Virus record (IMG/VR): IMGVR_UViG_3300042400_000444
From: a virus
Lineage: Duplodnaviria > Heunggongvirae > Uroviricota > Caudoviricetes
Length of the DNA stretch: 64,000 bases
Direction: 5' to 3' (one strand)
Every line of letters begins with the position of its first letter. Position 1 is the stretch's first letter. The translations under genes were made by a program, and so were the position numbers. The notes under the pieces were generated by a model that did not search any database, was not told where the DNA came from, and saw only the letters and a program-made list of their open reading frames with translations. Below are positions 1 to 64,000 of the stretch, piece by piece.

Positions 1-1
1 G

Positions 2-286
2 ATGATTCCGGTGGACGCTGAATCAGCTATTGCTCAAGGTATCATTGAGCCAGTAGAAGTAGAAATAGTTGATGCAGTTGACGAAGAACGTGATCCAGAA
101 TATGTAAACAGCCCACGTGAACAAACTGCTGGCATCGATGCAGCTATTCCGAGTGGCAATGATTTACATGCTACTAAACGTGCTTACAAAATTGCACAGC
201 CGGGTGATAATCCGATGGCAGTTGCTGAAACAAAAGATACTAGCTGGAGCAAATACACTAGCTTGTTAAAAGGATTATTAAAATGA
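2..286 (+). CDS. hypothetical protein, 5'-truncated at window edge
   Basis: ORF open to the window start; acidic composition; same strand as neighbouring genes. Confidence 0.35.
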   Translation: MIPVDAESAIAQGIIEPVEVEIVDAVDEERDPEYVNSPREQTAGIDAAIPSGNDLHATKRAYKIAQPGDNPMAVAETKDTSWSKYTSLLKGLLK

Positions 287-648
287 GTTCAGATTTATTA
301 AAAAAATATGCAATGATTGTTGAAAGTAGTAATTACTTCAACAATCCTACTGTACCAGCTGATGAACAACTTCCTGCACCGCCAGAAGAAGTTAATCTAC
401 AACTTAACGAAGAAGATGACAACTATCATCTCAATGAGTTATTAGATCAACTCGAAGAAGCATTGGAACAAGCTGGTAACATCTGTAGAGAACTTGAGCG
501 TTCTGAACAGTTAGGTAGAGTTGTTCGTGCATACACTCGCCCATGGTTACAAGCATGGATTAGTGATAGCCATCAAATGGGTTCAGTATATTCAATGCGT
601 GAAACATTAGTAGACAATGCTAGCGATGAAGAAGACGGCGAATACTAA
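283..648 (+). CDS. hypothetical acidic protein
   Basis: 121-aa ORF; its ATG overlaps the upstream stop (ATGA); D/E-rich. Confidence 0.4.
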   Translation: MSSDLLKKYAMIVESSNYFNNPTVPADEQLPAPPEEVNLQLNEEDDNYHLNELLDQLEEALEQAGNICRELERSEQLGRVVRAYTRPWLQAWISDSHQMGSVYSMRETLVDNASDEEDGEY

Positions 649-649
649 A

Positions 650-994
650 ATGAAAACATTACGTGAATATATCGAGCAACTGACTGAACGTAGTCAAGTT
701 GACCCAGAAACACAAAATATGCTAACTATTGCAAAGGCAAAATACCCACAGGCCCAAGGCGATGATCTTAGTGCATTGGCTACATTAGTACGTAGATCAA
801 ACAAACATAGTATGGCCGATATTAAAACACTTGGTGCAGAAAATGATGCAGAAGAAGCCGACATCGACCAATTAGAAATTGAAAACAATGGCGAAGATAT
901 GGCAATTGATGCAAACAGTCACAAACTCGATACACTTGATAACGAATTAACTCAATTGCGTAAACAAATAGCTACACTAACAGGTAGACACTAG
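650..994 (+). CDS. small protein with a T4 internal-protein-like N-terminal capsid-targeting sequence (MKTLREYIEQ)
   Basis: An in-frame ATG at 650 gives MKTLREYIEQL, which resembles the T4 IP capsid-targeting sequence MKTYQEFIAE. The six-frame ORF begins at 617. Confidence 0.4.
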   Translation: MKTLREYIEQLTERSQVDPETQNMLTIAKAKYPQAQGDDLSALATLVRRSNKHSMADIKTLGAENDAEEADIDQLEIENNGEDMAIDANSHKLDTLDNELTQLRKQIATLTGRH

Positions 995-1380
995 TGAAAA
1001 TTAATGAAATAATCACCGAAGGTTATGCTGGTGCAATACCCGATAATGCTAAAAACTCAAATACAGGTGAGTGGAAATTCCGTGACAAAGGTGGGTACGA
1101 TCGTACTTACAATTTAAATCGTGTAATGATGGCAGCTGCAATGTCAGATGGTTCTGGTAAACCAGTTGAAATGGACCAATCAAGTTGGGTCGAGAAGTTT
1201 AACCTTGCTCGCCCATATACAGAAGCAGAACACGGCATGATGAAATCTGCTATGAAAACAGTAGATAGCGAATACGAAGAAACTGAAAAAGATCATAAAA
1301 GTAAAGAAGATGATGATGTGCATAAAAACAGTTCAGTTCCGCACAATGCTGGTGCAAAGCGCAACAAGCCAAAGAACTAA
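994..1380 (+). CDS. internal-head-protein-like protein (N-terminus MKINEIITE)
   Basis: Shares the N-terminal MKINEI(I/L)xE with the ORFs at 55797 and 56250. Basic/acidic, low-complexity body. Confidence 0.45.
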   Translation: MKINEIITEGYAGAIPDNAKNSNTGEWKFRDKGGYDRTYNLNRVMMAAAMSDGSGKPVEMDQSSWVEKFNLARPYTEAEHGMMKSAMKTVDSEYEETEKDHKSKEDDDVHKNSSVPHNAGAKRNKPKN

Positions 1381-1562
1381 TGATCAAACAATATCGCATT
1401 AGAGCACAGGATTACACAGAGTCTTTAATACCTGATGCGATACTTGATGTAAACGACCCAGCATACACAATCGCAAGCGTAACAGATGTAAATCAACCGA
1501 TGACACTATCTAATTTTATAACAGCGCACAATATTAATACAACTCCATCACAAGATAAGTAA
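1380..1562 (+). CDS. hypothetical small protein
   Basis: 60-aa ORF; translationally coupled (ATGA overlap). Confidence 0.3.
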   Translation: MIKQYRIRAQDYTESLIPDAILDVNDPAYTIASVTDVNQPMTLSNFITAHNINTTPSQDK

Positions 1563-1566
1563 TAGT

Positions 1567-3129
1567 ATGGCTAAATCCTTAGAAGGCGTACTTGTAAAAC
1601 GTGCGCACCAAACAGAAACATTTACTGAAGAACAAATCCTAGAATTCGCGCGGTGCGCCGACCCTATTACGGGTCCACAGTATTTTATGAGCCATTACTT
1701 TTACATACAGCATCCTACTAAAGGTCGTATGCTGTACCAACCGTTTGATTACCAAACGCGACTTATTGATACATACCACAACTATCGCTTTAGTATTTCG
1801 TTAATGCCACGACAAACGGGTAAGTCAACATCTGCTGCAGGTTACTTGTTATGGTATGCAATGTTTGTGCCAGATAGCACTATTCTAATTGCCGCACACA
1901 AATACACAGGTTCACAAGAAATTATGGCACGTATACGTTATGCATATGAATTATGTCCTGATTTTATACGTGCCGGCGCAACAAGTTACAACAAAGGTAG
2001 TATAGACTTTGAAAATGGTAGTAGAATTAACTCATCGACTACAACAGAAAATACCGGACGGGGTATGTCTATATCATTACTATACTGTGATGAGTTTGCA
2101 TTTGTACGCAGTACAATCGGTAGAGAATTCTGGACTTCTATTAGTCCTACACTAGCAACAGGTGGTAAATGTATTATCACATCAACTCCAAACTCAGACG
2201 AAGACCAATTTGCTACCTTATGGAAAGGAGCCAACAAATGCATTGATGAATTTGGCAATGCCACTGAACTTGGAGTTAATGGGTTTAAATCATTCCGTAG
2301 CTTTTGGCGTGAACATCCAGAACGAGATGATAAATGGGCAAACGAACAACGTAGTCAATTAGGCGATGAACGATTCCGTCGTGAAATGGATTGTGAATTT
2401 ATCATTTGGGACGAAACATTAATTAATCCCGGGCATTTAATTGAAATGTCTGGTATTGACCCAATTGAGCGCCAAGGGCAAATACGTTGGTATAAAAAGC
2501 CAAGCCCAGCAAACACATATCTTGTTGCATTAGACCCAAGTTTAGGCACAGGTGGTGACCCCGCCGCAATACAAATATTTGAATTGCCTAGCTTTATACA
2601 GGTAGGCGAATGGCAACACAATCGCACACCAATACAGCAACAGATTGGTATACTTAGAGAAATCACACGTTACCTAGCAGAAACAGTGCCAGTGAACAAT
2701 ATATACTATAGTATGGAAAACAATACAATTGGTGAAGCGGCACTAATAACAGTAGCAGAAATGGGCGAAGAAAATATCAAAGGAACATTTTTAAATGAAC
2801 CTAAGAGTATGGGTTCTGGCAGACGCTATCGCAAAGGATTTAACACCACAAACAAAAGCAAAATATCAGCTTGTTCTAAATTAAAAAATCTAATTGAAAC
2901 TAAGCGTATGACTATTGCTAGTAAGAACTTAATATCAGAATTAAAAACATTTGTTGCCAGTGGCTCTAGTTTCGCTGCAAAACCTGGTGAAACAGATGAC
3001 TTAGTAATGAGCTTGGTATTAATAGTACGTATGGCAATGCTATTACAAACCTATGATGCAACACTTGATAACGCTATGCGTGATACACTTGATGACTTTA
3101 TAGAACCTATGCCATTCATACTTTTCTGA
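1567..3129 (+). CDS. terminase large subunit (T4 gp17-like)
   Basis: 520 aa. Walker A-like PRQTGKSTS; C-terminal DDLVMSLVL matches the T4 gp17 HDDLVMSLV region; overall gp17-like architecture. Confidence 0.85.
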   Translation: MAKSLEGVLVKRAHQTETFTEEQILEFARCADPITGPQYFMSHYFYIQHPTKGRMLYQPFDYQTRLIDTYHNYRFSISLMPRQTGKSTSAAGYLLWYAMFVPDSTILIAAHKYTGSQEIMARIRYAYELCPDFIRAGATSYNKGSIDFENGSRINSSTTTENTGRGMSISLLYCDEFAFVRSTIGREFWTSISPTLATGGKCIITSTPNSDEDQFATLWKGANKCIDEFGNATELGVNGFKSFRSFWREHPERDDKWANEQRSQLGDERFRREMDCEFIIWDETLINPGHLIEMSGIDPIERQGQIRWYKKPSPANTYLVALDPSLGTGGDPAAIQIFELPSFIQVGEWQHNRTPIQQQIGILREITRYLAETVPVNNIYYSMENNTIGEAALITVAEMGEENIKGTFLNEPKSMGSGRRYRKGFNTTNKSKISACSKLKNLIETKRMTIASKNLISELKTFVASGSSFAAKPGETDDLVMSLVLIVRMAMLLQTYDATLDNAMRDTLDDFIEPMPFILF

Positions 3130-3195
3130 TAAATAATAGTGTAGTTCGCGATACTGAAATATCCAACTACTCTAACGCCATGGGAGGCATCAGCA

Positions 3196-3843
3196 ATGTT
3201 ATTTATTAATAACAAATATACACGTATATATTATAGCATTATATCTAATGCGCAACTAAGAATATTATCAAAAGAAACATATACAGAAACGCATCATATT
3301 ATACCAAAAAGCATAGGTGGTAGCAATCTAATAGATAATTTGGCTATACTAACCGCAAGAGAGCATTTTGTGTGTCATTGGTTACTTACTAAAATGGTAC
3401 ACGGCAAGCATCAAGAGTTAATGATATATGCCTTGAGAATGATGAATTGTACAGGCAAAAAGCAACAGCGATATAAAACATTAATAACAAGTAGAGTTTA
3501 TGCAAAGTTAAAGGCGCAATTTTCTATAATACACAGTAATAGAATTATTACCGATGAAGTCAGACATAATATGTCGGTTGGTCAAACAGGCAAAAAACAC
3601 TCGGATGCAACTAAGGCAAAATTTTCTAAAAATAGAATTGGCACTACATGGTCTGAAGAATCAAGACAAAAAATGCGTGGCCGGGTTATATCCGAAGAAA
3701 CCCGGCAGAAGCTACGAGATCGAATAGTATCTGACAAACAACGTGCGCAAGTAAGCGCAACACATAAAGGTAAAATAGTATCGGAAGAAACAAAACAAAA
3801 GATGCGAGAAGCCTATCAACGACGTAAGCAGGACAAAAGCTAA
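3196..3843 (+). CDS. HNH homing endonuclease with NUMOD3 repeats
   Basis: HHIIPKSIGGSN...DNLAILTAREH is an HNH motif. C-terminus has repeated xSEETKQKMR NUMOD3-like units. Inserted between terminase and the downstream gene. AT-rich. Confidence 0.75.
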   Translation: MLFINNKYTRIYYSIISNAQLRILSKETYTETHHIIPKSIGGSNLIDNLAILTAREHFVCHWLLTKMVHGKHQELMIYALRMMNCTGKKQQRYKTLITSRVYAKLKAQFSIIHSNRIITDEVRHNMSVGQTGKKHSDATKAKFSKNRIGTTWSEESRQKMRGRVISEETRQKLRDRIVSDKQRAQVSATHKGKIVSEETKQKMREAYQRRKQDKS

Positions 3844-3865
3844 ATAACATATAAGAGAAATATAT

Positions 3866-6004
3866 ATGAGAGAAATATCAAAAATATCCGACGCACTATT
3901 TGAAAAGATCCGTGATCGTTTTGAAGATGTTAGTTTAGGCGACGAAAACGCTAAAGCAACACAAAAGCCAGAAGATGCACGTTTCTTCAACTTTGATTAT
4001 ACAGTTGATGGCAACAGTCACGGCAACATAACAATTAGTGTTATTGACGAAAATTCACTTAAAGTATACTTTAGTAAAAACATCAGCAGTGATTTAGATC
4101 AAGAAGAAAAAGCAAAATGGTATGGCTTCTTAAGAGAGCTGCGTGAGTTTGCTAAACGTAATCTATTGAGCTTTGAGCCACGTGATATTACACGTAGCAC
4201 ACTAAAACACCGTGACTTACAACAAGTAAGCAACTCAGACAGTACATACACTAAAGATGAAGTAATTGGCGAAAGCAGATTACACGGTACAAGTCGTAGC
4301 AGTTACGAGCAAGACGGCGATGTAAAGATTATTGTACGTCATAGCGATAAAGTAGACCCAGAACAACGTGGTGCACGTAGTCGTAAAATTAAAGCTCTAT
4401 TCATTGAAACAGCAGACGGCGCACGTATTAAACTCCCACACAACAACTTAAAATACGCACGTGCAATGGCACAACACGTATCACAAGGTGGTGAAGCTGG
4501 TGATGATTTCGGTCAACATATTACTAAGATAGCAGAAGAATGTGGTAAACTACGTCCGTTCAAATCAGCAATGATACGTAGAACATTTGAAGATGCTGAA
4601 ACACAATCAATGGCAGAAGCCGCATTTGAATATCACGGCTTGCTAAACAATACACTTAAAAAAATGGGTGGACGTAAAGGTTATGCTGCTTGTAAAGAAA
4701 GTTTTATAGCAGATGATGTTTTAATGGATGAATTTGATGTCGATGCATTGCGTGAACGCTTTGTTAAACGATCATTCAATGATAGAATGGAAGAAGCACT
4801 ACCACTTGTACAAAAGGCATATAATATGAAAAAATCTAATAACTTCGCACAACAATTTGAAAGCTGGGCTAACACAATAAGTGAAGGCACATGGGCTATA
4901 CCAGACACAGAAGAACAAGTTTCTGAATTGACTGACTTGCTAATGGAACCACTTCCAGTAGGAGTTGATGCAACTAATGCAACTAATGCATTATATAATT
5001 TAATCGGCGATGATGTATTGTTTGATCGATTGGGTGACTTAGCAGATGAAGATTCAGAAGCTGATGCACGTGATGTGGTTATGGACTGGGTTCAAGAAAA
5101 CATGCCAGACATTTATCAACAAATTATGTCAGTGATTGGCGACGAAGAACCAGCTGATCAAACTGTAGAGCCAGAACTGGATGAAGGTACTGCTGGTGCA
5201 GTAGTGGGCGGAGTAGCTGGCGCGGTACTAGGCAAATCTCCACAAGCTGCAGGAATGGGCGCAAACGCAGGCAGTGCAATACAAGATGCAATAGCTGAAA
5301 ACTACGATGATGAAGAAAACAATAGCACTGATGCAGTGCAAGCGTCGATTATTCGTCGCATTATAAACTCACATAGCGATTTACTATCACAATACGGACC
5401 AGAAGCAATTACAAATGCATCAAGAGATGTTGCAGAATGGGTAGGCAAAGTTGAAGAAATTGGTAGCAGTGATGTTAGCGCATGGGTTAAAGAAGTTATT
5501 AACATGTGTGGCCACAATGACGAAATAGAATTTGAACGTGACCGCGATGAACCAGATCAAGACGTTGGTAGCGATATGCAGTTTGATCAAGATAGAGATG
5601 AAGATTTACCACAATGGGCAGAATGGCCAACTAAGAACGGTGAAATGGATGAAAGCAAAATGTCTGACATGGACATTGACGTTAGTGAATTAACAGATCA
5701 AGAATTTTTAGAAAAATACAATCACACTAAACAACAAGCAATGGACGGCGATTGGGAAAATCACTACGAACCAGAAACAATGCCAGAGCCAACTGATGAA
5801 TCAATTGGTGATGATTACGTAAACAAAGATGAAAAAATGAAACGTATGGGCGCAAAGCCATTAAGCACATTAGACAAAGTTAAAATCATGCCAAGCCAAA
5901 TGAAAGCAATGGCTAAAGGTGACGACGAAGGCGACTTAACAGCATACAACAAACAATTCAATGAAGCAATTGCACAAATGCGCAAAATCGCAGGCATAAA
6001 ATAG
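3866..6004 (+). CDS. large acidic hypothetical protein (712 aa); possible head/scaffold-associated, function unassigned
   Basis: Long ORF with RBS GAGAAATATATATG. Very D/E-rich C-terminal half. Followed by a rho-independent terminator. Confidence 0.6.
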   Translation: MREISKISDALFEKIRDRFEDVSLGDENAKATQKPEDARFFNFDYTVDGNSHGNITISVIDENSLKVYFSKNISSDLDQEEKAKWYGFLRELREFAKRNLLSFEPRDITRSTLKHRDLQQVSNSDSTYTKDEVIGESRLHGTSRSSYEQDGDVKIIVRHSDKVDPEQRGARSRKIKALFIETADGARIKLPHNNLKYARAMAQHVSQGGEAGDDFGQHITKIAEECGKLRPFKSAMIRRTFEDAETQSMAEAAFEYHGLLNNTLKKMGGRKGYAACKESFIADDVLMDEFDVDALRERFVKRSFNDRMEEALPLVQKAYNMKKSNNFAQQFESWANTISEGTWAIPDTEEQVSELTDLLMEPLPVGVDATNATNALYNLIGDDVLFDRLGDLADEDSEADARDVVMDWVQENMPDIYQQIMSVIGDEEPADQTVEPELDEGTAGAVVGGVAGAVLGKSPQAAGMGANAGSAIQDAIAENYDDEENNSTDAVQASIIRRIINSHSDLLSQYGPEAITNASRDVAEWVGKVEEIGSSDVSAWVKEVINMCGHNDEIEFERDRDEPDQDVGSDMQFDQDRDEDLPQWAEWPTKNGEMDESKMSDMDIDVSELTDQEFLEKYNHTKQQAMDGDWENHYEPETMPEPTDESIGDDYVNKDEKMKRMGAKPLSTLDKVKIMPSQMKAMAKGDDEGDLTAYNKQFNEAIAQMRKIAGIK

Positions 6005-6021
6005 TAATAAGCAGTTTTACC

Positions 6022-6050
6022 AAAAGGGCACTTTTTAGTGCCTTTTTGTT
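6022..6050 (+). terminator. rho-independent terminator
   Basis: AAAAGGGCAC-TTTTTA-GTGCCTTTTTGTTT hairpin plus T-run. Confidence 0.7.
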
Positions 6051-6078
6051 TGACTCTGCTATCAATATAACGTATTAT
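6050..6078 (+). promoter_or_regulatory. sigma70-type promoter upstream of gene 32
   Basis: TTGACT-N17-TATTAT. Confidence 0.5.
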
Positions 6079-6164
6079 TATTGTATAGGTGATAAATACT
6101 ATTGTAGGTAGCGGGAAGTTACTTATATTAAGACCAACTTAAAACAACAGGAGTAATACATATC

Positions 6165-7235
6165 ATGGCAACATCATTAGCAGAAATCAGAGCAAAGTTA
6201 CAAGCGCAAGACACACGTAGTTCAGGTAAATCATCCACAGGCGGCGGCGACAACGCAATCTACGCACACTGGAATATTGACGAAGGTGCTACAGCACGTA
6301 TCCGTTTCTTACCAGATGCAGATCCAAAAAACACATTCTTCTGGGTTGAACGTAATATGATCAACTTAGAATTCGCTGGCATCAAAGGTCAGACAGACAG
6401 TAAAAAAACAACAGTACAAGTACCGTGTGTTGAGATGTGGGGTGAATCATGCCCAATCTTAGCAGAAGTGCGTACATGGTTCAAAGACGCTTCATTAGAA
6501 GAAATGGGTCGTAAGTACTGGAAAAAGAAATCATATCTATTCCAAGGGTTTGTACGTGAAAACCCATTGAAAGATGATAAGACACCAGAAAATCCAATTC
6601 GTCGTTTCATTATCAGTCCACAAATTTTCAACTTGGTTAAATCGGCATTGATGGACCCAGAGCTAGAAAACTTGCCAACTGACTATGCAGGTGGCTTAGA
6701 TTTCACTGCAACTAAAACATCTAAAGGCGGTTATGCTGACTATAGTACTTCAAAATGGTCACGTAAAGAATCTGCATTAACTGTAGATGAAGCTGAAGCA
6801 ATTGAGAAACATGGTTTATACAACCTTGCTGACTTCTTGCCTAAACGCCCAAACGAAGCAGAGCTTAAAATCATGAAGGAAATGTTCGAAGCATCAGTTG
6901 ACGGACAACCATATGATGAAGAAAAATGGGGTGCGTACTTTAAACCACGCGGTTCATACACTTCAAATGCTCCAGCAACTACTACATCAAATGATGTAGC
7001 TGCGCAACCAGCAGACCGTGCAGTTGTTTCTGAGCATGTTGAAAGCACTCCGGCACAAAGTTCTGGTCAAGGCTATGTAGCACCTAACAGTGGTGCAGTA
7101 GCAACAGACGTTCCATTTGAAGCAGATGAAGTAGCAGTTAGTGCTCCAACAGCACCGGTTACTACTCCAGCAAGCGGTGGACAACGTGCTGAAGACATTT
7201 TAGCAATGATTCGCAATCGTCAAAAGACAGCTTAG
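6165..7235 (+). CDS. 32: single-stranded DNA-binding protein (T4 gp32-like)
   Basis: N-terminal region with the IRFLP motif and overall similarity to gp32. RBS AACAGGAG. Confidence 0.75.
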   Translation: MATSLAEIRAKLQAQDTRSSGKSSTGGGDNAIYAHWNIDEGATARIRFLPDADPKNTFFWVERNMINLEFAGIKGQTDSKKTTVQVPCVEMWGESCPILAEVRTWFKDASLEEMGRKYWKKKSYLFQGFVRENPLKDDKTPENPIRRFIISPQIFNLVKSALMDPELENLPTDYAGGLDFTATKTSKGGYADYSTSKWSRKESALTVDEAEAIEKHGLYNLADFLPKRPNEAELKIMKEMFEASVDGQPYDEEKWGAYFKPRGSYTSNAPATTTSNDVAAQPADRAVVSEHVESTPAQSSGQGYVAPNSGAVATDVPFEADEVAVSAPTAPVTTPASGGQRAEDILAMIRNRQKTA

Positions 7236-7289
7236 TAGTTAATGTATAATGGGGGCGCAATGCCCCCAATTCGATTAAAGGATAATTCT

Positions 7290-8357
7290 ATGGCTAAGCC
7301 ATTCGACGTAAGTAAATTTAGAAAGACCTTGACTAAGTCTATCGACGGGTTAGGATTTGGGTTCAATGACCCAACAGATTGGATTAGTACAGGCAATTAT
7401 GCACTTAACTATCTAATCAGTAGTGATTTCAACAAAGGTATCCCATTGGGTAAAGTAACAGTATTCGCTGGTGAGTCTGGTGCAGGTAAATCATACATCT
7501 GTTCAGGCAACGTTATCAAAAATGCACAAGATCAAGGAATCTACGTAGTACTTGTAGATAGTGAAAACGCATTGGATGAAAACTGGCTTAAAGCACTTGG
7601 TGTAGATACAGATGAAAGCAAGTTACTTAAACTAAGCATGTGTATGATTGATGATGTTGCTAAAACAATTAGTGAATTCATGAAAGAATACAAAACTCTC
7701 CCAGAAGATGGCAGACCAAAAGTGTTATTTGTAGTTGACTCGCTTGGTATGTTATTAACTCCAACAGATGTAAACCAGTTCGAAGCAGGTGAAATGAAAG
7801 GTGATATGGGTCGTAAACCTAAAGCACTTACATCACTGGTACGTAACTGCGTAAACATGTTTGGTAGTTACAACGTAGGGTTAATTTGTACAAATCACAC
7901 ATACGCATCACAAGATATGTTTGACCCAGATGATAAAATCAGTGGTGGACAAGGTTTCATCTACGCAAGTTCAATTGTTGTTGCTATGCGCAAACTTAAA
8001 CTTAAAACAGATGCAGACGGCAACAAGACTACAACTGTCAACGGTATACGTGCGGCATGTAAGATTATGAAAACACGTTATGCTAAACCATTTGAGTCAG
8101 TGCAAGTCGAAATTCCATATGATACTGGTATGAGCCCGTACAGTGGATTAACTGACTTAGCTGAAAAAGCTGGTATGTTAGTCAAAGACGGCAACAGACT
8201 TAAATTCACTACAAGTGCAGGTGAAGAAATCAAACAATTCCGTAAAGCATGGGAACATAACGAAGATGGTTGCTTAGACAAAGTTATGAATGATTTCGGC
8301 AAGGTTGCAGTTACGCTAAGTATTGATACAACAACTGATGAAGAGGAAGAAGCATAA
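7290..8357 (+). CDS. uvsX: UvsX recombinase (RecA-like)
   Basis: Walker A GESGAGKS. VDSLG / ICTNHTY motifs as in T4 UvsX. The start is refined to the ATG at 7290, which has RBS AAGGATAA; the six-frame ORF begins at 7242. Confidence 0.8.
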   Translation: MAKPFDVSKFRKTLTKSIDGLGFGFNDPTDWISTGNYALNYLISSDFNKGIPLGKVTVFAGESGAGKSYICSGNVIKNAQDQGIYVVLVDSENALDENWLKALGVDTDESKLLKLSMCMIDDVAKTISEFMKEYKTLPEDGRPKVLFVVDSLGMLLTPTDVNQFEAGEMKGDMGRKPKALTSLVRNCVNMFGSYNVGLICTNHTYASQDMFDPDDKISGGQGFIYASSIVVAMRKLKLKTDADGNKTTTVNGIRAACKIMKTRYAKPFESVQVEIPYDTGMSPYSGLTDLAEKAGMLVKDGNRLKFTTSAGEEIKQFRKAWEHNEDGCLDKVMNDFGKVAVTLSIDTTTDEEEEA

Positions 8358-8588
8358 ATGAGCAATAATGTATTAGGCTTACCAGAAACCACAATATTAA
8401 GTATATCACCTGATGATATTTTGCTAGTTCGGGTTAATAGTATTTACAATGTACAGCAATTAGAAGAACTTGGTAAGAACGTTAAGAACTTATTACCAAA
8501 AAACAAGGTGATGATTGTACCCAACGACATTGAGTTTTTAGTGATACCAGCCCAAGCCGATCTTATTATGGCAGGAGTAAAGAAATGA
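8358..8588 (+). CDS. hypothetical protein
   Basis: 76-aa ORF, ATGA-coupled. Confidence 0.35.
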   Translation: MSNNVLGLPETTILSISPDDILLVRVNSIYNVQQLEELGKNVKNLLPKNKVMIVPNDIEFLVIPAQADLIMAGVKK

Positions 8589-8815
8589 GCATTGATGTAG
8601 AAATCTTAAGTGAAATGTGGCTTACAGTTAAAGAGTATGTATCACAAAAAGACAGACAAGCAGTAGCAGATCATGTTATTAATGTTGTAGCAGACCACAG
8701 CATTACAGAAGCAGATCTGAAGAAGTTTGGCGGTACTGATGCGTATCTGCGACGAGCAGTTGAAGAATACTTAGGCGAAGAAGCTGAACCCGAAAACGAC
8801 TACGACGACGAGTAA
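8585..8815 (+). CDS. hypothetical acidic protein
   Basis: 76-aa ORF, coupled. Confidence 0.35.
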   Translation: MSIDVEILSEMWLTVKEYVSQKDRQAVADHVINVVADHSITEADLKKFGGTDAYLRRAVEEYLGEEAEPENDYDDE

Positions 8816-8817
8816 TT

Positions 8818-10020
8818 GTGTCAACCGTTATTAACATTGTACCCGACAATTTATCAAACAGAGACTATTACTGTTCGATGAAGTTTCGTATGCTGAAAGT
8901 GGATATCGAATCGGGTACTACTTATAATTGTCATGCGGCAACTCCTCATAAAATTGATTTTAATTGGTTACGTGCTCATCCAGGACAATTATTTAATTCG
9001 GAAATTAATATAACTGAACGTCGTATGATGTTAGAAAATCAACGTAATGCTAGTTGTGAACAAAATTGTTGGCCTGCTGAGGATATAAGTGCAATCAGTC
9101 CTCGGCTTTTGCAAGAAGGCACTAAAAAAACTCATACTGAAATAATAGCATCTCCTGAAATTTTAGATTTAACTATAGGTTCTAATTGTAATTTATCATG
9201 TTCATATTGCTGTAAAGAATTTAGTAGTTCGTGGCGTAATGATATTTTACAAAATGGCGATTATTTATTAACTGATGATAATAAACGATACAGTGTGAAT
9301 TCGACAGACAGAATTCTAAACAAACTTAGTTATAATAAAATTCATAATAGTAAATCAATACAATACTTGTACAATGAAATAACTTTATGGAGTGCAGATC
9401 TTAAACAACTTGTAATTACCGGTGGTGAACCATTTCTAGATAATACTTTATTAGATATCATTGACTCAGCCAAGTCAATTCCGATAATAGAAATTTATAC
9501 AGGACTAGGAGTCAATCCTTCGAGGTTTGCTCGAATACTAAAACAATTATCATTATTTAAAAATATCATATTAATTATAAGTGCCGAGGGAATAATGCAA
9601 TTTTTGGAATTTAATCGGTATGGGATTGACTGGGAAGAATTTAAACAAAAAATAGTTCAACTTGAAAATTCTGGAATTGACTTTAAATTTCAATCTACTA
9701 TTACTAATTTAACATTATTTGGATTTGCTGACTTTTATAAATATTTTAATCAACACCGAATCGAATTAAATTTTGCTTATCAACCCAACATGATGGCACC
9801 GTATGTACTTGATCCGGCAAGTAAACAAATAATTTTAGATACACTCCAAAAAATATTGCCAGAATCGGAATTTAAAAAAATACAAATGTCGATTAATCAA
9901 ACTCCAACTAACTTGCAGAGAATTAATATAAAAGAATTTTTAACGGAATTTACAAGACGTAGACCGGATATCAGCACAGATATCTTTCCAAAGTCATTTA
10001 TAAATTGGATCAATGAATAA
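8818..10020 (+). CDS. radical SAM enzyme (paralogue A)
   Basis: CNLSCSYC is a CxxxCxxC motif. GGEPFL glycine-rich SAM motif. N-terminal C..K..CH motif shared with the ORF at 24302. GTG start immediately after the upstream stop. Confidence 0.8.
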   Translation: MSTVINIVPDNLSNRDYYCSMKFRMLKVDIESGTTYNCHAATPHKIDFNWLRAHPGQLFNSEINITERRMMLENQRNASCEQNCWPAEDISAISPRLLQEGTKKTHTEIIASPEILDLTIGSNCNLSCSYCCKEFSSSWRNDILQNGDYLLTDDNKRYSVNSTDRILNKLSYNKIHNSKSIQYLYNEITLWSADLKQLVITGGEPFLDNTLLDIIDSAKSIPIIEIYTGLGVNPSRFARILKQLSLFKNIILIISAEGIMQFLEFNRYGIDWEEFKQKIVQLENSGIDFKFQSTITNLTLFGFADFYKYFNQHRIELNFAYQPNMMAPYVLDPASKQIILDTLQKILPESEFKKIQMSINQTPTNLQRINIKEFLTEFTRRRPDISTDIFPKSFINWINE

Positions 10021-10475
10021 TGTGGTATAACAAAGTAGTACAAAATATTGGCACGTTACCTGACTTTATTGACTTCTATAGCAACGAATTGGATCAAGCA
10101 AAACGTGAAGTTAAGGTATACGGCAATATTGAAAAAGGGCTAGCATCATTGCCCGGAGTTACAGAGCAACGGTTCAATCAGTTACAGGAGATTGAAGCAG
10201 TATTGAACTTTCTCAACATCAAACTTCGCAAAATCCGCCAAGACCACTACAAAAAGTATCTCGAAAGCTACGCACGTGCGTTAACTTCTCGCGATGCTGA
10301 AAAGTATGTCGATGGTGAAAGCGAAGTAATTGATATGGAAACTATTATCAACGAAGTCGCACTATTGCGCAACAAGTGGCTTGGCATCATGAAAGGGCTA
10401 GAAGCAAAATCATACATGATCGGACATATTGTTAGACTGCGTACAGCAGGAATGGAAGATGCAACAGTCAATTAA
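10020..10475 (+). CDS. uvsY: UvsY-like recombination mediator
   Basis: 151 aa. The C-terminal NKWLGIMKGLEAKSYMIGHIVRLR resembles T4 UvsY LQYWGILLDFCSGALDAIKSRGFAIKHIQDMR. Confidence 0.45.
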   Translation: MWYNKVVQNIGTLPDFIDFYSNELDQAKREVKVYGNIEKGLASLPGVTEQRFNQLQEIEAVLNFLNIKLRKIRQDHYKKYLESYARALTSRDAEKYVDGESEVIDMETIINEVALLRNKWLGIMKGLEAKSYMIGHIVRLRTAGMEDATVN

Positions 10476-10725
10476 TCCAGTAGACGAATTATTAGAGCAA
10501 TGGGAAGAAATGAAATATTGTTCCTCTCATATTACTCCAACAGATGACATCGACATATTAGATTATATGCGTCGCAAAGGGCAACTTATGGCATATTCAC
10601 AAGAATTGCGCTATGCAAGGTTGCAGAATAATACAGAAGTTGAAGCAGAGTATACAACAAAATTTATAGAAGCATACACTAACTTCAGCAGAGACTTTAT
10701 TTTTAGGATTTTAAAAAATGGCTAG
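10429..10725 (+). CDS. hypothetical protein (start uncertain, possibly ATG at 10459)
   Basis: ORF overlaps the end of uvsY. Confidence 0.3.
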   Translation: MLDCVQQEWKMQQSINPVDELLEQWEEMKYCSSHITPTDDIDILDYMRRKGQLMAYSQELRYARLQNNTEVEAEYTTKFIEAYTNFSRDFIFRILKNG

Positions 10726-11614
10726 ACATGCACTTAGGGTATTAAATCAACTCAGAGAATACGATAGTTTTCTTGACAGTTTACACACAATTGTAGACAT
10801 GGGTTGCGGAACCGGCGAAGACATTACGTGGTGGGCAACATTAGAAACACGTGATGACCCACCAGTACCACACAATTATAATTGTTTTGCTGTTGATCGC
10901 GACCCTGCTAAACTAGATCAAGTGCCTGATCTTAAAAATATACACAAAACTAAACAAGATTTTAATACACGTTGCATACCCGTACAAGCTGATTTAATGT
11001 GGGCACATGATAGTTTACAGTATAGCACTAACCCAATCGAAACATTAAAAGTATGGAATGAGCAAATGAATGTTGATGCTATGCTAGTATTGAGCATACC
11101 GCAACATTCCGGAGTTGCAGACAATAGGTACTATAGTCGTACACATAGCGGATGTTTTCATAACTTTACTCCGACTAGTTTAATTTATATGCTTGCAGTA
11201 AATGGATTTGATTGTAAAGATGCATATATGCTTAAAGAATTTAATGATCCGTGGATTCATATTGCTGTATACAAATCAGATGTTGCACCGAAAGATGCAG
11301 ATACAACGTCGTGGCTTGATTTAATTGATAGTGGATTATTGAATCAGACTGTAATCAATTCAATTACTTCATATGGTTATTTGCGCCAAGAGGATATTTT
11401 ATATCCATGGTTAGATAAAGAGAACTATTTTATTGATTATGTAAGCCAACAGACAGTAATTCCTGCAGAAGCTGTACACAATGATGCTGGTGTAGTTAAT
11501 ACTAAAAAACAAGCCAAAAAATCTACAGTAAAGCAAGCGAAACCAACAAGGGTAGAAACTACAATAGCAAAACCGGTTGGTGTAATGCGTCCACCTAAGA
11601 AAAACTATGATTAA
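10718..11614 (+). CDS. class I SAM-dependent methyltransferase
   Basis: VDMGCGTGED motif I. Confidence 0.6.
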   Translation: MARHALRVLNQLREYDSFLDSLHTIVDMGCGTGEDITWWATLETRDDPPVPHNYNCFAVDRDPAKLDQVPDLKNIHKTKQDFNTRCIPVQADLMWAHDSLQYSTNPIETLKVWNEQMNVDAMLVLSIPQHSGVADNRYYSRTHSGCFHNFTPTSLIYMLAVNGFDCKDAYMLKEFNDPWIHIAVYKSDVAPKDADTTSWLDLIDSGLLNQTVINSITSYGYLRQEDILYPWLDKENYFIDYVSQQTVIPAEAVHNDAGVVNTKKQAKKSTVKQAKPTRVETTIAKPVGVMRPPKKNYD

Positions 11615-12371
11615 TAAAGTTGTACTTGTGACCGGCGGGTTTGACCCGCTTCATTCCGGGCATATAGAATATTTCAAAGCTGCTAAAGCACTTGGCAAGA
11701 TACTTGTTGTTGGTGTGAATAGTGATGCCTGGGTAGCTCGCAAGAAGGGCAGAGCATTTATGCCATCTACTGAACGTATTGCTATTATTGAAAACTTAAA
11801 GATGGTTGATCATTGCATATTGTTTAATGATAATGATAACACAGCCATTGAGGCAATTAATAACGTAAAACTAATGTACCCTAACAGTCAAATTATATTT
11901 GCCAACGGTGGCGACAGAACAGCTAATAATATTCCAGAAATGATAGTCAATGATATAGTATTTAAATTTGGCATCGGCGGCGGTAATAAGCTCAACAGTA
12001 GCAGTTGGATATTAGATGAGTGGAAAGCACCTAAAACTGACCGAGAATGGGGCTATTATCGTGTATTACATGACGTTCCGGGCCTAAAAGTGAAAGAATT
12101 AACCATTGATCCGGGCAAGCGCCTAAGTATGCAGAAACATTACAATAGATCTGAATTATGGTTTATTGCAGATGGTGAGGCAACGGTTAGTGAATATAGC
12201 ATTGTTTATCCAACTGCTCTACAAAATCCACATCTACCTAAACATTCGACCCATCGCATACCAGAAGAACAATGGCATCAACTTGCTAACCCATACGACA
12301 GACCCGTTCGCATAATTGAAATACAATATGGCGATATCTGTGTTGAGGATGACATAGAACGTAAAGCATAA
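11607..12371 (+). CDS. cytidylyltransferase-family nucleotidyltransferase fused to a cupin domain
   Basis: GGFDPLHSGH (HxGH nucleotidyltransferase motif, TagD/RfaE-II family). C-terminal cupin-like segment LSMQKHYNRSELWFIADGEA. Confidence 0.6.
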   Translation: MINKVVLVTGGFDPLHSGHIEYFKAAKALGKILVVGVNSDAWVARKKGRAFMPSTERIAIIENLKMVDHCILFNDNDNTAIEAINNVKLMYPNSQIIFANGGDRTANNIPEMIVNDIVFKFGIGGGNKLNSSSWILDEWKAPKTDREWGYYRVLHDVPGLKVKELTIDPGKRLSMQKHYNRSELWFIADGEATVSEYSIVYPTALQNPHLPKHSTHRIPEEQWHQLANPYDRPVRIIEIQYGDICVEDDIERKA

Positions 12372-12378
12372 ATACACT

Positions 12379-13680
12379 ATGCGCAAATTTATTGACCTTA
12401 TTAAACTAACCGAAGCAATGGCACAACCAACAGTAGACGAATTTGCGTCTATGAAAGCAATCATTGCAGGCAAAATTAAACAATTACCTGATGATGATGA
12501 AACTGCTAAAGCACTTCGCGAAATCGAAGACTTGCTTGCACACGTTGGTGGCGGTGGCACAGGTGGTAAGATTGGTATGATCAATGGCGAACTTGCTAAG
12601 ATTAGCGATCCAACAGTACAAGCCGCACAAAAAGAACTTGCACGTTACATTTTAAGTTTAGATATGACCCCAGCTCAACGTGATGAACTATTTAAACTAT
12701 GGCGCGAAGATAAACTTGTTGACCGTGCTAAACTATTAAGCAAAGGTAAGAAAACATTTGCTGACATTGTTAACAGTTATCACAGCAACCCAGCTATTAA
12801 AGAGCTTACGAATGATTTAATGCGCATAGCTGCATTAGGACAAGGCAAGGGTGAGTTTGCATTATGTGTACTAAGCAAAAGCATCAGCAAACCACCTAAG
12901 GGAGATTTGTTAGTTGATGGCCGCAAGATTGAAGTTAAGACAACAGATGGTGGTGCTGGCCGCTTTACTGACCAAGAAGTACGTCCAGGCAAAGGTTTCG
13001 AACAAGCCGCACGTGAACTAACTGACTTTGTTGTAAACAATGAAGAAACTCCGTTTGCACTTCCTGGAAGTGGATTAAGTCTTGCTTATGCGGCTAAGAT
13101 TGCAAGTCAAATGGCAGACACAGATAAATTTGTTACATTATGTAAAAACGTAATTAATATTATTTTTGATAGTAGTGACACCTCAGCAGTAAACAGAATC
13201 AGCGACGCAATTAAATCAGGTAACGCAGGTGCAGCATTACAAGAATATGCACAACTAAGTTTTAACTATTACATGAGTAAGAAAGACGACGAAGGTGTAT
13301 TATACATTAACGTAACTAAAGACCCGATATCAATGGTTTACTTTGTTGATGCAAGCGAACTAGCAGCAAGTGGTCTACGTCTACATGCCGGTACAGTATA
13401 CATTACAAGTGTTGATGATATACGTCTACCTTACCCGCAGATGGAGATTGTTGATACTACGTTTGGTGCTAATGCCGCAGCCGCAACAGCTAAAAAAGCC
13501 GCAACCGCAGAAAAGAAAGCTGCCAAGGCAACAGCAGATGCAATACGTAAACAAGTAGATGGAACCACTCCTACCACAGGGCTGACTCCTCCTGGTGCAG
13601 TATCTACTCCTGCTACGGTCATTGACCGTGCTACTCGTCCAGGTTCACAAATATCCGAACATAGGCGAGAAAGACGTTGA
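12379..13680 (+). CDS. hypothetical protein with possible PD-(D/E)xK-like motif and A/K/T-rich basic tail
   Basis: 433 aa. GDLLVDGRKIEVK is a D...ExK pattern. The C-terminal AAAATAKKAATAEKKAAKATA tract is histone-H1-like. Confidence 0.5.
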   Translation: MRKFIDLIKLTEAMAQPTVDEFASMKAIIAGKIKQLPDDDETAKALREIEDLLAHVGGGGTGGKIGMINGELAKISDPTVQAAQKELARYILSLDMTPAQRDELFKLWREDKLVDRAKLLSKGKKTFADIVNSYHSNPAIKELTNDLMRIAALGQGKGEFALCVLSKSISKPPKGDLLVDGRKIEVKTTDGGAGRFTDQEVRPGKGFEQAARELTDFVVNNEETPFALPGSGLSLAYAAKIASQMADTDKFVTLCKNVINIIFDSSDTSAVNRISDAIKSGNAGAALQEYAQLSFNYYMSKKDDEGVLYINVTKDPISMVYFVDASELAASGLRLHAGTVYITSVDDIRLPYPQMEIVDTTFGANAAAATAKKAATAEKKAAKATADAIRKQVDGTTPTTGLTPPGAVSTPATVIDRATRPGSQISEHRRERR

Positions 13681-13737
13681 CATTCAGGTAATTCCGTGTT
13701 ACAATAGTACTTTAAATAACAACTTAGGGTATATATT

Positions 13738-14007
13738 ATGGCAAACAAAATAGCGTCAGTTGAAAAATACAACATTGATAACTGTGATGCTGTATTTGGT
13801 GGTAATCGATTCCAATTAATTTTAGCCGCAGGTGTTCGAGCACATGAGATTGCAAAAGCTCGTGTAACTGCATCACGTAACGCAGGAACAATTGCAGATC
13901 AACCTAAGTATGCAAATCTTCCAGCAGTGCAAGCATTGCTTGATGTAGAAGCAGGTACCTGTGGTGTAGAATACTTAACTAAAGTCGGCAAGCAAATAAG
14001 ACAATAA
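13738..14007 (+). CDS. rpoZ: RNA polymerase omega subunit (RpoZ)-like protein
   Basis: NRFQLILAAGVRAHEIA matches the RpoZ core NRFDLVLVAARRARQ. 89 aa, typical RpoZ size. RBS present. Confidence 0.5.
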   Translation: MANKIASVEKYNIDNCDAVFGGNRFQLILAAGVRAHEIAKARVTASRNAGTIADQPKYANLPAVQALLDVEAGTCGVEYLTKVGKQIRQ

Positions 14008-14014
14008 TTTATCC

Positions 14015-14089
14015 GGGCCTGTAGCTTAATGGTAAAGCGGAGAACTCATAATTCTAGGAGTGCTAGTTCAATTCTAGCCAGGCCCACCA
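14015..14089 (+). tRNA. tRNA-Met/Ile2 (anticodon CAT)
   Basis: 7-bp acceptor GGGCCTG/CAGGCCC, D-arm GCTT..AAGC, anticodon loop CTCATAA, T-loop TTCAATT, encoded CCA. Confidence 0.75.
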
Positions 14090-14098
14090 AACAACACT

Positions 14099-14173
14099 AC
14101 CCCGGTGGTCCAAGGAATGGGCACCGTTCTTCTAAAGCGGCTTATATTGGTTTGAATCCAATCCGGGGTACCA
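14099..14173 (+). tRNA. tRNA-Arg (anticodon TCT)
   Basis: Acceptor ACCCCGG/CCGGGGT, anticodon loop CTTCTAA, T-arm ATTGG-TTTGAAT-CCAAT, CCA. Confidence 0.7.
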
Positions 14174-14196
14174 ATATTTAAATATAAGGAAATATA

Positions 14197-14397
14197 ATGT
14201 CAGATTTAAATGAATATGATTATGAACAAGCAATGGCAGAATTTTTAGCTAACGGTGGCGAAGTAAAACAAATCGCCCGTGGCGTACAAAGTGAAACAGC
14301 AACAACAAACTTCTGGGGTGCACCAAAGAAAAAAGCCGCAGTAGAAGCAGTAAGTGAACTGGGCGATACTGCTGGAATTGACATAAACGATGTTTAG
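14197..14397 (+). CDS. hypothetical small protein
   Basis: 66-aa ORF with RBS AAGGAAATATAATG. Confidence 0.35.
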   Translation: MSDLNEYDYEQAMAEFLANGGEVKQIARGVQSETATTNFWGAPKKKAAVEAVSELGDTAGIDINDV

Positions 14398-15124
14398 CTT
14401 TTTTAAAAAGAAACTAATATTGGTCGGCAGTCGTCATAACTTGTCGGATATCAGCGTAATTGCGACAATGAATAATTATAAGATTGTTGGAATATTAGAT
14501 AAACATTATTGGGGCAATACTCCGGAGATTTGTGGTATTCCTGTGATAGGGTCTGAAGAGGAATTACTAGTACCTAATAATAAATGGGCAAAGTGTAATT
14601 TCTTTCCAGCAAATTGGTGGGATGGTAAACAAGCACGTGGACAAGAGTTTGATGCAGATGCACTTAGACGAGACCGATTGGAGTTACTCGACAAGTCTGG
14701 AGTCAATGTAGTGAATTTAATATCGAAAGAAGTGCATTGGTTTCATAATAAATCAAATTTAGTAATGGGTAAGGGAATATTAATTTTAAGTAATTCTAGC
14801 ATAGGCGAGAATATAACTATAGGCGACTACAGTGTAATTGATTGGGACGTTCGAATAAACAATACTGAGATTGGCCGTAATAGTATTGTTGGTACAGGAA
14901 GTTTATTGGCGCATGTTAAGGTTGGTGATAATGTTCGTATAGGTGCTAGGTGTACATTGATACCTAGTAGAAAAAAAGACTTGCTCACGATAGGAAATAA
15001 TGCTATTATATATCTTGTTAGTTTAGTATTAGATGACGTTGCAGAGAATGGAATTTATACAATGCACGGTAAAACTAGACAAAGATTCAAAAAATCACCG
15101 GATATAACACCGGTTCAAAAATAA
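14390..15124 (+). CDS. hexapeptide-repeat (left-handed beta-helix) acetyltransferase, NeuD/PglD-like
   Basis: C-terminal [IV]G..x repeats (IGENITIGDYSVIDWDVRINNTEIGRNSIVG...VKVGDNVRIGARCTL). N-terminal Rossmann-like region. Confidence 0.6.
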   Translation: MFSFFKKKLILVGSRHNLSDISVIATMNNYKIVGILDKHYWGNTPEICGIPVIGSEEELLVPNNKWAKCNFFPANWWDGKQARGQEFDADALRRDRLELLDKSGVNVVNLISKEVHWFHNKSNLVMGKGILILSNSSIGENITIGDYSVIDWDVRINNTEIGRNSIVGTGSLLAHVKVGDNVRIGARCTLIPSRKKDLLTIGNNAIIYLVSLVLDDVAENGIYTMHGKTRQRFKKSPDITPVQK

Positions 15125-15149
15125 AAGATAAATAATTAGATAAAGTGCT

Positions 15150-15178
15150 TGACAAAGATATAAATAGAATATATAATA
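15150..15178 (+). promoter_or_regulatory. sigma70-type promoter
   Basis: TTGACA-N17-TATAAT (cttgacaaagatataaatagaatatataat). Confidence 0.5.
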
Positions 15179-15378
15179 GCAGCATAGTAAGAAATTAATT
15201 AAAGGATACGAACGCAAAATGTTTAAAACGTGTAATCAATTTAAGAAATCACCGGTGCAGATACTTGCCACGATGTCTTATTGGTCAGCGATTGAGACAT
15301 TAGGCAGTAATGATCGTACACCGCATAATGAGGGTTTAAGTTAACGTTTATTTTTATATCATAAATGAATTTTTACTT

Positions 15379-15411
15379 AAACCCTAGGATTAATACTTCT
15401 AGGGTTTTTTG
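15379..15411 (+). terminator. rho-independent terminator
   Basis: AAACCCTAGG...CTAGGGTTTTTTG. Confidence 0.65.
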
Positions 15412-15428
15412 CATTTAAGGAGCCGAAG

Positions 15429-15557
15429 ATGGATAAAAAACAAATTGTTCAGAAGCCGACTCCAGAACAAAGGATTGTGCAGTTAGAACAAAAATTAGAA
15501 AGGGTAACAAAACTATTAACAGAAAACGTTAATCTTTTAAAGAAACTTTCTAAGTAG
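15429..15557 (+). CDS. small ORF (42 aa)
   Basis: RBS AAGGAGCCGAAGATG. Lys/Glu-rich, helical-looking. Confidence 0.3.
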   Translation: MDKKQIVQKPTPEQRIVQLEQKLERVTKLLTENVNLLKKLSK

Positions 15558-15766
15558 CAGTACGTGGCATGCGAAACGAGCTCGCGGCACACACGTTAAA
15601 TAGGCAAAGGGGCGGACAAGTGGATGGCATGTTCTTATGTGAACAGAAAATACTTGTTATAATAAAGTACACTAATCGGCAACTAGGTCCCATGCAACGT
15701 GGACTATGTCTTAGGCGAGTAATTAGTGTACTTTATTATACGCATTCATATGAGTGCGTTAACAGT

Positions 15767-15849
15767 TTGTAGATAGTCCTGTTGGGCCAGGAGCCTAGTC
15801 ATGCTAGGTCAAGATCGCAACTTGTTGGGTTCGATTCCCAGTCTACAAT
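15767..15849 (+). tRNA. tRNA-like with apparent CAT anticodon and a long variable arm; no encoded CCA
   Basis: Perfect 7-bp acceptor TTGTAGA/TCTACAA. T-arm TTGGG-TTCGATT-CCCAG. Anticodon arm GCCTA-GTCATGC-TAGGT. 15-nt variable arm CAAG-ATCGCAA-CTTG. Confidence 0.45.
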
Positions 15850-15851
15850 TT

Positions 15852-15896
15852 AACAGGGCTCCTATCTATTGCCTACGGGGATAGCTTAGGAGTTAT
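15852..15896 (+). terminator. imperfect long hairpin followed by a T-rich tract (possible terminator or processing site)
   Basis: GCTCCTATCTAT...ATAGCTTAGGAG stem followed by TTATTTTATAA. Confidence 0.35.
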
Positions 15897-15903
15897 TTTA
15901 TAA

Positions 15904-15981
15904 CTCTCGTTCGCCTAGTCTGGTATGGCACTTGCTTTGGGAGCAAGAAGAACGTAGGTTCAAATCCTACACGAGAGACCA
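15904..15981 (+). tRNA. tRNA-Pro (anticodon TGG)
   Basis: Acceptor CTCTCGT/ACGAGAG, anticodon arm CTTGC-TTTGGGA-GCAAG, T-arm GTAGG-TTCAAAT-CCTAC, CCA. Confidence 0.7.
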
Positions 15982-16044
15982 ATTGTTACAACCGCTGATT
16001 TAAACTTAATTGCAGGCGGATAAAATGCTAAAGGAGGATTAATC

Positions 16045-16107
16045 ATGAACGAACATGATGTTGAGACATGGGGCTTTGGCTTCCCATCTTACGCAAGACA
16101 AAAATAG
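16045..16107 (+). CDS. 20-aa peptide ORF (MNEHDVETWGFGFPSYARQK) with a near-perfect Shine-Dalgarno sequence
   Basis: AAAGGAGG-N7-ATG. Convergent with, and 16 bp from, the 3' end of the class B radical-SAM gene. Confidence 0.3.
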   Translation: MNEHDVETWGFGFPSYARQK

Positions 16108-16122
16108 TACAGAGTAGTTAAG

Positions 16123-18192
16123 TTAACATGAACTAATAGGGATATATTTTTTCTCTTTAGCAGTTTGTTCTAATAGTAGTTTATTTTTTGCTCGGGTCTC
16201 GGAAGAGATAGTTTCGATACAGTTATCGACCCAGCCAGATTGACTTTCGGTAACAATAGTAGCATGAGTACTTTCTTTAGTCCAATAACCAGTACCGGCC
16301 CACTCAAAGTTAAAACTTTTAGTACCAGTCATCCATGGTTCGCCGGGGTGTACTAGTTTGTGTGTAAAGTTACCTGAGAATTTACCAGCATCGTCAATTT
16401 TAAATTGAATAGTATATGCGTGGTCGTCACAGGCTAACATAGATCCGAATTCTGCATGGTCTATTTGTTTATCGGCTGTTTGATTAAATTCAAACCCGCC
16501 TTTGATTAACCATACCATTCTAAGGAAATGCCATATTTCGTTAACGATGCTATTAGCAAATGGTCCTAAGTTAGTGTTAATGATATTAAAATTAAATTCT
16601 TCGTTATCTATAGTGTCAACTGCATATGATGGATTATTAAATTCTATATTATAAAAATTTAATAAATTTGGTCTGTAATGACCATTTATAATATAATCGC
16701 CGTGCTGTTTGCACAGCGTCAACCAGATATTAAGTAATTTTAATCTTATAAGTTTAGATGCTTTATTGTTAGACCAATCCAACGACCACCACCAACCTTC
16801 GTAACGATTATCGGTGGGGCTTACGTCGTAGCGTTGGCGGTTAAATCCGAAATCAGATTGGTCGTTATCGCCAAAGGTCATACCTGGAGATATAACTTGA
16901 ATATTATTTCGATTGTTCCATAGCAACGATAAACTATGTGCAGATGCAATGGCATCTTCATTAGGAAATCCAACAATCCAGTTAACTAGTACCATAATGT
17001 TAGCAGATCTACAATCTTTAAGATTATTGTTAATTTCGTCAAGTGTGATTTTTTTATTCATTAAGTCTAGTACTTTTTGACTACCACTTTCGACCCCAAA
17101 ACTTAGATGTTCGCAACCACTTTGTTGCAACTCAATGAAATAGTCAAGGTCCATACGTCCGTCGCATCGAGCATAACCCATCCATCGGATGTGTAATTGT
17201 TTTTCGATTACTCCTGATGCAAATGCACGTAGTTCTTTAAGATTGCCATTTACGAGGCTGTCGATGAACCATAACGTTTTTACACCGTATGTTTTTACTT
17301 GAAATTCAACTTCGTCTAACAGCGTATGTGCTTGCCTATCGCGAAATTTCCAGAACCAAGTTTCTGTACAAAAACTACATTGGGCAACACACCCCCTGCT
17401 TAGTTCTGCACTGACACCATTGGACGTTTTGTAAATAGATAAATCGTAATCTGTGTAATCGGGCATTGGCAACGTATCTAGATTAAGTCTGGTATTACTA
17501 TACGTTGCTCCTAGTTTAACAGGCATTTCAATGTTGTTTTCGATATTATCTAATATATCTAGGATAGCTTGTTCGCCTTCGCCAGTTACCCAATGGTCAA
17601 CTCCGTCCATTGGTACAAAATGTGGGTCGTGGCATGAGGGCCCACCGACAATAATTTTTATATTAGGTAATCGTTTTTTTAATTCGGCAATTACAAATTT
17701 AGTTGGTTCGATGTTTGTATCGTATAAGCTAAAGCCTACAACAGTTGGGGAACTATCGATAATTTGTGATATGTATTTGATTAGGTATGGGTGTAGTGTA
17801 GGATGGAGTTTTTCATAATAGTCCAACCCTAACCACCACCAGTATTTTGCAGAATCCCATGCATCATCTAAATTAACAGATTTTAACTCGCGATACAATT
17901 CTCCGTTAAAATCGAATATGCTAGTAGCATATCCAGCGGCACGGGTTACAGCACTTAACCTAGCTAAATTATATGGAGGAAAATAAACACCCCAGCACCC
18001 TAATAGGCAGAGAGTAAATTTAATTTTTCGGGTAGCTGTAGTGGTTTGTAAATTTTGAAAATTCCTGCGTTGCCGAGGCACAGCATCTTGATCTTGTTTG
18101 GTTAATAAATTTTCAGCAATCCAGGCGTGTTTATCGGGGATGTCGGGTTGAGTAGTCATACAAATATTTATAGTAATAAAAGAGGTTGACAA
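16123..18192 (-). CDS. B12-binding-domain (class B) radical SAM enzyme
   Basis: 689 aa. SRGCVAQCSFC is a CxxxCxxC motif. The preceding Rossmann-like VVGFSLYDT...IIVGGP is typical of the cobalamin-binding domain of class B rSAMs. The only large minus-strand gene in the window. Confidence 0.85.
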   Translation of the reverse strand: MSTSFITINICMTTQPDIPDKHAWIAENLLTKQDQDAVPRQRRNFQNLQTTTATRKIKFTLCLLGCWGVYFPPYNLARLSAVTRAAGYATSIFDFNGELYRELKSVNLDDAWDSAKYWWWLGLDYYEKLHPTLHPYLIKYISQIIDSSPTVVGFSLYDTNIEPTKFVIAELKKRLPNIKIIVGGPSCHDPHFVPMDGVDHWVTGEGEQAILDILDNIENNIEMPVKLGATYSNTRLNLDTLPMPDYTDYDLSIYKTSNGVSAELSRGCVAQCSFCTETWFWKFRDRQAHTLLDEVEFQVKTYGVKTLWFIDSLVNGNLKELRAFASGVIEKQLHIRWMGYARCDGRMDLDYFIELQQSGCEHLSFGVESGSQKVLDLMNKKITLDEINNNLKDCRSANIMVLVNWIVGFPNEDAIASAHSLSLLWNNRNNIQVISPGMTFGDNDQSDFGFNRQRYDVSPTDNRYEGWWWSLDWSNNKASKLIRLKLLNIWLTLCKQHGDYIINGHYRPNLLNFYNIEFNNPSYAVDTIDNEEFNFNIINTNLGPFANSIVNEIWHFLRMVWLIKGGFEFNQTADKQIDHAEFGSMLACDDHAYTIQFKIDDAGKFSGNFTHKLVHPGEPWMTGTKSFNFEWAGTGYWTKESTHATIVTESQSGWVDNCIETISSETRAKNKLLLEQTAKEKKYIPISSC

Positions 18193-18213
18193 ATAAATTA
18201 AAGAGTGTATAAT
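18186..18213 (+). promoter_or_regulatory. sigma70-type promoter driving the start of the tRNA island
   Basis: TTGACA-N16-TATAAT. Confidence 0.55.
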
Positions 18214-18264
18214 AGCATTTGAAGTTAAGTAATACGCTCTTTAACAGTTTAGAAGTAGTACAAT

Positions 18265-18339
18265 ATCGCTATAGTTTATCGGTTAGAACAACAGGTTTTC
18301 ATCCTGTCGGGCGGAGTTCGACTCTCCGTAGCGATACCA
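18265..18339 (+). tRNA. tRNA-Glu (anticodon TTC)
   Basis: Acceptor ATCGCTA/TAGCGAT, anticodon arm ACAGG-TTTTCAT-CCTGT, T-arm CGGAG-TTCGACT-CTCCG, CCA. Confidence 0.7.
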
Positions 18340-19020
18340 TATTAAAGCACATTGTGAAGCACTATGTAAATAGTATCACGAGGGCCATGTAGTGAGAAGG
18401 CAGTAGCCAAGTCTGGGAAGGCAACTTGTTCGGGATGGAGTCTATAGGTAGGAAGTCATGATCCTACTGGACCGAGTCAGCAAGTCATACGTAGGTTCAA
18501 ATCCTACCTGCTAACATAATGTTTCACAGTGTGCTTTAATATGGTAGTATCAGTTATATGTGAGTCATACACGGGACTGGCGTAAGAAACACATTGGGGC
18601 TCGGAACCCCTGCACATATAACACAATGACACAAAGGTAGTTGCAATCTACCCGGCGTGGTCGCAGACGTATACGGTCTTTTCCGTTCAATTCGGAGTGT
18701 TATTGGATATACCATATAAAAACACATTCTTCAAAGAATACAGGGTTCAATTCCCGGCCGTTGATCACGGAACTGCCAAGGTGGTGAGTGTGTTTCTATA
18801 TGGTAGTAATGGCAGAGGCAAGGATTAATTACCCATGCTGAGCGACCTGGAAGCGGGTGGACAAACGTGACTGTGGGCCACTAAGGTAGTCAACATTACT
18901 CGCCATATAAAAGCACACTTAATGCGTAGGCCACGCAGAGTCATGGATGATAGCATTGCCCCGTAAGGAGCAGTGTCGGTGGGTTCAATTCCCGCATAGT
19001 GTGTTTCTATATGGTTATAT
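18336..19020 (+). repeat. non-coding block with three nested pairs of ~25-bp inverted repeats flanking short tRNA-fragment-like segments
   Basis: Arm consensus ACCATAT(A/T)AAA(G/A)CACA / TGTGTTTCTATATGGT. Plus-sense arms at 18336, 18708, 18903; reverse arms at 18520, 18781, 18993. No ORF of 60 aa or more on either strand. Confidence 0.5.
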
Positions 19021-19106
19021 GCTGTCGCGGTGCAGTAGGAGAGGCACGCTGGTCTGTAAAATCAGTCCCACTGGGTGAATAGGTTCGATTCCTATAGGCA
19101 GCACCA
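19021..19106 (+). tRNA. tRNA-Tyr (anticodon GTA), type II
   Basis: Acceptor GCTGTCG/AGGCAGC (6/7 pairs). Anticodon arm CTGGT-CTGTAAA-ATCAG. Long variable arm TCCCACTGGGTGA. T-arm ATAGG-TTCGATT-CCTAT. CCA. Confidence 0.65.
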
Positions 19107-19466
19107 AGAATTTGCAGAGCGCGGTGCTAGTCTAGCCTCGAGGCATAATCCAAGTTAGTTGCAACTAGCAACAGATTGTGAAAACTAGACAACAAGGTTC
19201 GATTCCTTACTGCATCTTATTTTATGTCGCAGTTCCAGTTACACTAATCTCTCAGTTAAAAGCTGTTAGTGTGTAAAGGATACGAGAAAGTCAACTTCTT
19301 CTGGGTAGACTGTGACGCCAAACACGAGGAGTGTTCACCTCTATAAAAACGAGCCAATATTTTTACACTAAAGGAAAAACAGTTATGAAGGTAACTAAAC
19401 TTTAGTGTCGTCTTTAATCCCATGTATGATTAAGGATAGGCACGTTAAACATCTTTATACATATAT

Positions 19467-19541
19467 GGGGGTATAATTCAATGGCTAGAATATCCGGCTT
19501 TTACCCGGACTATCAGAGTTCAAATCTCTGTGCCCTCACCA
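19467..19541 (+). tRNA. tRNA-Lys (anticodon TTT)
   Basis: Acceptor GGGGGTA/TGCCCTC with G-U pairs, anticodon arm TCCGG-CTTTTAC-CCGGA, T-arm CAGAG-TTCAAAT-CTCTG, CCA. Confidence 0.7.
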
Positions 19542-19655
19542 TAAGAAAGTATATTACTGACGCCTCAGAGAAGAGTTCCGGTAGCTCAGTATCGATTAAT
19601 AACTAAGTCAGCAGTTGGGTTCGCTGAATGTAGTGTACTTCCTTATGGTATCAAT

Positions 19656-19732
19656 GGTGACCGTAGCTCAGTTGGTAGAGTCCAGGATTGTGATTCCTGT
19701 TGTCGTGGGTTCGAGCCCCATCGGTCACCCCA
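19656..19732 (+). tRNA. tRNA-His (anticodon GTG) with extra 5' G(-1)
   Basis: G+GTGACCG/CGGTCAC, D-arm GCTC-AGTTGGTA-GAGT, anticodon arm CAGGA-TTGTGAT-TCCTG, CCA. Confidence 0.75.
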
Positions 19733-19790
19733 AGTTTTAATATGGCTTCCGTCCGTAGAATACTGCTTGCAGTCGGCTCGGAAGTTCTTT

Positions 19791-19868
19791 GGCACTTTAG
19801 CATAGCTGGCTTAATGCGCTACCCTGTCACGGTAGAGATCACGGATTCGAATTCCGTAAGTGTCGCCA
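19791..19868 (+). tRNA. tRNA-Asp (anticodon GTC)
   Basis: Acceptor GGCACTT/AAGTGTC, anticodon arm CTACC-CTGTCAC-GGTAG, T-arm ACGGA-TTCGAAT-TCCGT, CCA. Confidence 0.75.
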
Positions 19869-19874
19869 ACTTAT

Positions 19875-19948
19875 TCCGGTGTAGTATAATGGCAGTGCGA
19901 CGGTCTCCAAAACCGTTAGTGGGGGTTCGATTCCCTCCACCGGAGCCA
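19875..19948 (+). tRNA. tRNA-Trp (anticodon CCA)
   Basis: Acceptor TCCGGTG/CACCGGA, anticodon arm ACGGT-CTCCAAA-ACCGT, T-loop TTCGATT, CCA. Confidence 0.7.
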
Positions 19949-19962
19949 GTTTCAAATAGTGG

Positions 19963-19991
19963 TTGACAGCAAATATCAAAAATGCTACACT
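19963..19991 (+). promoter_or_regulatory. sigma70-type promoter inside the tRNA island
   Basis: TTGACA-N17-TACACT. Confidence 0.5.
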
Positions 19992-20021
19992 ATATAGATA
20001 GTAACAAATAAGTAAATGGAA

Positions 20022-20074
20022 GAAAGCCGTAACAATATGTATTCGAGGTTAGGAGAGTACGGCAAACCGTCCAA
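20022..20074 (+). ncRNA. conserved 52-nt structured element, copy 1 (second copy at 23301)
   Basis: GAAAGCcGTAACAaTATGTATTCGAGGTTAGGAGAGTACgGCAAACCG. The GCCGTA/TACGGC stem covaries with GCTGTA/TACAGC in copy 2. Could alternatively encode a 14-15-aa peptide MYSRLGEY(G/S)KP. Confidence 0.4.
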
Positions 20075-20168
20075 GGGTAGCTGATGCCTGTGGTGCAACT
20101 CCACCGTTGAAATCAGTCATGATTCTGCACATGATAACAGGCCTGTATTTGGCCGCAGAACTTTTATC

Positions 20169-20242
20169 GCGGTGGTGGGCTAATTGGCAAGCCGTAGGGC
20201 TCATAACCCTGAGACGAGGTTCGAATCCTCCGACCGCAACCA
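20169..20242 (+). tRNA. tRNA with CAT anticodon (Met/Ile2 class), slightly non-canonical
   Basis: D-arm GGCT-AATTGGCA-AGCC, anticodon arm TAGGG-CTCATAA-CCCTG, T-loop TTCGAAT. Acceptor GCGGTGG/CGACCGC has one G-G mismatch. 3' ACCA. Confidence 0.5.
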
Positions 20243-20260
20243 AATACACAGGGGAATAAC

Positions 20261-20428
20261 ATGGCAATTAAAAAAGCAAACTCAATGACTACACGTACAG
20301 GCAAACCTAGACTAGGTCCACTGAATTTAACCCAACTAAATACATTGTTGGATAAAACTAGCAAAGGTAAAGATAAAGCAAAACTCCGTAATAGAATTGC
20401 TGTATTGGAATCACGCTTAGTTAAATAA
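20261..20428 (+). CDS. small basic protein (55 aa)
   Basis: RBS CAGGGGAATAACATG. K/R-rich. Confidence 0.35.
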   Translation: MAIKKANSMTTRTGKPRLGPLNLTQLNTLLDKTSKGKDKAKLRNRIAVLESRLVK

Positions 20429-20434
20429 GTTTTT

Positions 20435-20519
20435 GCCGGGTTGCGCCGAATGGGATGGCACCTGACTTGTAATCAGGCTTCGTAAGATAGAGAGTGTTCG
20501 ATTCACTCACCCGGCACCA
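20435..20519 (+). tRNA. type-II-architecture tRNA (long variable arm, 3-bp D-stem) with apparent TGT (Thr) anticodon
   Basis: Acceptor GCCGGGT/ACCCGGC perfect. Anticodon arm CCTGA-CTTGTAA-TCAGG. Variable arm CTTCGTAAGATAGA. T-arm GAGTG-TTCGATT-CACTC. CCA. 85 nt. Confidence 0.55.
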
Positions 20520-20524
20520 GTAAT

Positions 20525-20599
20525 GCCCAGTTAGCAGAGTGGTAATGCGCCTCACTTGTAATGAGGATATCGGCGGTTCGATTCCGTCACTGGGCACCA
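20525..20599 (+). tRNA. tRNA-Thr (anticodon TGT)
   Basis: Acceptor GCCCAGT/ACTGGGC, anticodon arm CCTCA-CTTGTAA-TGAGG, T-arm GGCGG-TTCGATT-CCGTC, CCA. Confidence 0.7.
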
Positions 20600-20607
20600 A
20601 GTATTAA

Positions 20608-20692
20608 GCCTCTTTGGTGGAATTGGTATACACGTTGGTCTTAGAAGCCAATGCTGAAAGGCTTGAGAGTTCGAGTCTCTCAGGGGGCACCA
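20608..20692 (+). tRNA. tRNA-Leu (anticodon TAG), type II
   Basis: Acceptor GCCTCTT/AGGGGGC (G-U pairs), anticodon loop CTTAGAA, long variable arm, T-arm GAGAG-TTCGAGT-CTCTC, CCA. Confidence 0.65.
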
Positions 20693-20749
20693 AAAAATTT
20701 TATAGAGTAAAGTCTGATCGGTAAATACCCGTACAACGGAGATAAATTT

Positions 20750-21493
20750 ATGTTTGAATGGTATTGGGCGTTTGTATTCGGGTATATAGTACATACTATA
20801 ACAGTAATTGTAGTTTCAATTTTCCTGCATCGAATGTATGCACATAAGCACTTGTTATCCACGCCGGCATTTGATACAATGAGTCGAATTTGGTTATGGA
20901 TGGTAGGCGCATATTGGCCTAAAATTGCAAGAATATTTGCAGCAGTGCATAGAAAGCACCATGCTATGCCGGACACACTAGATGATCCACATACACCATG
21001 GATATATTCATGCCGTGAATTATTATTTCCTACGACAGACAGGGAAAAAGGCAAAGCATATTACATGCCGCCTGAAGAAAGAGATAGTATTGCAGGTGAT
21101 GTACCGGCATTCGATGATAAGTTGGATATATTCTTAATGAAGTATCTACCATACAGTAAGATACCATTGGTATTAGTATTCTTAACGTTATTTTCATGGC
21201 AAGGTGCTATAATTGGGTTTGTGTGGTTAACTATATCTCGGTACAGCGGAAGATTACATAATTGCGTATCGCACAAATATGGATATAGATGGCAACCAGC
21301 AAAAACAGAAGGTGACCGTTCAGTAAACTGCTTACCGATTGGGTTAGTATTCGGCGGTGAGGAATTAGGAGCCAATCATCATGATTATCCAGATTTGGTT
21401 AACTTTGCAATTAAGTGGTACGAATTTGATACAGGGTGGTATGTTGTTAAAGTATTAGAATTTTTTAAATTAGTAAAAATTGTTAAATCTTAA
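20750..21493 (+). CDS. membrane fatty-acid desaturase (stearoyl-CoA desaturase-like), paralogue 1
   Basis: His boxes HRMYAH, HRKHH(AMPD), NHHDYP. Hydrophobic N-terminal segments. Confidence 0.65.
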   Translation: MFEWYWAFVFGYIVHTITVIVVSIFLHRMYAHKHLLSTPAFDTMSRIWLWMVGAYWPKIARIFAAVHRKHHAMPDTLDDPHTPWIYSCRELLFPTTDREKGKAYYMPPEERDSIAGDVPAFDDKLDIFLMKYLPYSKIPLVLVFLTLFSWQGAIIGFVWLTISRYSGRLHNCVSHKYGYRWQPAKTEGDRSVNCLPIGLVFGGEELGANHHDYPDLVNFAIKWYEFDTGWYVVKVLEFFKLVKIVKS

Positions 21494-21638
21494 AGAAAAA
21501 ATTGCGAGTATGGTGGAATTGGTATACACAGTAAATGGTTGGAAATACCAATGGGTCAGCAAATAAAGGTAAACCCAAAAGTGAAGAGCATAAGAAAAAG
21601 ATTGCTGAATCAATAAAACAAAAATATGCTACAAGAAA

Positions 21639-21723
21639 TGCTCCGATGGCGTAATTGGTAGCCGCAATGGACTTAAAATTCATTATCGAAAGGTGTCCCG
21701 GTTCGACTCCGGGTCGGAGCACC
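21639..21723 (+). tRNA. tRNA-Leu (anticodon TAA), type II
   Basis: Acceptor GCTCCGA/TCGGAGC, anticodon arm ATGGA-CTTAAAA-TTCAT, long variable arm, T-arm CCCGG-TTCGACT-CCGGG, CCA. Confidence 0.7.
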
Positions 21724-21823
21724 AGAGTTTAGTTGCACAGTAAAAACACGAGTGATGGTGTGCGGGTTCAAATCCCGGTGGGGAGGTAAAAGCTCCCGGC
21801 TGCACTCAGACTAACAGTTTTAA

Positions 21824-21897
21824 AGCGGGATTAGTTTAATGGCAAAACTGGAGTTTTCCAAACTTCTGTCATCAGTTCGATTCTGATATCCCGCTCC
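21824..21897 (+). tRNA. tRNA-Gly (anticodon TCC)
   Basis: Acceptor GCGGGAT/ATCCCGC, D-arm GTTT-AATGGCA-AAAC, anticodon loop TTTCCAA, T-arm ATCAG-TTCGATT-CTGAT, CCA. Confidence 0.75.
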
Positions 21898-22173
21898 AAA
21901 CACTAGCTTTACACTTTGCGCTTTATCGAAAGTGGGTAATTGGCAATACCATAGCGCCAGGGCACACACGATGGTCTAGACCATGCCACAAGTCCCATTG
22001 CCGGGAGCCTTGAAAGTATCGTGGGTTATTTGTTGTTATATCCAAAAGATAACAGCTGGACAGGGTAACTACTCAGTTCTGGGCTAGGTGGTGCTAGTAG
22101 CAGAACACTTTACACTACAGCAATGTAGACGAACAGTATATATTATAGATTTACAAATTAGATAAGAAGTAAA

Positions 22174-22249
22174 TGGGGGTGTAGCTCATTTGGGAGAGCG
22201 CCTGCTTTGCAAGCAGGATGTAGCAAGTTCGATCCTTGTCACCTCCACC
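22174..22249 (+). tRNA. tRNA-Ala (anticodon TGC)
   Basis: Acceptor GGGGGTG/CACCTCC with G3-U70, D-arm GCTC-ATTTGGGA-GAGC, anticodon arm CCTGC-TTTGCAA-GCAGG, CCA. Confidence 0.75.
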
Positions 22250-22255
22250 ATATTA

Positions 22256-22331
22256 TAGGAGATTAGCTCATTTGGTAGAGCAGTGCCCTTACAAGGCAAA
22301 GGCGACTGGATCGTAACCAGTATCTCCTACC
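22256..22331 (+). tRNA. tRNA-Val (anticodon TAC), unusual T-loop ATCGTAA
   Basis: Acceptor AGGAGAT/ATCTCCT, D-arm GCTC-ATTTGGTA-GAGC, anticodon loop CTTACAA, T-arm ACTGG-ATCGTAA-CCAGT, CCA. Confidence 0.6.
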
Positions 22332-22345
22332 AGTTTTAAGTTTTA

Positions 22346-22424
22346 TTCCGCAGAATCCGAGCTAGGCGCACGGACTTGACTGTTAATCAATGATTAGCTG
22401 GGTTCGAATCCCAGATGCGGAGCC
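22346..22424 (+). tRNA. tRNA-Asn (anticodon GTT)
   Basis: Acceptor TCCGCAG/ATGCGGA (6/7), D-stem TCCG/CGGA, anticodon loop CTGTTAA, T-arm CTGGG-TTCGAAT-CCCAG, CCA. Confidence 0.6.
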
Positions 22425-22482
22425 AATATTATTTGGTAGAGCAATAGACTGAGCTAAATAAACATATAACGGAGTTATTGAT

Positions 22483-23106
22483 ATGTTTACTTGTGTGTAT
22501 TGTTCTAAAGTATGTAAAAATGATAATAGTCATCGAAATCATGAAAGACAATGTCCTAAAAATCTTAACAGGATTTATAAAAATGGAATGACTGGTAAAA
22601 CGGCATGGAACAAAGGACTTACAGTTGCTACTGATGAACGAGTGGCTAAAAATGCTATAGCAATTAAAGCAAATGCTAAAGAAATTGGTAAATGTAAAGA
22701 TCCAGAGAAGGAAGTATTACGTAGACAAAAATTGTCAATCGCTGCAAAAAGAAGCGGATTTGGCGGATACAGAGAAAACGCAGGACGCAGTAAAAAATTT
22801 AGAGTGTTAGATTCTTACGGTAAAGAAACAGTTTTACAAAGCACATATGAATTAAAGTGTAGTGAAATATTAAATGAGTTGGGCATTGAATGGATTCGAC
22901 CCAAAGCATTAAAATATGATAATAAAAATTATTTTGCGGACTTTTACTTACCTAAGATAGATATGTATCTTGATCCTAAGAATAGTTATAAAGCAAGATT
23001 AGATTTAGAAAAAATAAACAAAGTTATAGAACAAAATAATGTTAAAGTTGTAATCTTATTAGAAGAACACCTAACATTAGAACATATTAAACAGCTCTGT
23101 AGTTAA
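22483..23106 (+). CDS. putative homing-endonuclease-like protein (zinc finger plus NUMOD-like segment)
   Basis: N-terminal CVYCSKVCKNDNSHRNHERQC zinc finger. GKTAWNKGLT is NUMOD3-like. AT-rich gene inside the tRNA island. Its 3' end overlaps the start of tRNA-Ile. Confidence 0.4.
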   Translation: MFTCVYCSKVCKNDNSHRNHERQCPKNLNRIYKNGMTGKTAWNKGLTVATDERVAKNAIAIKANAKEIGKCKDPEKEVLRRQKLSIAAKRSGFGGYRENAGRSKKFRVLDSYGKETVLQSTYELKCSEILNELGIEWIRPKALKYDNKNYFADFYLPKIDMYLDPKNSYKARLDLEKINKVIEQNNVKVVILLEEHLTLEHIKQLCS

Positions 23107-23166
23107 ATGGTATAACGGACGCTTGATAAGCGTTTATTACAAGTTCAATTCTTGTCAGAGCTACCA
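23093..23166 (+). tRNA. tRNA-Ile (anticodon GAT)
   Basis: Acceptor AGCTCTG/CAGAGCT, D-arm GTTA-AATGGTA-TAAC, anticodon arm GACGC-TTGATAA-GCGTT, T-arm ACAAG-TTCAATT-CTTGT, CCA. First 14 nt lie inside the upstream CDS. Confidence 0.7.
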
Positions 23167-23300
23167 AGTATTCCAACCGCATCACGTTTAGGGTGAAGTA
23201 GGGCGTGTTAACAAAACCCTGTAAGATCAAAAATACCTATCAAGGCAAGGAGGAATCACAGCGCAAGCTGAAGACGACTGCGGTGACTTGCTAAAAGGGA

Positions 23301-23353
23301 GAAAGCTGTAACATTATGTATTCGAGGTTAGGAGAGTACAGCAAACCGCCCAA
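23301..23353 (+). ncRNA. conserved 52-nt structured element, copy 2
   Basis: GAAAGCtGTAACAtTATGTATTCGAGGTTAGGAGAGTACaGCAAACCG. Compensatory C>T/G>A relative to copy 1 preserves the 6-bp stem. Confidence 0.4.
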
Positions 23354-23476
23354 CTCATAATACACCAGACCTCAACCTCGCAAGAGACAATTCTGGTTCC
23401 GCTGACGCGAAAAGAGGATGGGCTGCGCTCACGGGGTTTGTTAGGTTCCTGTCACATGAATACCTAACACTTATTT

Positions 23477-23564
23477 GGAGGATTGGCTGAGTGGTTTAAG
23501 GCAGCAGTCTTGAAAACTGTCGAGCTGAAAGGCTCCGTGAGTTCGAATCCCACATCCTCCGCCA
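23477..23564 (+). tRNA. tRNA-Ser (anticodon TGA), type II
   Basis: Acceptor GGAGGAT/ATCCTCC, anticodon arm GCAGT-CTTGAAA-ACTGT, variable arm CGAGC-TGAAAG-GCTCCG, CCA. Confidence 0.65.
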
Positions 23565-23569
23565 AATAC

Positions 23570-23598
23570 TTGACAACGTTCTAAAACGGTGTTATAAT
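23570..23598 (+). promoter_or_regulatory. sigma70-type promoter
   Basis: TTGACA-N17-TATAAT. Confidence 0.55.
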
Positions 23599-23618
23599 AG
23601 TTTTATAGTAAGAAATTA

Positions 23619-23712
23619 GGAGAGCTGGCCGAGTGGTCGAAGGCACTTCCCTGCTAAGGAAGCATACGGGCTTAACCCTGTATCGAGGGTTCGAATCTCA
23701 CCGCTTCCGCCA
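23619..23712 (+). tRNA. tRNA-Ser(GCT)-like with non-pairing acceptor stem (possible pseudogene)
   Basis: D-arm and anticodon arm CTTCC-CTGCTAA-GGAAG, long variable arm, T-loop TTCGAAT. The 5' end GGAGAGC does not pair with the 3' end CGCTTCC. Ends GCCA. Confidence 0.35.
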
Positions 23713-23730
23713 ATTTTATTAAGGACTGAT

Positions 23731-24147
23731 ATGTTGCGCACTGTGGTATTATCGTTGGCACTTTTGTTTACAATTACAGCACATGCTGAAGATTGGGCAG
23801 TAGTAACTGATTCGGGTGATGGAGTACGTTTAATTGCTGATGTTGAATCAGTAAAGGTTAAAGAATACAAAAAAGGTACTAAAAAAGGTACAGGTATATT
23901 TGTCAATATGCAATATGTAAACACCGACCTTATATTTGTATCTGCTATTGATGTTGAAGAATGCTTATTAAAGCAACGTGGCACATTAATTAATGCTTAC
24001 CCAAGCGGTGAATCCAATACATACTTTTGGGACATTAGCGGTGGCAAGATGTATGATGCACAAGGGCAATGGTTATGCGGTGCTGTATATGGCATACTTA
24101 AAAATAATAAAAAACAACCAAAACCTAAACCTAAAGTAACAATGTAA
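23731..24147 (+). CDS. secreted hypothetical protein (signal peptide)
   Basis: N-terminal MLRTVVLSLALLFTITAHA signal. 138 aa. KPKPK C-terminal tail. Confidence 0.45.
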   Translation: MLRTVVLSLALLFTITAHAEDWAVVTDSGDGVRLIADVESVKVKEYKKGTKKGTGIFVNMQYVNTDLIFVSAIDVEECLLKQRGTLINAYPSGESNTYFWDISGGKMYDAQGQWLCGAVYGILKNNKKQPKPKPKVTM

Positions 24148-24157
24148 TATAGCATTC

Positions 24158-24247
24158 GGAGAGTGGGCCGGACGGTAAGGCACCACCCTGCTAAGGTGTA
24201 CAACTCTTTAAACAGTTGACAGGGTTCGACTCCCTGACTCTCCGCCA
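24158..24247 (+). tRNA. tRNA-Ser (anticodon GCT), type II
   Basis: Acceptor GGAGAGT/ACTCTCC perfect, anticodon loop CTGCTAA, variable arm CAACT...AGTTG, T-arm AGGG-TTCGACT-CCCT, CCA. Confidence 0.7.
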
Positions 24248-24301
24248 TAAAATTGAGGATAACTAACCCTCAACTAAGTATGTATAATACACGAGAATTT
24301 A

Positions 24302-25642
24302 ATGAACGATAATAAAAAAATATGGCCTATTAAATCAGAGACATCGTGCTATTTAAAATGGTCATGGAGCACTATTTTCCTCACTAAAGGTACCACAGCC
24401 AGTTGTCATCGAACTGTACATTCAGATATTGATATTAATAATTTTAATAATTTTCATAATACTCCAAAAAAATTAGATGATCGAAAGCGTATGCTAGCTG
24501 GCAACTGGCCGGAAGAGAGCGAGTCTGATAAATTTGGAATTCCTGGATGTACTTATTGTAAAGATATAGAAGATCATGGTGGCACAAGTGATCGTACAGT
24601 GCAATTACGTCATCTCGAAGCAATGAGTGCAACACAAAATAATATATTGCCCGTAGAATTATTAACAGATCCAACAGCAACGGAAGTAACTCCTACAATA
24701 ATTGAAGTTTATTTTAATAATGTGTGCAACATGGCTTGTTTGTACTGCGGCCCTCATTTTAGTACTATGTGGGAAGAAGAAAATCGGAGATTTGGCATTA
24801 CAGAAGACGACGGTATATTAAATACACCGTTATGGAAACGTAATCCTACTCAATATAGTACGTTGCGTGATGGACTATTTACTTGGTTACGTGAACACGG
24901 AGATAAGATTTGGAACTTCGGTATGTTAGGTGGCGAACCTTTCTTCCAACAAGAATTTGACATGGTATTAGATCATTGGGAAAATTATCCTAATCCAAAT
25001 TTACTATTAACTATAGTTAGTAATTTAAAAATAGAACATACTCGATTTGTTGGTTACATTCAACGATTAAAACGTATGGTAGAAACTGGTAAGATTAAAA
25101 AATTAAATCTTAGTGCTAGTTTAGATTGTTGGGGACCCCCAGCAGAATATATTAGATGGGGATTAAATCTAATAGAGTGGGAGAAGAATTTTAATTATCT
25201 AGCACAAGCGGGGTTCGATGAATGGATTGTTTTGAATGTCAATATTACCATCACTCCATTAAGCATAAGGACATTGCCGGACTTGATTTATAAATTAAAC
25301 GAATTGGATAAACTTAGAGACCCAACACGTCATATTTGTATTAGTTTTATGCACGTTAATTCGCCGACACAACTAAACCCATTATGGTTTGGTGCTGGTG
25401 TATTTACAGAAGATATGATTAAGGTAGTGGATGCAATGCCGACAGGAACACAATACCAGCGTGATTATAAAGAATATATGCAAGGTATTGCTAACAGTAT
25501 AGAACAGACTCCACGAAATCCTGCCGCTATTCTTATGTTAGAAACATATCTAAATGAAATGGACCAGCGCAGGGGAACACATTGGCCAGAATTATTTCCG
25601 TGGCTAGTGAGACAATTTGAGTTAGCCCATTCGGAAATATAA
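24302..25642 (+). CDS. radical SAM enzyme (paralogue B)
   Basis: CNMACLYC is a CxxxCxxC motif. GGEPFF. N-terminal SCYLKW...ASCH motif shared with the ORF at 8818. 446 aa. Confidence 0.8.
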   Translation: MNDNKKIWPIKSETSCYLKWSWSTIFLTKGTTASCHRTVHSDIDINNFNNFHNTPKKLDDRKRMLAGNWPEESESDKFGIPGCTYCKDIEDHGGTSDRTVQLRHLEAMSATQNNILPVELLTDPTATEVTPTIIEVYFNNVCNMACLYCGPHFSTMWEEENRRFGITEDDGILNTPLWKRNPTQYSTLRDGLFTWLREHGDKIWNFGMLGGEPFFQQEFDMVLDHWENYPNPNLLLTIVSNLKIEHTRFVGYIQRLKRMVETGKIKKLNLSASLDCWGPPAEYIRWGLNLIEWEKNFNYLAQAGFDEWIVLNVNITITPLSIRTLPDLIYKLNELDKLRDPTRHICISFMHVNSPTQLNPLWFGAGVFTEDMIKVVDAMPTGTQYQRDYKEYMQGIANSIEQTPRNPAAILMLETYLNEMDQRRGTHWPELFPWLVRQFELAHSEI

Positions 25643-25672
25643 CACAATTCATTATTAAACACAGGAGCATTA

Positions 25673-25777
25673 TATGTTATTTCTAATCTTAAAAAGCGCA
25701 GTAGTTGTTGCAATAGCATTTTGCGCATTAATTCTAGAAGTATTCATATTAGTGTGGATCGCAAACAAACTAAAATA
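25673..25777 (+). CDS. 34-aa hydrophobic peptide (single predicted TM helix) directly downstream of radical SAM paralogue B
   Basis: RBS ACAGGAGCATTATATG. MLFLILKSAVVVAIAFCALILEVFILVWIANKLK. Confidence 0.3.
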
Positions 25778-25785
25778 GTTTAATT

Positions 25786-25876
25786 GCTCCTGTAGTTTAA
25801 CGGTAAAACAGCGGGCTTATACCCCGTAACAACAGATAATTGGCTGATCAAGGTTCGAATCCTACCACTTCCGCCA
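25786..25876 (+). tRNA. tRNA-like (apparent TAT anticodon, 21-nt variable region) with non-pairing acceptor ends
   Basis: D-arm GTTT-AACGGTA-AAAC, anticodon arm GCGGG-CTTATAC-CCCGT, T-loop TTCGAAT. The 3' tail CACTTCCGCCA has no complementary 5' strand. Confidence 0.3.
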
Positions 25877-26004
25877 AAACAACCGAGAACGCCTCTTAAC
25901 AATGCGCAACATCAAACGTGGATTTACACGTGACGCTATAGGACGCTATAGTCTACGGTCCTCCGGGAGGATAACTCCCAACTTATTCTAAAAGTATCAG
26001 TAAT

Positions 26005-26080
26005 ACCCTCTTCGCCAAGTTGGTAAGGCAACAGGTTTTGATCCTGTCATTCGGTGGTTCGAGTCCATCAGGGGGTGCCA
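26005..26080 (+). tRNA. tRNA-Gln (anticodon TTG)
   Basis: Acceptor ACCCTCT/AGGGGGT, anticodon arm ACAGG-TTTTGAT-CCTGT, T-arm GGTGG-TTCGAGT-CCATC, CCA. Confidence 0.65.
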
Positions 26081-26086
26081 AACAAT

Positions 26087-26163
26087 GTATGTGTGTAGCT
26101 GAATGGATAAGCTGCGGATTGCAACCCCGTATTATGCAGGTTCGACCCCTGTCACATACTCCA
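26087..26163 (+). tRNA. tRNA-Cys (anticodon GCA), probable
   Basis: Acceptor GTATGTG/CACATAC perfect, anticodon loop TTGCAAC, T-arm GCAGG-TTCGACC-CCTGT, CCA. Confidence 0.55.
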
Positions 26164-26173
26164 CTTTCAATAT

Positions 26174-26250
26174 AGAGATGTAGCATAGTGGCCTAATGCA
26201 CTTGCTTCATACGCAAGCTACCGTAGGTTCAAATCCTACCATCTCTACCA
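26174..26250 (+). tRNA. tRNA-Met (anticodon CAT)
   Basis: Acceptor AGAGATG/CATCTCT, D-arm GCAT-AGTGGCCTA-ATGC, anticodon arm CTTGC-TTCATAC-GCAAG, T-arm GTAGG-TTCAAAT-CCTAC, CCA. Confidence 0.75.
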
Positions 26251-26256
26251 AACAAT

Positions 26257-26326
26257 GCCCCCGCCGATGGACGGACTTTGGCCTTCGAAGCCGAAAGAAG
26301 CGGTTCGATACCGTTCGGGGGCTCCA
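26257..26326 (+). tRNA. tRNA-Arg (anticodon TCG) with reduced D-arm (70 nt)
   Basis: Acceptor GCCCCCG/CGGGGGC, anticodon arm TTGGC-CTTCGAA-GCCGA, T-arm AGCGG-TTCGATA-CCGTT, CCA. Confidence 0.5.
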
Positions 26327-26334
26327 ACAATTAT

Positions 26335-26458
26335 GTGCGGGTGCTGGAACAGGGATACAGCTCAGCGGCAGTTGAGGCAAAGGGTTCGAGTCCCTTGGAA
26401 GTTCGCAAGACTTTTAGTATGGTACTGTTGGAGGCTCGAGTCCTTCCTCGCACACCAA
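26335..26458 (+). tRNA. ~124-nt tRNA-like locus with a good acceptor stem and two T-arm-like motifs (candidate intron-containing or fused tRNA)
   Basis: Acceptor GTGCGGG/CTCGCAC pairs 7/7 with one G-U. 3' T-arm GGAGG-CTCGAGT-CCTTC. Internal AAGGG-TTCGAGT-CCCTT. CCA. Confidence 0.3.
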
Positions 26459-26463
26459 ATAAA

Positions 26464-26530
26464 ATGTTACTGCTCAGTAACATTTGCCGTCAAAACCGGC
26501 TAAATCAGTTCAAATGTTACTGAGCAGTAA
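26464..26530 (+). promoter_or_regulatory. two copies of an 18-20-bp dyad-symmetric site ATGTTACTG-NN-CAGTAACAT, centres ~50 bp apart
   Basis: 26464-26483 ATGTTACTGCTCAGTAACAT; 26514-26530 ATGTTACTGAGCAGTAA. Lies between a tRNA-like locus and tRNA-Gly. Confidence 0.4.
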
Positions 26531-26539
26531 GATTAAAAT

Positions 26540-26616
26540 GCGGGATTAGCTCAGCTTGGTAGAGCACGACGTTGCCAACGTCGTTGTCAGGAGTTCAAAT
26601 CTCCTATCCCGCTCCA
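26540..26616 (+). tRNA. tRNA-Gly (anticodon GCC)
   Basis: Acceptor GCGGGAT/ATCCCGC, D-arm GCTC-AGCTTGGTA-GAGC, anticodon arm CGACG-TTGCCAA-CGTCG, T-arm AGGAG-TTCAAAT-CTCCT, CCA. Confidence 0.8.
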
Positions 26617-26624
26617 AATTTCAA

Positions 26625-26653
26625 TTGACAAAATGTCAAAACGAATGTATAAT
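26625..26653 (+). promoter_or_regulatory. sigma70-type promoter
   Basis: TTGACA-N17-TATAAT. Confidence 0.55.
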
Positions 26654-26679
26654 ACACTTAATTAAAAAAGGAGGCTATT

Positions 26680-27078
26680 ATGTCTTACAACTATAAAGAA
26701 GTAGAATTTAACGAATTAAAAGGTAAAGTGTTGACAAGCGTAGTAGTCAACGAATACAACGATGAAATTGTGTTTAAAACTACAGACGGCGAAGTATATA
26801 CTTTGTATCACGCACAAGATTGTTGTGAGTCAGTAGAAATTGAATCTATCGTTGGTGACTTGTCTGACTTAGTTGGCGAAGAAATCTTACTGGCAGAAGA
26901 AGCACAAAACTTATTTGACTTGATTAAATCTGCAGGCGAAGTAGAAGAAGATGAATACGGTTCACACACATGGACATTTTATAAATTAGCAACTCGCAAA
27001 GGGTACGTTGACATCAGATGGTATGGTTCAAGCAACGGTTACTATTCAGAGGAAGTTTCTTTTAAAAGAGAGCAGTAA
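26680..27078 (+). CDS. hypothetical acidic protein
   Basis: RBS AAAGGAGGCTATTATG. 132 aa. Confidence 0.5.
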   Translation: MSYNYKEVEFNELKGKVLTSVVVNEYNDEIVFKTTDGEVYTLYHAQDCCESVEIESIVGDLSDLVGEEILLAEEAQNLFDLIKSAGEVEEDEYGSHTWTFYKLATRKGYVDIRWYGSSNGYYSEEVSFKREQ

Positions 27079-27079
27079 C

Positions 27080-27442
27080 ATGTCACACAGTGAATTAGAT
27101 TGGTTAGAATACAATGGGTGGGCAGGTCAGGATACTATTCCGCAACTTGCCCATGAAGCATTAGTACGATACTTTGTGCATGGCATGGAACCGGGTAGTT
27201 TTTTAACTGCTATGCTCGAGGGTGATTTGTTTACTGCGGCGTTTAAAGCAGACTTTGCAAACGCAGGAGCAATGGCAAAAATTGCTAAATGGATTGTACA
27301 TCATGCACCACACAATAGTTATGGTAATGCTGACATAGTTAAAAAATGGTGCAGTGACCCGACTATACGAGCAGACTTCGATAAGAAAGTGTTGTGGCAT
27401 TATTTACACACAGATGGAAAACCAAAAGTATATGACTTCTAA
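27080..27442 (+). CDS. hypothetical protein
   Basis: ATG at 27080 with RBS AAAGAGAGCAG. The six-frame ORF begins at 27008 and overlaps the upstream gene. Confidence 0.45.
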   Translation: MSHSELDWLEYNGWAGQDTIPQLAHEALVRYFVHGMEPGSFLTAMLEGDLFTAAFKADFANAGAMAKIAKWIVHHAPHNSYGNADIVKKWCSDPTIRADFDKKVLWHYLHTDGKPKVYDF

Positions 27443-27596
27443 ATTAAAACCGCAATGGATTAAAGATAAAGAAGCACTACAAACTATTAAGCCAGAAGAA
27501 CTTATCATTGTAGGAAAGATGGGAGTTGCTGGCGTAATAGATGGTAAACTTCCAAACGGTGAAGTGTACAATAGAAACATTAGAAAGAAACGATGA
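27354..27596 (+). CDS. hypothetical small protein (likely starts at internal ATG 27432)
   Basis: ORF overlapping the upstream gene. Basic C-terminus. Confidence 0.3.
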   Translation: MTRLYEQTSIRKCCGIIYTQMENQKYMTSKLKPQWIKDKEALQTIKPEELIIVGKMGVAGVIDGKLPNGEVYNRNIRKKR

Positions 27597-27835
27597 CATA
27601 CTATTGTGAGCTAAACAATGATGAGAATATAATACGCACAATGGGTGGACATAGAATAGTTGGGCGGTATGTAATAGTCGCCAGCCAATTCATTCCAACC
27701 GGGCTTACGTATAGTGCAAAAAACATTAATGATGGTATGCGATGGTACAAGCATCGAGAGAAAGCGAATTCGGACTTAACAGAAAATGAATGCAAAGCAC
27801 TAACTTTTCAAATATTAAAAAGTGAGACTTGGTGA
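27593..27835 (+). CDS. hypothetical protein
   Basis: 80-aa ORF, ATGA-coupled. Confidence 0.35.
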   Translation: MTYYCELNNDENIIRTMGGHRIVGRYVIVASQFIPTGLTYSAKNINDGMRWYKHREKANSDLTENECKALTFQILKSETW

Positions 27836-28218
27836 TGGAATTTACAATCGACCCAGAGTACTTAACAAGCGTAACTATTCATAAAGAGTGGAACACGTAT
27901 ACACACAATGGTCGCGTACCTACAGCAGAAGAACTTATTTTAATTATTCAAGGCAAGGGCGAGTGTTCGACTACAAGTTCAGAAGATCATCCAGAGTTTG
28001 CTAAGTTGCGCGAGCAGTTGGGTGCAGATGGATATATTCATATCCAGCGAGGTTGGTGGAATGGTGATGAGGTCTTAAAACCGTTTAAACTTAACGGAAG
28101 AAAATTTAAAGTAGGAGCACAGTTTAGCAGCGGTAGTGCAATGGGTACACACCTTGCTGTAAGAGCTAAACACCCCGAGTTATATAAGGATGAATACGAT
28201 GATGAAACCGTGGATTGA
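27829..28218 (+). CDS. hypothetical protein
   Basis: 129-aa ORF. Confidence 0.45.
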   Translation: MVMEFTIDPEYLTSVTIHKEWNTYTHNGRVPTAEELILIIQGKGECSTTSSEDHPEFAKLREQLGADGYIHIQRGWWNGDEVLKPFKLNGRKFKVGAQFSSGSAMGTHLAVRAKHPELYKDEYDDETVD

Positions 28219-28684
28219 AAACGTTAGTATGAAAGACATACAAGTAGGCGAGCACTTTGATGCTGGCACTAATTCTATGCTTATTCAAATTGTTGACCCT
28301 ATTACTCTTTTTCCAACACCAAAGCATACATTTAAAGAAGTGCATCAGTTTAAATTTTTAGATGCAGAAGACTCTGATGTTGCAGAGTACGGTGAAGAGC
28401 CATTGATTAGCGATCAGCAAGCAGAAGCAATTTTGCAGTTACTACAACGTGCGCTGGCCAACCATATGAACATTGTTGTACATTGTCACGCTGGTTTATG
28501 TCGTAGTGGTGCAGTAGTAGAGATTGGTGTTATGATGGGCTTTAGAGATACTGAAAAGTTTCGTAGTCCCAACTTACGGGTTAAACACAAATTAATGAAG
28601 TTGCTCGGGCTAATACACGACCCAGACGAGGAACATAACTGGCGTGATGATTATAGACATCACTTAACTAAAAGCAATATGTAA
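28190..28684 (+). CDS. protein tyrosine / dual-specificity phosphatase
   Basis: VHCHAGLCRSG is an HCx5R(S/T) P-loop signature. Confidence 0.65.
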   Translation: MNTMMKPWIENVSMKDIQVGEHFDAGTNSMLIQIVDPITLFPTPKHTFKEVHQFKFLDAEDSDVAEYGEEPLISDQQAEAILQLLQRALANHMNIVVHCHAGLCRSGAVVEIGVMMGFRDTEKFRSPNLRVKHKLMKLLGLIHDPDEEHNWRDDYRHHLTKSNM

Positions 28685-28695
28685 AGGAGTAGTAC

Positions 28696-28890
28696 ATGAT
28701 TAAGTTATCCCCAACGGGTAAAATATCCAAAAATGCTAACAAGGAACTTTGTTTAGATACTAAGTTTACTGTTAGCATTGATGTACGTGACGTAACGTAT
28801 GCTAACATTGATGAAAAGATTGCTGAGCTTATTGCAGAGGCACACAAAGTCAAACAAGTACTCGAACAAAACATAGTAACATCAAATTAA
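28696..28890 (+). CDS. hypothetical small protein
   Basis: RBS AAAGGAGTAGTACATG. Confidence 0.4.
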   Translation: MIKLSPTGKISKNANKELCLDTKFTVSIDVRDVTYANIDEKIAELIAEAHKVKQVLEQNIVTSN

Positions 28891-28898
28891 AAGAATAC

Positions 28899-28974
28899 GC
28901 AACCTTAGCTCATCTGGTAGAGCACCTGCTTGAAGCGCAGGGTGTGCTTGGTTCAAGTCCAAGAGGTTGCACCA
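28899..28974 (+). tRNA. tRNA-Phe (anticodon GAA)
   Basis: Acceptor GCAACCT/AGGTTGC, D-arm GCTC-ATCTGGTA-GAGC, anticodon arm CCTGC-TTGAAGC-GCAGG, T-arm CTTGG-TTCAAGT-CCAAG, CCA. Confidence 0.8.
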
Positions 28975-28990
28975 ACAATAAGTACTAGTA

Positions 28991-29020
28991 TAAAATAGGT
29001 TGACTTTTTTGTAAAGTGGC
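28991..29020 (+). promoter_or_regulatory. sigma70-type promoter (extended GGTTGACTTTTTTGTAAA family)
   Basis: GGTTGACTTTTTTGTAAAGTGGCTGTATAAT. Confidence 0.5.
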
Positions 29021-29057
29021 TGTATAATACGTATATACTAAACAAATGGAGTATGTA

Positions 29058-31481
29058 ATGAAAAAACTTTTATTAGTACTATCGCTAGTAACAGCCGTTA
29101 TTAGTCAACCGATTTATTCTGCACCACTAACCCCTGCACAAATAGCAATAGCGGCAGAAGAAGTTAGGGTTGCACAAGCGGCCGCAACAGCGGCGTGGAA
29201 TGCAAATTATGCGGCAATTTTAGCAGAAAATGCCCGACAAGTCCAACTTGTCTACGGCACACCGGCAGCAGTTGCTCCTGTAGCAGTTGCTCCAACCTTA
29301 ACTCCAGCACAGATTGCGGCAGAAGAAGTTAGAGTTGCGCAATCTGCTGCGGCTGCAAAGGCAGCGGCAAATTATGCGGCAATTTTAGCAGAAAATGCCC
29401 GACAGGTTGCACTAGTTTACGGCACACCAGTTGTTGCTCCGGTAGTTGTTGCTCCAAAAGTTGTTCCTGTAGTTGTTGCTCCGCTAAATTTTGTCGGACT
29501 ACCTATACTTCCACAATACGACACCCCAGAGCTTACAGCTAATAACATTTCGCCAGGCAAGACTAACGACAACGTGTTGAATGTAATTAACGCCGAGTAT
29601 GCTTGGTCACGTGGTTACACAGGTAACGGCAGTACCATTCTTATTATTGATAGTGGTATTAACGCGAATCATAAAGAATTTACTGGCAGTATTGGCTTTA
29701 CAAAAGACTTTATTAACAGCAAGTATGGCATAGTTGATGTACAAGGACACGGTACTGCGATGGCAGGTATTGCGGCCGCAAACTACGACGGGGTGGGTAT
29801 GGCAGGTGTTGCACCAGATGCAACATTAGCTATTGCTAAAGTAACAGACAACACAGCATTTAACTTTTCACAAGCTCGTAATGCGTTAAAGTGGGGAGAT
29901 AGTATTGGTGCAGTTGTGGCTAATATTAGTGCTAATACTACATATGATGCTACTTATATTAAAAATATGGTTAAGCTAAGTGATGGCAACTATACCAACA
30001 CTGACCCACGTTATATTGGCAAGTACTTTATGGATGAGGACCCTAAATTGTGGGCAAAATCATTAAGTCCTAATATGGTTATTGTTAATAGTGCAGGTAA
30101 TGGCGGATATGCTTATTCGTATCAGCCCGGTACACTTGCTACCGCAGTTGATGCAAATGGTAAGTTGATATTAGGTGGGCAAATGCTTATCGTTGGCTCT
30201 TGGGATACTGGTACTAACAACATTGCTAGCACCAGTAATAAAGCAGGTAGTATTTGTAAAATTGTAGTAAATGGTGTATGTGGAGATGCATACAAAGTAA
30301 GTGACTTCTTTATTATGGCACCGGGTAATGTATTTGCTCCAAGTAAAACAGGAACAGATGTTTATGCTATTAGTACCGGTACAAGTGAAGCGGCCGCAGT
30401 AGTGTCAGGTAGTGTAGCAATTATTCACCAAATGTGGCCACAAATGACAGCGGCTAACATAGTTAAGTTATTGCTAGTAACAGCAAACAAGGATTTGCCT
30501 AACTACAATGTAAACGTAATGGGACAAGGTTTGTTGGATTTAGAAAAAGCAACCCGTCCAGTTGGTGTACTTGGTATCCCAACAATTGGTCGCACAGGCG
30601 TTACTGCTACATTAGGTACATTTACAACTAGTACATCAGCTGGGTTATCTGCGCTGAATACTAAATTAAGTAGTGTGATGACACTTGATTCGTTTGGGCG
30701 TGATTACTATGTAGACATGTCACAAGCAAGTAATAACAAAACACCACGTGTTGCGTTTAATCCAATTACTAACGCAAGTTTTTACGAAGATTACAATCCG
30801 TACAATAAATTAACTTACTTTACAAACAACGGCAAGTTACAGTCGGGTGAATATGATATTAAGTTAAGTATGAACGAATATACTTCGCAAGCAATGGCTG
30901 AGATTGGTAAAACAACTAAGTTCGGCGATATGACTAAGATGCGTATAGGTTTTGGGTCATTAAATGAGCGTAACGCTTGGACTGGTAATAGTATTAGTGG
31001 TGCTTTGGGTACAGTTGATAGCAGTTACACGACATATACTAATATCGGTGGTGTACATAACTTGAATAAGAACGTTAGTGTATTTGGCACAATGTGGCTT
31101 GGTGTTACGCAAGCCAATCTACAACAAAGTGGCTTGATTACTAATGTAGGTGATACACAAAGTTATAGCTGGAACATTGGGTTAAATTACACTAAAGATA
31201 AGCATAGCGTTGGCACAACAGTTAGTCAGCCAATGACAGTATATAAAGGTACAGTTGATGTTGCTATCCCAGTTGGCTTAACTGCTAACGGCGCAGTGGC
31301 ATATGACCGTTCAACAGTAAGCATTACACCAAACGTAAATGAATATGACTTTGGTGCGTATTACAAATACAAAACAGCATCGTTAAACTTAATTGCTTAC
31401 GGTGAACATCAAATGAACTATCTAAATCAACAAGGTGTTACCAACAAACAAGTTGGATTGGGGATAGTAAAGAACTTTTAA
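29058..31481 (+). CDS. secreted subtilisin-like serine protease (S8) with N-terminal tandem repeats and C-terminal beta-barrel/autotransporter-like domain
   Basis: Signal peptide MKKLLLVLSLVTAVISQPIYSA. Two ~55-aa tandem repeats (LTPAQIA..AEEVRVAQ..ANYAAILAENARQV.LVYGTP). Catalytic triad motifs IIDSGI, HGTAMAG, GTSEAAAVVSG. The C-terminus has alternating beta-strand pattern ending ...GIVKNF. Start refined to ATG 29058 (ORF from 29046). Confidence 0.7.
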   Translation: MKKLLLVLSLVTAVISQPIYSAPLTPAQIAIAAEEVRVAQAAATAAWNANYAAILAENARQVQLVYGTPAAVAPVAVAPTLTPAQIAAEEVRVAQSAAAAKAAANYAAILAENARQVALVYGTPVVAPVVVAPKVVPVVVAPLNFVGLPILPQYDTPELTANNISPGKTNDNVLNVINAEYAWSRGYTGNGSTILIIDSGINANHKEFTGSIGFTKDFINSKYGIVDVQGHGTAMAGIAAANYDGVGMAGVAPDATLAIAKVTDNTAFNFSQARNALKWGDSIGAVVANISANTTYDATYIKNMVKLSDGNYTNTDPRYIGKYFMDEDPKLWAKSLSPNMVIVNSAGNGGYAYSYQPGTLATAVDANGKLILGGQMLIVGSWDTGTNNIASTSNKAGSICKIVVNGVCGDAYKVSDFFIMAPGNVFAPSKTGTDVYAISTGTSEAAAVVSGSVAIIHQMWPQMTAANIVKLLLVTANKDLPNYNVNVMGQGLLDLEKATRPVGVLGIPTIGRTGVTATLGTFTTSTSAGLSALNTKLSSVMTLDSFGRDYYVDMSQASNNKTPRVAFNPITNASFYEDYNPYNKLTYFTNNGKLQSGEYDIKLSMNEYTSQAMAEIGKTTKFGDMTKMRIGFGSLNERNAWTGNSISGALGTVDSSYTTYTNIGGVHNLNKNVSVFGTMWLGVTQANLQQSGLITNVGDTQSYSWNIGLNYTKDKHSVGTTVSQPMTVYKGTVDVAIPVGLTANGAVAYDRSTVSITPNVNEYDFGAYYKYKTASLNLIAYGEHQMNYLNQQGVTNKQVGLGIVKNF

Positions 31482-31492
31482 AAGGGCGAGAT

Positions 31493-31975
31493 ATGAAAAA
31501 ACTGAATTTCGATGAAGTACGTGATTTTATCAATGCACAAAGTGATGAAACTAAAATCTACATTGGCGGCGATAGTACACGCTTTCGTAAAAATGGTGTA
31601 TGGCATGCAGAATACACTATGGCAATTGTAGTACACATTGATGGAAAACACGGCTGTAAGATATTTGGTGAAAGCTCAACTGAAGTAGATTACGACCAAA
31701 AGCGCAACCGCCCAAGTATGCGTCTAATGAATGAAGTTTTCAAAATTAGTGAACTGTACTTAAAACTACACGAAGTATTAGAAGGGCGCGATGTTGCTGT
31801 ACACTTAGACATCAACCCAAACGAAGCACACGGTTCAAGCTGTGTAGTATCTCAAGCAATAGGTTACATTCGCGGTACTTGCAACGTTATCCCAATGGTT
31901 AAACCGCAAGCATGGGCTGCAAGTTACGCGGCAGATAGACTACATCACGTGCTTAAATCACAAAAAGCGGCATAA
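31493..31975 (+). CDS. hypothetical protein
   Basis: 160-aa ORF with RBS AAGGGCGAGATATG. Confidence 0.45.
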   Translation: MKKLNFDEVRDFINAQSDETKIYIGGDSTRFRKNGVWHAEYTMAIVVHIDGKHGCKIFGESSTEVDYDQKRNRPSMRLMNEVFKISELYLKLHEVLEGRDVAVHLDINPNEAHGSSCVVSQAIGYIRGTCNVIPMVKPQAWAASYAADRLHHVLKSQKAA

Positions 31976-32169
31976 AATAATCTGTCCTCTAATGTTAAAT
32001 AATACATTAAGGGACAGTATTATGATATTGTACGTAGTAACAATTAAAGAAAATGGCATAGTAACAAACAAATTCCAATACACTAGCGAATCAAAAGCAG
32101 ACAAGACAGTAGCCGACAGCAAGCTCAACGGATACGAAGTCATCAAAGAAACAATTCAAATTAACGATT

Positions 32170-32198
32170 GACAAAACAGTCGGCTGGTAGTATAATAA
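32170..32198 (+). promoter_or_regulatory. sigma70-type promoter
   Basis: TTGACA-N17-TATAAT (ttgacaaaacagtcggctggtagtataat). Confidence 0.5.
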
Positions 32199-32219
32199 TA
32201 CATTAATTAGGAGAGCGAC

Positions 32220-33116
32220 ATGCGTTTAGCAATAGCATCAGATATACATTTGGAGTTTGGTAGCATTGAATTAACCAATGACCAAAATGCTGACGTGCTA
32301 ATCTTAGCTGGCGATATTTGTGTTGCTCGTGACATTGAATTAGCAGACAAGAACATGTACAGCAATCGTAAACGTGCCGATCGTTATATTGAATTCTTTG
32401 CGCAAGTAAGCAAAGCATTTCCAAAAGTAATTTACGTAATGGGCAATCACGAACACTATGATGGTGACTTTAAGTATACTAAGGGTATTCTTCAACGTGC
32501 ATTGGCACACTTACCCAATGTACATATACTTGAAAAAGAAACATTGGAACTTGGTGACATTACATTCATTGGTGCTACTATTTGGACTGATATGAATGGC
32601 GGCGATCCACTTACACTGACAGGCATTAAAAATGCATTAAATGACTTTAGGTGTATTGATAACGGTCATAACATGGTGCAACGTAAAGTACCATTGTATG
32701 ATGACGGCATTGAATTTAATGCTGTGCGTACTGTTATTGGATACAAGTTCAAAGAAGAAGCTAGCAGGTTTACTCCAACCGACGCAATGGATGATCATAA
32801 GCAAGCTGTGGATTATATTAATCACGTTGTTGCCAATGATACCACGAAGAAATACGTAGTTGTGGGTCATCACGCACCAAGCATGCAAAGCTGTCATGAT
32901 AGATTTCGTGGCGACAGGATTATGAATGGTGGATTCTATACAGAGCTTGGCGACTTTATGGCTTATCGCCCACAGATTAAATTATGGGTACATGGTCACA
33001 CTCACGATCCGTATGATTATGTTATTGGTGAAACACGTGTTGTATGTAATCCACGCGGTTATATTGGATACGAAGCGCAAGCAACTGGCTTTGCATTGAA
33101 ATATGTTGATGTATGA
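32220..33116 (+). CDS. calcineurin-like metallophosphoesterase
   Basis: Motifs DIHLE, GDI, GNHE, GHHAP, GHTH. Confidence 0.65.
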   Translation: MRLAIASDIHLEFGSIELTNDQNADVLILAGDICVARDIELADKNMYSNRKRADRYIEFFAQVSKAFPKVIYVMGNHEHYDGDFKYTKGILQRALAHLPNVHILEKETLELGDITFIGATIWTDMNGGDPLTLTGIKNALNDFRCIDNGHNMVQRKVPLYDDGIEFNAVRTVIGYKFKEEASRFTPTDAMDDHKQAVDYINHVVANDTTKKYVVVGHHAPSMQSCHDRFRGDRIMNGGFYTELGDFMAYRPQIKLWVHGHTHDPYDYVIGETRVVCNPRGYIGYEAQATGFALKYVDV

Positions 33117-33331
33117 CATTAGACCAAGCAGAAGTTGGTGCAAGCGTTAAGGTATTAGCATTATCATTCGACGAGGAACTTTCTCGTCGAATTAATGCAC
33201 TCGGTATTAAAGTTGGCTCAACGCTAACTATTCTTCGGCAAGCAACATTCAATGGTCCAATTCACATTAGGGTAGGCACAACAGAATTAATGATGCGAGT
33301 TACACAAGCAAAGTTAATTGATGTTGCATAA
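33113..33331 (+). CDS. feoA: FeoA-like small protein
   Basis: LGIKVGSTLTILRQATFNGPIHIRVGTTELMMRVTQAKLIDV parallels E. coli FeoA [42 protein letters not shown]. Confidence 0.5.
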   Translation: MTLDQAEVGASVKVLALSFDEELSRRINALGIKVGSTLTILRQATFNGPIHIRVGTTELMMRVTQAKLIDVA

Positions 33332-33378
33332 AAACAACACCTTCGATATTTTTATATCAAAAAACAACAAAAAGGTTG

Positions 33379-33407
33379 ACACCACTGATAAATACATATA
33401 CACTATA
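33379..33407 (+). promoter_or_regulatory. sigma70-type promoter
   Basis: TTGACA-N17-TACACT. Confidence 0.45.
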
Positions 33408-33450
33408 CAAATACTATAAGTCATAGTGTATCAATTAAGGAGTATTATCA

Positions 33451-34035
33451 ATGAGTAAAATTTTATTAGCATTATTATTAGCAGTATCAGCAACACAAGC
33501 ATTTGCAGAAGATAACAAAAACTTTGTACATTTACAATATACATTCCGTGATACCGTAGCCAGCGACAGCCAAGATACAAATCGTCAAGGTGTAAACTTT
33601 ACAGTTGGTCGCAAGTTATCTGATAATTTAACTATCGATTTAGGTGAGCAATTTCGTACAGAAAAATTAAACAATAATGACGGAGTAAGCAGCACTAGAT
33701 TAGAATCTGGAGTTACTTACGCTTATGGTTTAACTAACGGTATTTCATTATATACTCGTGGCGGTTTGGGTTATAAATTTACCACTAACAGTGACTATTC
33801 TTATTACAGCATAGAACCTGGTGCTAAATTAGATTTGGCAAATGGATTTGTAGTTAGAGCTGGATACCGTTTCCGTGATAGCTTTAATAATTCATATAAT
33901 GAACAGACTGATACTGTGCGTTTAGGTGCAGATTATACTTTAGCAAAAAATCAAACTTTGACATTGGGCGTGGATCGTAGTTATGGCGCTAGCGAGTTTA
34001 TTGGTTACAACCTAGGTTATTTGGTTAAGTTCTAA
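33451..34035 (+). CDS. outer-membrane beta-barrel protein (OmpW/OmpA-like)
   Basis: Signal peptide MSKILLALLLAVSATQAFA. Alternating hydrophobic beta-strand pattern. C-terminal ...GYLVKF aromatic terminus. Confidence 0.55.
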   Translation: MSKILLALLLAVSATQAFAEDNKNFVHLQYTFRDTVASDSQDTNRQGVNFTVGRKLSDNLTIDLGEQFRTEKLNNNDGVSSTRLESGVTYAYGLTNGISLYTRGGLGYKFTTNSDYSYYSIEPGAKLDLANGFVVRAGYRFRDSFNNSYNEQTDTVRLGADYTLAKNQTLTLGVDRSYGASEFIGYNLGYLVKF

Positions 34036-34047
34036 TTTGAACTAATT

Positions 34048-34075
34048 AAAAAGGCACTTCGGTGCCTTTTTTGTT
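34048..34075 (+). terminator. rho-independent terminator
   Basis: AAAAAGGCACTTCGGTGCCTTTTTTGTT. Confidence 0.7.
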
Positions 34076-34102
34076 GACTACACTAATTAAAGGCTATATA
34101 AT
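34075..34102 (+). promoter_or_regulatory. sigma70-type promoter overlapping the terminator
   Basis: TTGACT-N16-TATAAT. Confidence 0.5.
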
Positions 34103-34108
34103 ATATAA

Positions 34109-34348
34109 ATGAACTATACACTTGAACAAATTATAGAACTAGCACAAGAAGTAGAAAGAACGGATGCTATTGATTGGGAAAACTTACCGTTGAATAAAGA
34201 CAGTATATATCAACTAGTAGGAAGTCAAGCATACGAACTATATAAGCAACACGCTGGCACAGAAGATGGCGAAGCAATTATAGTAGCAACAATCACTAAA
34301 CTGTTAGTAGAAAATTTTGTACTAAATCTCAAAGTTGAATCACGATAA
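34109..34348 (+). CDS. hypothetical small acidic protein
   Basis: 79-aa ORF downstream of a promoter. Confidence 0.4.
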   Translation: MNYTLEQIIELAQEVERTDAIDWENLPLNKDSIYQLVGSQAYELYKQHAGTEDGEAIIVATITKLLVENFVLNLKVESR

Positions 34349-34361
34349 GGAGTATTACAGC

Positions 34362-34574
34362 ATGGCTAAAACAAATGCAAGTTTTAAATTAGGTAAGATG
34401 GTTAAATTGACATTGTCTACAATCTTAGACAAAACAGAGCGCAGAAATTATCTGAATGCAATGGTAAGCGCACAGCAATCATTTATGGAAGCTAAGAACA
34501 AAAAGTTCTCTGAATTGCGCTCAACACCAGCTAATGGTGGACAAGCACGTCAGCCGCAACAACCAGCTAAGTAA
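34362..34574 (+). CDS. hypothetical small protein
   Basis: ATG at 34362 with RBS AAGGAGTATTACAGCATG. The ORF begins at 34335. Confidence 0.4.
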   Translation: MAKTNASFKLGKMVKLTLSTILDKTERRNYLNAMVSAQQSFMEAKNKKFSELRSTPANGGQARQPQQPAK

Positions 34575-34679
34575 TTTAATCAAAATAGGCAGATTTCTTG
34601 CCTATTCTCTTGACTACGGCTTCAAAATAGTGTTATAATAATAGAATAAGAGTTTATCTTAAATTAATGGAGTAACACA

Positions 34680-34835
34680 ATGTTTGAATCAATTGAGATT
34701 AGAAAAGTAGCAAATGGTTTTATTGTAATTTTAAATACAGAAGATGATGCTAAAGAGTTTGTATTTGACACAAGTCGTAAAGCAGTTAAGTTCATTCGTG
34801 AATACGTAGAAGGCAAAGTATCACAACCAGCGTAA
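34680..34835 (+). CDS. small ORF (51 aa)
   Basis: Downstream of promoter CTTGAC-N17-TATAAT at ~34609. RBS TGGAGTAACACAATG. Confidence 0.3.
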   Translation: MFESIEIRKVANGFIVILNTEDDAKEFVFDTSRKAVKFIREYVEGKVSQPA

Positions 34836-34869
34836 ATAAATATTGTATCAATTAACAAGGAACACTTCA

Positions 34870-35898
34870 ATGTCAAAAACCGTGCTGGTAACAGGTGGCG
34901 CAGGATTCATCGCACACCACGTTATCGAAAACTTACTTAAAAACACAGATTGGAATATCGTTAGCTTAGATCGTTTAGACTTTTCGGGTAACTTAAACCG
35001 ATTAGCTGATATGATGGAAGACTTTCCGTTAGAAACACGTAAACGTGTTAAGATTGTATTTCATGATTTACGTGCAGAAATTAATCCAATGGTAGCACGT
35101 GAGATTGGCGATGCAAACTTTGTATTACACTTGGCGGCAGGTTCGCATGTAGATCGCAGTATTGATTATCCAATGGAATTTGTAATGGATAACGTAGTCG
35201 GTACAGGTCACGCATTGCAATTTGCACGTACATTGCCTAACTTAGAACGCTTTATCTATTTCTCAACTGATGAAGTATTTGGTCCAGCACCGGCAGGAGT
35301 TAATTATAAAGAACGTGATAGATATAATTCAACTAATCCATATTCGGCAAGTAAAGCTGGCGGTGAAGAGCTAGCAGTTGCATTTGAAAACACATATGGC
35401 TTGCCAATTTACATTACCCATACTATGAATGTGTTTGGTGAAAGACAGCATCCTGAGAAGTTTATTCCTATGTGTATACGTAAAGTAAATGATGGTGACT
35501 CTATTACTATTCACAGCGATAGCACACGTACAATACCAGGCAGTCGTTATTACATACATGCCGCAGATGTTGCAGATGCAATGCACTTTTTATTAAACTT
35601 AGATCCTAGTAAGTTAACACGTGACTTTGGTGATGCAAAATGTCCTAAATTTAATTTAGTTGGTAAAGAAGAAATTGATAATTTAGCACTTGCTAAACTA
35701 ATTGCAGAAGCACAGGGTAAAGAGTTAAAATATGAAATGGTAGACTTCCACAGTGCTCGCCCAGGACACGACTTACGTTATGCATTGAGCGGCGACTATA
35801 TGCGTACACTTGGATGGGAACCGAAAGTTGTATTATCGGATCGTATCGGCGAAGTGGTGCAATGGACATTAGCTAATGAGAGATGGTTGAGATGCTAA
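34870..35898 (+). CDS. NAD-dependent sugar epimerase/dehydratase (dTDP-glucose 4,6-dehydratase-like)
   Basis: GGAGFIAHH Rossmann motif. YSASK catalytic YxxxK. Start refined to ATG 34870 (ORF from 34843). Confidence 0.7.
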   Translation: MSKTVLVTGGAGFIAHHVIENLLKNTDWNIVSLDRLDFSGNLNRLADMMEDFPLETRKRVKIVFHDLRAEINPMVAREIGDANFVLHLAAGSHVDRSIDYPMEFVMDNVVGTGHALQFARTLPNLERFIYFSTDEVFGPAPAGVNYKERDRYNSTNPYSASKAGGEELAVAFENTYGLPIYITHTMNVFGERQHPEKFIPMCIRKVNDGDSITIHSDSTRTIPGSRYYIHAADVADAMHFLLNLDPSKLTRDFGDAKCPKFNLVGKEEIDNLALAKLIAEAQGKELKYEMVDFHSARPGHDLRYALSGDYMRTLGWEPKVVLSDRIGEVVQWTLANERWLRC

Positions 35899-36638
35899 CT
35901 AAACACACTGTCTTAGTAACATCAGCAGTACATACTAACTATGGCATTTATGATGCTAAACAGCGCATACAACAAACGTTAGATACTGTTAAAAGCGCAA
36001 AGCAATATATACCGGGCTGTACTGTTATCTTAATCGACAATAGTACTACTGCAATTGCACAAGACGAGAGCAATGAACTGAATGAGTTAATTGACCTTGT
36101 TGATTATTACATTGATAACAGTGATGATAAAGACATACAACATTTCCATAATAATATTACTAATTACGATATTGGTAAGAATTCAATGGAGTGCATTGGT
36201 ATGTACAAAGCATTATCGTATATTGCTTCATCGGACATTGAAATGATGAATGCAATTGTAGATTCAACACGCATATTTAAACTTAGCGGCCGTTACCAAC
36301 TAACTGATAAGTTTGACATTACTAAGTTTGACAATGAAACAACAGTAGACAAATATGTGTTTAAGAAAGCACAACCAAGTTGGATTGCAACCGCAGACAC
36401 CGGAGTATCAACAATGTTACAGACTCGCCTGTGGTCGTTTACTCCGAGTTTGTATGTAGACACTATTCAACTATTTCAAAATATTCTTCAAAATATGTTT
36501 GCGACATTTAACATAGGAAAATATATTGATATTGAACATAGTATGGCTAAGTTCGTTCCACCTAGTAAACTAGTTGAACTTGATACGGTTGGCCTTCGAG
36601 GTAACATCGCACCAAACGGAATGGAAGTAATAGACTAA
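35883..36638 (+). CDS. hypothetical protein in sugar-modification cluster
   Basis: 251-aa ORF overlapping upstream stop. Confidence 0.45.
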   Translation: MVEMLTKHTVLVTSAVHTNYGIYDAKQRIQQTLDTVKSAKQYIPGCTVILIDNSTTAIAQDESNELNELIDLVDYYIDNSDDKDIQHFHNNITNYDIGKNSMECIGMYKALSYIASSDIEMMNAIVDSTRIFKLSGRYQLTDKFDITKFDNETTVDKYVFKKAQPSWIATADTGVSTMLQTRLWSFTPSLYVDTIQLFQNILQNMFATFNIGKYIDIEHSMAKFVPPSKLVELDTVGLRGNIAPNGMEVID

Positions 36639-37174
36639 TGTCACACCCACAACAATTATATTTTGTAAGTAGCATACGTGCAGTATTTCCTAAACAGTTT
36701 ACCAATAGTAAGATATTAGAAATTGGTAGTTTAAATATAAATGGTTCAGTACGCCAATTCTTTGATAACTGTGATTATACAGGCATAGATGTGGGCGCCG
36801 GCCGAGATGTCGATATTGTATGTGAAGGGCACGTGTATGATGCACCCGTGGAAACATTTGATACTGTTATATCATGCGAATGTTTTGAGCATAATCCGCA
36901 TTGGGCCGAAACATTTCTAAATATGATTAGACTATGTAAATCAGGCGGACTAATTGTAATGACCTGTGCTACCACTGGCAGAGCAGAGCACGGTACCACT
37001 CGTACTTCTCCTCTAGATAGTCCTTTGACTATTGGAAAAGGTTGGGAATATTATAAAAATCTAATCGAAGATGATTTCAATAATATTATTAATGCATCGG
37101 ACATATTTGCAAGTCATAACTATTCCGTAAATCCAGCATCACAAGATTTATATTTTTGGGGAATTAAGAAATAA
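36638..37174 (+). CDS. class I SAM-dependent methyltransferase
   Basis: ILEIGSLNINGS...GIDVGAG motif I/II region. ATGA-coupled. Confidence 0.55.
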   Translation: MSHPQQLYFVSSIRAVFPKQFTNSKILEIGSLNINGSVRQFFDNCDYTGIDVGAGRDVDIVCEGHVYDAPVETFDTVISCECFEHNPHWAETFLNMIRLCKSGGLIVMTCATTGRAEHGTTRTSPLDSPLTIGKGWEYYKNLIEDDFNNIINASDIFASHNYSVNPASQDLYFWGIKK

Positions 37175-37995
37175 TGAAAATATTTCAAATATATTACGAT
37201 CCTGCCCAAATACCATTATTGGATCCAGGATTCACTGCATATGACAATACATCAAACCTTCGCCCGGAATTGTGTGAATGGTATGTATGGGATAAGGAAC
37301 ATGAAAATATTGTCGCACAGGATTTGGACCATTGGGGATTTGTTAGCTGGCGATATAAAGAAAAGATGTTCCTGACTGGAAAGCAAACAACAGATTATAT
37401 TACAGCAAATCCCGGATACGATGTTTATTTGTTTAATCCTTTTCTAGTAAATGAAGCACTATTTGCAAATCCTTGGGAACAAGGAGATATCTACCATCCG
37501 AATCTAAGTCAAATAGCAGATTCGTTTATGGCTAAAAGTGGTTACAAAGACATTAACGTACGAGAGTTAGTAATAGACAGAAGACACACCGTTTTTGCTA
37601 CTTATGTGGTAGGAAATAGGGAGTTTTGGGATGGTTATATGGCATTTAGTCGCCGAATATTTACCGAAGCAGCAAGTGATGCTGAATTCCATAAACAAGT
37701 ATTTGCTCCGGGATCTGCTTTGTATGCGCATGATAAATCGTTGCCTATGTTTACATTTTTAAATGAACGATTAATATCGACTTATTTAGAATTATCCGGA
37801 CTATCGGTGCTAGCATATCATCACACTGATGAAACTATGCCAGCCAAGTATAAGCCTTATATTGCAGACATTGGTGCATTATCGGATTTAAAGGTATTAA
37901 TAAATGATTACGATAGTGAAGAATTGTATAATATATGGGATCATTATAGACTTGATCTACTTAAACGTATGCCGGGTATTTTAAATTTGTGGTAG
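37174..37995 (+). CDS. hypothetical protein in sugar-modification cluster
   Basis: 273-aa ORF, coupled to upstream gene. Confidence 0.45.
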   Translation: MKIFQIYYDPAQIPLLDPGFTAYDNTSNLRPELCEWYVWDKEHENIVAQDLDHWGFVSWRYKEKMFLTGKQTTDYITANPGYDVYLFNPFLVNEALFANPWEQGDIYHPNLSQIADSFMAKSGYKDINVRELVIDRRHTVFATYVVGNREFWDGYMAFSRRIFTEAASDAEFHKQVFAPGSALYAHDKSLPMFTFLNERLISTYLELSGLSVLAYHHTDETMPAKYKPYIADIGALSDLKVLINDYDSEELYNIWDHYRLDLLKRMPGILNLW

Positions 37996-38075
37996 TTATC
38001 CTATCCTGCATAAAGTAAAGTATATAGTAAACCACGGAAGAAATGGACTATATATAATACACAAGGAGGATTCTT

Positions 38076-38291
38076 ATGCGAAAGCCACAGGAAGCCACAT
38101 TGCAACAAGCAACGCCTGCACTAAGTTATTATTGTGCGGGAAGAAAGTGTAAGATAAGTACTACGTGCCACAGACACACAGCAAGTTTAGAAGTTGTAGA
38201 ACCCAGATGTAGTGATTATGATCTACTGATGATTCAAGAACAACCAGCTACTTGCAAATTTTTAACATTTCAAAGAAAGTCATCAACTTAG
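38076..38291 (+). CDS. hypothetical small Cys-containing protein
   Basis: Strong RBS ACAAGGAGGATTCTTATG. Confidence 0.4.
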   Translation: MRKPQEATLQQATPALSYYCAGRKCKISTTCHRHTASLEVVEPRCSDYDLLMIQEQPATCKFLTFQRKSST

Positions 38292-38339
38292 TAACACGTC
38301 TGTAAGAAATACGCAATAACTTAATAGGAGGTATCTACT

Positions 38340-38846
38340 ATGAGCAGTTTCATCTACTCAAAAATAGCATTCATGGCCATTATGTCATTAGTTATAATTA
38401 CTGCCAACGCAGAAGAAGTATCCGCATCAACGCAAAAACAATTAAATTGTTTAGCACAAAACATTTACCACGAAGCTGGAAGCGAAAGTTTCGACGGCAA
38501 AGTAGCAGTAGCTCAAGTAACAATTAATAGAGCTAACAGTGGTAATTTCCCATCAACTATATGCGGGGTTGTAAATCAAAAAACTCAAGTAGCAGATAAG
38601 ACTATATGTCAATTCTCATGGGTGTGTGACCCGTTAGCAAAAGGTCGTCGAATATATTCTAAAGCATGGCTGGATAGTCAAGAAATTGCACACAGCGTAT
38701 TACTTGATGGACTTAGATTAGAATCACTTGGCACTAAGGCATTGTACTTTCATAATGCTAAAGTGCGTCCGAAGTGGGGTCTTGCTAAAATAGATCGCAT
38801 TGGCGGACACACGTTTTACAGTGGAGACAAAGTCGCTGTAAGATAA
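38340..38846 (+). CDS. secreted cell-wall hydrolase, SleB/Hydrolase_2 family
   Basis: Signal peptide. LAQNIYHEAGSE, VAQVTINRAN, ICQFSW motifs. Confidence 0.55.
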   Translation: MSSFIYSKIAFMAIMSLVIITANAEEVSASTQKQLNCLAQNIYHEAGSESFDGKVAVAQVTINRANSGNFPSTICGVVNQKTQVADKTICQFSWVCDPLAKGRRIYSKAWLDSQEIAHSVLLDGLRLESLGTKALYFHNAKVRPKWGLAKIDRIGGHTFYSGDKVAVR

Positions 38847-38849
38847 CGC

Positions 38850-38878
38850 TTGACACCTTCACTAATTTCAGTTATACT
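38850..38878 (+). promoter_or_regulatory. sigma70-type promoter
   Basis: TTGACA-N17-TATACT. Confidence 0.45.
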
Positions 38879-38901
38879 ATGTTTTTAGTGAAAGGTTCTG
38901 T

Positions 38902-39387
38902 ATGAAAATAGGTTTTAGTTTTGGTCGGTGTCTTAAAGATTTAGTTAACGGTACAGTTAAACTTGAAGATGTTATGTGCATCATTGCACGTACACATATG
39001 ATTACGGAAGAACACGTTAAAAATGTAATTACTGAATATACCCATAGACGTGATTACTTAATGGGATTAGACCCAGCAGAATGTGAACGCATTGGACTTG
39101 AACTTTGGAAGTCCGGTAAAGTACTCGAGCCACGTGCTAACGGTATTAGTGCAAGCTCAGTGCCGCGTGATTACATTTGGATGGACTTATACCCAACAGA
39201 AGCAGACGTTACAAGTGATGGTGTTAAAGAAGCATGGGAAGCATATCGTCTTATGATTGCGCTTACTGAACAACTACCCGAACCAAATGAGCAAGTGTAT
39301 CAGCACAGTTCAAAGTTTGTAAGCGAAAATGAGCGTGGCACCTTTGATGATATTGACCCCGCTATACTTGCGGCATTAATTACATAA
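38902..39387 (+). CDS. hypothetical protein
   Basis: 161-aa ORF downstream of a promoter. Confidence 0.45.
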   Translation: MKIGFSFGRCLKDLVNGTVKLEDVMCIIARTHMITEEHVKNVITEYTHRRDYLMGLDPAECERIGLELWKSGKVLEPRANGISASSVPRDYIWMDLYPTEADVTSDGVKEAWEAYRLMIALTEQLPEPNEQVYQHSSKFVSENERGTFDDIDPAILAALIT

Positions 39388-39643
39388 TCAACTAAATATT
39401 TACATGGTGACAAAATTGCCATGTAAATTAACTAAGGGACACACAATGTCAACGACAACAGCACAATTAGCAAATGATGTATTGGCACTTGCTAAACATC
39501 AACTATCTGCGTACCAAAGAGAAACACTAACCCTTGTACCAACTGATACTAAGACCGAAGCTGAAATAGTTCGACGCTTAATCGAGTGCTCTGACTGCGA
39601 GTAAAAATAATTTACACAGTAGTAATTACTGATAATTAGATGT

Positions 39644-40378
39644 ATGTCATATAAAACTAAACATTTGCTATTAATTATAGTCAGCGCAATATTGGCGCTA
39701 ACCTTGCCGTTCTATATTCATATCGCATGGTATGCTCCGCTGATTATTTTTGCGATATGCAATTTAACTAAAGGAATCGGAAGTGAAGTTGGTGCTCATC
39801 GATTATGGACACATAAAAGTTTTAAGACAAGTCCGTTATATGAACGCATAATAATATTATTAAACACATTATCTGGCGAAGGTAGTATTGTTGCGTTTGT
39901 TGGAATTCATCGTGCGCACCATGCACATTCTGATACAGCTCGAGACCCGCACAATCCTCATACTAATTTTTGGGGCACTATATTTTATCAACACAATATC
40001 GAATCGTTTAGCCCACGTTCCATTGTTGATGTAATACGCGATCCATTGTTGGCATTTCAACACCGTCATTATTTTAGAATACAGGCAGTTATCTTAATAA
40101 CGCTTGCATTGATTTCTCCGCTTGCACTTTGGTATTATGCAGTTAATGTGTGGATGACCCTTTGGATTAATTTTTTAGTTAATGTAGTTTGTCATATGTA
40201 CGGGCCAGCAGATAACAAAATGCCGGATACTAGTACAAATAATTTTTGGGCTGGCTTCTTTTTACTTGGCGCGAACCTACATAATAATCATCATGCTCGT
40301 CCGAGCGAATATGATAATGCCTGGGGCAACTATAAGTTTGATATATGGGGCAATATCATCAGACTAATCAAAAGTTAA
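39644..40378 (+). CDS. acyl-CoA/acyl-lipid delta-9-type fatty-acid desaturase, paralogue 2
   Basis: Canonical SCD His boxes HRLWTH, HRAHHAHSD, HNNHH. Hydrophobic TM segments. Confidence 0.7.
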   Translation: MSYKTKHLLLIIVSAILALTLPFYIHIAWYAPLIIFAICNLTKGIGSEVGAHRLWTHKSFKTSPLYERIIILLNTLSGEGSIVAFVGIHRAHHAHSDTARDPHNPHTNFWGTIFYQHNIESFSPRSIVDVIRDPLLAFQHRHYFRIQAVILITLALISPLALWYYAVNVWMTLWINFLVNVVCHMYGPADNKMPDTSTNNFWAGFFLLGANLHNNHHARPSEYDNAWGNYKFDIWGNIIRLIKS

Positions 40379-40385
40379 ATAACGG

Positions 40386-40414
40386 TTGACTTTTTGGTAA
40401 AGTGACTGTATAAT
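40386..40414 (+). promoter_or_regulatory. sigma70-type promoter (extended GGTTGACTTTTTGGTAAA family)
   Basis: GGTTGACTTTTTGGTAAAGTGACTGTATAAT. Confidence 0.55.
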
Positions 40415-40446
40415 GCTATACATACACTAACAACAAGGAGCAACAA

Positions 40447-40734
40447 ATGAAAAACTTAGCACTGTACATCGATCAGAAAAATGCTTGGGCTTCTATTTTT
40501 GGCAACCCAACTTTTGATATCAATAACTTATCAGAACGTGATTGTCAAAACCTGTATGATAGTTTAGATAATGATTTATCCCCAGAGAACTTAACCTGCG
40601 ACGGTGAAATGAGCGGTGCAAACATTCGCGGCCGCGCACGTTTATTGAACTCAGCGGCAAAAGAGTTAGTCACAATTATTCGTGCTAACAACTATACAAT
40701 TCCATACTCAGACTTCCGCGAACTTAAATTTTAG
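40447..40734 (+). CDS. hypothetical protein
   Basis: RBS AACAAGGAGCAACAAATG. 95 aa. Confidence 0.45.
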   Translation: MKNLALYIDQKNAWASIFGNPTFDINNLSERDCQNLYDSLDNDLSPENLTCDGEMSGANIRGRARLLNSAAKELVTIIRANNYTIPYSDFRELKF

Positions 40735-40820
40735 TTGACTTTGATTCAAAAGGCATATATACTTGTGTTAGTAACGAAATAGAAGTAGTTACTAATAAAC
40801 ACACACACAGGAGTAATATT

Positions 40821-41081
40821 ATGTCATTTGAAACACCAGAAGTAAAATTTAACAAAAACGGTTACGAAATTCGTACCAACATCTTAGATATGGCCAAAGG
40901 ACTTGTTAGCGAAGAATTCCACGCTAAGTTCGCCGGTTGGGAAATGTCAGCAGAACGCGATGAGAAAACTGGTCAAGTTGTTACCAAAGTAGCAATGCCA
41001 GAATTTCCAGGACTTGATAAAGTTTTAGAAACTGCTGAAAAGATGTATGCGTTTGTGAATCAAGGCAACACTCGTAAGTAA
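40821..41081 (+). CDS. hypothetical protein
   Basis: RBS CACAGGAGTAATATTATG. 86 aa. Confidence 0.45.
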   Translation: MSFETPEVKFNKNGYEIRTNILDMAKGLVSEEFHAKFAGWEMSAERDEKTGQVVTKVAMPEFPGLDKVLETAEKMYAFVNQGNTRK

Positions 41082-41094
41082 TTTATTACTAACG

Positions 41095-41120
41095 AAAAGG
41101 CTCTTCGGAGCCTTTTATTG
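41095..41120 (+). terminator. rho-independent terminator
   Basis: AAAAGGCTCTTCGGAGCCTTTTATTG. Confidence 0.65.
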
Positions 41121-41194
41121 TGACTAAATTTCGGTTGACTTTTTGGTAAAAGAGCGTATAATAGCACTTATACACTAAAGCAACGGAGAACAAG

Positions 41195-41626
41195 ATGGCT
41201 TACACATTTGATGAAAACTTAGTTAGCGATTTGCACAAAGATGCACGTGGTTCACGTCCAAGTGAATCATTTTACGAAATTTGGAACAGTGGTTCTGACT
41301 TTGATAAACAGTGTATATGGAACAATCTGCTTACACAACTTGATGTTGCTATCGATGAAGAACAAACTCGTGAACAATCGGCAATTGCTAGCTTTGAAAA
41401 GCATATTGCTTCGTTAGAGTCAATTAGCAACTCACGTGAACAATCTATTAGATGGATTGTTGAAGGCTTAGGTCTTACTGAATCAGACAAACTATATGGT
41501 AGTGATTACATTTGCTACAAATTGGGTCTACCATACAGTTACGCTACGCAATTTGATCTAGCATTTGTTCGTAATGATGCAGACATATATGCGGATTTAG
41601 ATGCTATTGCATACGGTCAGAAATAG
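41195..41626 (+). CDS. hypothetical protein
   Basis: RBS AACGGAGAACAAGATG. 143 aa. Preceded by a GGTTGAC-type promoter. Confidence 0.45.
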   Translation: MAYTFDENLVSDLHKDARGSRPSESFYEIWNSGSDFDKQCIWNNLLTQLDVAIDEEQTREQSAIASFEKHIASLESISNSREQSIRWIVEGLGLTESDKLYGSDYICYKLGLPYSYATQFDLAFVRNDADIYADLDAIAYGQK

Positions 41627-41689
41627 GTTGACATTTTGGTAAAATGACTGTATAATGTTATACATACACTAACAACACAGGAGTAACAA

Positions 41690-41941
41690 ATGAGTAAAAA
41701 TGATGCAGTACGCGAATTTATTAAAGCAGTGGTGGTGTTCCGCAAAGCACAAGGTCAGACGGTTATCCCACGCAAGGTAATTTTTGAAGCATTGAACCGT
41801 GAAGATCCCCGTGACGAATATGGTAGTGGCCCTATAGGTGCCGACCTTACTGTAGAATTGATGGAAAGCATTGCTACAGAGTTGGGCGGCATTTATACCA
41901 AAGATGCCAATGGTCGTAATGCACGATTTGAATTTGTTTAA
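41690..41941 (+). CDS. hypothetical protein
   Basis: RBS ACAGGAGTAACAAATG. 83 aa. Preceded by a GGTTGAC-type promoter. Confidence 0.45.
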   Translation: MSKNDAVREFIKAVVVFRKAQGQTVIPRKVIFEALNREDPRDEYGSGPIGADLTVELMESIATELGGIYTKDANGRNARFEFV

Positions 41942-42063
41942 AAGTAGTTGACAACAAGTCAATTTGGTGTTATAATGTTTGTGTAGTATAAGTAGTAACT
42001 TTTATATCCTGGCTTACTTAACCATATTGGTCATATAGCCGCAAAATTTAGGAGAAATATGTA

Positions 42064-42489
42064 ATGACAATTAAAAACGTTTTAAACGCAAATAAACTAC
42101 ACATTAAGTGGAAAAATGAAGGTACTAAAAAGGTACTTAAATTTAATAAAGCCAATGGCACAAATTGGATACATGATGCAGGTTTGGTAGGAGACATCAT
42201 CGATGACCTTTCTATAGAAGACCAACAAAGTCTTCTTTCGGCATCATCAATAAACCTGCTTAAAGAAGAAGTGCATTCGATTAAAAAAGATTCCGACTCG
42301 GATGCAACTTCTTATTCTTCTGTATATACATACGTAGGTAATATCTTAGGGAAGAAATTTGGTGATGACGCTGTTAGTCTAGATAATAAGTTAGGGTTTC
42401 GGGCTATTAAAAATTCTAGAGAGATCAAAGATTATGCCAGAGATTTAATGAAAATCACTGTTGATCGATTAGTTCTCAAAGGTCGTTAA
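42064..42489 (+). CDS. hypothetical protein
   Basis: RBS TAGGAGAAATATGTAATG. 141 aa. Confidence 0.4.
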   Translation: MTIKNVLNANKLHIKWKNEGTKKVLKFNKANGTNWIHDAGLVGDIIDDLSIEDQQSLLSASSINLLKEEVHSIKKDSDSDATSYSSVYTYVGNILGKKFGDDAVSLDNKLGFRAIKNSREIKDYARDLMKITVDRLVLKGR

Positions 42490-42589
42490 AATCAACATAC
42501 CGGTTGACAAACCAAAAAAATGACTGTATAATAGCTACATAATAAGAAAACAGATAACTGTTTCAATTATAACCAATAAGGAGCATTAA

Positions 42590-43612
42590 ATGACTGGTTT
42601 TGTTAAAATTAAAAGTGGTACTTACAGAAACGCTAAAGTGGAAAACGAAGTATTTCCGTTAGTAAAACATTATACTGTTGGTGCTAAAGGCGGTTTCCTT
42701 ACTGTTGATGGTACAGGACAGTTTGGTAAAGATAAAGTACGTGTGTTAGTAGATAACGTTACAGACTTTGAGTTTGTACACGCTGATGAATACACAGGTG
42801 TTGTAAACAAAGCAGAACGTGCAGTTGTTTCAACTGTAACAGATGAACAACGTATTTCTGAAATTGCAGAACGTTTTGAAATCTTAGATGAAATGACTAA
42901 AGCAACATTGAACGGTGACATCCGTGCAATGATTGTAAGTGGCCCTCCGGGTGTTGGTAAGTCTTTTACAGTTGAACGTGAACTTGAGCGTTCTGCACTG
43001 TTTGATCAAATTAGTGGACGTCGTGTAAAAAGTACTATTGTTAAAGGTAGTGCAACAGCTATTGGCTTATACAAAACATTGTATGAGTTTAGTGATAGCA
43101 ACTGCGTAATTGTATTTGATGACTGTGATAGCATCTTGTTTGATGACGTGTGTTTGAACTTGCTTAAAGGTGCGTTGGACAGTGGTAAAAATCGTAAGAT
43201 TAGCTGGTTAGCTGAAAGCCGTGCATTAAAAAATGAAGGCATTCCCAATAGCTTTACATTTCACGGTAGTGTAATTTTTATTACAAACTTGAAATTTGAT
43301 CAAGTACGTAGTCAAAAGATGAAAGATCACTTGGAAGCATTGCAATCACGTTGTCACTACTTAGATTTGACACTTGACACAATGCGTGATAAGATTTTGC
43401 GTATTAAGCAAATTGCTGATACTGGTGTATTGTTTGCAGACTACGATTTTGAACAATGCGCACAAGATGAGATTATTGACTTCTTGAACGTAAACAAAAA
43501 CAAAATGCGTGAAATGAGTTTGCGTATGGCAATTAAAGTAGCAGAGCTACGTAAGAGCTTTCCACTTAAATGGCAGGCACTTGCTTCAACAACTTGTATG
43601 AAAGCTAACTAG
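42590..43612 (+). CDS. AAA+ ATPase, clamp-loader (gp44/RFC)-like
   Basis: Walker A SGPPGVGKS. Walker B VIVFDDCD. LQSRC sensor motif typical of clamp-loader subunits. ~100-aa N-terminal extension. Confidence 0.55.
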   Translation: MTGFVKIKSGTYRNAKVENEVFPLVKHYTVGAKGGFLTVDGTGQFGKDKVRVLVDNVTDFEFVHADEYTGVVNKAERAVVSTVTDEQRISEIAERFEILDEMTKATLNGDIRAMIVSGPPGVGKSFTVERELERSALFDQISGRRVKSTIVKGSATAIGLYKTLYEFSDSNCVIVFDDCDSILFDDVCLNLLKGALDSGKNRKISWLAESRALKNEGIPNSFTFHGSVIFITNLKFDQVRSQKMKDHLEALQSRCHYLDLTLDTMRDKILRIKQIADTGVLFADYDFEQCAQDEIIDFLNVNKNKMREMSLRMAIKVAELRKSFPLKWQALASTTCMKAN

Positions 43613-43620
43613 GAGGCAGT

Positions 43621-43800
43621 ATGAGATTTTTAATAATCCCATTTATAGTATTTTTAATCAGTTTTGTTGTGTTGCGAACCAGCAACCGTTGGAGCACAAA
43701 AACTAACTGGAAACGTATCGGTCTGGAATTAGGAGTAAGTGCATTGGCATTTCTTTTAGCAACAGGCATCATTACAACAATCGTAGTATTTTTTGATTAA
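43621..43800 (+). CDS. small membrane protein (59 aa, two predicted TM helices)
   Basis: Strong RBS CTAGGAGGCAGTATG. Hydrophobic. Confidence 0.45.
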   Translation: MRFLIIPFIVFLISFVVLRTSNRWSTKTNWKRIGLELGVSALAFLLATGIITTIVVFFD

Positions 43801-43809
43801 GGAAACAAA

Positions 43810-44598
43810 GTGAAAAAAATTATCTTAGCATTAGTAGCAGTTGGTATCGTTAGTTCATTTGGTTGCACACGTGTTGAAACTGGACACGTGGGTATTCGAA
43901 CATCGTTCAATGGTGAGATTGAACCAACCGAACTTGGTGTAGGTTTCCACCAAACATTAATTGGTTCTGTGCATACATACGTGGCCAATGAAATCACTTG
44001 GAAGATTGATAACCTAACACCCCAAACCAAAGACCGTAGTCAGTTAGAAGACTTGGACTTAGCATACACGTATTCTATTAACCCATCATCAATTGGTGAC
44101 TTGGTTGTTAAGTACAAAGGTCGAGATGCCGAAGCTCCAAATGGCGAGCGTTATCCATTAGCATTGTATGTAGAAAACGTAGTTAAAACTGCAACTACAG
44201 ATGTTATCAGTAAGTATGATGCTTTAGAAGCAAATGAAAAGCGTGAAGAAATTCGTAATGCAATTCGTAAGCAAGCAGAAGCTATGTTTAAAGAAGATGG
44301 CTTAGCAGAGGCAGTAAACATTCACCAAGTGTTTGTAAAGAACTTACAACTAAGCAAAGCAATTATGGCTAGTGCTAACGCTGTGATTATTTCACAAAAC
44401 GAATTAAAGACTAAAGGGTATGAAGTTGATACTGCACGTAAAGAAGCCGAACGTTTAACCTTTTTATCAAATAACAAAAGTAACATTGACTACATGAACG
44501 CTAAGTCATTGAGCGACATTGCAGAAGGTGTTAAGACTGGTAAGGTGAATACAATTGTTGTTCCATTCGACTTTAAAGGTATTGTGAACGTAAAGTAG
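43810..44598 (+). CDS. SPFH/band-7 (prohibitin/stomatin-like) domain lipoprotein
   Basis: Lipobox-like signal ...IVSSFGC. ETGHVGIRTSFNGEI start of SPFH domain. Coiled-coil C-terminal region. Confidence 0.55.
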   Translation: MKKIILALVAVGIVSSFGCTRVETGHVGIRTSFNGEIEPTELGVGFHQTLIGSVHTYVANEITWKIDNLTPQTKDRSQLEDLDLAYTYSINPSSIGDLVVKYKGRDAEAPNGERYPLALYVENVVKTATTDVISKYDALEANEKREEIRNAIRKQAEAMFKEDGLAEAVNIHQVFVKNLQLSKAIMASANAVIISQNELKTKGYEVDTARKEAERLTFLSNNKSNIDYMNAKSLSDIAEGVKTGKVNTIVVPFDFKGIVNVK

Positions 44599-44657
44599 TA
44601 AATAGTTTTACGTTACACCGCTCAGTCATGCTCCTGGTGTAACGTCCTCGAAGCTCA

Positions 44658-45050
44658 ATGTTTAACTACATTGAGCTTTTTTTTGATAACGATAAATATC
44701 TTTATACAGGAATTATCGAAATGACAACAGAATTTTTTAGAAAGTTTGCAGATTTAATCACAGAAGCCGAAGTGCCTGTTGTTAATCCTGCCGTAAAAAA
44801 AGCCGCAATAAAAATAGAGCGCGGAGTTGGTCGTATTTCTAGCATAGGAAATGATGATGGTTACGAATGGTTGGCAGGATGGAACACGCCAATTGGAGTA
44901 GCATACAACGCATATTGGGAGACTGACGCATGTGATGACATGGATTTCTCCGATTACTTAATACAAACTGTAGACCATACTACTATATTAGAATATGGTG
45001 CAGATGTTGCGAGCTGGGTTAACGACGCTAAATTTGATATTGATTTTTAA
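44658..45050 (+). CDS. hypothetical protein
   Basis: 130-aa ORF. Confidence 0.4.
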   Translation: MFNYIELFFDNDKYLYTGIIEMTTEFFRKFADLITEAEVPVVNPAVKKAAIKIERGVGRISSIGNDDGYEWLAGWNTPIGVAYNAYWETDACDDMDFSDYLIQTVDHTTILEYGADVASWVNDAKFDIDF

Positions 45051-45071
45051 GTAAGCAATTAGTTTACTAAT

Positions 45072-45098
45072 AAGGCACTTTTTAGTGCCTTTTTTTTT
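45072..45098 (+). terminator. rho-independent terminator
   Basis: AAGGCACTTTTTAGTGCCTTTTTTTTT. Confidence 0.7.
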
Positions 45099-45136
45099 AG
45101 GTTGATTTACTTAAAATATTCACGTATACTAATACT

Positions 45137-46261
45137 ATGACAATTGCATATACATTCGTTGAAGACTATTTAGAATTACTTGGGGGACACGACCCCAATA
45201 CATCTACAATTAGTAATCCCTTTGCTGTTCCTACTATAAGTCTTGCACGTTACGACACTACAATAGTAGAGAGCATGAGCGCACATACTTATTGGGGCGG
45301 TGCGCTAACAGACAAGCAAGCAGACCTTGCTGTACGTCTTGTGCTTAAATATCGCAAGCAATTTGCTAAACATAGCATTGATATAACGCCTATTGAAAAT
45401 CCACGTTATCGCAAGCCAGTGCGCATTATAAACAGAGCCAAACAAATTTGGTTAGATGATGAACGTATTGGTGTACGCTTTCCATATGACCTACCGATGA
45501 TTAAAGCAACACAAGAAGCAAGGAACATAAGTCAAGGTAGTATGAAGTACGACCAAGAAGAAAAGGTTTGGTATTTGGCAATTACTGAATGTAATGTAAA
45601 TTGGGCAGTGACTTGGGGCGAATTAAATCAATTTGAAATCGACCCACTTGTACAAAACTTGTTTAATTTGATTATGGAGTGTGAAGCAATACCATACGAA
45701 ATCAAATTAATACGCAACGAAACATGCTTTGAAATTACTAACGCTTCTGATAGTTTAATCGAATACATTAACACTAAGTTGGGTGGCTTCGGGTTTGATA
45801 ACGTAGTTGCACTAATTGACAATTCTGGTGTGCTTGGATACACATATGATGATATGCTAATACGTCCTGCACTATTAGATATATTTGGTTCTAAACGTGA
45901 TATACATTTACCAATGATGGAAGATGCATTATCGATGTTATTTGCGTATGCAGAAGTAACCAATCGTTATCCAATATGCATATATGACCCAGCAATGACA
46001 TCTGTTAATATAGACTTGAGTATGTTCAAAGATGATGAAGTTGTCCGTTTTAACTACAGTGGTAAAACAAAGACTTGTGATTACAATATAGATCATGTTA
46101 AAGTAGTATATGCAAATAAGATTCCAACAACTTGGGATTATCCTGTGCCTTTACTTATTTCGATGGTTGAAATGATGTATGGTGGTAAACGTATGGAATG
46201 GCTTAACAGAGCAGAAAAGATTGCGTACTGCACGACTACTAAATTAAGAGAAACTGATTAA
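45137..46261 (+). CDS. hypothetical protein (374 aa)
   Basis: Long ORF, ATGA-coupled to uvsW. Confidence 0.5.
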   Translation: MTIAYTFVEDYLELLGGHDPNTSTISNPFAVPTISLARYDTTIVESMSAHTYWGGALTDKQADLAVRLVLKYRKQFAKHSIDITPIENPRYRKPVRIINRAKQIWLDDERIGVRFPYDLPMIKATQEARNISQGSMKYDQEEKVWYLAITECNVNWAVTWGELNQFEIDPLVQNLFNLIMECEAIPYEIKLIRNETCFEITNASDSLIEYINTKLGGFGFDNVVALIDNSGVLGYTYDDMLIRPALLDIFGSKRDIHLPMMEDALSMLFAYAEVTNRYPICIYDPAMTSVNIDLSMFKDDEVVRFNYSGKTKTCDYNIDHVKVVYANKIPTTWDYPVPLLISMVEMMYGGKRMEWLNRAEKIAYCTTTKLRETD

Positions 46262-47718
46262 TGGCAACCTGTAAAATTATAATTAAAGATGAAGTGAACT
46301 GTAAGTTAGAAGGTCTTGAACTTACTGAGCGCAAGTATCTAGCCAACAAATTTAAGTTTGAAATCCCAGGCGCACGTTATCTACCAAGTGTACGTCTTGG
46401 TCGCTGGGATGGCAAGGTAGCATACTTTCAATTAGGTGGCAGTACCTACACTAATTTGCTTGCTGAAATGTTACCCTACATTGACGAACGTGGCTATAAC
46501 ATTGAATTAGAAGACCTCCGTGACTATCGTACACAGTTTGATTTTACACAGGTAACAGAAGCTACATTTGCACATAAAGTGTGGCCTAAAAAACACCCTA
46601 TTGAAGGACAGCCCGTTGTCTTACGAGATTATCAAATTGAGATCATTAACAAGTTTCTTGAGAACCCACAATGCTTACAAGAAATTGCAACAGGCGCAGG
46701 TAAGACATTAATTACTGCGGCATTAAGTTATAGCTGTGAACCTTATGGACGCACTGTGGTAATTGTACCAAACAAAAGCCTGGTAACACAAACAGAAGCA
46801 GACTATATTAACCTGGGCCTAGATGTGGGTGTTTACTTTGGTGACCGTAAAGAGTTCGGACATACACATACTATCTGTACTTGGCAAAGTCTAAACATCC
46901 TGCTTAAAAATACCAAAGCACACGAAGCAGACGTTACCATAATGGAATTTTTAGAAGGTGTTGTTTGTGTAATGGTCGATGAAGTACACATGGCTAAAGC
47001 AGATGCACTTAAAACATTACTTACTACTGTAATGGCACACATTCCGATCCGGTGGGGATTAACAGGCACAATACCTAAAGAAATGTACGAATTTATGGCT
47101 CTAAAGTGTTCGTTGGGTGAGGTATTGGGACGTTTAAGCGCCAGTGAATTGCAAGACCAGGGTGTACTTGCTAACTGTCATGTAAACGTTGTGCAACTAG
47201 TTGACCATGTTGAATACAAAGATTATCAAAGCGAGTTAAAATATCTATTAGAGACTGATGCACGTATCAATTACATAAGTAAAATGATAGAGCGTATTAG
47301 ATTAACGGGCAATACACTTGTATTGGTTGATAGAATTGCTCCAGGCAAAGCATTGGTTGACTTAGTTAAAGATGCTGTGTTTGTATCAGGAGGAACAAAA
47401 GCAAATGACAGAAAAGACAGTTATGATGAGTTTGCAACCAGTGATAACTTTGTTGCTGTTGCTACCTATGGTGTTGCTGCTGTTGGCATCAATATTCCTC
47501 GTGTTTTTAACCTTGTGCTTATTGAGCCTGGTAAATCTTTTGTTAGGGTCATCCAAAGTATCGGGCGTGGCATTCGAAAAGCGGAAGACAAAGACTTTGT
47601 ACAGATCTGGGACGTAACATCAACTTGTAAGTTTGCTAAACGACATCTTACAGTTAGAAAGAAATTCTATACAGAAGCAAACTATCCTTATGCGGTAGAA
47701 AAAACGGAGTGGAAATAA
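46261..47718 (+). CDS. uvsW: UvsW-like SF2 DNA helicase
   Basis: N-terminal (K/R)xGxWDG(K/R) region as in T4 UvsW. Helicase motifs ATGAGKT (I), MVDEVH (II), TGT (III). C-terminal RecA-like domain 2. Confidence 0.7.
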   Translation: MATCKIIIKDEVNCKLEGLELTERKYLANKFKFEIPGARYLPSVRLGRWDGKVAYFQLGGSTYTNLLAEMLPYIDERGYNIELEDLRDYRTQFDFTQVTEATFAHKVWPKKHPIEGQPVVLRDYQIEIINKFLENPQCLQEIATGAGKTLITAALSYSCEPYGRTVVIVPNKSLVTQTEADYINLGLDVGVYFGDRKEFGHTHTICTWQSLNILLKNTKAHEADVTIMEFLEGVVCVMVDEVHMAKADALKTLLTTVMAHIPIRWGLTGTIPKEMYEFMALKCSLGEVLGRLSASELQDQGVLANCHVNVVQLVDHVEYKDYQSELKYLLETDARINYISKMIERIRLTGNTLVLVDRIAPGKALVDLVKDAVFVSGGTKANDRKDSYDEFATSDNFVAVATYGVAAVGINIPRVFNLVLIEPGKSFVRVIQSIGRGIRKAEDKDFVQIWDVTSTCKFAKRHLTVRKKFYTEANYPYAVEKTEWK

Positions 47719-47721
47719 CAA

Positions 47722-48312
47722 ATGGAAAGCAACAATTCCGCTGAAATTATTTGCAAAACTATTGTTGAACAGTTAACTGAATTCATTACAGGAAAAATTT
47801 TAGAAATTGGTCCACTTGACGGTCGATTTACTGAGCAATTTTTACAATATACTAATAATATTTCTGTAGTTGAATATGATAGCGGTTTATGCAATGTACT
47901 TAGAGAAAAGTTTTTAGGTAATATTACAATCTACGAAGAAGATGCACATTTGTTCCTAAGCCGGACTAATACACATTATGATACTGTGGTTTTGTTTGGT
48001 TTTTTATATCATTCGCATGCGCCATTGGCAATAGTCGAAGATATGGTTAATAACATTTCTCCAAAATATATATTGTTAGAAACATGGGATATGAATTGCC
48101 CTGTGGCCATCAAAGAAGAGCTTATTAATATTACAGGATGGCGCTGGGCACATAAAAAACATTGTGGATTAAGCATAACAATAAATGACTTTTATTATGA
48201 AAAAGCATTAGATATTTTGGGATATAGGCTAATTAAAAAATTTCGGTCCGAGGATCTAATAGAATGTGCATCCTTTAAAAAAGGCGGAATTTATATGGTA
48301 TTTGAAAAATAA
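47722..48312 (+). CDS. KsgA/Erm-like SAM-dependent methyltransferase (putative)
   Basis: GKILEIGPLDGRFT resembles rRNA adenine dimethylase motif I (VLEIGPGxGxLT). Confidence 0.4.
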   Translation: MESNNSAEIICKTIVEQLTEFITGKILEIGPLDGRFTEQFLQYTNNISVVEYDSGLCNVLREKFLGNITIYEEDAHLFLSRTNTHYDTVVLFGFLYHSHAPLAIVEDMVNNISPKYILLETWDMNCPVAIKEELINITGWRWAHKKHCGLSITINDFYYEKALDILGYRLIKKFRSEDLIECASFKKGGIYMVFEK

Positions 48313-48539
48313 TTAAAGAGAATATATGCACATACTAATTTTAGAAAAAACGGAGTGGAAATGAAAAAATTAATAGTCAAATTGATAAACCCAAGGTTTA
48401 CTTTGCTAATAAAACACAGTATAATATAGAGTGTATTGCAACATCTATTTTAAATTTTGATGAATTTCCGCTTCATAAAGAAGTTCTTCAAATGTTTAAT
48501 AACTTAGACATTGCGCATTACCATAATTAAAGAGAACAC

Positions 48540-49040
48540 ATGCATATACTAACCTTAGAAAACACAGCGTACGAAATGAATGAAATTCCAGATGAAGTGG
48601 AGGATTTACGCTTTGCTATTTTAGATAACAGTGACCCAAAGAATCCAGATTACTTCTTTATTCCACTTATCTTTTTAGAATCATTTAATAGCCCTGCACT
48701 TGTATTGAACATTGGCGGCAACATGGTAAAGATGCCAGTTGATTGGCAAGTACTAATCGGTGAACCCGACATCGGTGATTTGGAAGTTATACCATTAACA
48801 AGTATTAACGATCGTGGCTTTAGTGTATTTGGATTTAATCCATTATCCAGCTTTAAGCCGGAGTTCTTTAAGATTGAGATTGTGGACATTTATCAAGATG
48901 TTAAATGGTATTTTCCTAAACTCAAGCCAGGACAGATGCTTGCAGTACCAATTGAATCAGGTGAAGCACCACTATGCGCATACTTTGTTAAGGACATTTC
49001 AAGACAAAGTGAAATTGTAGACTACTCAAAGATTTGGTAA
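48540..49040 (+). CDS. hypothetical protein
   Basis: 166-aa ORF. Confidence 0.45.
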   Translation: MHILTLENTAYEMNEIPDEVEDLRFAILDNSDPKNPDYFFIPLIFLESFNSPALVLNIGGNMVKMPVDWQVLIGEPDIGDLEVIPLTSINDRGFSVFGFNPLSSFKPEFFKIEIVDIYQDVKWYFPKLKPGQMLAVPIESGEAPLCAYFVKDISRQSEIVDYSKIW

Positions 49041-49213
49041 TATGATACATAAGAGAGCATGGCGGCTATGGGCTAAAGCACTCGGTGAAAAAGCCGGAAC
49101 AACAGATAGCGAAGCAGATAGAGTTGCACTGATACGCACTATAATTGTAATAACATACCTGCTAACTAATTTTACTATTATTGCAGGTGTATTGCGACAT
49201 TGGAATGGATAAT

Positions 49214-49483
49214 ATGACAACTAAACTTAATCCTAGTGTAATAACAGATGATATGATGTACGAAGGCACGGACTTATCGGGTGCGGTTGTGCCAACTGCT
49301 GAAATTGATGCATGGGCATTAGATAACAAGCGTCAGATACTTAAACATCATGAAGAAATGATGGAACGAGCTATGTGGGAAAAGATTCGCCAAACAGCTA
49401 AAACAAATATTGCTTTACAAGCCGCCCTTGATCATGTTATAATGATATATAAGTTAAGCAAGGAATATAAAGATGGCATTTAA
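49214..49483 (+). CDS. hypothetical protein
   Basis: In-frame ATG within ORF 49181-49483. Confidence 0.35.
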   Translation: MTTKLNPSVITDDMMYEGTDLSGAVVPTAEIDAWALDNKRQILKHHEEMMERAMWEKIRQTAKTNIALQAALDHVIMIYKLSKEYKDGI

Positions 49484-49712
49484 CGCTAAACAATTTAAAG
49501 TAAAGAAGAAACGTGCAGTAGACCCAAATGCGCCACCCCGCCCTAACCTACTTTCGCATGAAAAGCGCATGAAAGAATCGCAAGCGGCATTTGAAGAACT
49601 GTATCGTAAAGTACATCAACAAGATGAATTTATTGCAAGTTTAAAAACAAAGTTACAATTCTTAGAGAACACAGTGAATTACATGGCAAACAAACTAAGA
49701 GGCGGCAAGTGA
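49473..49712 (+). CDS. hypothetical coiled-coil protein
   Basis: 79-aa ORF, coupled. Confidence 0.4.
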   Translation: MAFNAKQFKVKKKRAVDPNAPPRPNLLSHEKRMKESQAAFEELYRKVHQQDEFIASLKTKLQFLENTVNYMANKLRGGK

Positions 49713-50173
49713 GTTCAAGTTTACAAATCAATGATGAAATGGCAGCATATGATCGCAAAGATCGTGCTTACTACGATAACTTTACAGCAGAAGATTTGAA
49801 GAAGTTTAGCACATACTTGATGTTACGTTATGGTGCAAGTGTTACAGGGTCTGCTGATTTACAAGCATACTATGTTATGGCAGTAAATGAACGGGTAAAC
49901 AAAAACTTCTTTGACTTAAACAAACATCCAAAGTTACAATGGTTAATGTGTACAACTGTAAGCCCGGGTATGGGTAGACAAAGTCATTATTGGCAAGGTA
50001 CTAAGAAGAAAGAAGGCAATAGCAAAGCACAAAAGTTTCTCGCTAAACTATATCCAAACATGCGCCAAGATGAACTTGATGTACTTGTTGCAATCAATGA
50101 TACTAAAAGTCTTAAACTGCTCGGACAGAAAATGGGCATGGATGACAAGACCATTAAGAAAGAGCTAGAATGA
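49709..50173 (+). CDS. hypothetical protein; weak resemblance to T4 gp62 clamp-loader small subunit
   Basis: SKAQKFLAKLYP versus gp62 VLIIKLLAKRYQ. Low-confidence recall. Confidence 0.35.
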   Translation: MSSSLQINDEMAAYDRKDRAYYDNFTAEDLKKFSTYLMLRYGASVTGSADLQAYYVMAVNERVNKNFFDLNKHPKLQWLMCTTVSPGMGRQSHYWQGTKKKEGNSKAQKFLAKLYPNMRQDELDVLVAINDTKSLKLLGQKMGMDDKTIKKELE

Positions 50174-50880
50174 GTACATTATTAATCAATGGTTGTAGTT
50201 ATGCATGTTCGTGGGGTGCCGAACTCCCGGTAGAATTGGGAAATAAATTAGGATTTGACAAAACAGTTAACATAGGACACGGTGGCGGCAGCAATTCTAG
50301 AACCTTTCGAACTACTATGGAATATATATTAGGAAACGATTCTGTTGAGTTTGTAATTTTAATGTTAACATTTTGGGGCAGGGATGAAGGAGCATGGGCG
50401 AAATCAATCCCGATTGAGGGGCCGTGGATATCGCACGGTTCAGCACTGCATACACATGACATAAATGCTAACAATAGAACTATGGATGTGCCCATTGATT
50501 GGGTAACACAGTATTTGGAGTTAAAAACATTAATCGGGTTTAATGGCGTACATTGCTGTGATACATTGATAACAGATTTGTTATGTTTAATAGGGTGGCT
50601 AAAGTCTAGAAATATTAAATATTGTATATTTGGTGCATGTGATATGGAATATAGTCAAGACTCCTTATCTCCGATTAAAAAAAGAGAATTATTAACTGAC
50701 CCTGGTGTGATTAATATATTCGAATGGAGTAGTAATAAATTTTTATACGAAAACGGCGCAGAATGTGATGATCAAGATGCGAAACTGCCTTATCCGTATA
50801 TTCGTCACTATAAGCCGGCTGGCTACAGCGTACTAAATGATTTTTTATATAATTATATTACAGATAATAAATTACTATGA
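50170..50880 (+). CDS. hypothetical protein
   Basis: 236-aa ORF, coupled. Confidence 0.45.
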   Translation: MSTLLINGCSYACSWGAELPVELGNKLGFDKTVNIGHGGGSNSRTFRTTMEYILGNDSVEFVILMLTFWGRDEGAWAKSIPIEGPWISHGSALHTHDINANNRTMDVPIDWVTQYLELKTLIGFNGVHCCDTLITDLLCLIGWLKSRNIKYCIFGACDMEYSQDSLSPIKKRELLTDPGVINIFEWSSNKFLYENGAECDDQDAKLPYPYIRHYKPAGYSVLNDFLYNYITDNKLL

Positions 50881-51620
50881 TTGATGAAATCGTATCGGCT
50901 TGGAATGAAGGTAAAACTAACATAGAAGCTACACCAACATATACTTGTAAGTATTGCTCGAAGGAATTTCGTAAAGAAAGTACTCTGGCTGCGCATCTGT
51001 GTGAACCCAAACGTCGTTGGCAACAAGAAAAAGAAGTTGGGGTGCAGTTCGGCTTACAAGCATATCTACGTTTCTTTGAGCTAACGCAAGGTTCGGCTAA
51101 ACTAAAGAGCTATGCTGACTTTGTTACAAGTCCATACTACACAGCGTTTGTTAAGTTCGGCAGGCATATTATTGGTATACGTGCAGTAAACCCAAAAGCA
51201 TTTATTGAATATGTAATTAAACAGAACAAGAAGATTGACAACTGGACACATGAAGTAATATACTTAGAATACTTGCATCAATACATGCGCAAAGAAGCAG
51301 TACAAGATGCACTTGAACGAGCACTAACGGAGATGCAGAATTATGTGGATGAAAATACGGAATTATTTCCAAACGGGTTTACAGACTATTTTAGATTGGC
51401 TAACGCAAACCGTGTTTGTCATCACATCGCTAATGGTCGTATTAGTCCTTGGATTGTGTTTAACTGTGATTCGGGTATTGCATTCTTGGATACATTGGGC
51501 GAAGAGCAAATTACACAAATAATCACAATGATTGACCCGGAGTATTGGCAACGTAAGTTTAAGGATTACTTGGCTGATACTGAATGGACTAAACAAATAT
51601 TGAAAGATGCTGGGCTATGA
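50877..51620 (+). CDS. C2H2-zinc-finger-containing hypothetical protein
   Basis: CKYCSKEFRKESTLAAHLC. Confidence 0.45.
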   Translation: MIDEIVSAWNEGKTNIEATPTYTCKYCSKEFRKESTLAAHLCEPKRRWQQEKEVGVQFGLQAYLRFFELTQGSAKLKSYADFVTSPYYTAFVKFGRHIIGIRAVNPKAFIEYVIKQNKKIDNWTHEVIYLEYLHQYMRKEAVQDALERALTEMQNYVDENTELFPNGFTDYFRLANANRVCHHIANGRISPWIVFNCDSGIAFLDTLGEEQITQIITMIDPEYWQRKFKDYLADTEWTKQILKDAGL

Positions 51621-52198
51621 CCATTAAGTTTAAAAGTGACATTGATATTGATTTTGCCGACAGAGAACAAGTTATTGACTTGCTTAATGTAACACAGGCA
51701 AGTATTCTGCGTGATGGTAAGATGGTTAAGCACAATACTGGGGTGTATGCAACCGACATCCCACAAGACCCATTCACAGCGCAAGCAAGTTTAGATTATG
51801 ATGTTGCCGAAGATAGAGGTTATGTTAAGCTGGACTTTCTTAATGTAAACTTATATAAGCAAGTACGTAATGAAGAACATCTAATTGAACTTATGCGTGA
51901 ACCAGACTGGGCTAAACTATACGACCCAGATTTCTGTGCGCAATTGATGCATGTAAATGCACATTATGACTTACTGCTACAAATGCCCGAAGCAGTAAAC
52001 ACTATTCCGCGACTAGCAATGTTCCTTGCTATTATACGTCCTGCAAAGCGACACTTGGTTGGTAAAACTTGGAAAGAAGTTGCTGAAACTGTGTGGGATA
52101 AACCTGCTGATGATACTTATTACTTCAAACGTAGTCACTCATGTGCTTACGCAAATCTAGTTGTCGTTAATATGAACTTACTGGATACGTCTAACTAA
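51617..52198 (+). CDS. hypothetical protein
   Basis: 193-aa ORF, coupled. Confidence 0.45.
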   Translation: MTIKFKSDIDIDFADREQVIDLLNVTQASILRDGKMVKHNTGVYATDIPQDPFTAQASLDYDVAEDRGYVKLDFLNVNLYKQVRNEEHLIELMREPDWAKLYDPDFCAQLMHVNAHYDLLLQMPEAVNTIPRLAMFLAIIRPAKRHLVGKTWKEVAETVWDKPADDTYYFKRSHSCAYANLVVVNMNLLDTSN

Positions 52199-52597
52199 CG
52201 TAATACTTCTGCGCTTACTGCGCTTTGCTGCAATCTCTCTTAAACTTACGTACGGTCCATGTTGTATTACGACATCTTTGCTGTTAAACGTTTTTAAACA
52301 AACTCTAAACTCTACCCAATCCTGCTTTAAAAATACGTTAATAGGTATAAGTCTATTACTCTCCCACCACCACTGATCTGCCATTGCTAAAAACACTGTT
52401 TTCTGTTCTATAGTACGTAATGCCGCAAAGTCGTATATAGTGGTGATAAATTCATCTGCATTTTGAACAATGCCAATATAATCATTTCCGCCATACGTTA
52501 TGAACGATAAGAAGGGATATTGATCGAGTAAAATCTTGTGACTGTCTTCCATGTGATTCCGTATAAATATGTGATAAGGGATAAAACACAGTGCCAC
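52178..52597 (-). CDS. hypothetical protein on minus strand
   Basis: 139-aa ORF with balanced composition. The + strand has no competing ORF across 52198-52590. Confidence 0.4.
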   Translation of the reverse strand: MALCFIPYHIFIRNHMEDSHKILLDQYPFLSFITYGGNDYIGIVQNADEFITTIYDFAALRTIEQKTVFLAMADQWWWESNRLIPINVFLKQDWVEFRVCLKTFNSKDVVIQHGPYVSLREIAAKRSKRRSITLVRRIQ

Positions 52598-53028
52598 TCA
52601 TCACAAGTTATTTATATGAAAATATTATAGAGGTTCAAGTTCTAGACAATGATCCCACAATTAAAACAAGGAATAGAATCGTGTATAGCAGACCAGTGAA
52701 AGTTTATAAGAATATTGACAATATTATCACAATTCAATTCAGAAACAATGACCAAAAGCCTGCTAATATTACTAGTAGAGATTTTACCTTTGCTCTGACA
52801 GACGGCAATGTAACAGTATGGTCGACTACTGCTAATATCACTAGTATAACTACTTCGGTTGGTACGGTTACATTGGACCAAGCAAACGTTGCGAACCTAA
52901 CACAAGAATACTACAATTACACAGTAAGCTATACTGGAACAGCAGTAGGTAACTTAACACTACCTGCATACACTGATGACAATTGGGGTGCGGCTGGACA
53001 AATGCAAGTTATCTCAAACGTTTATTAA
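52591..53028 (+). CDS. hypothetical protein (possible Ig-like beta-sandwich; GTG start)
   Basis: 145-aa ORF rich in T/N/V. Start uncertain. Confidence 0.3.
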   Translation: MPLITSYLYENIIEVQVLDNDPTIKTRNRIVYSRPVKVYKNIDNIITIQFRNNDQKPANITSRDFTFALTDGNVTVWSTTANITSITTSVGTVTLDQANVANLTQEYYNYTVSYTGTAVGNLTLPAYTDDNWGAAGQMQVISNVY

Positions 53029-53038
53029 TCAAAATACT

Positions 53039-53067
53039 TGACTCGTAGTAACAACTAGCATATAATA
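53039..53067 (+). promoter_or_regulatory. sigma70-type promoter
   Basis: TTGACT-N17-TATAAT. Confidence 0.5.
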
Positions 53068-53073
53068 TAGTAT

Positions 53074-54105
53074 ATGCTGAATATAATCTCTAATTTTGTT
53101 AAAACAATTCTGCCCGCAAAGCGCAAAACAACGCCAAGCGGCTGGACAAGTTTCAACGGAGTATGTTGTCCACATAACGGTGAATCAGCAGATACCCGTG
53201 GCCGTGGTGGCTTAACAGCCAACGCAGATGGTAGTGTTAGCTATCACTGTTTCAATTGTGGTTTCAAAGCCAGCTACCAACCAGGCAGACACTTAACATT
53301 TAAATTCCGTAAACTACTTGGTTGGCTTGGTGCTAACGATGGTGATGTTAAACGTCTAGTAATCGAAGCAATCCGCATTAAAGATTTAGTAGCGCCAGAA
53401 CAGGTAAAAGAACCAGAAGAAAAGATTGAGTTTAAAGTTCGTGACTTACCCAAAGATGCTTTAAGTTTCCAGCAGCTACTTACACATCACATATTAGATG
53501 ACTTTAATAATGTTCCCACACTGCTAAATTCAGCAGTTGACTATATTAAACAGCGTAAAGTTGATCATACCAAATATGATTTCTTGTGGACTGATAGTAC
53601 AGAACACAGTCTACATCAACGTGTAATCATTCCAATTATTTGGGAAGGTAAACCCATTGGTTATACCAGCCGTGCATTTACTGATGGGGTTAAACCAAAG
53701 TATTACAGTCACTATGAACCCAACGTTGTATTCAACACTAACAATCAACAACGTGATTGGAAGTTTGTTATTGTTTGTGAAGGCCCATTCGATGCTATGG
53801 CAATTGATGGTGTAGCAGTATTAGGTAATGAAGTAGCAGAAGTACAAGCAGATATTATTGATGCACTTGGTCGCGAAGTTATTGTTGTTGCTGATGCAGA
53901 CAAAAGCGGTGCTAAACTTGTCGATGCGGCAATAAAGTATGGGTGGAGTGTAAGTTTTCCGGTATGGCAGGAAGATGCTGACTGCAAAGACATTAGCGAT
54001 GCAGTAGTTAAGTACGGCAAACTGTTTGTGCTTAAAAGCATTATTGATGCTAAAGAAACAAGTAAATTAAAAATTGAGCTATTAAGAAAAAGGCTATATA
54101 ATTAA
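53074..54105 (+). CDS. DNA primase (T4 gp61-like)
   Basis: Zn-ribbon CCPHNGESADTRGRGG...YHCFNCGF. TOPRIM-like VIVCEGPFDAMAI...VVADADKSG. Confidence 0.7.
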   Translation: MLNIISNFVKTILPAKRKTTPSGWTSFNGVCCPHNGESADTRGRGGLTANADGSVSYHCFNCGFKASYQPGRHLTFKFRKLLGWLGANDGDVKRLVIEAIRIKDLVAPEQVKEPEEKIEFKVRDLPKDALSFQQLLTHHILDDFNNVPTLLNSAVDYIKQRKVDHTKYDFLWTDSTEHSLHQRVIIPIIWEGKPIGYTSRAFTDGVKPKYYSHYEPNVVFNTNNQQRDWKFVIVCEGPFDAMAIDGVAVLGNEVAEVQADIIDALGREVIVVADADKSGAKLVDAAIKYGWSVSFPVWQEDADCKDISDAVVKYGKLFVLKSIIDAKETSKLKIELLRKRLYN

Positions 54106-54108
54106 CAT

Positions 54109-55515
54109 ATGAGCAAAGAATATTCAGCAGACCTACAACGTTTATTTTTAGAAATGATGTTACAAGACCCGCAAAGTTATGTGCGAGTACAAAACATCTA
54201 CAATCCCGAAAACTTTGATAGAAGTTTACGTGAAGCTGCTAAATTTATTAAACAACACAGTGACGAATACAGAACACTTCCTACCATTGATCAAGTGCAG
54301 GCAGTAACTACAGTCACACTTAAACACGTGCCCGACCTAACTGAAGATCACTATAGCTGGTTTATGACAGAGTTCGAGGGCTTTACTAAACGTAACGAAC
54401 TTGAACGTGCAATTCTTGCGGCGGCAGATATGTTAGAGAAGGGCGAGTATGATCCTGTAGAAAAACTTATTAAAGACGCTGTACAAATAAGTTTAACTAA
54501 AGACATGGGTATAGAATACTTTGAAGACCCACGTACTCGAATCGACAAATATTTCAACAGTGGCGGCCAAGTAAGCACAGGCTGGCCACAAATGGATAAG
54601 ATATTGTACGGTGGCTTTAGTCGCGGTGAACTTAACATCTTTGCAGGCGGATCTGGTTCGGGTAAATCATTGGTTATGATGAACATTGCACTTAGCTGGT
54701 TGCAAGCTGGGCTAAGTGGTGTGTATGTAACATTGGAACTTAGTGAAGAACTATGTAGTCTGCGTACAGATGCTATGCTTACTGGTATGAGTACAAAAGA
54801 CATTAGAAAAGATATTGATACAACAGAACTTAAAGTTAAGATGGTGGGTAAGAAATCTGGACAATATCGTGTTAAGGGCTTTCCAGCACAAAGTAACGTA
54901 AACGACATACGCAGTTACTTAAAAGAAGTGCAGATACAAACAGGTATTAAAATTGACTTTGTTATGGTGGATTACTTAGACTTAGTAATGCCAGTGTCGA
55001 TTAAAGTTAACCCAAATGATCAGTTTATTAAAGACAAGTACGTAGCAGAAGAATTGCGCAACTTAGCAAAAGAGCTTAATGTATTACTTGTAACAGCATC
55101 GCAGTTAAATCGTAGTGCAGTTGAAGAAATTGAGTTTGATCATAGTCATATTGCGGGTGGTATTAGTAAGATTAATACAGCAGATAACGTGTTTGGTATC
55201 TTTACAAGCAGAGCAATGAAAGAACGTGGTCGCTATCAGTTACAATGTATGAAGTCACGTAGCTCAACTGGTGTAGGACATAAAGTAGACTTGGAATACA
55301 ATATCGAAACAATGCGCATTACAGACCCTGGTGAAGATATGGCAGGTGATGGCAATGGTGCAAGTCGTAATATCAACAATGTGCTAAACAACATTAAACC
55401 AAACTCAACAGTTAATAAAGAAACTGGTGAAATTACAGACCATCCAAAAATCAATGCAACTGTAGATAGTAGCAAACTTAAAAGTATGCTTGCTGGTCTA
55501 AAGAATTCGGATTAA
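54109..55515 (+). CDS. DnaB-family replicative helicase (T4 gp41-like)
   Basis: Walker A GGSGSGKS. DnaB-like H2-H4 motifs (VDYLDL, ASQLNRS). Confidence 0.8.
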   Translation: MSKEYSADLQRLFLEMMLQDPQSYVRVQNIYNPENFDRSLREAAKFIKQHSDEYRTLPTIDQVQAVTTVTLKHVPDLTEDHYSWFMTEFEGFTKRNELERAILAAADMLEKGEYDPVEKLIKDAVQISLTKDMGIEYFEDPRTRIDKYFNSGGQVSTGWPQMDKILYGGFSRGELNIFAGGSGSGKSLVMMNIALSWLQAGLSGVYVTLELSEELCSLRTDAMLTGMSTKDIRKDIDTTELKVKMVGKKSGQYRVKGFPAQSNVNDIRSYLKEVQIQTGIKIDFVMVDYLDLVMPVSIKVNPNDQFIKDKYVAEELRNLAKELNVLLVTASQLNRSAVEEIEFDHSHIAGGISKINTADNVFGIFTSRAMKERGRYQLQCMKSRSSTGVGHKVDLEYNIETMRITDPGEDMAGDGNGASRNINNVLNNIKPNSTVNKETGEITDHPKINATVDSSKLKSMLAGLKNSD

Positions 55516-55558
55516 CTTATTCTTAATTACTAATAAATAATACAAATGGAGTAAGATC

Positions 55559-55807
55559 TTGCAAAAGCGCACCCGTAGTATCCTTACTGAACTCGATGAG
55601 CTATTACAGCACAAGGATAAAGCAAATCTGATTGAAAGCAGAGCCAATAACATCATTAATGGTGCTATTAATCTCATTAATCACATCCGTGAAAGCTACG
55701 ATGCAGAAGCCGCCGGTGAGTTAGAACGACGTTTACTCAATGCAATTAAAGGACAAGACCCTGCAAAATTTGCACGGGGCATACGGAAACTGAAAGATGA
55801 AGATTAA
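55559..55807 (+). CDS. hypothetical small protein (TTG start)
   Basis: RBS GGAGTAAGATCTTG. Confidence 0.3.
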   Translation: MQKRTRSILTELDELLQHKDKANLIESRANNIINGAINLINHIRESYDAEAAGELERRLLNAIKGQDPAKFARGIRKLKDED

Positions 55808-56237
55808 TGAAATATTAGCTGAAGCAGAGATTGACGATTTAATAGCACAATCTACCGCCCCTGAAGTTAAAAAACCCGGAATAGTCGATAGATTTAATGC
55901 ATCAGCACAACGCGGCGCAGCTAGTGTTGCTAATCGTAAAGCAAATCCTGGATTAATCGGTGGAGCACTCAATGGTGTTGCAAATGGTATTGGTGCTGTA
56001 TCAAATACTATAGCAAATACTACTAAAGGTATCCCGACTAGCTATGCTACTGCATTACCAAACACAGCGCAAGATGCTGCCCCAACTGCATCTTTCTCTG
56101 GCACAAGTGGAGAACCAGTGGTTGCAGCTCAGAATGCAGCATATTTAAGAACACTTGCAAAAAACAAAGTAGCGACTACCGGAACAGACTCGCCAGAAGT
56201 AAATGCTGTAATTAAATCAGCCGGCTTATTAAAATAA
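55797..56237 (+). CDS. internal-head-protein-like protein (N-terminus MKINEILAE)
   Basis: Shared capsid-targeting-sequence-like N-terminus. Ala/Gly/Asn-rich low-complexity body. Confidence 0.45.
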   Translation: MKINEILAEAEIDDLIAQSTAPEVKKPGIVDRFNASAQRGAASVANRKANPGLIGGALNGVANGIGAVSNTIANTTKGIPTSYATALPNTAQDAAPTASFSGTSGEPVVAAQNAAYLRTLAKNKVATTGTDSPEVNAVIKSAGLLK

Positions 56238-56249
56238 TAGAGAACATAT

Positions 56250-56900
56250 ATGAAGATTAATGAAATATTAACAGAAAATACTGTAGACGAAGGCTTTGTT
56301 GATTCGCTTAAAAATTTAGGGCAAAATTTTACTAGTGGGCTCAAAGGTGGTGCTAAAATGGGCACACGAAATGCACAGGGAAAATTTACTAAAGCTGGTG
56401 TAATTGCAACTGCGGCTAACAAAATAGGTAAAGGAGTAGCTGCAATACCTAAACTTCCACAAGCGGTCGCCGCGGCAAAAACAGGATACCAAGCATCACA
56501 AACATCGAGACAACAAGCAGAGCAAACTAAAAAAGTTGCCACTGGTGCACTACAAAAATGGGTTGCGATTGATAAAAATATTAAATTATCGGGTCAGCAA
56601 TCTCAGCCTGCGCAAGCAGTACAATGGTTTACTACATTTACTGGTGTGGCGCCAACTACTACACCCGTTAATACATCTCTTAACACAATGTCTCAATGGG
56701 TGAATACAGAGGTTTCTAATTTTATGGCAAAACGAGCATTAGGGCCAGCCGCCACACCGGCACCGACAGCAAAAGTTGCAAAACCAAAACCTGTAAAACC
56801 AACAGCATTACCGACAATAGGTGGCATCGGACCAACTGATCCTAGATATGCTGCACTTGCCGCTAAAACTAGTACCGCACCAGCAACACCAACAGTTTAA
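56250..56900 (+). CDS. internal-head-protein-like protein (N-terminus MKINEILTE)
   Basis: Shared capsid-targeting-sequence-like N-terminus. A/K/T/P-rich C-terminus. Confidence 0.45.
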   Translation: MKINEILTENTVDEGFVDSLKNLGQNFTSGLKGGAKMGTRNAQGKFTKAGVIATAANKIGKGVAAIPKLPQAVAAAKTGYQASQTSRQQAEQTKKVATGALQKWVAIDKNIKLSGQQSQPAQAVQWFTTFTGVAPTTTPVNTSLNTMSQWVNTEVSNFMAKRALGPAATPAPTAKVAKPKPVKPTALPTIGGIGPTDPRYAALAAKTSTAPATPTV

Positions 56901-56913
56901 GTATGGACATTAA

Positions 56914-58167
56914 ATGAAGTTATTTGAAATAAAGAAACAAACACCGCAATGGTTACTTGCTGAAGCAACAGTTGCTGCACCAAAAATTCATATAGAACAC
57001 TTAGAAGATTTAATCTTTAATAGTGGCTATGTGGGTGCGCAAGCGGCATTAAACTACGTAGAAAGTTTACGTGCTATGTTAGCAGAAGGCACAGGTACAA
57101 CTACACAGCTCACAGTTAAATGGGATGGCGCTCCTGCAATTATCTGTGGTATTGACCCGAGTGATAGTAAGTTTTTTATTGGTACTAAATCAGTATTTGC
57201 TAAAGGTGAGCCAAAACGTTGTAAAACACCAAAAGACATTGACAAATGGTACAGCGCACAACCAGAGCTTGCTACTAAATTACTTTCAGCATTAAAACAT
57301 CTCCCAAAACTTGGCATCGGTGGCGTTATACAAGGCGACTTAATGTTTACAGAAGGCGATGTAAGCACTGTATCTATTAATGATGAAGATTGTTATGTGT
57401 TTACCCCAAACACAATTACGTATGCAGTACCAGTTGATAGCAACTTAGGTAAACGTATTGCGAAAGCTAGTCTTGGTATTATATTCCACACTAGCTACGA
57501 AGGCACTTCACTAGAGGCAATGACAGCAAACTACGGAGTAAACGTAGGTAGCTTGCATCAAACGTCAGCGGTATGGTTTGATGATGCAACATATAAAGAC
57601 TTCACAGGCATTGCAAGTTTAACGCCGACTGAAAACGCAAGCATACAAAAACAAATTGCATCAACAACAGCAACAATAGAGAAGATTGGGCAAGCTCGCT
57701 TTGACATCATATTAAACAATAAAGACTTTGCACGTAGCATTAAACCATTCATAAATCAAATGGTAAGACAAGGCGAACAAGTGGGCGAACCATTGCAATT
57801 CTTACAAAAGTTTGTTGACTATTACAATGCTGAACTAATGAAAGACATTGAGAATTTATCGGGCGGTATTGCAGGACGTGCGGCACAAGCTCGCTTGGTA
57901 AAGATTAAAGAAAAAGAACAATGGGTAGCAGACAATGCAAATAACTTGCTGATTATACTTGCTACATACAAACGTATTATCGAACTTAAACATGCGTTGA
58001 TGCGTAAACTACAACAAGTAGACAGCATTGGTACATTTCAGAAAACAAATGACGGTTACAAAGTAACTGCTCCAGAAGGCTTTGTTGCAATAGGACACGA
58101 TGGCGGTGCAATTAAGCTAGTCGATAGACTTGAATTTACACGTACAAACGCATTGCGCCGTAGTTAA
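56914..58167 (+). CDS. RNA ligase 1 (T4 RnlA)-like nucleotidyltransferase carrying an N-terminal capsid-targeting-sequence-like motif MKLFEI
   Basis: Motif I VKWDGAPAI (KxDG). EGFVAIGHDGGAIKLVDRLEF parallels T4 Rnl1 EGYVAVMKDGSHFKIKSDW (motifs IV/V). Confidence 0.5.
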   Translation: MKLFEIKKQTPQWLLAEATVAAPKIHIEHLEDLIFNSGYVGAQAALNYVESLRAMLAEGTGTTTQLTVKWDGAPAIICGIDPSDSKFFIGTKSVFAKGEPKRCKTPKDIDKWYSAQPELATKLLSALKHLPKLGIGGVIQGDLMFTEGDVSTVSINDEDCYVFTPNTITYAVPVDSNLGKRIAKASLGIIFHTSYEGTSLEAMTANYGVNVGSLHQTSAVWFDDATYKDFTGIASLTPTENASIQKQIASTTATIEKIGQARFDIILNNKDFARSIKPFINQMVRQGEQVGEPLQFLQKFVDYYNAELMKDIENLSGGIAGRAAQARLVKIKEKEQWVADNANNLLIILATYKRIIELKHALMRKLQQVDSIGTFQKTNDGYKVTAPEGFVAIGHDGGAIKLVDRLEFTRTNALRRS

Positions 58168-58256
58168 AAATAAACACATTACAGTATGGAATTTTGCGCA
58201 GATGATAAATAAATGTATGCGCTTAAACACGCAAACTTAAAATTAGGAGAAATATT

Positions 58257-58565
58257 ATGACTACACCAGCTCGCGTTAACGGTGGTGCTTTACCAGTAGT
58301 AACAACAGGTCGTTCATTACAAATGTTCACTGTTGGTTTAACAGGCGTTCATACAGGTTATTCAGCAGTTGATAGTGACTTTGAAAAACTAGTACGTGCT
58401 ATCGAAACAATCGGTACTGTTGAAATCTTAGGTACACCAGCAGGAGATGCATTCCGTGTTGCTATCTCAGGTACACAAGTTACAGCAACTTCAGGTACAG
58501 CTTCATTACAAGGTATCTGTAATGCAGCAGTTGCAACTACTACAGTTGCAGACTACACATTCTAA
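58257..58565 (+). CDS. hypothetical protein, probably highly expressed (strong RBS, own terminator)
   Basis: RBS TTAGGAGAAATATTATG. Followed by a terminator. Confidence 0.5.
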   Translation: MTTPARVNGGALPVVTTGRSLQMFTVGLTGVHTGYSAVDSDFEKLVRAIETIGTVEILGTPAGDAFRVAISGTQVTATSGTASLQGICNAAVATTTVADYTF

Positions 58566-58592
58566 TATAAAACATTAAAATGTAAACTAAAA

Positions 58593-58620
58593 TGGCAGTT
58601 AAAAAACTGCCATTTTTTTA
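58593..58620 (+). terminator. rho-independent terminator
   Basis: TGGCAGTTAAAAAACTGCCATTTTTTT. Confidence 0.75.
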
Positions 58621-58637
58621 CGACTATAAATATTGCT

Positions 58638-59060
58638 ATGGAAGCATTATATCAGTATCGAGCATATACACTAATAGATATAACCGAAACTAAAGTACTG
58701 ACGCAATCAATAGAACAACAGAAGCAACGCAATCAACAGCGTAACTGGGAAACAATATATCAGTTATTAAGTTTGCGAGCACAGTTACTAGAATTTACTT
58801 ATCTGTCTGTTATAACTGCTGATGTTGCAGAGTATGCGTTTGGTGTTAACTATGTGGGCACACATAACATTTGGTCGTTTGACTTTGCAGTTGACCGCGA
58901 CGATGTGTATGCGTTTAATCACGATAAGTTTGGGGTAATTAAAGATGACTTCAAAATTACCCCTATCATTCTCGGGCTAGACGAAACAGCAACACCACCA
59001 CTGCCACTGTTCTACGCAAGTGGTGTGAATAATAATATCTACTTTAAAACACGTACTTAA
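58638..59060 (+). CDS. hypothetical protein
   Basis: 140-aa ORF. Confidence 0.4.
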   Translation: MEALYQYRAYTLIDITETKVLTQSIEQQKQRNQQRNWETIYQLLSLRAQLLEFTYLSVITADVAEYAFGVNYVGTHNIWSFDFAVDRDDVYAFNHDKFGVIKDDFKITPIILGLDETATPPLPLFYASGVNNNIYFKTRT

Positions 59061-59176
59061 CAATATCTCAATATAACTAAATATTAGTTAGATGCAACAA
59101 CAATAATCATGGCACATATTAAGGCATAACCTAGGCTCAACGAATACGCATCGCTACTATATAAAAGAGAGCGATA

Positions 59177-59443
59177 ATGGCAAGTAAACCTACAGAAATC
59201 GAGAAGCAAAATTTAGAAGCACACGTCGAACTATGCGCCGTAAGGTATGGTAGCTTGGAAACTAAACTAAACAACGTAGAACAGAGAATGGATAAACTCG
59301 AAATCCATCTGATCGACATTAAAAACAGTCTGACTGACAAAATCTCAGGTGGCGACAAACAAACCATCAGCATCTTCACAACTATGATGGGCGTTGTACT
59401 AGCAGGTCTTATTGGCTTTATCTCTCATTCACTATTTAAATAA
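59177..59443 (+). CDS. hypothetical protein with C-terminal TM helix
   Basis: Coiled-coil N-terminus. Hydrophobic C-terminal IFTTMMGVVLAGLIGFISHSLF. Confidence 0.4.
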   Translation: MASKPTEIEKQNLEAHVELCAVRYGSLETKLNNVEQRMDKLEIHLIDIKNSLTDKISGGDKQTISIFTTMMGVVLAGLIGFISHSLFK

Positions 59444-59489
59444 AACTCCTTAACGTTATCCTGTAATAAATACTTTATAGGATAACATC

Positions 59490-59699
59490 ATGAAAATTGT
59501 TGAACTCACAAACAAACTATTACTAACAATCACAAACGAAGAACATGAACTACTAGAACAGTTCACAGGCGATACTAGTATTGCTAAAAGTCAATTAGAC
59601 GAACGCGAACAAATGATCGCAAATCAACTCACAGTCAAAGATGTACTGTTAAGAACAAATGAAGCCGGAAAAATCTATTACAAAAAACGTATTGACTGA
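59490..59699 (+). CDS. hypothetical small protein
   Basis: 69-aa ORF. Confidence 0.35.
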   Translation: MKIVELTNKLLLTITNEEHELLEQFTGDTSIAKSQLDEREQMIANQLTVKDVLLRTNEAGKIYYKKRID

Positions 59700-60150
59700 A
59701 ATTGACATTGAAAAAATACGTCGATTTACAGAGGCTGAACTTGCTAAACACAGTAAAGGTCCGCTTCCATTCTGCTATCAACTTGGAGCAGATACATTAA
59801 TAGTTGGCAAGTATAAGATAGTAAAAATTACAGACAAAAACTGGCGCATAACTAAAGATAATGAACAAGTATTTGACTTCTTTAATAGAAAAGATGCTAT
59901 ATTTTACTGCATTGCGCTACATAAGCACAAATACGAATTAGCTCAAGAAGTACGCATTAATGATAACTTAATTGGCATACTTGAATTTGATGCTATACTG
60001 TACAGATATCGTTATAAGCAAGCACAAGAGAACAATGATGATTGGAAGATTACATTATATTCTAATAAATACACTGAAACTATGTTACGAATTGAAGAAT
60101 CGAAGAAACAATTAAAGAAGTCTATCGTTTTGATAAATAATATTAAATAA
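59659..60150 (+). CDS. hypothetical protein
   Basis: 163-aa ORF overlapping upstream. Confidence 0.35.
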   Translation: MKPEKSITKNVLTEIDIEKIRRFTEAELAKHSKGPLPFCYQLGADTLIVGKYKIVKITDKNWRITKDNEQVFDFFNRKDAIFYCIALHKHKYELAQEVRINDNLIGILEFDAILYRYRYKQAQENNDDWKITLYSNKYTETMLRIEESKKQLKKSIVLINNIK

Positions 60151-60172
60151 TTGCATTCAGGAAGAACTAAAC

Positions 60173-60865
60173 ATGAAACTATCAGAAATGTCATCAACGT
60201 CAGCAAAAAGACTTAACAAGGTATTGGAAAGTCGCTTCGGCTTTGCTATTGATTATGATACATTGTCTATCTCTAAAGCACAACGCTTAGGTGAAACAAT
60301 ATCATTAAACTTAAACAAAATCCGTCATAGTGCGGATTTTCACAGAGCAGAAACAAATCCACGTTACATGGAGTTGTTAACTGTACAAGAAGGCTTAAAC
60401 ACTTGGCTTACTGAACAACATCAACAACTTAACGAAGGTGAAGTTGGCAATGCAGAAGTATTATTAGCTGCTAAAGATATGGTTGATAGTGTACAAGATA
60501 CAATTGAGAAAGTTGGCAAAATGCAAAACGAACAACTTCCACAATTACTTGACAGTATCCGTGACCAAATTGGTTCAGAACAAGCTGATGCATTTAAAGC
60601 GGCAGTTGGTGGTACACTAGACCAATTAATGCAAAACTTACAACAAGCACGTGAAGGCGTTGACTCTGGTGTACGTGTATTAAGTGGCGAAGCAGTTGAT
60701 CAACCAATGGCTATGCCAGGTGATGCAATGGGTGGTGCTCCTGATTTAAGTGGACTTCCTCCTCCAGCAAGCGACTTTGATGCAGAAGAAGGTGGTGCAG
60801 ATGGCTTCGCAGCAACTGATGCAGCTGTAGGCGGAACTGAAACATTGGGTAGAGAATTGCGTTAA
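60173..60865 (+). CDS. acidic, helix-rich hypothetical protein (scaffold-like composition)
   Basis: RBS AGGAAGAACTAAACATG. Q/E/D/A-rich. G/A/D-rich tail. Confidence 0.45.
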   Translation: MKLSEMSSTSAKRLNKVLESRFGFAIDYDTLSISKAQRLGETISLNLNKIRHSADFHRAETNPRYMELLTVQEGLNTWLTEQHQQLNEGEVGNAEVLLAAKDMVDSVQDTIEKVGKMQNEQLPQLLDSIRDQIGSEQADAFKAAVGGTLDQLMQNLQQAREGVDSGVRVLSGEAVDQPMAMPGDAMGGAPDLSGLPPPASDFDAEEGGADGFAATDAAVGGTETLGRELR

Positions 60866-61257
60866 TGCGTTTACGCGAATTCGCAGGTGAAAACAATAGT
60901 GCTCCAGAGTCTAACTTAGTTACTGCTCTGGAGTTATTACGTCACCGTTCACAAGACAAATCAACACCAGCAACAATTAGTACTAAAAGTCTTATTAATC
61001 TAGTATTAAACACAGACAACACATTCAGCTACGATGCTTTGGTTGATGCAAACGAAAATAATCCAGCAGTAAAAAATCTTATTAAAAGTTTTAACAAAGA
61101 CCAAGTTATCCTTGCTCCATTAACGGGCGAAGATGAAGATTCAACTACAACTAACACAGATGGCGCTACCCAAAATACATTCCAAGCACCGGTAGACGAT
61201 GTTAGTTCAATGGCAGCACGTGCCGCTAAATCACGTGGCGCACCAATAGCACAATAA
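60865..61257 (+). CDS. hypothetical protein
   Basis: ATGA-coupled. 130 aa. Confidence 0.4.
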   Translation: MRLREFAGENNSAPESNLVTALELLRHRSQDKSTPATISTKSLINLVLNTDNTFSYDALVDANENNPAVKNLIKSFNKDQVILAPLTGEDEDSTTTNTDGATQNTFQAPVDDVSSMAARAAKSRGAPIAQ

Positions 61258-61276
61258 CCAAATAATCAAAAATCAT

Positions 61277-61310
61277 TGACTTTATACTATAAATAGTGTA
61301 GTATTGTAAT
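61277..61310 (+). promoter_or_regulatory. sigma70-type promoter upstream of iscU
   Basis: TTGACT-N17/18-TAGTAT. Confidence 0.4.
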
Positions 61311-61329
61311 ATACTATTGGAGGTATTAT

Positions 61330-61715
61330 ATGAGCTATTCAGCAGCGGTCTTGGACCATTATGAAAATCCAAGAAATGTAGGATCTTTAGATAAGGAGAA
61401 TGCGCAAGTTGGGACCGGAATCGTCGGTGCCCCAGCTTGCGGATGACAGGTGACGTCATGAAGTTACAAATTCAAGTCGAAGATGGTATTATAATCGATG
61501 CAAAGTTTAAAACATACGGATGTGGGTCAGCAATTGCTAGTTCTAGCCTAGTAACAGAATTGCTTAAAGGTATGACATTAGATGAAGCATACACAATTAA
61601 AAACTCAGCAATAGCAGAAGAACTTGCATTACCCCCAGTTAAGATACATTGTAGTGTATTAGCAGAAGATGCTATTAAAGCGGCTATTGCAGATTATAGG
61701 AATAAACAAGGATAA
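61330..61715 (+). pseudogene. iscU: iscU (Fe-S cluster scaffold) interrupted by an 8-nt insertion causing a frameshift inside the GAPACGD motif
   Basis: Frame 1 reads MSYSAAVLDHYENPRNVGSLDKENAQVGTGIVGAPACG-stop. The other frame continues DVMKLQIQVEDGIIIDAKFKTYGCGSAIASSSLVTE...LPPVKIHCSVLAEDAIKAAIADY, near-identical to E. coli IscU. RBS GGAGGTATTATATG. Confidence 0.6.
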
Positions 61716-61861
61716 GAAATGGCTTGCCCATTACACAATACAGAATATCAACAATATTGTTGTTTACATGATAAACATCAAGAGGATAATACATTTGAAC
61801 AATGCGAATATCAACAGGCATGTAGCTATCTTATTAACAATCAACAAGGGGTCGAAATAGA

Positions 61862-62017
61862 ATGGAAGAGGAAATCGAAAGCCCGTGCGTCGGCGCATGC
61901 GGATTATTTGATGGAGTTTGCCGCGGTTGTGGTAGAACAACAGACGAAGTAGTAGAATGGTACAATTTTACAAACGAACAAAAACAAGCAGTATTAGATA
62001 GGATATTCAATGATTAG
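61862..62017 (+). CDS. small Cys-rich ORF with a DUF1289-like motif (putative Fe-S protein)
   Basis: MEEEIESPCVGACGLFDGVCRGCGRTTDEVVEWYNFTNEQKQAVLDRIFND fits C.G.C...C.GC.RT..E...W. Stop overlaps the iscA start. Alternative overlapping ORF 61719-61952 not excluded. Confidence 0.35.
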   Translation: MEEEIESPCVGACGLFDGVCRGCGRTTDEVVEWYNFTNEQKQAVLDRIFND

Positions 62018-62333
62018 TTTAACTGAACTTGCTGCAGAGAAGATTAAGAAAAGCATTACTGCTCGCGGAGCAAACACGCTGGGTATTAAGATTGGCATCA
62101 AAACTGCTGGCTGTAGTGGTATGAGTTATGTTCTTGAGTTTGTTGATCAACTAACCGCAGATGATATTGAATATAAATGTCATGATGTTAGTATTTTTAC
62201 AACACCAAAAGACTTGGTGTATGTTGATGGCCTAAAAATGGATTGGAAACGTGAAGGGCTTAATGAGGGATTTGAATTTATTAATCCAAATGCTACCGGC
62301 GAATGTGGCTGTGGTGAAAGTTTTACAGTTTAG
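62010..62333 (+). CDS. iscA: A-type Fe-S carrier (IscA/ErpA/HesB family)
   Basis: GCSGMSY ... NPNATGECGCGESF with the three conserved Cys. Confidence 0.7.
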   Translation: MISLTELAAEKIKKSITARGANTLGIKIGIKTAGCSGMSYVLEFVDQLTADDIEYKCHDVSIFTTPKDLVYVDGLKMDWKREGLNEGFEFINPNATGECGCGESFTV

Positions 62334-62334
62334 T

Positions 62335-62364
62335 TGACCTTTGCTTTTTAATCCTGTACAATAA
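62335..62364 (+). promoter_or_regulatory. sigma70-type promoter
   Basis: TTGACC-N18-TACAAT. Confidence 0.4.
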
Positions 62365-62368
62365 TAAT

Positions 62369-63052
62369 ATGCTTATACAAAAATACGACTATACACCCAT
62401 CAATCGCCAGAGCGTGGATGGAAAAAGACTTTACAGTTTACCAGATGGTAGTAAAGTTCCTTCAGTAACAACAATTCTCGACAAGACAAAGTCCGCTGAA
62501 AGTAAAGCGGCACTTGATAACTGGCGAAAAAGTGTTGGCGAGAAAAAAGCTCAAGAGATTACTACAGAAGCCGCCAATCGCGGAACACGTATGCACAAAT
62601 GGTTAGAAGATTATGTGCAAAACAATCGTGTTATGGGCGAGCCTGGCACTAATCCTTACAGTATACAAAGTCACAAGATGGCGCAGACAATTGTAGAACA
62701 GGGCTTAGTACATGTAGACGAGGTATGGGGCATTGAAGTGCCGTTATATGTATCCGGACTGTATGCCGGTACAACTGACGCTTGTGGTGTACATAAAGGT
62801 AAACCAGCTATTTTAGACTACAAACAGACCAATAAACCGAAGAAAACAGAGTGGGTTCAGGACTATTTCCTCCAGTTATGTGCTTATGGACTAGCACACA
62901 ACGAAACACACGGAACTGACATTAAACAAGGTGTTATTCTAATGTGCAGTCAAGACTTCCAGTATCAGACATGGACAGTCGAAGGCGAGGAATGGGATAT
63001 GTGGACAGAAAAATGGTTGAAAAGAGTGGAACAGTATTATAATCTCAGCTAA
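62369..63052 (+). CDS. hypothetical protein, possible PD-(D/E)xK-family nuclease
   Basis: GTTDACGVHKGKPAILDYKQT is a D...(D/E)xK-like pattern. 227 aa. Confidence 0.4.
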   Translation: MLIQKYDYTPINRQSVDGKRLYSLPDGSKVPSVTTILDKTKSAESKAALDNWRKSVGEKKAQEITTEAANRGTRMHKWLEDYVQNNRVMGEPGTNPYSIQSHKMAQTIVEQGLVHVDEVWGIEVPLYVSGLYAGTTDACGVHKGKPAILDYKQTNKPKKTEWVQDYFLQLCAYGLAHNETHGTDIKQGVILMCSQDFQYQTWTVEGEEWDMWTEKWLKRVEQYYNLS

Positions 63053-63079
63053 ATATAAAATATAGACGAGGTTACTAAA

Positions 63080-63646
63080 ATGGCTGTAGTACAAATTTCA
63101 AAAATACAAATCCGTAGAGGATTACAAGAAGATTTACCACAATTAGCATCGGCTGAGTTGGGCTGGTCAATTGATGAACGTAGATTATTCATTGGCAACG
63201 GTACATTAGCAGAAGGTGCTCCTACTACCGGCCGTACAGAAATTCTCACTGCACAATCTATATTCTCAGAATTGGCAGCTATTACAGTACTGCAAGGTAA
63301 TGTTGCTAATATAGAAGCCGATGTTACTACTATACATTCTGATATCGCAAGTTTACAAGCAAACGGAGCGGTCGGTTCAACAACACTGTATGATGATGTA
63401 ACTTCTGGTAATATTGGAATGGTTGCCTCACCGACTATAATGTCGTATGCTATTACTAGAAACAATGAACGTCGAGTCGGCACACTTAGCGGTGCAAATT
63501 TTGGATCAACTACAGTAACCGATGATGATTATACAGAAACTGCTGATGTTGGAGTGACGTTTGAATTTACAGGTAATATGTTTCAATATACAACAACAAG
63601 CACAGGATATGATGCAGAATTAAAGTTCTTCTTAACTATATTTTGA
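63080..63646 (+). CDS. hypothetical protein
   Basis: RBS CGAGGTTACTAAAATG. 188 aa. T/S/G-rich. Confidence 0.45.
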   Translation: MAVVQISKIQIRRGLQEDLPQLASAELGWSIDERRLFIGNGTLAEGAPTTGRTEILTAQSIFSELAAITVLQGNVANIEADVTTIHSDIASLQANGAVGSTTLYDDVTSGNIGMVASPTIMSYAITRNNERRVGTLSGANFGSTTVTDDDYTETADVGVTFEFTGNMFQYTTTSTGYDAELKFFLTIF

Positions 63647-63780
63647 TTAATCAATCTGCTTGTAATAAGATGAAATACAGTATATACTATATATTTACTG
63701 CAACCAAATAAAATAGTTAAATACAACACAACAATCAACAATACAAATTTAGAGCAGTACTAAATTAAGAGGTTATCAAA

Positions 63781-64000
63781 TTGAGTATCATTCAAGTAAT
63801 AAAACGTAGCGGTAGTCGCACCCCGTTAGCAGTAGATAAATGGCAAGCCCAGATTACAAAAGTATGTGCTGGAATTGCAGATGTAAGTCAGTCAATGATT
63901 GAAATCAAAGCACAACCACACTTTTACGATGGCATTAGTACACGAGAGATTGATGAAATTACACTCCGTGCTATCGTAGATCTAATAGACGTAGAACACA
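63781..64000 (+). CDS. nrdA: ribonucleotide reductase class Ia alpha subunit (NrdA), 3'-truncated at window edge; TTG start
   Basis: LSIIQVIKRSGSRTPLAVDKWQAQ...HFYDGISTREIDEITLRAIVDLI matches the NrdA N-terminal ATP-cone. RBS TAAGAGGTTATCAAATTG. Confidence 0.65.
   Translation, partial: MSIIQVIKRSGSRTPLAVDKWQAQITKVCAGIADVSQSMIEIKAQPHFYDGISTREIDEITLRAIVDLIDVEH

What the first reader, a model, noticed from the sequence alone, without database searches (positions are those of the whole stretch)
18336..19020. Nested inverted-repeat elements embedded in the tRNA island
Three consecutive short segments are bracketed by ~25-bp inverted repeats of one consensus (ACCATATwAAArCACA...TGTGTTTCTATATGGT). 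The segments contain T-arm-like hairpins (GTAGG-TTCAAAT-CCTAC, CAGGG-TTCAATT-CCCGG, GTGGG-TTCAATT-CCCGC) but not complete tRNAs. The first arm starts on the ACCA 3' end of tRNA-Glu and the last abuts the 5' end of tRNA-Tyr. Further internal inverted repeats lie between them (TTATATGTG...CACATATAA at 18527/18622; AGTAATG...CATTACT at 18800/18893). This may be a family of tRNA-derived miniature mobile elements, processed structured RNAs with long terminal helices, or tRNA-gene decay products.
Basis: seen in the sequence. Interest (0 to 1): 0.65.

Follow-up and report, generated by a model that had tools for sequence, protein, structure and literature searches.

The report
Conserved hairpins punctuating phage tRNA arrays
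The three inverted-repeat units are real and belong to a large, apparently undescribed family of transcribed RNA hairpins in lake-phage tRNA gene arrays: the stem starts exactly on the CCA end of the preceding tRNA and is better conserved than the tRNAs, while the loop is swapped between phages like a cassette.

Summary
Three units (18336-18545, 18711-18804, 18902-19015) are each closed by one 18-nt arm consensus (ACCAUAUWRAARCACAYU / ARUGUGYUUYWAUAUGGU). They lie between tRNA-Glu and tRNA-Tyr, downstream of a perfect sigma-70 promoter.

They are not ordinary tRNAs and match no Rfam family. The same arms occur in at least 120 uncultivated viral contigs (202 distinct units), almost always inside tRNA arrays and on the tRNA strand. 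They are absent from 50,697 isolated phage records and from real bacterial chromosomes.

- Half of all units begin on the discriminator plus CCA of an upstream tRNA, most often tRNA-Lys(UUU).
- The stem shows compensatory changes at 15 of 18 positions and a strong G.U bias on the tRNA-sense strand, so it folds as RNA.
- Arms are 94% identical where adjacent tRNA-Lys genes are 69% identical and loops are at random level.
- Identical loops sit behind different tRNAs, and identical flanking tRNAs enclose unrelated loops.

Best reading (inferred, about 0.5): these are cis-acting double-stranded processing signals. They free the tRNA 3' end and release a hairpin-framed small RNA. The conserved arms also serve as recombination joints. 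Rivals are a MITE/REPIN-like selfish element and a Y-RNA-like protein handle.

The parts
18186..18213 (+). Sigma-70-type promoter (TTGACA, 16-nt spacer, TATAAT) driving tRNA-Glu and the units
   Evidence: 12 of 12 consensus matches. The same promoter sequence precedes tRNA-Glu in the close relative L243.
18265..18339 (+). tRNA-Glu(UUC). Its discriminator plus CCA (18336-18339) forms the first 4 nt of the U1 stem.
   Evidence: ARAGORN and Rfam at 60.6 bits. The 4-nt overlap is shown.
18336..18368 (+). U1 5' arm: conserved 18-nt core 18336-18353, with a unit-specific extension to about 18367
   Evidence: Inverted repeat I1, 33 nt at 91% complementarity. Core sequence ACCATATTAAAGCACATT.
18396..18516 (+). 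U1 payload: a degenerate tRNA-like sequence resembling tRNA-Pro(CGG), with a 37-49-nt insertion in the anticodon region, a 5-bp acceptor stem and no CCA
   Evidence: Rfam tRNA at 29.8 bits against a gathering score of 29, with a 49-nt insertion. ARAGORN -i calls tRNA-Pro(cgg) with a 37-nt intron. The T arm is 19/19 identical to those of tRNA-Pro (15952-15970) and tRNA-Met (26222-26240).
18514..18545 (+). U1 3' arm (conserved core 18528-18545)
18546..18710 (+). G1: a separate conserved structured RNA of about 165 nt between U1 and U2. It has its own closing helices and a T arm at 18682-18696, and it is followed directly by the ACCA of the U2 arm.
   Evidence: Homologs in L035 (77% identity) and L149 (69%). 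RNAalifold predicts 48 pairs, 18 of them with double-sided compensatory changes. No Rfam match.
18711..18804 (+). U2: 5' arm 18711-18728, 58-nt payload with a T-arm-like hairpin at 18741-18757, 3' arm 18787-18804
   Evidence: Inverted repeat I2. MFE -32.1 kcal/mol, z -4.7. Coordinates.
18805..18901 (+). G2: a second conserved RNA of about 97 nt between U2 and U3, closed by the AGTAATG/CATTACT helix
   Evidence: Homologs in L073, L083, L081 and L268. The alignment has a conserved core.
18902..19015 (+). U3: 5' arm 18902-18919 (starts GCCA), 78-nt payload with a T-arm-like hairpin at 18979-18995, 3' arm 18998-19015
   Evidence: Inverted repeat I9. MFE -44.2 kcal/mol, z -4.8. Coordinates.
19021..19106 (+). 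tRNA-Tyr(GUA), starting 5 nt after the U3 3' arm
   Evidence: ARAGORN and Rfam at 37.7 bits.

Best explanation
SHOWN. The three units belong to a phage-specific family of transcribed RNA hairpins that occupy spacer slots in phage tRNA arrays. Each has a sequence-conserved 18-bp stem. The first four nucleotides of the stem are the discriminator plus CCA of the RNA gene immediately upstream. Its last nucleotides lie 0-10 nt from the next tRNA or overlap its first three. The loop ranges from 5 to about 200 nt and varies freely.

INFERRED mechanism. The array is transcribed as one precursor from the sigma-70 promoter at 18186-18213. As each 3' arm emerges it pairs with its 5' arm. This draws the upstream NCCA into a perfect helix that abuts the acceptor stem. 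The helix is read as a sequence-specific double-stranded processing signal by an RNase III or Mini-III type enzyme, or by a phage nuclease. One unproven candidate is the RNase H-like PF04308 protein that recurs in these arrays. Cleavage in or at the base of the stem, together with RNase P cleavage at the next tRNA, does two things. It frees the upstream tRNA's 3' end. It also releases a small RNA whose variable loop is held and protected by the conserved stem.

At the DNA level, the near-identical arms act as portable homology. Crossovers inside them move loops between junctions and add or delete modules. This explains why the window carries U1-G1-U2-G2-U3 where a close relative has a single unit.
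For: Family and context. A scan of IMG/VR with one arm pattern reached its 120-locus limit, and 114 of those loci have a partner arm 40-260 nt away. 116 of 121 loci carry tRNAs, and the units share the tRNA strand. As a control, the same pattern in 596 Gb of bacterial genomes gave paired arms in only 5 of 120 hits. All five are short MAG contigs that are themselves tRNA arrays.

Anchoring on the tRNA end.
- 106 of 215 units overlap an ARAGORN tRNA by exactly the 4 nt NCCA.
- 83 of 215 have a tRNA 5' end at -5 to +10 nt from the 3' arm.
- After tRNA-Gln, the arm begins GCCA.
- Where no annotated tRNA precedes the unit, positions 2-3 show U-A and U.G replacements. The CCA/UGG pairing itself is therefore selected.

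RNA structure.
- 95.3% of stem positions form canonical pairs, against 89.2 +/- 0.27% with permuted partners (0 of 500 permutations reach the observed value) and 31-54% in slid registers.
- Double-sided compensatory changes occur at 15 of 18 positions.
- On the tRNA-sense strand, excluding position 9, there are 275 G.U pairs against 16 A.C.

Co-transcription. A 12/12 promoter lies upstream, and no convincing terminator lies on the + strand; the single + strand terminator-like hit is G1's T-arm hairpin.

Constraint on the stem sequence. Among 45 tRNA-Lys-linked units, the arms are 94% identical, the tRNA bodies 69% and the loops 46%. The shuffled baseline is 45%.

The stem alone can persist. 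Bare hairpins of 41 and 45 nt follow tRNA-Lys in L017 and L008.

Cassette dynamics.
- Identical flanks enclose unrelated loops.
- 100%-identical loops sit behind tRNA-Glu, tRNA-Pro, tRNA-Lys or a non-tRNA sequence.
- Base-proximal arm positions follow the flank, while loop-proximal positions follow the loop.
- L243 has one unit where the window has three units plus G1 and G2.
- A UvsX/RecA-like recombinase is encoded at 7242-8357.

Precedents. Theta ribozymes sit 3' of phage tRNAs and have a proposed trailer-processing role (PMC10879173). Mini-III cleaves dsRNA sequence-specifically at ACC^U, at the base of a terminal stem (PMC4357697).
Against: - No cleavage or transcript data exist. The processing step and the enzyme are pure inference.
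- No RNase III, Mini-III or other dsRNA nuclease gene was found in the window. The host is unknown.
- Most tRNA-tRNA junctions in the same arrays do without a hairpin and have 5-9-nt spacers. The element is therefore not generally required for tRNA maturation.
- A plain RNase III site would not need nucleotide-level conservation above that of the tRNAs.
- About 40% of stems (79 of 202) carry an A.C mismatch at position 9. This is unexplained.
- Loops are on average only weakly structured (z -0.59, against -1.68 for tRNAs). Many may not be functional RNAs.
- Concerted evolution by recombination, or selfish mobility, could also keep the arms uniform.
Confidence: 0.5

Rival explanations
1. A selfish MITE- or REPIN-like DNA element. 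In this reading the 18-nt arms are terminal inverted repeats recognised by a transposase, RAYT-like or homing enzyme. The element inserts next to NCCA at tRNA junctions, and the RNA hairpin is a by-product of being transcribed, as with Neisseria Correia elements.
For: - Whole units, including the arm subtype, are replaced between tRNAs that are 90-100% identical on both sides (L022 against L089).
- Identical loops occur in unrelated junctions.
- Unit number differs between close relatives.
- Palindromes that look like empty sites (ACCATATATGGT) occur at two or three junctions.
- Homing-type nuclease genes recur inside these arrays: a zinc-finger plus endonuclease-I-like gene and HNH genes.
Against: - Copies within one genome are all different, so there is no sign of a replicating master copy.
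- The strong G.U-over-A.C asymmetry on the transcribed strand at eight stem positions is not expected for double-stranded terminal repeats.
- The arm subtype tracks the identity of the upstream tRNA: Lys-linked arms are almost all of the AUAAAAAC type. This argues for resident sockets rather than free transposition.
- No transposase or RAYT appears among the 25 commonest neighbouring protein clusters or the window ORFs scanned.
- There is no consistent target-site duplication.
Confidence: 0.2
2. A protein-binding handle for a family of small phage ribonucleoproteins, working like Y RNAs. A conserved terminal helix would bind one common protein. The variable loop, sometimes tRNA-like, would be the effector, decoy or tether module. 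The neighbouring tRNAs would merely supply the processing needed to release the RNA.
For: - The architecture matches: a conserved 5'/3' stem plus a variable internal module.
- T-loop motifs occur in 26 loops on the sense strand against 2 on the antisense strand. In U2 the T arm is followed by a closed hairpin, as in YrlA (PMC4201824).
- Stem sequence is conserved above the tRNA level.
- Loop families are kept at 100% identity across different phages.
- A DUF2828 plus vWA-like gene lies in 11 of 121 arrays, in L035 ending 22 nt before a unit.
- RNA-repair-type phosphoesterase and phosphatase genes recur nearby.
Against: - The Ro60-binding motif GNCGAAN0-1G is absent from the arms.
- There is no Rfam Y RNA or YrlA hit.
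- No TROVE/Ro60 gene was found in the window.
- A profile of the DUF2828 proteins finds no Ro60 among PDB sequences.
- Cargo-less hairpins exist.
- This reading gives no reason for the handle to include the upstream tRNA's CCA.
Confidence: 0.2
3. Decaying tRNA genes, or non-functional filler between tRNAs that happens to be palindromic.
For: U1's loop is a degenerate tRNA. About 20% of loops contain a T-loop. Average loop folding is weak.
Against: Arms are 94% identical across phages whose tRNA-Lys genes are 69% identical. Compensatory changes occur at 15 of 18 positions. There are 202 distinct units in more than 120 contigs. Most loops have no tRNA features.
Confidence: 0.03
4. A DNA-level regulatory site, such as an operator for a dimeric protein, a phage-RNAP promoter or a terminator.
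For: The sequence motif is highly conserved and repeated in the array. The arms are AT-rich and contain TTGAAA- and TATAT-like hexamers.
Against: The spacing between half-sites varies from 5 to about 200 bp. The strand-specific wobble pattern indicates folded RNA. No U-tract follows the stem, and the only + strand terminator-like hit in the region (18681-18697) lies inside G1's T arm, not at a unit arm. The only strong promoter is the separate TTGACA/TATAAT at 18186-18213.
Confidence: 0.03

Closest known systems
HDV-like theta ribozymes of gut phages (PMC10879173)
   Same: These are structured RNAs placed immediately 3' of phage tRNA genes and proposed to mature the tRNA 3' end independently of host RNases. 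Like the hairpins, they occur in uncultivated Caudoviricetes tRNA arrays.
   Different: Theta ribozymes have a conserved double-pseudoknot catalytic core, and 95.5% of their tRNAs lack an encoded CCA. Here the element is a plain 18-bp helix with a free-form loop. It includes the encoded CCA in the helix. It has no ribozyme core and no Rfam ribozyme hit, so it would need a protein nuclease.
RNase III / Mini-III processing stems (rRNA operon stalks, T7 R sites; BsMiniIII ACC^U, PMC4357697)
   Same: A long helix formed by sequences flanking an RNA to be excised. Mini-III cuts sequence-specifically at an ACC-containing duplex at the base of a terminal stem, next to a junction.
   Different: Cleavage has not been shown here. 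The stem sequence is ACCA/UGGU, not ACCU/AGGU. The conservation extends over all 18 bp. The enclosed RNA can be nearly absent.
Bacterial MITEs and REPINs (Correia/NEMIS, ERIC, REP doublets). The comparison rests on my own knowledge.
   Same: Two inverted copies of a short conserved sequence flank a less conserved spacer. They form hairpins when transcribed, some of which are cut by RNase III, and they mark sites of genome rearrangement.
   Different: Those elements are chromosomal, number tens to hundreds of near-identical copies, and are not tied to tRNA 3' ends. Here there are 1-9 copies per fetched stretch of array, each with a different loop. They occur only in phage tRNA arrays, start on NCCA, and show strand-specific RNA selection.
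Bacterial Y RNAs / YrlA (PMC4201824)
   Same: A terminal stem formed by the 5' and 3' ends plus an internal module that can mimic tRNA (T arm). Both are found in phages and are associated with RNA repair or quality-control genes.
   Different: There is no Ro60-binding motif, no Ro60 gene nearby and no covariance-model match. The loop is not a conserved tRNA mimic but is hypervariable.
tRNA-linked small RNAs released by tRNA processing (MHV68 tRNA-miRNA TMERs; bacterial 3'ETS-leuZ). The comparison rests on my own knowledge.
   Same: A hairpin RNA fused directly to a tRNA, so that tRNA-processing enzymes generate its ends.
   Different: Those belong to a eukaryotic virus with Pol III and Dicer, or are single host loci. 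Neither has a family-wide conserved stem or cassette exchange.
PeSL (promoter-early stem-loop) cassettes of T4-type phages. The comparison rests on my own knowledge.
   Same: Short conserved repeats in hyperplastic regions that serve as recombination joints for modular shuffling.
   Different: PeSLs flank protein-coding ORFs and contain a promoter. The present arms are inverted pairs that flank non-coding payloads and carry no promoter.

Membership tests
Canonical tRNA | Cloverleaf with a 7-bp acceptor stem followed by discriminator and CCA, detected by standard tRNA finders | tested here: not met
   Default ARAGORN finds none in 18340-19020. Only U1's loop reaches Rfam tRNA, at 29.8 bits against a gathering score of 29, and only with a 49-nt insertion and model positions 4-67. 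Its acceptor stem is 5 bp with no CCA. U2 and U3 have no hit.
Canonical tRNA | Intron, if present, is a self-splicing group I intron (the only tRNA intron type known in bacteria and phages) | tested here: not met
   The insertion is 37-49 nt. There is no Intron_gpI hit in the region.
Y RNA / YrlA | Ro60-binding motif GNCGAAN0-1G in the 5' strand of the terminal stem (PMC4201824) | tested here: not met
   The arm consensus ACCAUAUWRAARCACAYU lacks it.
Y RNA / YrlA | Encoded next to a Ro60 (TROVE) gene | tested here: not met
   No TROVE hit among the window ORFs scanned. The DUF2828 plus DUF7788 genes in 11 related loci show no sequence link to Ro60 in the PDB. Fold-level similarity could not be tested.
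Y RNA / YrlA | Match to the covariance model, or a conserved T-AS-D tRNA-like module | tested here: not met
   No Rfam hit at E <= 10. Only about 20% of loops contain a T loop.
HDV-like / theta ribozyme | Nested double-pseudoknot core with a catalytic C, and self-cleavage at its own 5' end | tested here: not met
   No ribozyme family hit. The minimal units are perfect 18-bp hairpins with 5-9-nt loops, which cannot form the core. Self-cleavage itself cannot be tested here.
HDV-like / theta ribozyme | Located directly 3' of a phage tRNA | tested here: met
   106 of 215 units begin on the tRNA's NCCA.
MITE / REPIN | Terminal inverted repeats flanking a short non-coding core | tested here: met
   18-nt inverted arms.
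MITE / REPIN | Multiple near-identical copies per genome derived from a master element | tested here: not met
   The three window units and the units within other loci have unrelated loops. There are 150 BLAST clusters among 202 units.
MITE / REPIN | Cognate transposase or RAYT, and a target-site duplication | tested here: inconclusive
   None was seen among the 25 commonest neighbour clusters or the window ORFs, but complete genomes were not available. The flanks give no consistent duplication. Two or three ACCATATATGGT 'empty sites' are compatible with a TA target.
RNase III-type processing stem | Uninterrupted dsRNA of roughly two helical turns formed by sequences flanking the excised RNA | tested here: met
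   18-bp stem (33 bp in U1) with 95% canonical pairs.
RNase III-type processing stem | Staggered cleavage in the stem by an RNase III family enzyme | not testable with these tools
   Needs RNA end-mapping or in vitro cleavage.
CRISPR array | Direct repeats separating spacers | tested here: not met
   The repeats alternate in orientation as inverted pairs.

The most novel reading that the evidence does not exclude
The hairpins are sockets of a small-RNA cassette system specific to large freshwater phages. A sequence-specific factor, either a dsRNA-binding protein or a nuclease, recognises one conserved 18-bp stem anchored on a tRNA CCA end. Behind it, a horizontally exchanged repertoire of payload RNAs is expressed, processed and stabilised. 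The payloads include tRNA-like fragments and other modules of 30-150 nt and might serve as decoys or regulators in phage-host conflict. The link to tRNA-Lys(UUU), Glu(UUC) and Gln(UUG) fits this idea, because these are, from my own knowledge, the classic targets of anticodon nucleases. This would be a new class of modular phage RNA, or RNP, with its own mode of diversification.
Probability: 0.3. Interest if true: 0.9.

Novelty: new variant of a known kind. Interest (0 to 1): 0.78.

Why it matters
If the reading is right, large phages that carry their own tRNA sets also carry a dedicated, sequence-conserved RNA signal. That signal punctuates the array and defines tRNA 3' ends, a step that is poorly understood even in model bacteria. 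It also provides a ready-made frame for expressing arbitrary small RNAs.

Three features together have, as far as I could find, no described counterpart in Rfam 15 or in the searchable literature:
- a stem more conserved than the tRNAs;
- exact anchoring on the CCA end;
- loops that are swapped like cassettes.

The family offers a testable entry point to phage tRNA maturation, to unknown phage small RNAs (including G1 and G2), and possibly to a natural tRNA-plus-hairpin expression scaffold.

Tried and rejected
- Known RNA families. Rfam at gathering thresholds on the whole window, at E <= 10 on 18200-19500, and on 14 related loci gave only tRNAs, one tmRNA and one group I intron elsewhere.
- Isolated phages. 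BLASTN of the region and of an arm concatemer against 50,697 phage records gave no real hit.
- Literature. Arm sequences as text strings and several keyword sets returned nothing relevant beyond the analogies cited.
- Ordinary tRNAs, or tRNAs with introns. Rejected.
- Leader-trailer pairing around tRNAs (3' arm, tRNA, 5' arm). Only 2 of 1786 tRNAs have arms on both sides.
- Antisense targets of the window payloads within the 64-kb window. None found; only sense matches to T arms.
- Payloads derived from array tRNAs. Only 2 of 202 loops hit a tRNA by BLAST.
- Common loop motif. None except the T loop.
- RNase III signature in ORFs of all loci. None.
- Ro60 relationship of the DUF2828 proteins by sequence. 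None.
- Orthologous region in close relatives. A search via the neighbouring radical-SAM gene and via an exact tRNA-Glu/arm junction string found too few or no matches. The relative L243 was found instead through local BLAST.
- PF04308-centred loci. Only 12 of 45 have units within 10 kb, so no specific link to the hairpins could be shown.
Full report
**1. What is in the window**

The window comes from a large tailed phage. It encodes a large terminase, a gp32-like SSB, helicases and a primase. The terminase is 54% identical to those of the PA5oct and Atu_ph07 jumbo phages. There is no DNA match among 50,697 isolated phage records. Identical proteins occur in JGI lake metagenomes of the 3300042xxx series. 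One MAG title from that series carries an 'ME2018' sample label, which I read as Lake Mendota.

A tRNA island at 14.0-29.0 kb holds 27 ARAGORN tRNAs, all on the + strand. A perfect sigma-70 promoter (TTGACA, 16-nt spacer, TATAAT; 18186-18213) precedes tRNA-Glu (18265-18339). The only terminator-like hit on the + strand before tRNA-Tyr is G1's own T-arm hairpin (18681-18697).

Between the two tRNAs lie three units:

| Unit | Coordinates |
|---|---|
| U1 | 18336-18545 |
| U2 | 18711-18804 |
| U3 | 18902-19015 |

Each is closed by the same 18-nt arms, and in U1 the helix extends to 33 bp. The six arm copies are, apart from one unpaired 2-mismatch match at 46595-46610, the only ones in the 64 kb; shuffles give a mean of 0.74. 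The units fold far better than shuffled sequence, with z of -9.0, -4.7 and -4.8.

They are not tRNAs under default ARAGORN. Only U1's loop is a borderline Rfam tRNA, at 29.8 bits against a threshold of 29, and only with a 49-nt insertion. ARAGORN in intron mode calls it tRNA-Pro(CGG) with a 37-nt 'intron'. Its acceptor stem has 5 pairs and no CCA. Its T arm is copied 19/19 from other tRNAs of the phage. It is a tRNA relic or mimic sitting inside the hairpin loop.

**2. It is a large family**

One arm pattern scanned against IMG/VR hit the 120-locus limit. In 114 of those loci a partner arm lies 40-260 nt away. This gave 215 oriented units, of which 202 are distinct. 116 of 121 loci contain tRNAs, and the units share the tRNA strand.

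The same pattern in 596 Gb of prokaryotic genomes serves as a chance control. Only 5 of 120 hits had a partner arm. All five are short MAG contigs, some with lake-derived sample names, that are themselves dense tRNA arrays with up to 9 units. The element is therefore phage-specific.

No Rfam family matches. No isolated phage carries the arms. Text searches for the arm sequences in 8 million papers found nothing.

**3. Anatomy of the family**

Position relative to tRNAs:
- 106 of 215 units start exactly on the discriminator plus CCA of an annotated tRNA, a 4-nt overlap.
- 83 of 215 have the next tRNA's 5' end at -5 to +10 nt. In 34 of these, the arm's terminal GGU forms nucleotides 1-3 of that tRNA.
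- Only 2 tRNAs are flanked on both sides, so the functional pairing is 5' arm with 3' arm of the same unit, not leader with trailer around a tRNA.

The upstream tRNA is strongly biased:

| Upstream tRNA | Genes followed by a unit |
|---|---|
| tRNA-Lys(UUU) | 50 of 77 |
| tRNA-Glu(UUC) | 15 of 81 |
| tRNA-Gln(UUG) | 11 of 71 |

After tRNA-Gln the arm begins GCCA, matching that tRNA's discriminator. The commonest downstream partner is tRNA-Met.

Stem statistics over 202 units:
- 95.3% canonical pairs, against 89.2 +/- 0.27% when partners are permuted (0 of 500 permutations reach the observed value) and 31-54% in slid registers.
- Double-sided compensatory changes at 15 of 18 positions. Position 8, for example, is A-U in 98 units and U-A in 96.
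- On the tRNA-sense strand, 275 G.U pairs against 16 A.C outside position 9. Position 17 alone is U.G in 145 units.
- Position 9 is a recurrent A.C mismatch in 79 units, nearly all of the Lys-linked arm subtype.

Where no tRNA precedes the unit, positions 2-3 drift to U-A and U.G. Pairing of the CCA with UGG is therefore itself selected. Together with the promoter, this shows an RNA helix formed in the precursor transcript.

**4. Conserved stem, cassette-like loop**

Among 45 distinct tRNA-Lys-linked units, mean pairwise identity is 69% for the tRNA, 94% for the arms and 46% for the loops. The shuffled baseline is 45%.

Loops range from 5 nt to about 200 nt, with a median unit length of 88 nt. 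The shortest units are bare hairpins of 41 and 45 nt in L017 and L008. Loops have tRNA-like GC content (50%, against 41% for the loci). They are only weakly structured on average, with z of -0.59 against -1.68 for tRNAs. The only enriched motif is the T loop, in about 20% of loops, almost always on the sense strand.

Loops behave as exchangeable cassettes:
- Four pairs of phages have both flanking tRNAs 82-100% identical but unrelated loops. In L022 against L089 even the arm subtype differs.
- Conversely, 51 pairs share loops that are at least 80% identical, many 100%, in unrelated flanks. For example, ACTAAGAGTCCAGGTTCAGAGCGTGGCAT lies behind tRNA-Glu, tRNA-Pro, tRNA-Lys or a non-tRNA sequence.
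- Base-proximal arm positions (8, 9) follow the flank, and loop-proximal positions (13-18) follow the loop. Crossovers therefore fall inside the arms.
- The close relative L243 has the same promoter and a homologous tRNA-Glu (about 82% identical over that stretch), followed by tRNA-Tyr, but only one unit with a different loop where the window has U1-G1-U2-G2-U3.

**5. The 'gaps' are RNAs too**

G1 (18546-18710) recurs between a 3' arm and a 5' arm in L035 and L149. RNAalifold predicts 48 pairs, and 18 of them carry double-sided compensation in just three sequences. It has a covarying T arm.

G2 (18805-18901) has a conserved core in four other loci.

Both RNAs are followed directly by the first nucleotides of the next 5' arm, just as tRNAs are. 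The array therefore reads: tRNA, hairpin, RNA, hairpin, RNA, hairpin, tRNA.

**6. Mechanism**

Shown: the element is a transcribed, strand-specific, sequence-conserved helix. It incorporates the upstream NCCA and abuts the next RNA gene.

Inferred: it works as a double-stranded processing and punctuation signal. Cleavage in or at the base of the stem, plus RNase P at the next tRNA, would free the tRNA's CCA end and release a stem-framed small RNA.

Precedents:
- Theta ribozymes sit 3' of phage tRNAs (PMC10879173).
- RNase III stalks flank excised RNAs.
- Mini-III cuts dsRNA at ACC^U, at the base of a terminal stem (PMC4357697).

Weak points:
- There are no RNA data.
- No dsRNA nuclease gene is present in the window.
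- Most junctions manage without a hairpin.
- A generic RNase III site would not need this degree of sequence conservation.

The conservation calls for a sequence-specific reader, or for homogenisation by recombination or selfish mobility. For that reason the MITE/REPIN-like rival and the Y-RNA-like handle rival each keep about 0.2.

Candidate partners that recur in these arrays are unproven (PMC3985635):
- an RNase H-like PF04308/YkuK protein (35 of 121 loci; window 31493-31975);
- a metallophosphoesterase;
- a DSP-type phosphatase (28190-28684);
- a zinc-finger plus endonuclease-I-like nuclease (22483-23106);
- DUF2828 plus vWA proteins (11 loci; not found in the window).

**7. Comparison with known systems and verdict**

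The units fail the defining tests for tRNA, YrlA/Y RNA, HDV-like ribozymes, CRISPR repeats and replicating MITEs. They meet only the structural prerequisite of an RNase III-type stem (see the membership table).

I file them as a new variant of a known kind, namely cis-acting hairpin or palindromic elements. Three features have no described counterpart: anchoring on the CCA end, stem conservation above that of the tRNAs, and cassette exchange of loops.

Its interpretation is partly supported.

Noticed in passing
window 18546-18710 (homologs L035 3551-3713, L149 3128-3291): G1 is a structured RNA of about 165 nt and unknown class. It has 48 predicted pairs, 18 with double-sided compensation in three sequences, a covarying T arm (18682-18696) and a 7-nt UUGCAAU loop. 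It has no Rfam match and always sits between a 3' arm and a 5' arm.
   Followed up: partly
window 18805-18901 (homologs in L073, L083, L081, L268): G2 is an RNA of about 75-100 nt with a highly conserved core (GCGACCURGAAGCG...GGCCAC...AAGGUAGUCAACAUUAC) and an optional variable hairpin. Its class is unknown.
   Followed up: partly
window 19107-19320: A tRNA-like sequence after tRNA-Tyr has a T loop at 19196-19206 and is not called by ARAGORN. An adjoining element at 19196-19320 is conserved at 96% in L259, 86% in L286 and L008, and 79% in L099 and L070.
   Followed up: no
window 21765, 22401, 25852, 26302, 26383: Five further T-loop motifs lie outside the default ARAGORN tRNAs. 25791-25867 is a weak Rfam tRNA (32.8 bits). 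Relaxed ARAGORN calls a tRNA-Asn at 22347-22425. The island probably holds more non-canonical tRNA-like RNAs.
   Followed up: partly
window 31493-31975, 28190-28684, 32220-33116: An RNase H-like PF04308 (YkuK family, function unknown) gene, a DSP-type phosphatase and a metallophosphoesterase recur next to tRNA arrays in related contigs (35, 15 and 28 of 121 loci). This may be an RNA processing or repair gene set.
   Followed up: partly
window 22483-23106 and 3196-3843: A C2H2 zinc-finger plus phage endonuclease-I-like nuclease gene sits inside the tRNA island, and homologs occur in 25 of 121 arrays. An HNH-NUMOD3 homing-type endonuclease lies beside the terminase.
   Followed up: no
L029 7985, L073 87, L054 3093; about 9 loci with ACCATATGGG: Short palindromes (ACCATATATGGT) at tRNA junctions look like a hairpin unit reduced to its base, or an empty site. 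The tRNA-Lys(CUU)-UAU-tRNA-Lys(UUU) junction reads ACCAUAUGGG.
   Followed up: partly
L013 13913-14302; L001 926-1123: A betaproteobacterial-type tmRNA (137 bits) and a group I intron (56.9 bits) are encoded in related phage contigs. The tmRNA hints at a betaproteobacterial host for that phage.
   Followed up: no
L035 10795-12261 and 10 other loci: DUF2828 plus DUF7788 (vWA-like, with a MIDAS-type DxSxS motif) proteins are encoded inside the tRNA arrays, in L035 ending 22 nt before a hairpin unit. No sequence link to Ro60 was found, and the fold could not be tested.
   Followed up: partly
window 8818-18192 and 24302-25642: A cluster of radical-SAM proteins (one B12-binding, on the - strand directly upstream of the promoter), methyltransferase, sugar-nucleotide and acyltransferase genes flanks and interrupts the tRNA island.
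   Followed up: no

What the first reader, a model, noticed from the sequence alone, without database searches (positions are those of the whole stretch)
20022..23353. Duplicated 52-nt element with a compensatory base-pair change
GAAAGC[c/t]GTAACA[a/t]TATGTATTCGAGGTTAGGAGAGTAC[g/a]GCAAACCG occurs at 20022 and 23301, each ~100 nt upstream of a tRNA and just downstream of a promoter or purine-rich tract. The C>T change on the 5' side is matched by G>A on the 3' side, preserving a GCYGTA/TACRGC helix, which is evidence for selection on RNA structure. It also contains an ATG starting a conserved 14-15-aa micro-ORF (MYSRLGEY[G/S]KP...), so a leader peptide or riboregulator is equally possible.
Basis: seen in the sequence. 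Interest (0 to 1): 0.6.

Follow-up and report, generated by a model that had tools for sequence, protein, structure and literature searches.

The report
Pseudoknotted small RNA in phage tRNA arrays
The two repeats are copies of a previously uncatalogued 57-nucleotide pseudoknotted RNA that uncultured phages carry inside their tRNA gene arrays; its shape is strongly supported by evolution, it is not a tiny protein gene, and what it does is still unknown.

Summary
The repeat is real. It spans 62 nt at 90% identity (20013-20074 and 23292-23353), and chance expects no copies. With about 100 related viral and metagenomic contigs (38 distinct versions, 46 contexts), it resolves into an RNA fold on the + strand: P1 - AGAAA - P2 - 26-nt loop - P2' - A - PK' - G - P1'. 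Four loop bases pair with the 3' side of the internal loop to form a pseudoknot.

- **Structure:** 96% of cells pair, and 13 of 14 pairs show compensatory double changes. Register-shift controls pair at 26-46%. The pseudoknot occurs in three complementary versions: GGUU/AACC, GCAU/AUGC and GGGA/UCCC.
- **Conservation:** most of the 29 unpaired bases never vary.
- **Micro-ORF:** refuted. The ATG is absent from 13 of 28 distinct cores.
- **Known families:** no Rfam 15 family matches. The motif was not found in GenBank phages or in 185,579 bacterial and archaeal species genomes.
- **Context:** the element sits between tRNAs with tRNA-like spacers, or directly after sigma-70-type promoters.

My best reading is a self-contained structured RNA that is co-transcribed with tRNAs, is probably released by tRNA processing, and acts through an invariant binding pocket. 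A new small self-cleaving ribozyme, or a cis-regulatory aptamer, remains possible. Function is inferred, not shown.

The parts
19963..19991 (+). Sigma-70-type promoter (TTGACA-17-TACACT, with TG before the -10) that drives copy 1
   Evidence: 10 of 12 consensus matches. The same promoter is conserved upstream of orthologous copies in L002, L004, L006, L015, L070, L086 and L111.
20017..20073 (+). Copy 1 of the pseudoknotted RNA module. P1 is 20017-20020 / 20070-20073. J1/2 (AGAAA) is 20021-20025. P2 is 20026-20031 / 20058-20063. Loop L1 (ACAAUAUGUAUUCGA) is 20032-20046. The PK 5' strand (GGUU) is 20047-20050. L2 (AGGAGAG) is 20051-20057. A is 20064. The PK 3' strand (AACC) is 20065-20068. G is 20069.
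   Evidence: covariance model hit of 87.6 bits; pair counts.
20037..20084 (+). It is judged not to be a gene.
   Evidence: The start codon is absent in 13 of 28 distinct homologous cores. Differences between the two copies inside it are non-synonymous.
20074..20167 (+). A 92-nt conserved structured module between copy 1 and the tRNA. It is a separate unit with a T-arm-like hairpin and two further hairpins.
   Evidence: conserved in 11 versions, with compensatory changes in the hairpin stems seen by eye. Absent from most other copies of the element.
20168..20242 (+). tRNA-Met(CAT) downstream of copy 1. By eye it is initiator-type (C1/A72 mismatch, GGG/CCC in the anticodon stem).
   Evidence: the initiator features were read from the sequence.
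23093..23166 (+). tRNA-Ile(GAT) upstream of the copy 2 unit
23167..23296 (+). A ~130-nt conserved structured domain that precedes copy 2. It has closing stems, an AGGGU/ACCCU stem and a CAGC-GCAA-GCUG hairpin.
   Evidence: seven distinct versions, 25 predicted pairs, three with compensatory changes.
23297..23351 (+). Copy 2 of the pseudoknotted RNA module. P1 is 23297-23299 / 23349-23351. J1/2 is 23300-23304. P2 is 23305-23310 / 23337-23342. L1 is 23311-23325. The PK 5' strand is 23326-23329. L2 is 23330-23336. A is 23343. The PK 3' strand is 23344-23347. G is 23348.
   Evidence: covariance model hit of 90.1 bits; pair counts.
23352..23476 (+). A ~122-nt conserved module between copy 2 and tRNA-Ser. 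It is a separate unit.
   Evidence: five nearly identical versions (window, L009, L021, L074, L078), always between the element and a tRNA-Ser.
23477..23564 (+). tRNA-Ser(UGA) downstream of copy 2

Best explanation
The two repeats are two copies of one uncatalogued small RNA module of about 57 nt, read on the + strand.

**Shown: the fold**
- An outer helix P1 (3-6 bp) and an inner helix P2 (6 bp) enclose a 26-nt loop.
- Four bases of that loop (GGUU) pair with AACC on the 3' side of the internal loop between P1 and P2, forming a pseudoknot.
- Only one base separates P2 from the pseudoknot strand, and one base separates that strand from P1.

**Inferred from that connectivity**
- P1, the pseudoknot and P2 can stack into one rod of about 14 bp.
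- The three nearly invariant single strands (AGAAA, AC-N8-UUCGA and AGGAGAG) must then run along its grooves.

**Shown: the context**
- The module is co-oriented with phage tRNA genes.
- It lies either directly after sigma-70-type promoters or between two tRNAs, with spacers like ordinary inter-tRNA spacers.
- It is not a coding micro-ORF.

**Inferred: how it works**
- It is transcribed as part of tRNA precursor transcripts.
- It is set free, or at least given its 3' end, by the enzymes that trim its neighbours: RNase P at the 5' end of the next tRNA, and 3' trimming of the previous one.
- It then works as a folded RNA whose invariant pocket binds a specific partner, either a small ligand or a protein of translation or tRNA metabolism.
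- It does not work through base-pairing to a target or through a peptide.
For: **Structure**
- In 38 distinct versions, 96.1% of cells pair and 13 of 14 pairs have changes on both sides. No shuffle reached the observed values, and sliding the partners by 1-3 columns gives 26-46% pairing.
- P2 occurs as GCCGUA, GCUGUA, CCUGUA, GCCGAU, GCCGGU, GCUACU, GCUAUG, GCUAUU, GUCCGU, GUAACU and GUCGCA, each with the matching 3' strand.
- I predicted the pseudoknot from the sequence before testing it. A scan that left both strands free then returned GCAU/AUGC (subfamily B, five distinct versions) and GGGA/UCCC (subfamily C, an orthologue of the copy 1 locus). Every version pairs fully.
- Ten versions have a U-G pair in P1, which would be a C-A mismatch on the other strand. 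This supports an RNA read from the + strand.

**Conservation without ascertainment bias**
- Scans that left AGAAA, AC and AAACCG free still returned them unchanged.
- Relaxing AGGAGAG to ANNNNNG gave only chance hits without helices.
- The covariance model shows a gap between 77-90 bits for members and below 15 bits for everything else in 380 kb.

**Context**
- In 46 distinct contexts the flanking tRNAs are on the same strand.
- 16 contexts have the next tRNA 1-9 nt away, and 13 have the previous tRNA 4-19 nt away. The modal inter-tRNA spacer in the same arrays is 5-9 nt.
- Promoters lie directly upstream in several independent contexts.
- The same arrays also carry tmRNA genes, another trans-acting RNA matured by tRNA-processing enzymes.

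**Against the peptide reading**
- The ATG is missing in 13 of 28 cores.
Against: - No expression, processing or binding data exist, so every functional step is inferred.
- The module has no tRNA-like acceptor end of its own. Its release depends on its neighbours.
- In at least one contig (L064) it sits in the 5' untranslated region about 35 nt before a protein ORF, with no tRNA within 10.9 kb. That fits a cis-acting role or a ribozyme better than an excised trans-acting RNA.
- In this window both copies are followed by about 92 and 122 nt of other conserved RNA, so the mature species here could be larger than the module.
- The pseudoknot covariation comes from two, perhaps three, evolutionary events rather than many.
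- Part of the invariance of UUCGA and AGGAGAG in subfamilies B and C was imposed by the search patterns.
- The near-total invariance of unpaired bases is just as typical of a catalytic core.
Confidence: 0.42

Rival explanations
1. It is a new class of small self-cleaving ribozyme. It would cut the polycistronic tRNA transcript, or the 5' leader just after a promoter, defining RNA ends independently of host nucleases. The scissile bond would most plausibly lie in the invariant AGAAA strand opposite the pseudoknot, by analogy with the twister layout.
For: - The size is about 57 nt, with a pseudoknot between a hairpin loop and the 3' strand of an internal loop, stacked between P1 and P2.
- Most unpaired bases are invariant while the helices vary freely.
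- There are several copies per genome, two in this window.
- The contexts are scattered: between tRNAs, after promoters, and once in the 5' UTR of an ORF. This is typical of self-cleaving ribozymes.
- There is a precedent for ribozymes that process phage tRNA transcripts: theta ribozymes (PMC10879173).
Against: - No known ribozyme family matched, even at E<=10 on 176-321-nt sub-windows or at E<=10 on a 3.8-kb sub-window that covers both copies.
- No known ribozyme was found elsewhere in the window or in 140 kb of related arrays, so there is no ribozyme-with-ribozyme association.
- RNase P already makes the adjacent cut 1-9 nt away, so no processing need is evident.
- The resemblance to twister is recalled from memory and concerns topology only.
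- Catalysis cannot be tested here.
Confidence: 0.22
2. It is a cis-acting regulatory aptamer. One version is a riboswitch whose ligand-stabilised P1 controls the fate of the RNA just downstream, for example access of RNase P to the tRNA 5' end 1-9 nt away. Another version is a promoter-proximal RNA that modifies the transcribing RNA polymerase, acting as a put-like antiterminator through long untranslated arrays.
For: - The conservation pattern is aptamer-like, with a short P1 that varies in strength (3-6 bp).
- It is the first structured element after a sigma-70-type promoter in at least six independent contexts: the copy 1 type, L001, L013, L064, L072 and L078.
- It always lies upstream of and co-oriented with what follows.
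- There is one 5' UTR context about 35 nt before an ORF.
- In 16 contexts P1 ends 1-9 nt before the tRNA cleavage site.
Against: - There is no terminator-like hairpin or start-site sequestering element downstream. No + strand terminator was found in 19900-23750.
- What follows is inconsistent: tRNA-Ser, fMet, Pro, Ile or Leu, other RNA modules of 90-125 nt, or ORFs.
- Many copies lie mid-array, 4-19 nt after a tRNA.
- From my own recollection, put RNAs are two plain stem-loops, not a pseudoknot.
Confidence: 0.18
3. It is a purely structural module with no specific partner: a compact pseudoknot that protects transcript ends from RNase E or 3' exonucleases, or that insulates neighbouring tRNAs from misfolding.
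For: It lies at the 5' ends of transcripts and between tRNAs. The stacked three-helix fold is compact.
Against: A stabiliser or insulator needs stable helices, not about 23 invariant unpaired bases maintained across lineages in which every helix has been rewritten. The predicted stability of the nested helices alone is unremarkable (z-scores -0.3 to -0.8).
Confidence: 0.1
4. It is a leader peptide or micro-ORF (MYSRLGEY...).
For: An ATG followed by 14-15 codons exists in both window copies, and 15 of 28 distinct cores keep the ATG.
Against: - 13 of 28 cores have AAG, ACG, AGG, ATA, AGT or AGA instead of ATG.
- The two differences between the window copies inside the ORF are both non-synonymous and both compensatory in RNA helices.
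- Peptide similarity ends where the RNA fold ends.
- Codon third positions are not preferentially variable. Variation tracks base pairs.
Confidence: 0.02
5. It is a DNA-level repeat: a recombination or homing-endonuclease target, a miniature mobile element end, or a protein-binding operator.
For: There are two copies in a region rich in homing-endonuclease-like ORFs and shuffled tRNA cassettes. The element occurs in varied neighbourhoods.
Against: - The compensatory changes include a pseudoknot, which has no meaning in duplex DNA.
- U-G pairs are tolerated on one strand only.
- There are no terminal inverted repeats or target-site duplications, and similarity ends exactly at the P1 boundaries.
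Confidence: 0.03

Closest known systems
GOLLD and ROOL RNAs (large ornate RNAs of phages and prophages, often near tRNA islands)
   Same: They are phage-encoded structured non-coding RNAs found next to or inside tRNA arrays. They are probably co-transcribed with tRNAs, contain pseudoknots, and have no known function (PMC5737381; PMC12286853).
   Different: They are about 580 to more than 800 nt long, form multimeric cages and have Rfam models. This element is about 57 nt, and those models gave no hit in the window or in related loci. No sequence or structural homology was found.
Bacteriophage T4 species 1 and 2 RNAs (rnaC, rnaD)
   Same: They are small stable non-tRNA RNAs encoded at the end of the phage tRNA cluster, co-oriented with the tRNAs. 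Their function is still unknown (PMC9697503).
   Different: They are 139 and 119 nt. By eye, rnaC ends in a tRNA-like T-arm. The covariance model of the present element scores at most 10.6 bits anywhere in the T4 tRNA region with filters off. They are therefore analogous, not homologous.
Theta (minimal HDV-like) ribozymes next to phage tRNAs
   Same: They are small pseudoknotted RNAs embedded in phage tRNA transcripts, with a role in tRNA end formation (PMC10879173).
   Different: From my own knowledge, theta ribozymes have the nested double pseudoknot of HDV-like ribozymes (P1, P1.1, P2, P3, P4). The paper reports them adjacent to viral tRNAs, where they process the 3' trailer. Here only 7 nt and 1 nt lie where the P3 and P4 hairpins would have to be. 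The element is as often 5' of a tRNA or at a transcript start, and no HDV-family Rfam model matches.
Twister self-cleaving ribozyme
   Same: The topology is similar. A hairpin-loop segment pairs with the 3' strand of the internal loop between P1 and P2, so that the pseudoknot stacks between the two helices, opposite a short conserved purine-rich 5' strand. The size and the degree of core conservation are also similar. This is recalled from memory and is a lead only.
   Different: There is no second pseudoknot, no P4 and no twister core sequence. No twister model hit appeared even at E<=10. Cleavage is untested.
Small pseudoknotted riboswitch aptamers (preQ1, SAM-II, fluoride, guanidine-III type)
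   Same: They are 35-70 nt long with an H-type pseudoknot, freely covarying helices and invariant single strands lining the grooves, as expected for a binding pocket.
   Different: No Rfam riboswitch model matches. No expression platform was found. The element is associated with tRNA arrays rather than with genes of one metabolic pathway.

Membership tests
Leader peptide / micro-ORF | Conserved start codon | tested here: not met
   ATG is present in only 15 of 28 distinct cores. AAG, ACG, AGG, ATA, AGT or AGA occur in the rest.
Leader peptide / micro-ORF | Substitutions biased to synonymous sites, and a conserved peptide length | tested here: not met
   Both in-ORF differences between the window copies are non-synonymous and pair-compensating. 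The ORFs are 15 and 14 codons long and diverge after the RNA fold ends.
Any Rfam 15 family (riboswitches, ribozymes, sRNAs, leaders) | Covariance-model score at or above the family's gathering threshold | tested here: not met
   Only tRNA hits were found in the whole window. At E<=10 on sub-windows of 3.8 kb, 321 nt and 176 nt, nothing meaningful overlapped the element; the best was snR50 at 16 bits against a gathering score of 45.
tRNA / tRNA-like gene | Cloverleaf recognised by ARAGORN or the Rfam tRNA model | tested here: not met
   Neither tool calls the element. The covariation-supported fold is P1-PK-P2, not a cloverleaf.
HDV-like / theta ribozymes | Nested double pseudoknot with P3 and P4 hairpins between the crossing helices | tested here: not met
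   Only 7 nt (AGGAGAG) and 1 nt (A) occupy the positions where P3 and P4 would be. No Rfam hit.
HDV-like / theta ribozymes | Location directly 3' of a tRNA so that cleavage makes the tRNA 3' end | tested here: inconclusive
   13 of 46 contexts have a tRNA 4-19 nt upstream. Many others have a promoter or a ~130-nt domain upstream.
Twister ribozyme | P1 - pseudoknot T1 - P2 stacking topology | tested here: inconclusive
   The same connectivity is supported by covariation. The comparison with twister rests on my memory of its published structure, not on a test.
Twister ribozyme | Conserved twister core, second pseudoknot (T2) and P4 | tested here: not met
   No twister model hit at E<=10. The loop contains no further covarying helix.
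Self-cleaving ribozyme (any class) | Site-specific self-scission in vitro | not testable with these tools
   Needs transcription and incubation with Mg2+.
Riboswitch (generic) | Aptamer with covarying helices and invariant junction or loop bases | tested here: met
Riboswitch (generic) | Expression platform (terminator/antiterminator or start-site sequestration) coupled to P1 | tested here: not met
   No terminator-like site on the + strand in 19900-23750. In most relatives the next feature is a tRNA 1-9 nt away.
Riboswitch (generic) | Specific ligand binding | not testable with these tools
   Needs in-line probing, ITC or similar.
T4 rnaC/rnaD-type stable RNAs of tRNA clusters | Encoded in, and co-oriented with, a phage tRNA cluster | tested here: met
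T4 rnaC/rnaD-type stable RNAs of tRNA clusters | Sequence or structure homology to rnaC or rnaD | tested here: not met
   The covariance model R2 scores at most 10.6 bits anywhere in the T4 region, with filters off.
GOLLD / ROOL | Match to the large ornate RNA models; size above 500 nt | tested here: not met
   No hit in the window or in 140 kb of related arrays. The element is about 57 nt.
put-type antiterminator RNA | Promoter-proximal position in the transcript | tested here: inconclusive
   True for the copy 1 type, L001, L013, L064, L072 and L078. Not true for mid-array copies.
put-type antiterminator RNA | Makes RNA polymerase resistant to terminators | not testable with these tools
   Needs transcription assays.

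The most novel reading that the evidence does not exclude
The module is a new class of small functional RNA core. It would be either a self-cleaving ribozyme with a twister-like P1-pseudoknot-P2 layout, or a ligand-binding aptamer that gates the maturation of the adjacent tRNA by controlling RNase P access 1-9 nt downstream of P1. The second case would be a riboswitch acting on tRNA processing rather than on an mRNA.
Probability: 0.3. Interest if true: 0.85.

Novelty: new variant of a known kind. Interest (0 to 1): 0.6.

Why it matters
Phage tRNA arrays are known to hide non-tRNA RNAs whose roles have resisted explanation for decades, such as T4 rnaC/rnaD and GOLLD/ROOL. This element is a small, tractable addition to that group.

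- It is about 57 nt long, and covariation supports every helix, including a pseudoknot that was predicted first and then confirmed.
- Most of its unpaired bases are invariant across phages with genomes or contigs of up to about 360 kb.
- That pattern is the signature that has previously led to new riboswitch and ribozyme classes.
- Its size makes self-cleavage assays, in-line probing and structure determination immediately feasible.

If it binds a translation or tRNA-metabolism factor, or a metabolite, it would reveal a new way in which phages manipulate or monitor host translation. If it is catalytic, it would be a new ribozyme class. If neither holds, it is still a clean new RNA family suitable for Rfam and a useful marker for a clade of uncultured freshwater-type large phages.

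Tried and rejected
**Tool-use errors (mine)**
- The first covariance model, R1, and the first pair count used a P2 register that was off by one column. I discarded both. The corrected structure was used.
- One viral scan was wasted because the pattern had 8 Ns where 7 were needed.

**Searches that found nothing**
- Megablast of window 19900-23700 returned only an 85-nt tRNA-Ser match, and blastn of window 20000-20170 returned nothing, among 50,697 GenBank phage records.
- A degenerate pattern scan of 185,579 GTDB species genomes gave 8 hits. None had the helices, and all were rejected by the covariance model.
- The covariance model search of 380 kb of related loci found no diverged extra copies.
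- Relaxing loop L2 gave only chance hits.

**Ideas rejected**
- The micro-ORF.
- A tRNA-Ser-specific leader. Subfamily B precedes tRNA-Pro, Ile or Leu, or an ORF.
- Homology to T4 rnaC, despite a shared AUUCGAGG / GCCGUAA.
- Resemblance to the RNase P RNA S-domain, the 23S GTPase-centre or sarcin-ricin loop, and the c-di-GMP-II aptamer. These short similarities were recalled from memory, fall partly in the variable P2 strand, and are unsupported by Rfam.
- An HDV-like fold, whose topology is incompatible.
- A small hairpin inside the variable 8-nt part of the loop, which is not maintained across variants.
- An alternative pairing of the P1 5' strand with the tRNA-Ser acceptor 3' strand, which is inconsistent across loci.

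**Could not be checked**
- The Fremin et al. 2023 catalogue of 8,495 unnamed IMG/VR candidate RNAs (PMC10690425). Its supplements are not held, so the motif may already be listed there anonymously.

**Weak lead**
- Protein co-occurrence analysis found only a PF04308 RNase H-like protein near copies of subfamilies A and B.

Full report
**Observation.** None of 100 dinucleotide-preserving shuffles produced a match. The ungapped repeat is 62 nt long, 20013-20074 versus 23292-23353, at 90% identity. A pairwise alignment shows that similarity stops abruptly on both sides.

The window is a phage tRNA region. It holds 27 tRNA genes, all on the + strand, interspersed with small ORFs. Copy 1 lies about 25 nt downstream of a promoter, TTGACA-17-TACACT, at 19963-19991, and 94 nt upstream of a tRNA-Met that by eye is an initiator tRNA. 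Copy 2 lies between tRNA-Ile (ending at 23166) and tRNA-Ser(UGA) (starting at 23477).

Of the six differences between the copies, four form two compensatory pairs. The other lies in an outer helix (20020 A - 20070 U versus 23299 G - 23349 C).

**Relatives.** The phage is uncultured.
- Megablast of the 3.8-kb stretch 19900-23700 against 50,697 GenBank phage records found only an 85-nt tRNA-Ser match. blastn of window 20000-20170 found nothing.
- A virion protein is less than 30% identical to proteins of jumbo phages such as PA5oct.
- The terminase is of the T4 type.

Pattern scans of IMG/VR and of JGI metagenome contigs brought in about 100 contigs, some from contigs of up to 359 kb. They give 38 distinct 70-nt versions in 46 distinct genomic contexts. 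A degenerate scan of 185,579 GTDB species genomes returned eight hits. All lacked the helices and were rejected by the covariance model. On present data the motif is therefore phage-specific.

**Secondary structure.** Across the 38 versions:
- The inner helix P2 is rewritten many times, always with its complement: GCCGUA, GCUGUA, CCUGUA, GCCGAU, GCCGGU, GCUACU, GCUAUG, GCUAUU, GUCCGU, GUAACU and GUCGCA. All six pairs covary and 96.9% of cells pair.
- The outer helix P1 (core of 4 bp, 3-6 bp in individual sequences) covaries at all four pairs.
- For the whole structure, 96.1% of cells pair and 13 of 14 pairs have changes on both sides. No shuffle out of 500 reaches the observed values. Sliding the 3' partners by 1-3 columns drops pairing to 26-46% (earlier versions).
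- Ten versions have U-G in P1. On the opposite strand this would be C-A, so the structure belongs to the + strand transcript.

**Pseudoknot.** Thermodynamic folding of the nested helices alone is unremarkable (z-scores -0.3 to -0.8). I noticed that loop bases GGUU could pair with AACC in the 3' junction.

I tested this with a scan that left both tetranucleotides free. It returned a subfamily B with GCAU in the loop and AUGC in the junction. A further scan returned a subfamily C with GGGA and UCCC. Subfamily C is an orthologue of the copy 1 locus, with the same promoter, the same downstream module and tRNA-fMet. The four pseudoknot pairs are formed in all 38 versions, and three of them covary.

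Only one base separates P2 from the pseudoknot strand, and one base separates that strand from P1. The three helices can therefore stack as P1-PK-P2. The strands AGAAA (5 nt), AC-N8-UUCGA (15 nt) and AGGAGAG (7 nt) must then run along the grooves. This last point is an inference from connectivity.

**Conservation of unpaired bases.** Twenty-three columns are invariant and six more are at least 90% conserved. Most of these are unpaired. Part of this was imposed by the search patterns, but several checks are free of that bias:
- Scans that did not constrain AGAAA, AC or AAACCG still returned them unchanged.
- Relaxing AGGAGAG to ANNNNNG added only chance hits without helices.
- Relaxing UUCGA found a single change, UUCGU in subfamily C.
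- The covariance model separates members (77-90 bits) from everything else (below 15 bits) in 380 kb.

**Not a micro-ORF.** The ATG is replaced by a non-start triplet in 13 of 28 distinct cores. The in-ORF differences between the window copies are non-synonymous and compensatory in RNA. Peptide similarity ends where the fold ends.

**Not a known RNA family.** Rfam 15 gives only tRNAs at gathering thresholds. Nothing meaningful appears at E<=10 on sub-windows. T4 rnaC and rnaD, the classical non-tRNA RNAs of a phage tRNA cluster, are not homologous; the model scores at most 10.6 bits with filters off. Related arrays contain permuted tmRNA genes but no known ribozyme or large ornate RNA.

**Context.** All flanking tRNAs are co-oriented with the element.
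- In 16 contexts the next tRNA starts 1-9 nt after P1. In 13 contexts the previous tRNA ends 4-19 nt before P1. The commonest inter-tRNA spacer in the same arrays is 5-9 nt. The element therefore occupies a slot like a tRNA gene.
- In subfamily A the following tRNA is usually tRNA-Ser (UGA or GCU) or, after a 92-nt module, tRNA-fMet.
- In subfamily B the following tRNA is tRNA-Pro, Ile or Leu. The serine link is therefore lineage history, not a rule.
- In at least six independent contexts the element is the first structure after a sigma-70-type promoter.
- In L064 it lies about 35 nt before a protein ORF on a contig with no tRNA in 10.9 kb.
- The ~92-nt and ~122-nt stretches that separate the two window copies from their tRNAs, and the ~130-nt domain before copy 2, are separate conserved modules. 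Each is found with only some copies.

**Mechanism.** Three things are shown: a conserved pseudoknotted RNA fold on the + strand, embedded in tRNA transcripts, and non-coding. The rest is inferred.

My preferred reading (confidence about 0.4) is that the module is released from the precursor by the processing of its neighbours and acts as a folded RNA whose invariant pocket binds a specific partner.

Two rivals are serious. The first is a new self-cleaving ribozyme (about 0.2). It is favoured by the size, the pseudoknot topology, the invariant core, the scattered contexts and the theta-ribozyme precedent in phage tRNA transcripts (PMC10879173). The second is a cis-regulatory aptamer or RNA-polymerase-modifying leader (about 0.2). 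It is favoured by the promoter-proximal copies and the L064 5' UTR, but weakened by the absence of any expression platform. A purely structural stabiliser, a DNA-level repeat and the micro-ORF are unlikely.

**Comparison and novelty.** The closest known things by context are GOLLD/ROOL (PMC5737381, PMC12286853) and T4 rnaC/rnaD (PMC9697503). All are orphan RNAs of phage tRNA islands, and none is homologous to this element. By architecture the closest are small pseudoknotted aptamers and the twister ribozyme, but no family test is met.

I could not check the unnamed candidate list of Fremin et al. 2023. I rate the element as a new RNA family within the known kind 'orphan structured RNAs of phage tRNA arrays'. 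It has a real chance of being a new ribozyme or aptamer class.

Noticed in passing
window 23167-23296: A ~130-nt conserved non-coding domain lies between tRNA-Ile and copy 2. It has two closing stems, an AGGGU/ACCCU stem, a possible second crossing stem (GUAGG/CCUAC) and a CAGC-GCAA-GCUG hairpin. There are seven distinct versions in related phages, with three covarying pairs. No Rfam match.
   Followed up: partly
window 20074-20167: A 92-nt conserved module lies between copy 1 and tRNA-fMet. It contains a T-arm-like hairpin (GUGG-UGCAACU-CCAC, which covaries as AUGG/CCAU, ACGG/CCGU and GCGG/CCGC in relatives), a hairpin with the conserved loop AUUCUGCA, and a GGCC hairpin. It also occurs before a tRNA-Ser in L072.
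   Followed up: partly
window 23352-23476: A ~122-nt module is nearly invariant in five versions (window, L009, L021, L074, L078). It is always inserted between the element and a tRNA-Ser. There is no covariation information and no Rfam match.
   Followed up: partly
window 20168-20242: The tRNA-Met(CAT) after copy 1 has initiator hallmarks by eye: a C1/A72 mismatch, three G-C pairs at the base of the anticodon stem, and a ...CCGCAACCA end like E. coli tRNA-fMet.
   Followed up: no
window 22346-22425: A tRNA-like sequence with a GGGTTCGAATCCC T-arm and a probable GUU anticodon loop was not called by ARAGORN. Rfam gives only a weak tRNA-Sec hit (21.9 bits). It may be an unusual tRNA-Asn.
   Followed up: no
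window 21511-21529 versus 20615-20633: A 19-nt exact copy of the 5' part of tRNA-Leu(UAG) lies about 900 nt downstream of the gene. It is followed by a short lysine-rich ORF remnant, which looks like a scar of homing-endonuclease activity or of cassette shuffling.
   Followed up: no
window 18400-18511 and 25791-25867: Rfam calls two low-scoring tRNA matches (29.8 and 32.8 bits) that ARAGORN does not report. The first spans 112 nt, so it may carry an insertion.
   Followed up: no
L007 6067-6342; L063 5821-6068: Related phage tRNA arrays carry permuted (two-piece) tmRNA genes (RF04321, 117 and 106 bits). The L007 copy also matches the betaproteobacterial tmRNA model (94.5 bits), which hints at a betaproteobacterial host.
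   Followed up: partly
L064 5089-5990 (- strand): This is the only clear non-tRNA context. A sigma-70-type promoter is followed by the element and then, about 35 nt later, a 259-aa ORF with no Pfam match. A weak glycosyltransferase-29-like ORF follows. There is no tRNA in the 10.9-kb locus.
   Followed up: partly
window 16123-18192 (- strand), 8818-10020, 24302-25642: Three radical-SAM-like ORFs lie in or near the tRNA region. One has a B12-binding domain and lies on the opposite strand inside the array. They may be nucleic-acid or cofactor modification enzymes.
   Followed up: no
window 20750-21493: A membrane-protein ORF inside the tRNA array gives a sub-threshold fatty-acid desaturase match (27.8 bits against a cut-off of 29.7) and has histidine boxes by eye.
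   Followed up: partly
loci of subfamilies A and B (e.g. L070, L077, L081-L083, window): A PF04308 'RNase H-like' (DUF458) protein of about 160 aa recurs within a few kb of the element in 18 loci, including the divergent subfamily B. It is a possible but untested partner.
   Followed up: partly
window 29202-29263 versus 29367-29428 (inside ORF 29046-31481): A 165-nt tandem duplication at 90% identity lies within the N-terminal part of a subtilase-family (Peptidase_S8) ORF.
   Followed up: no
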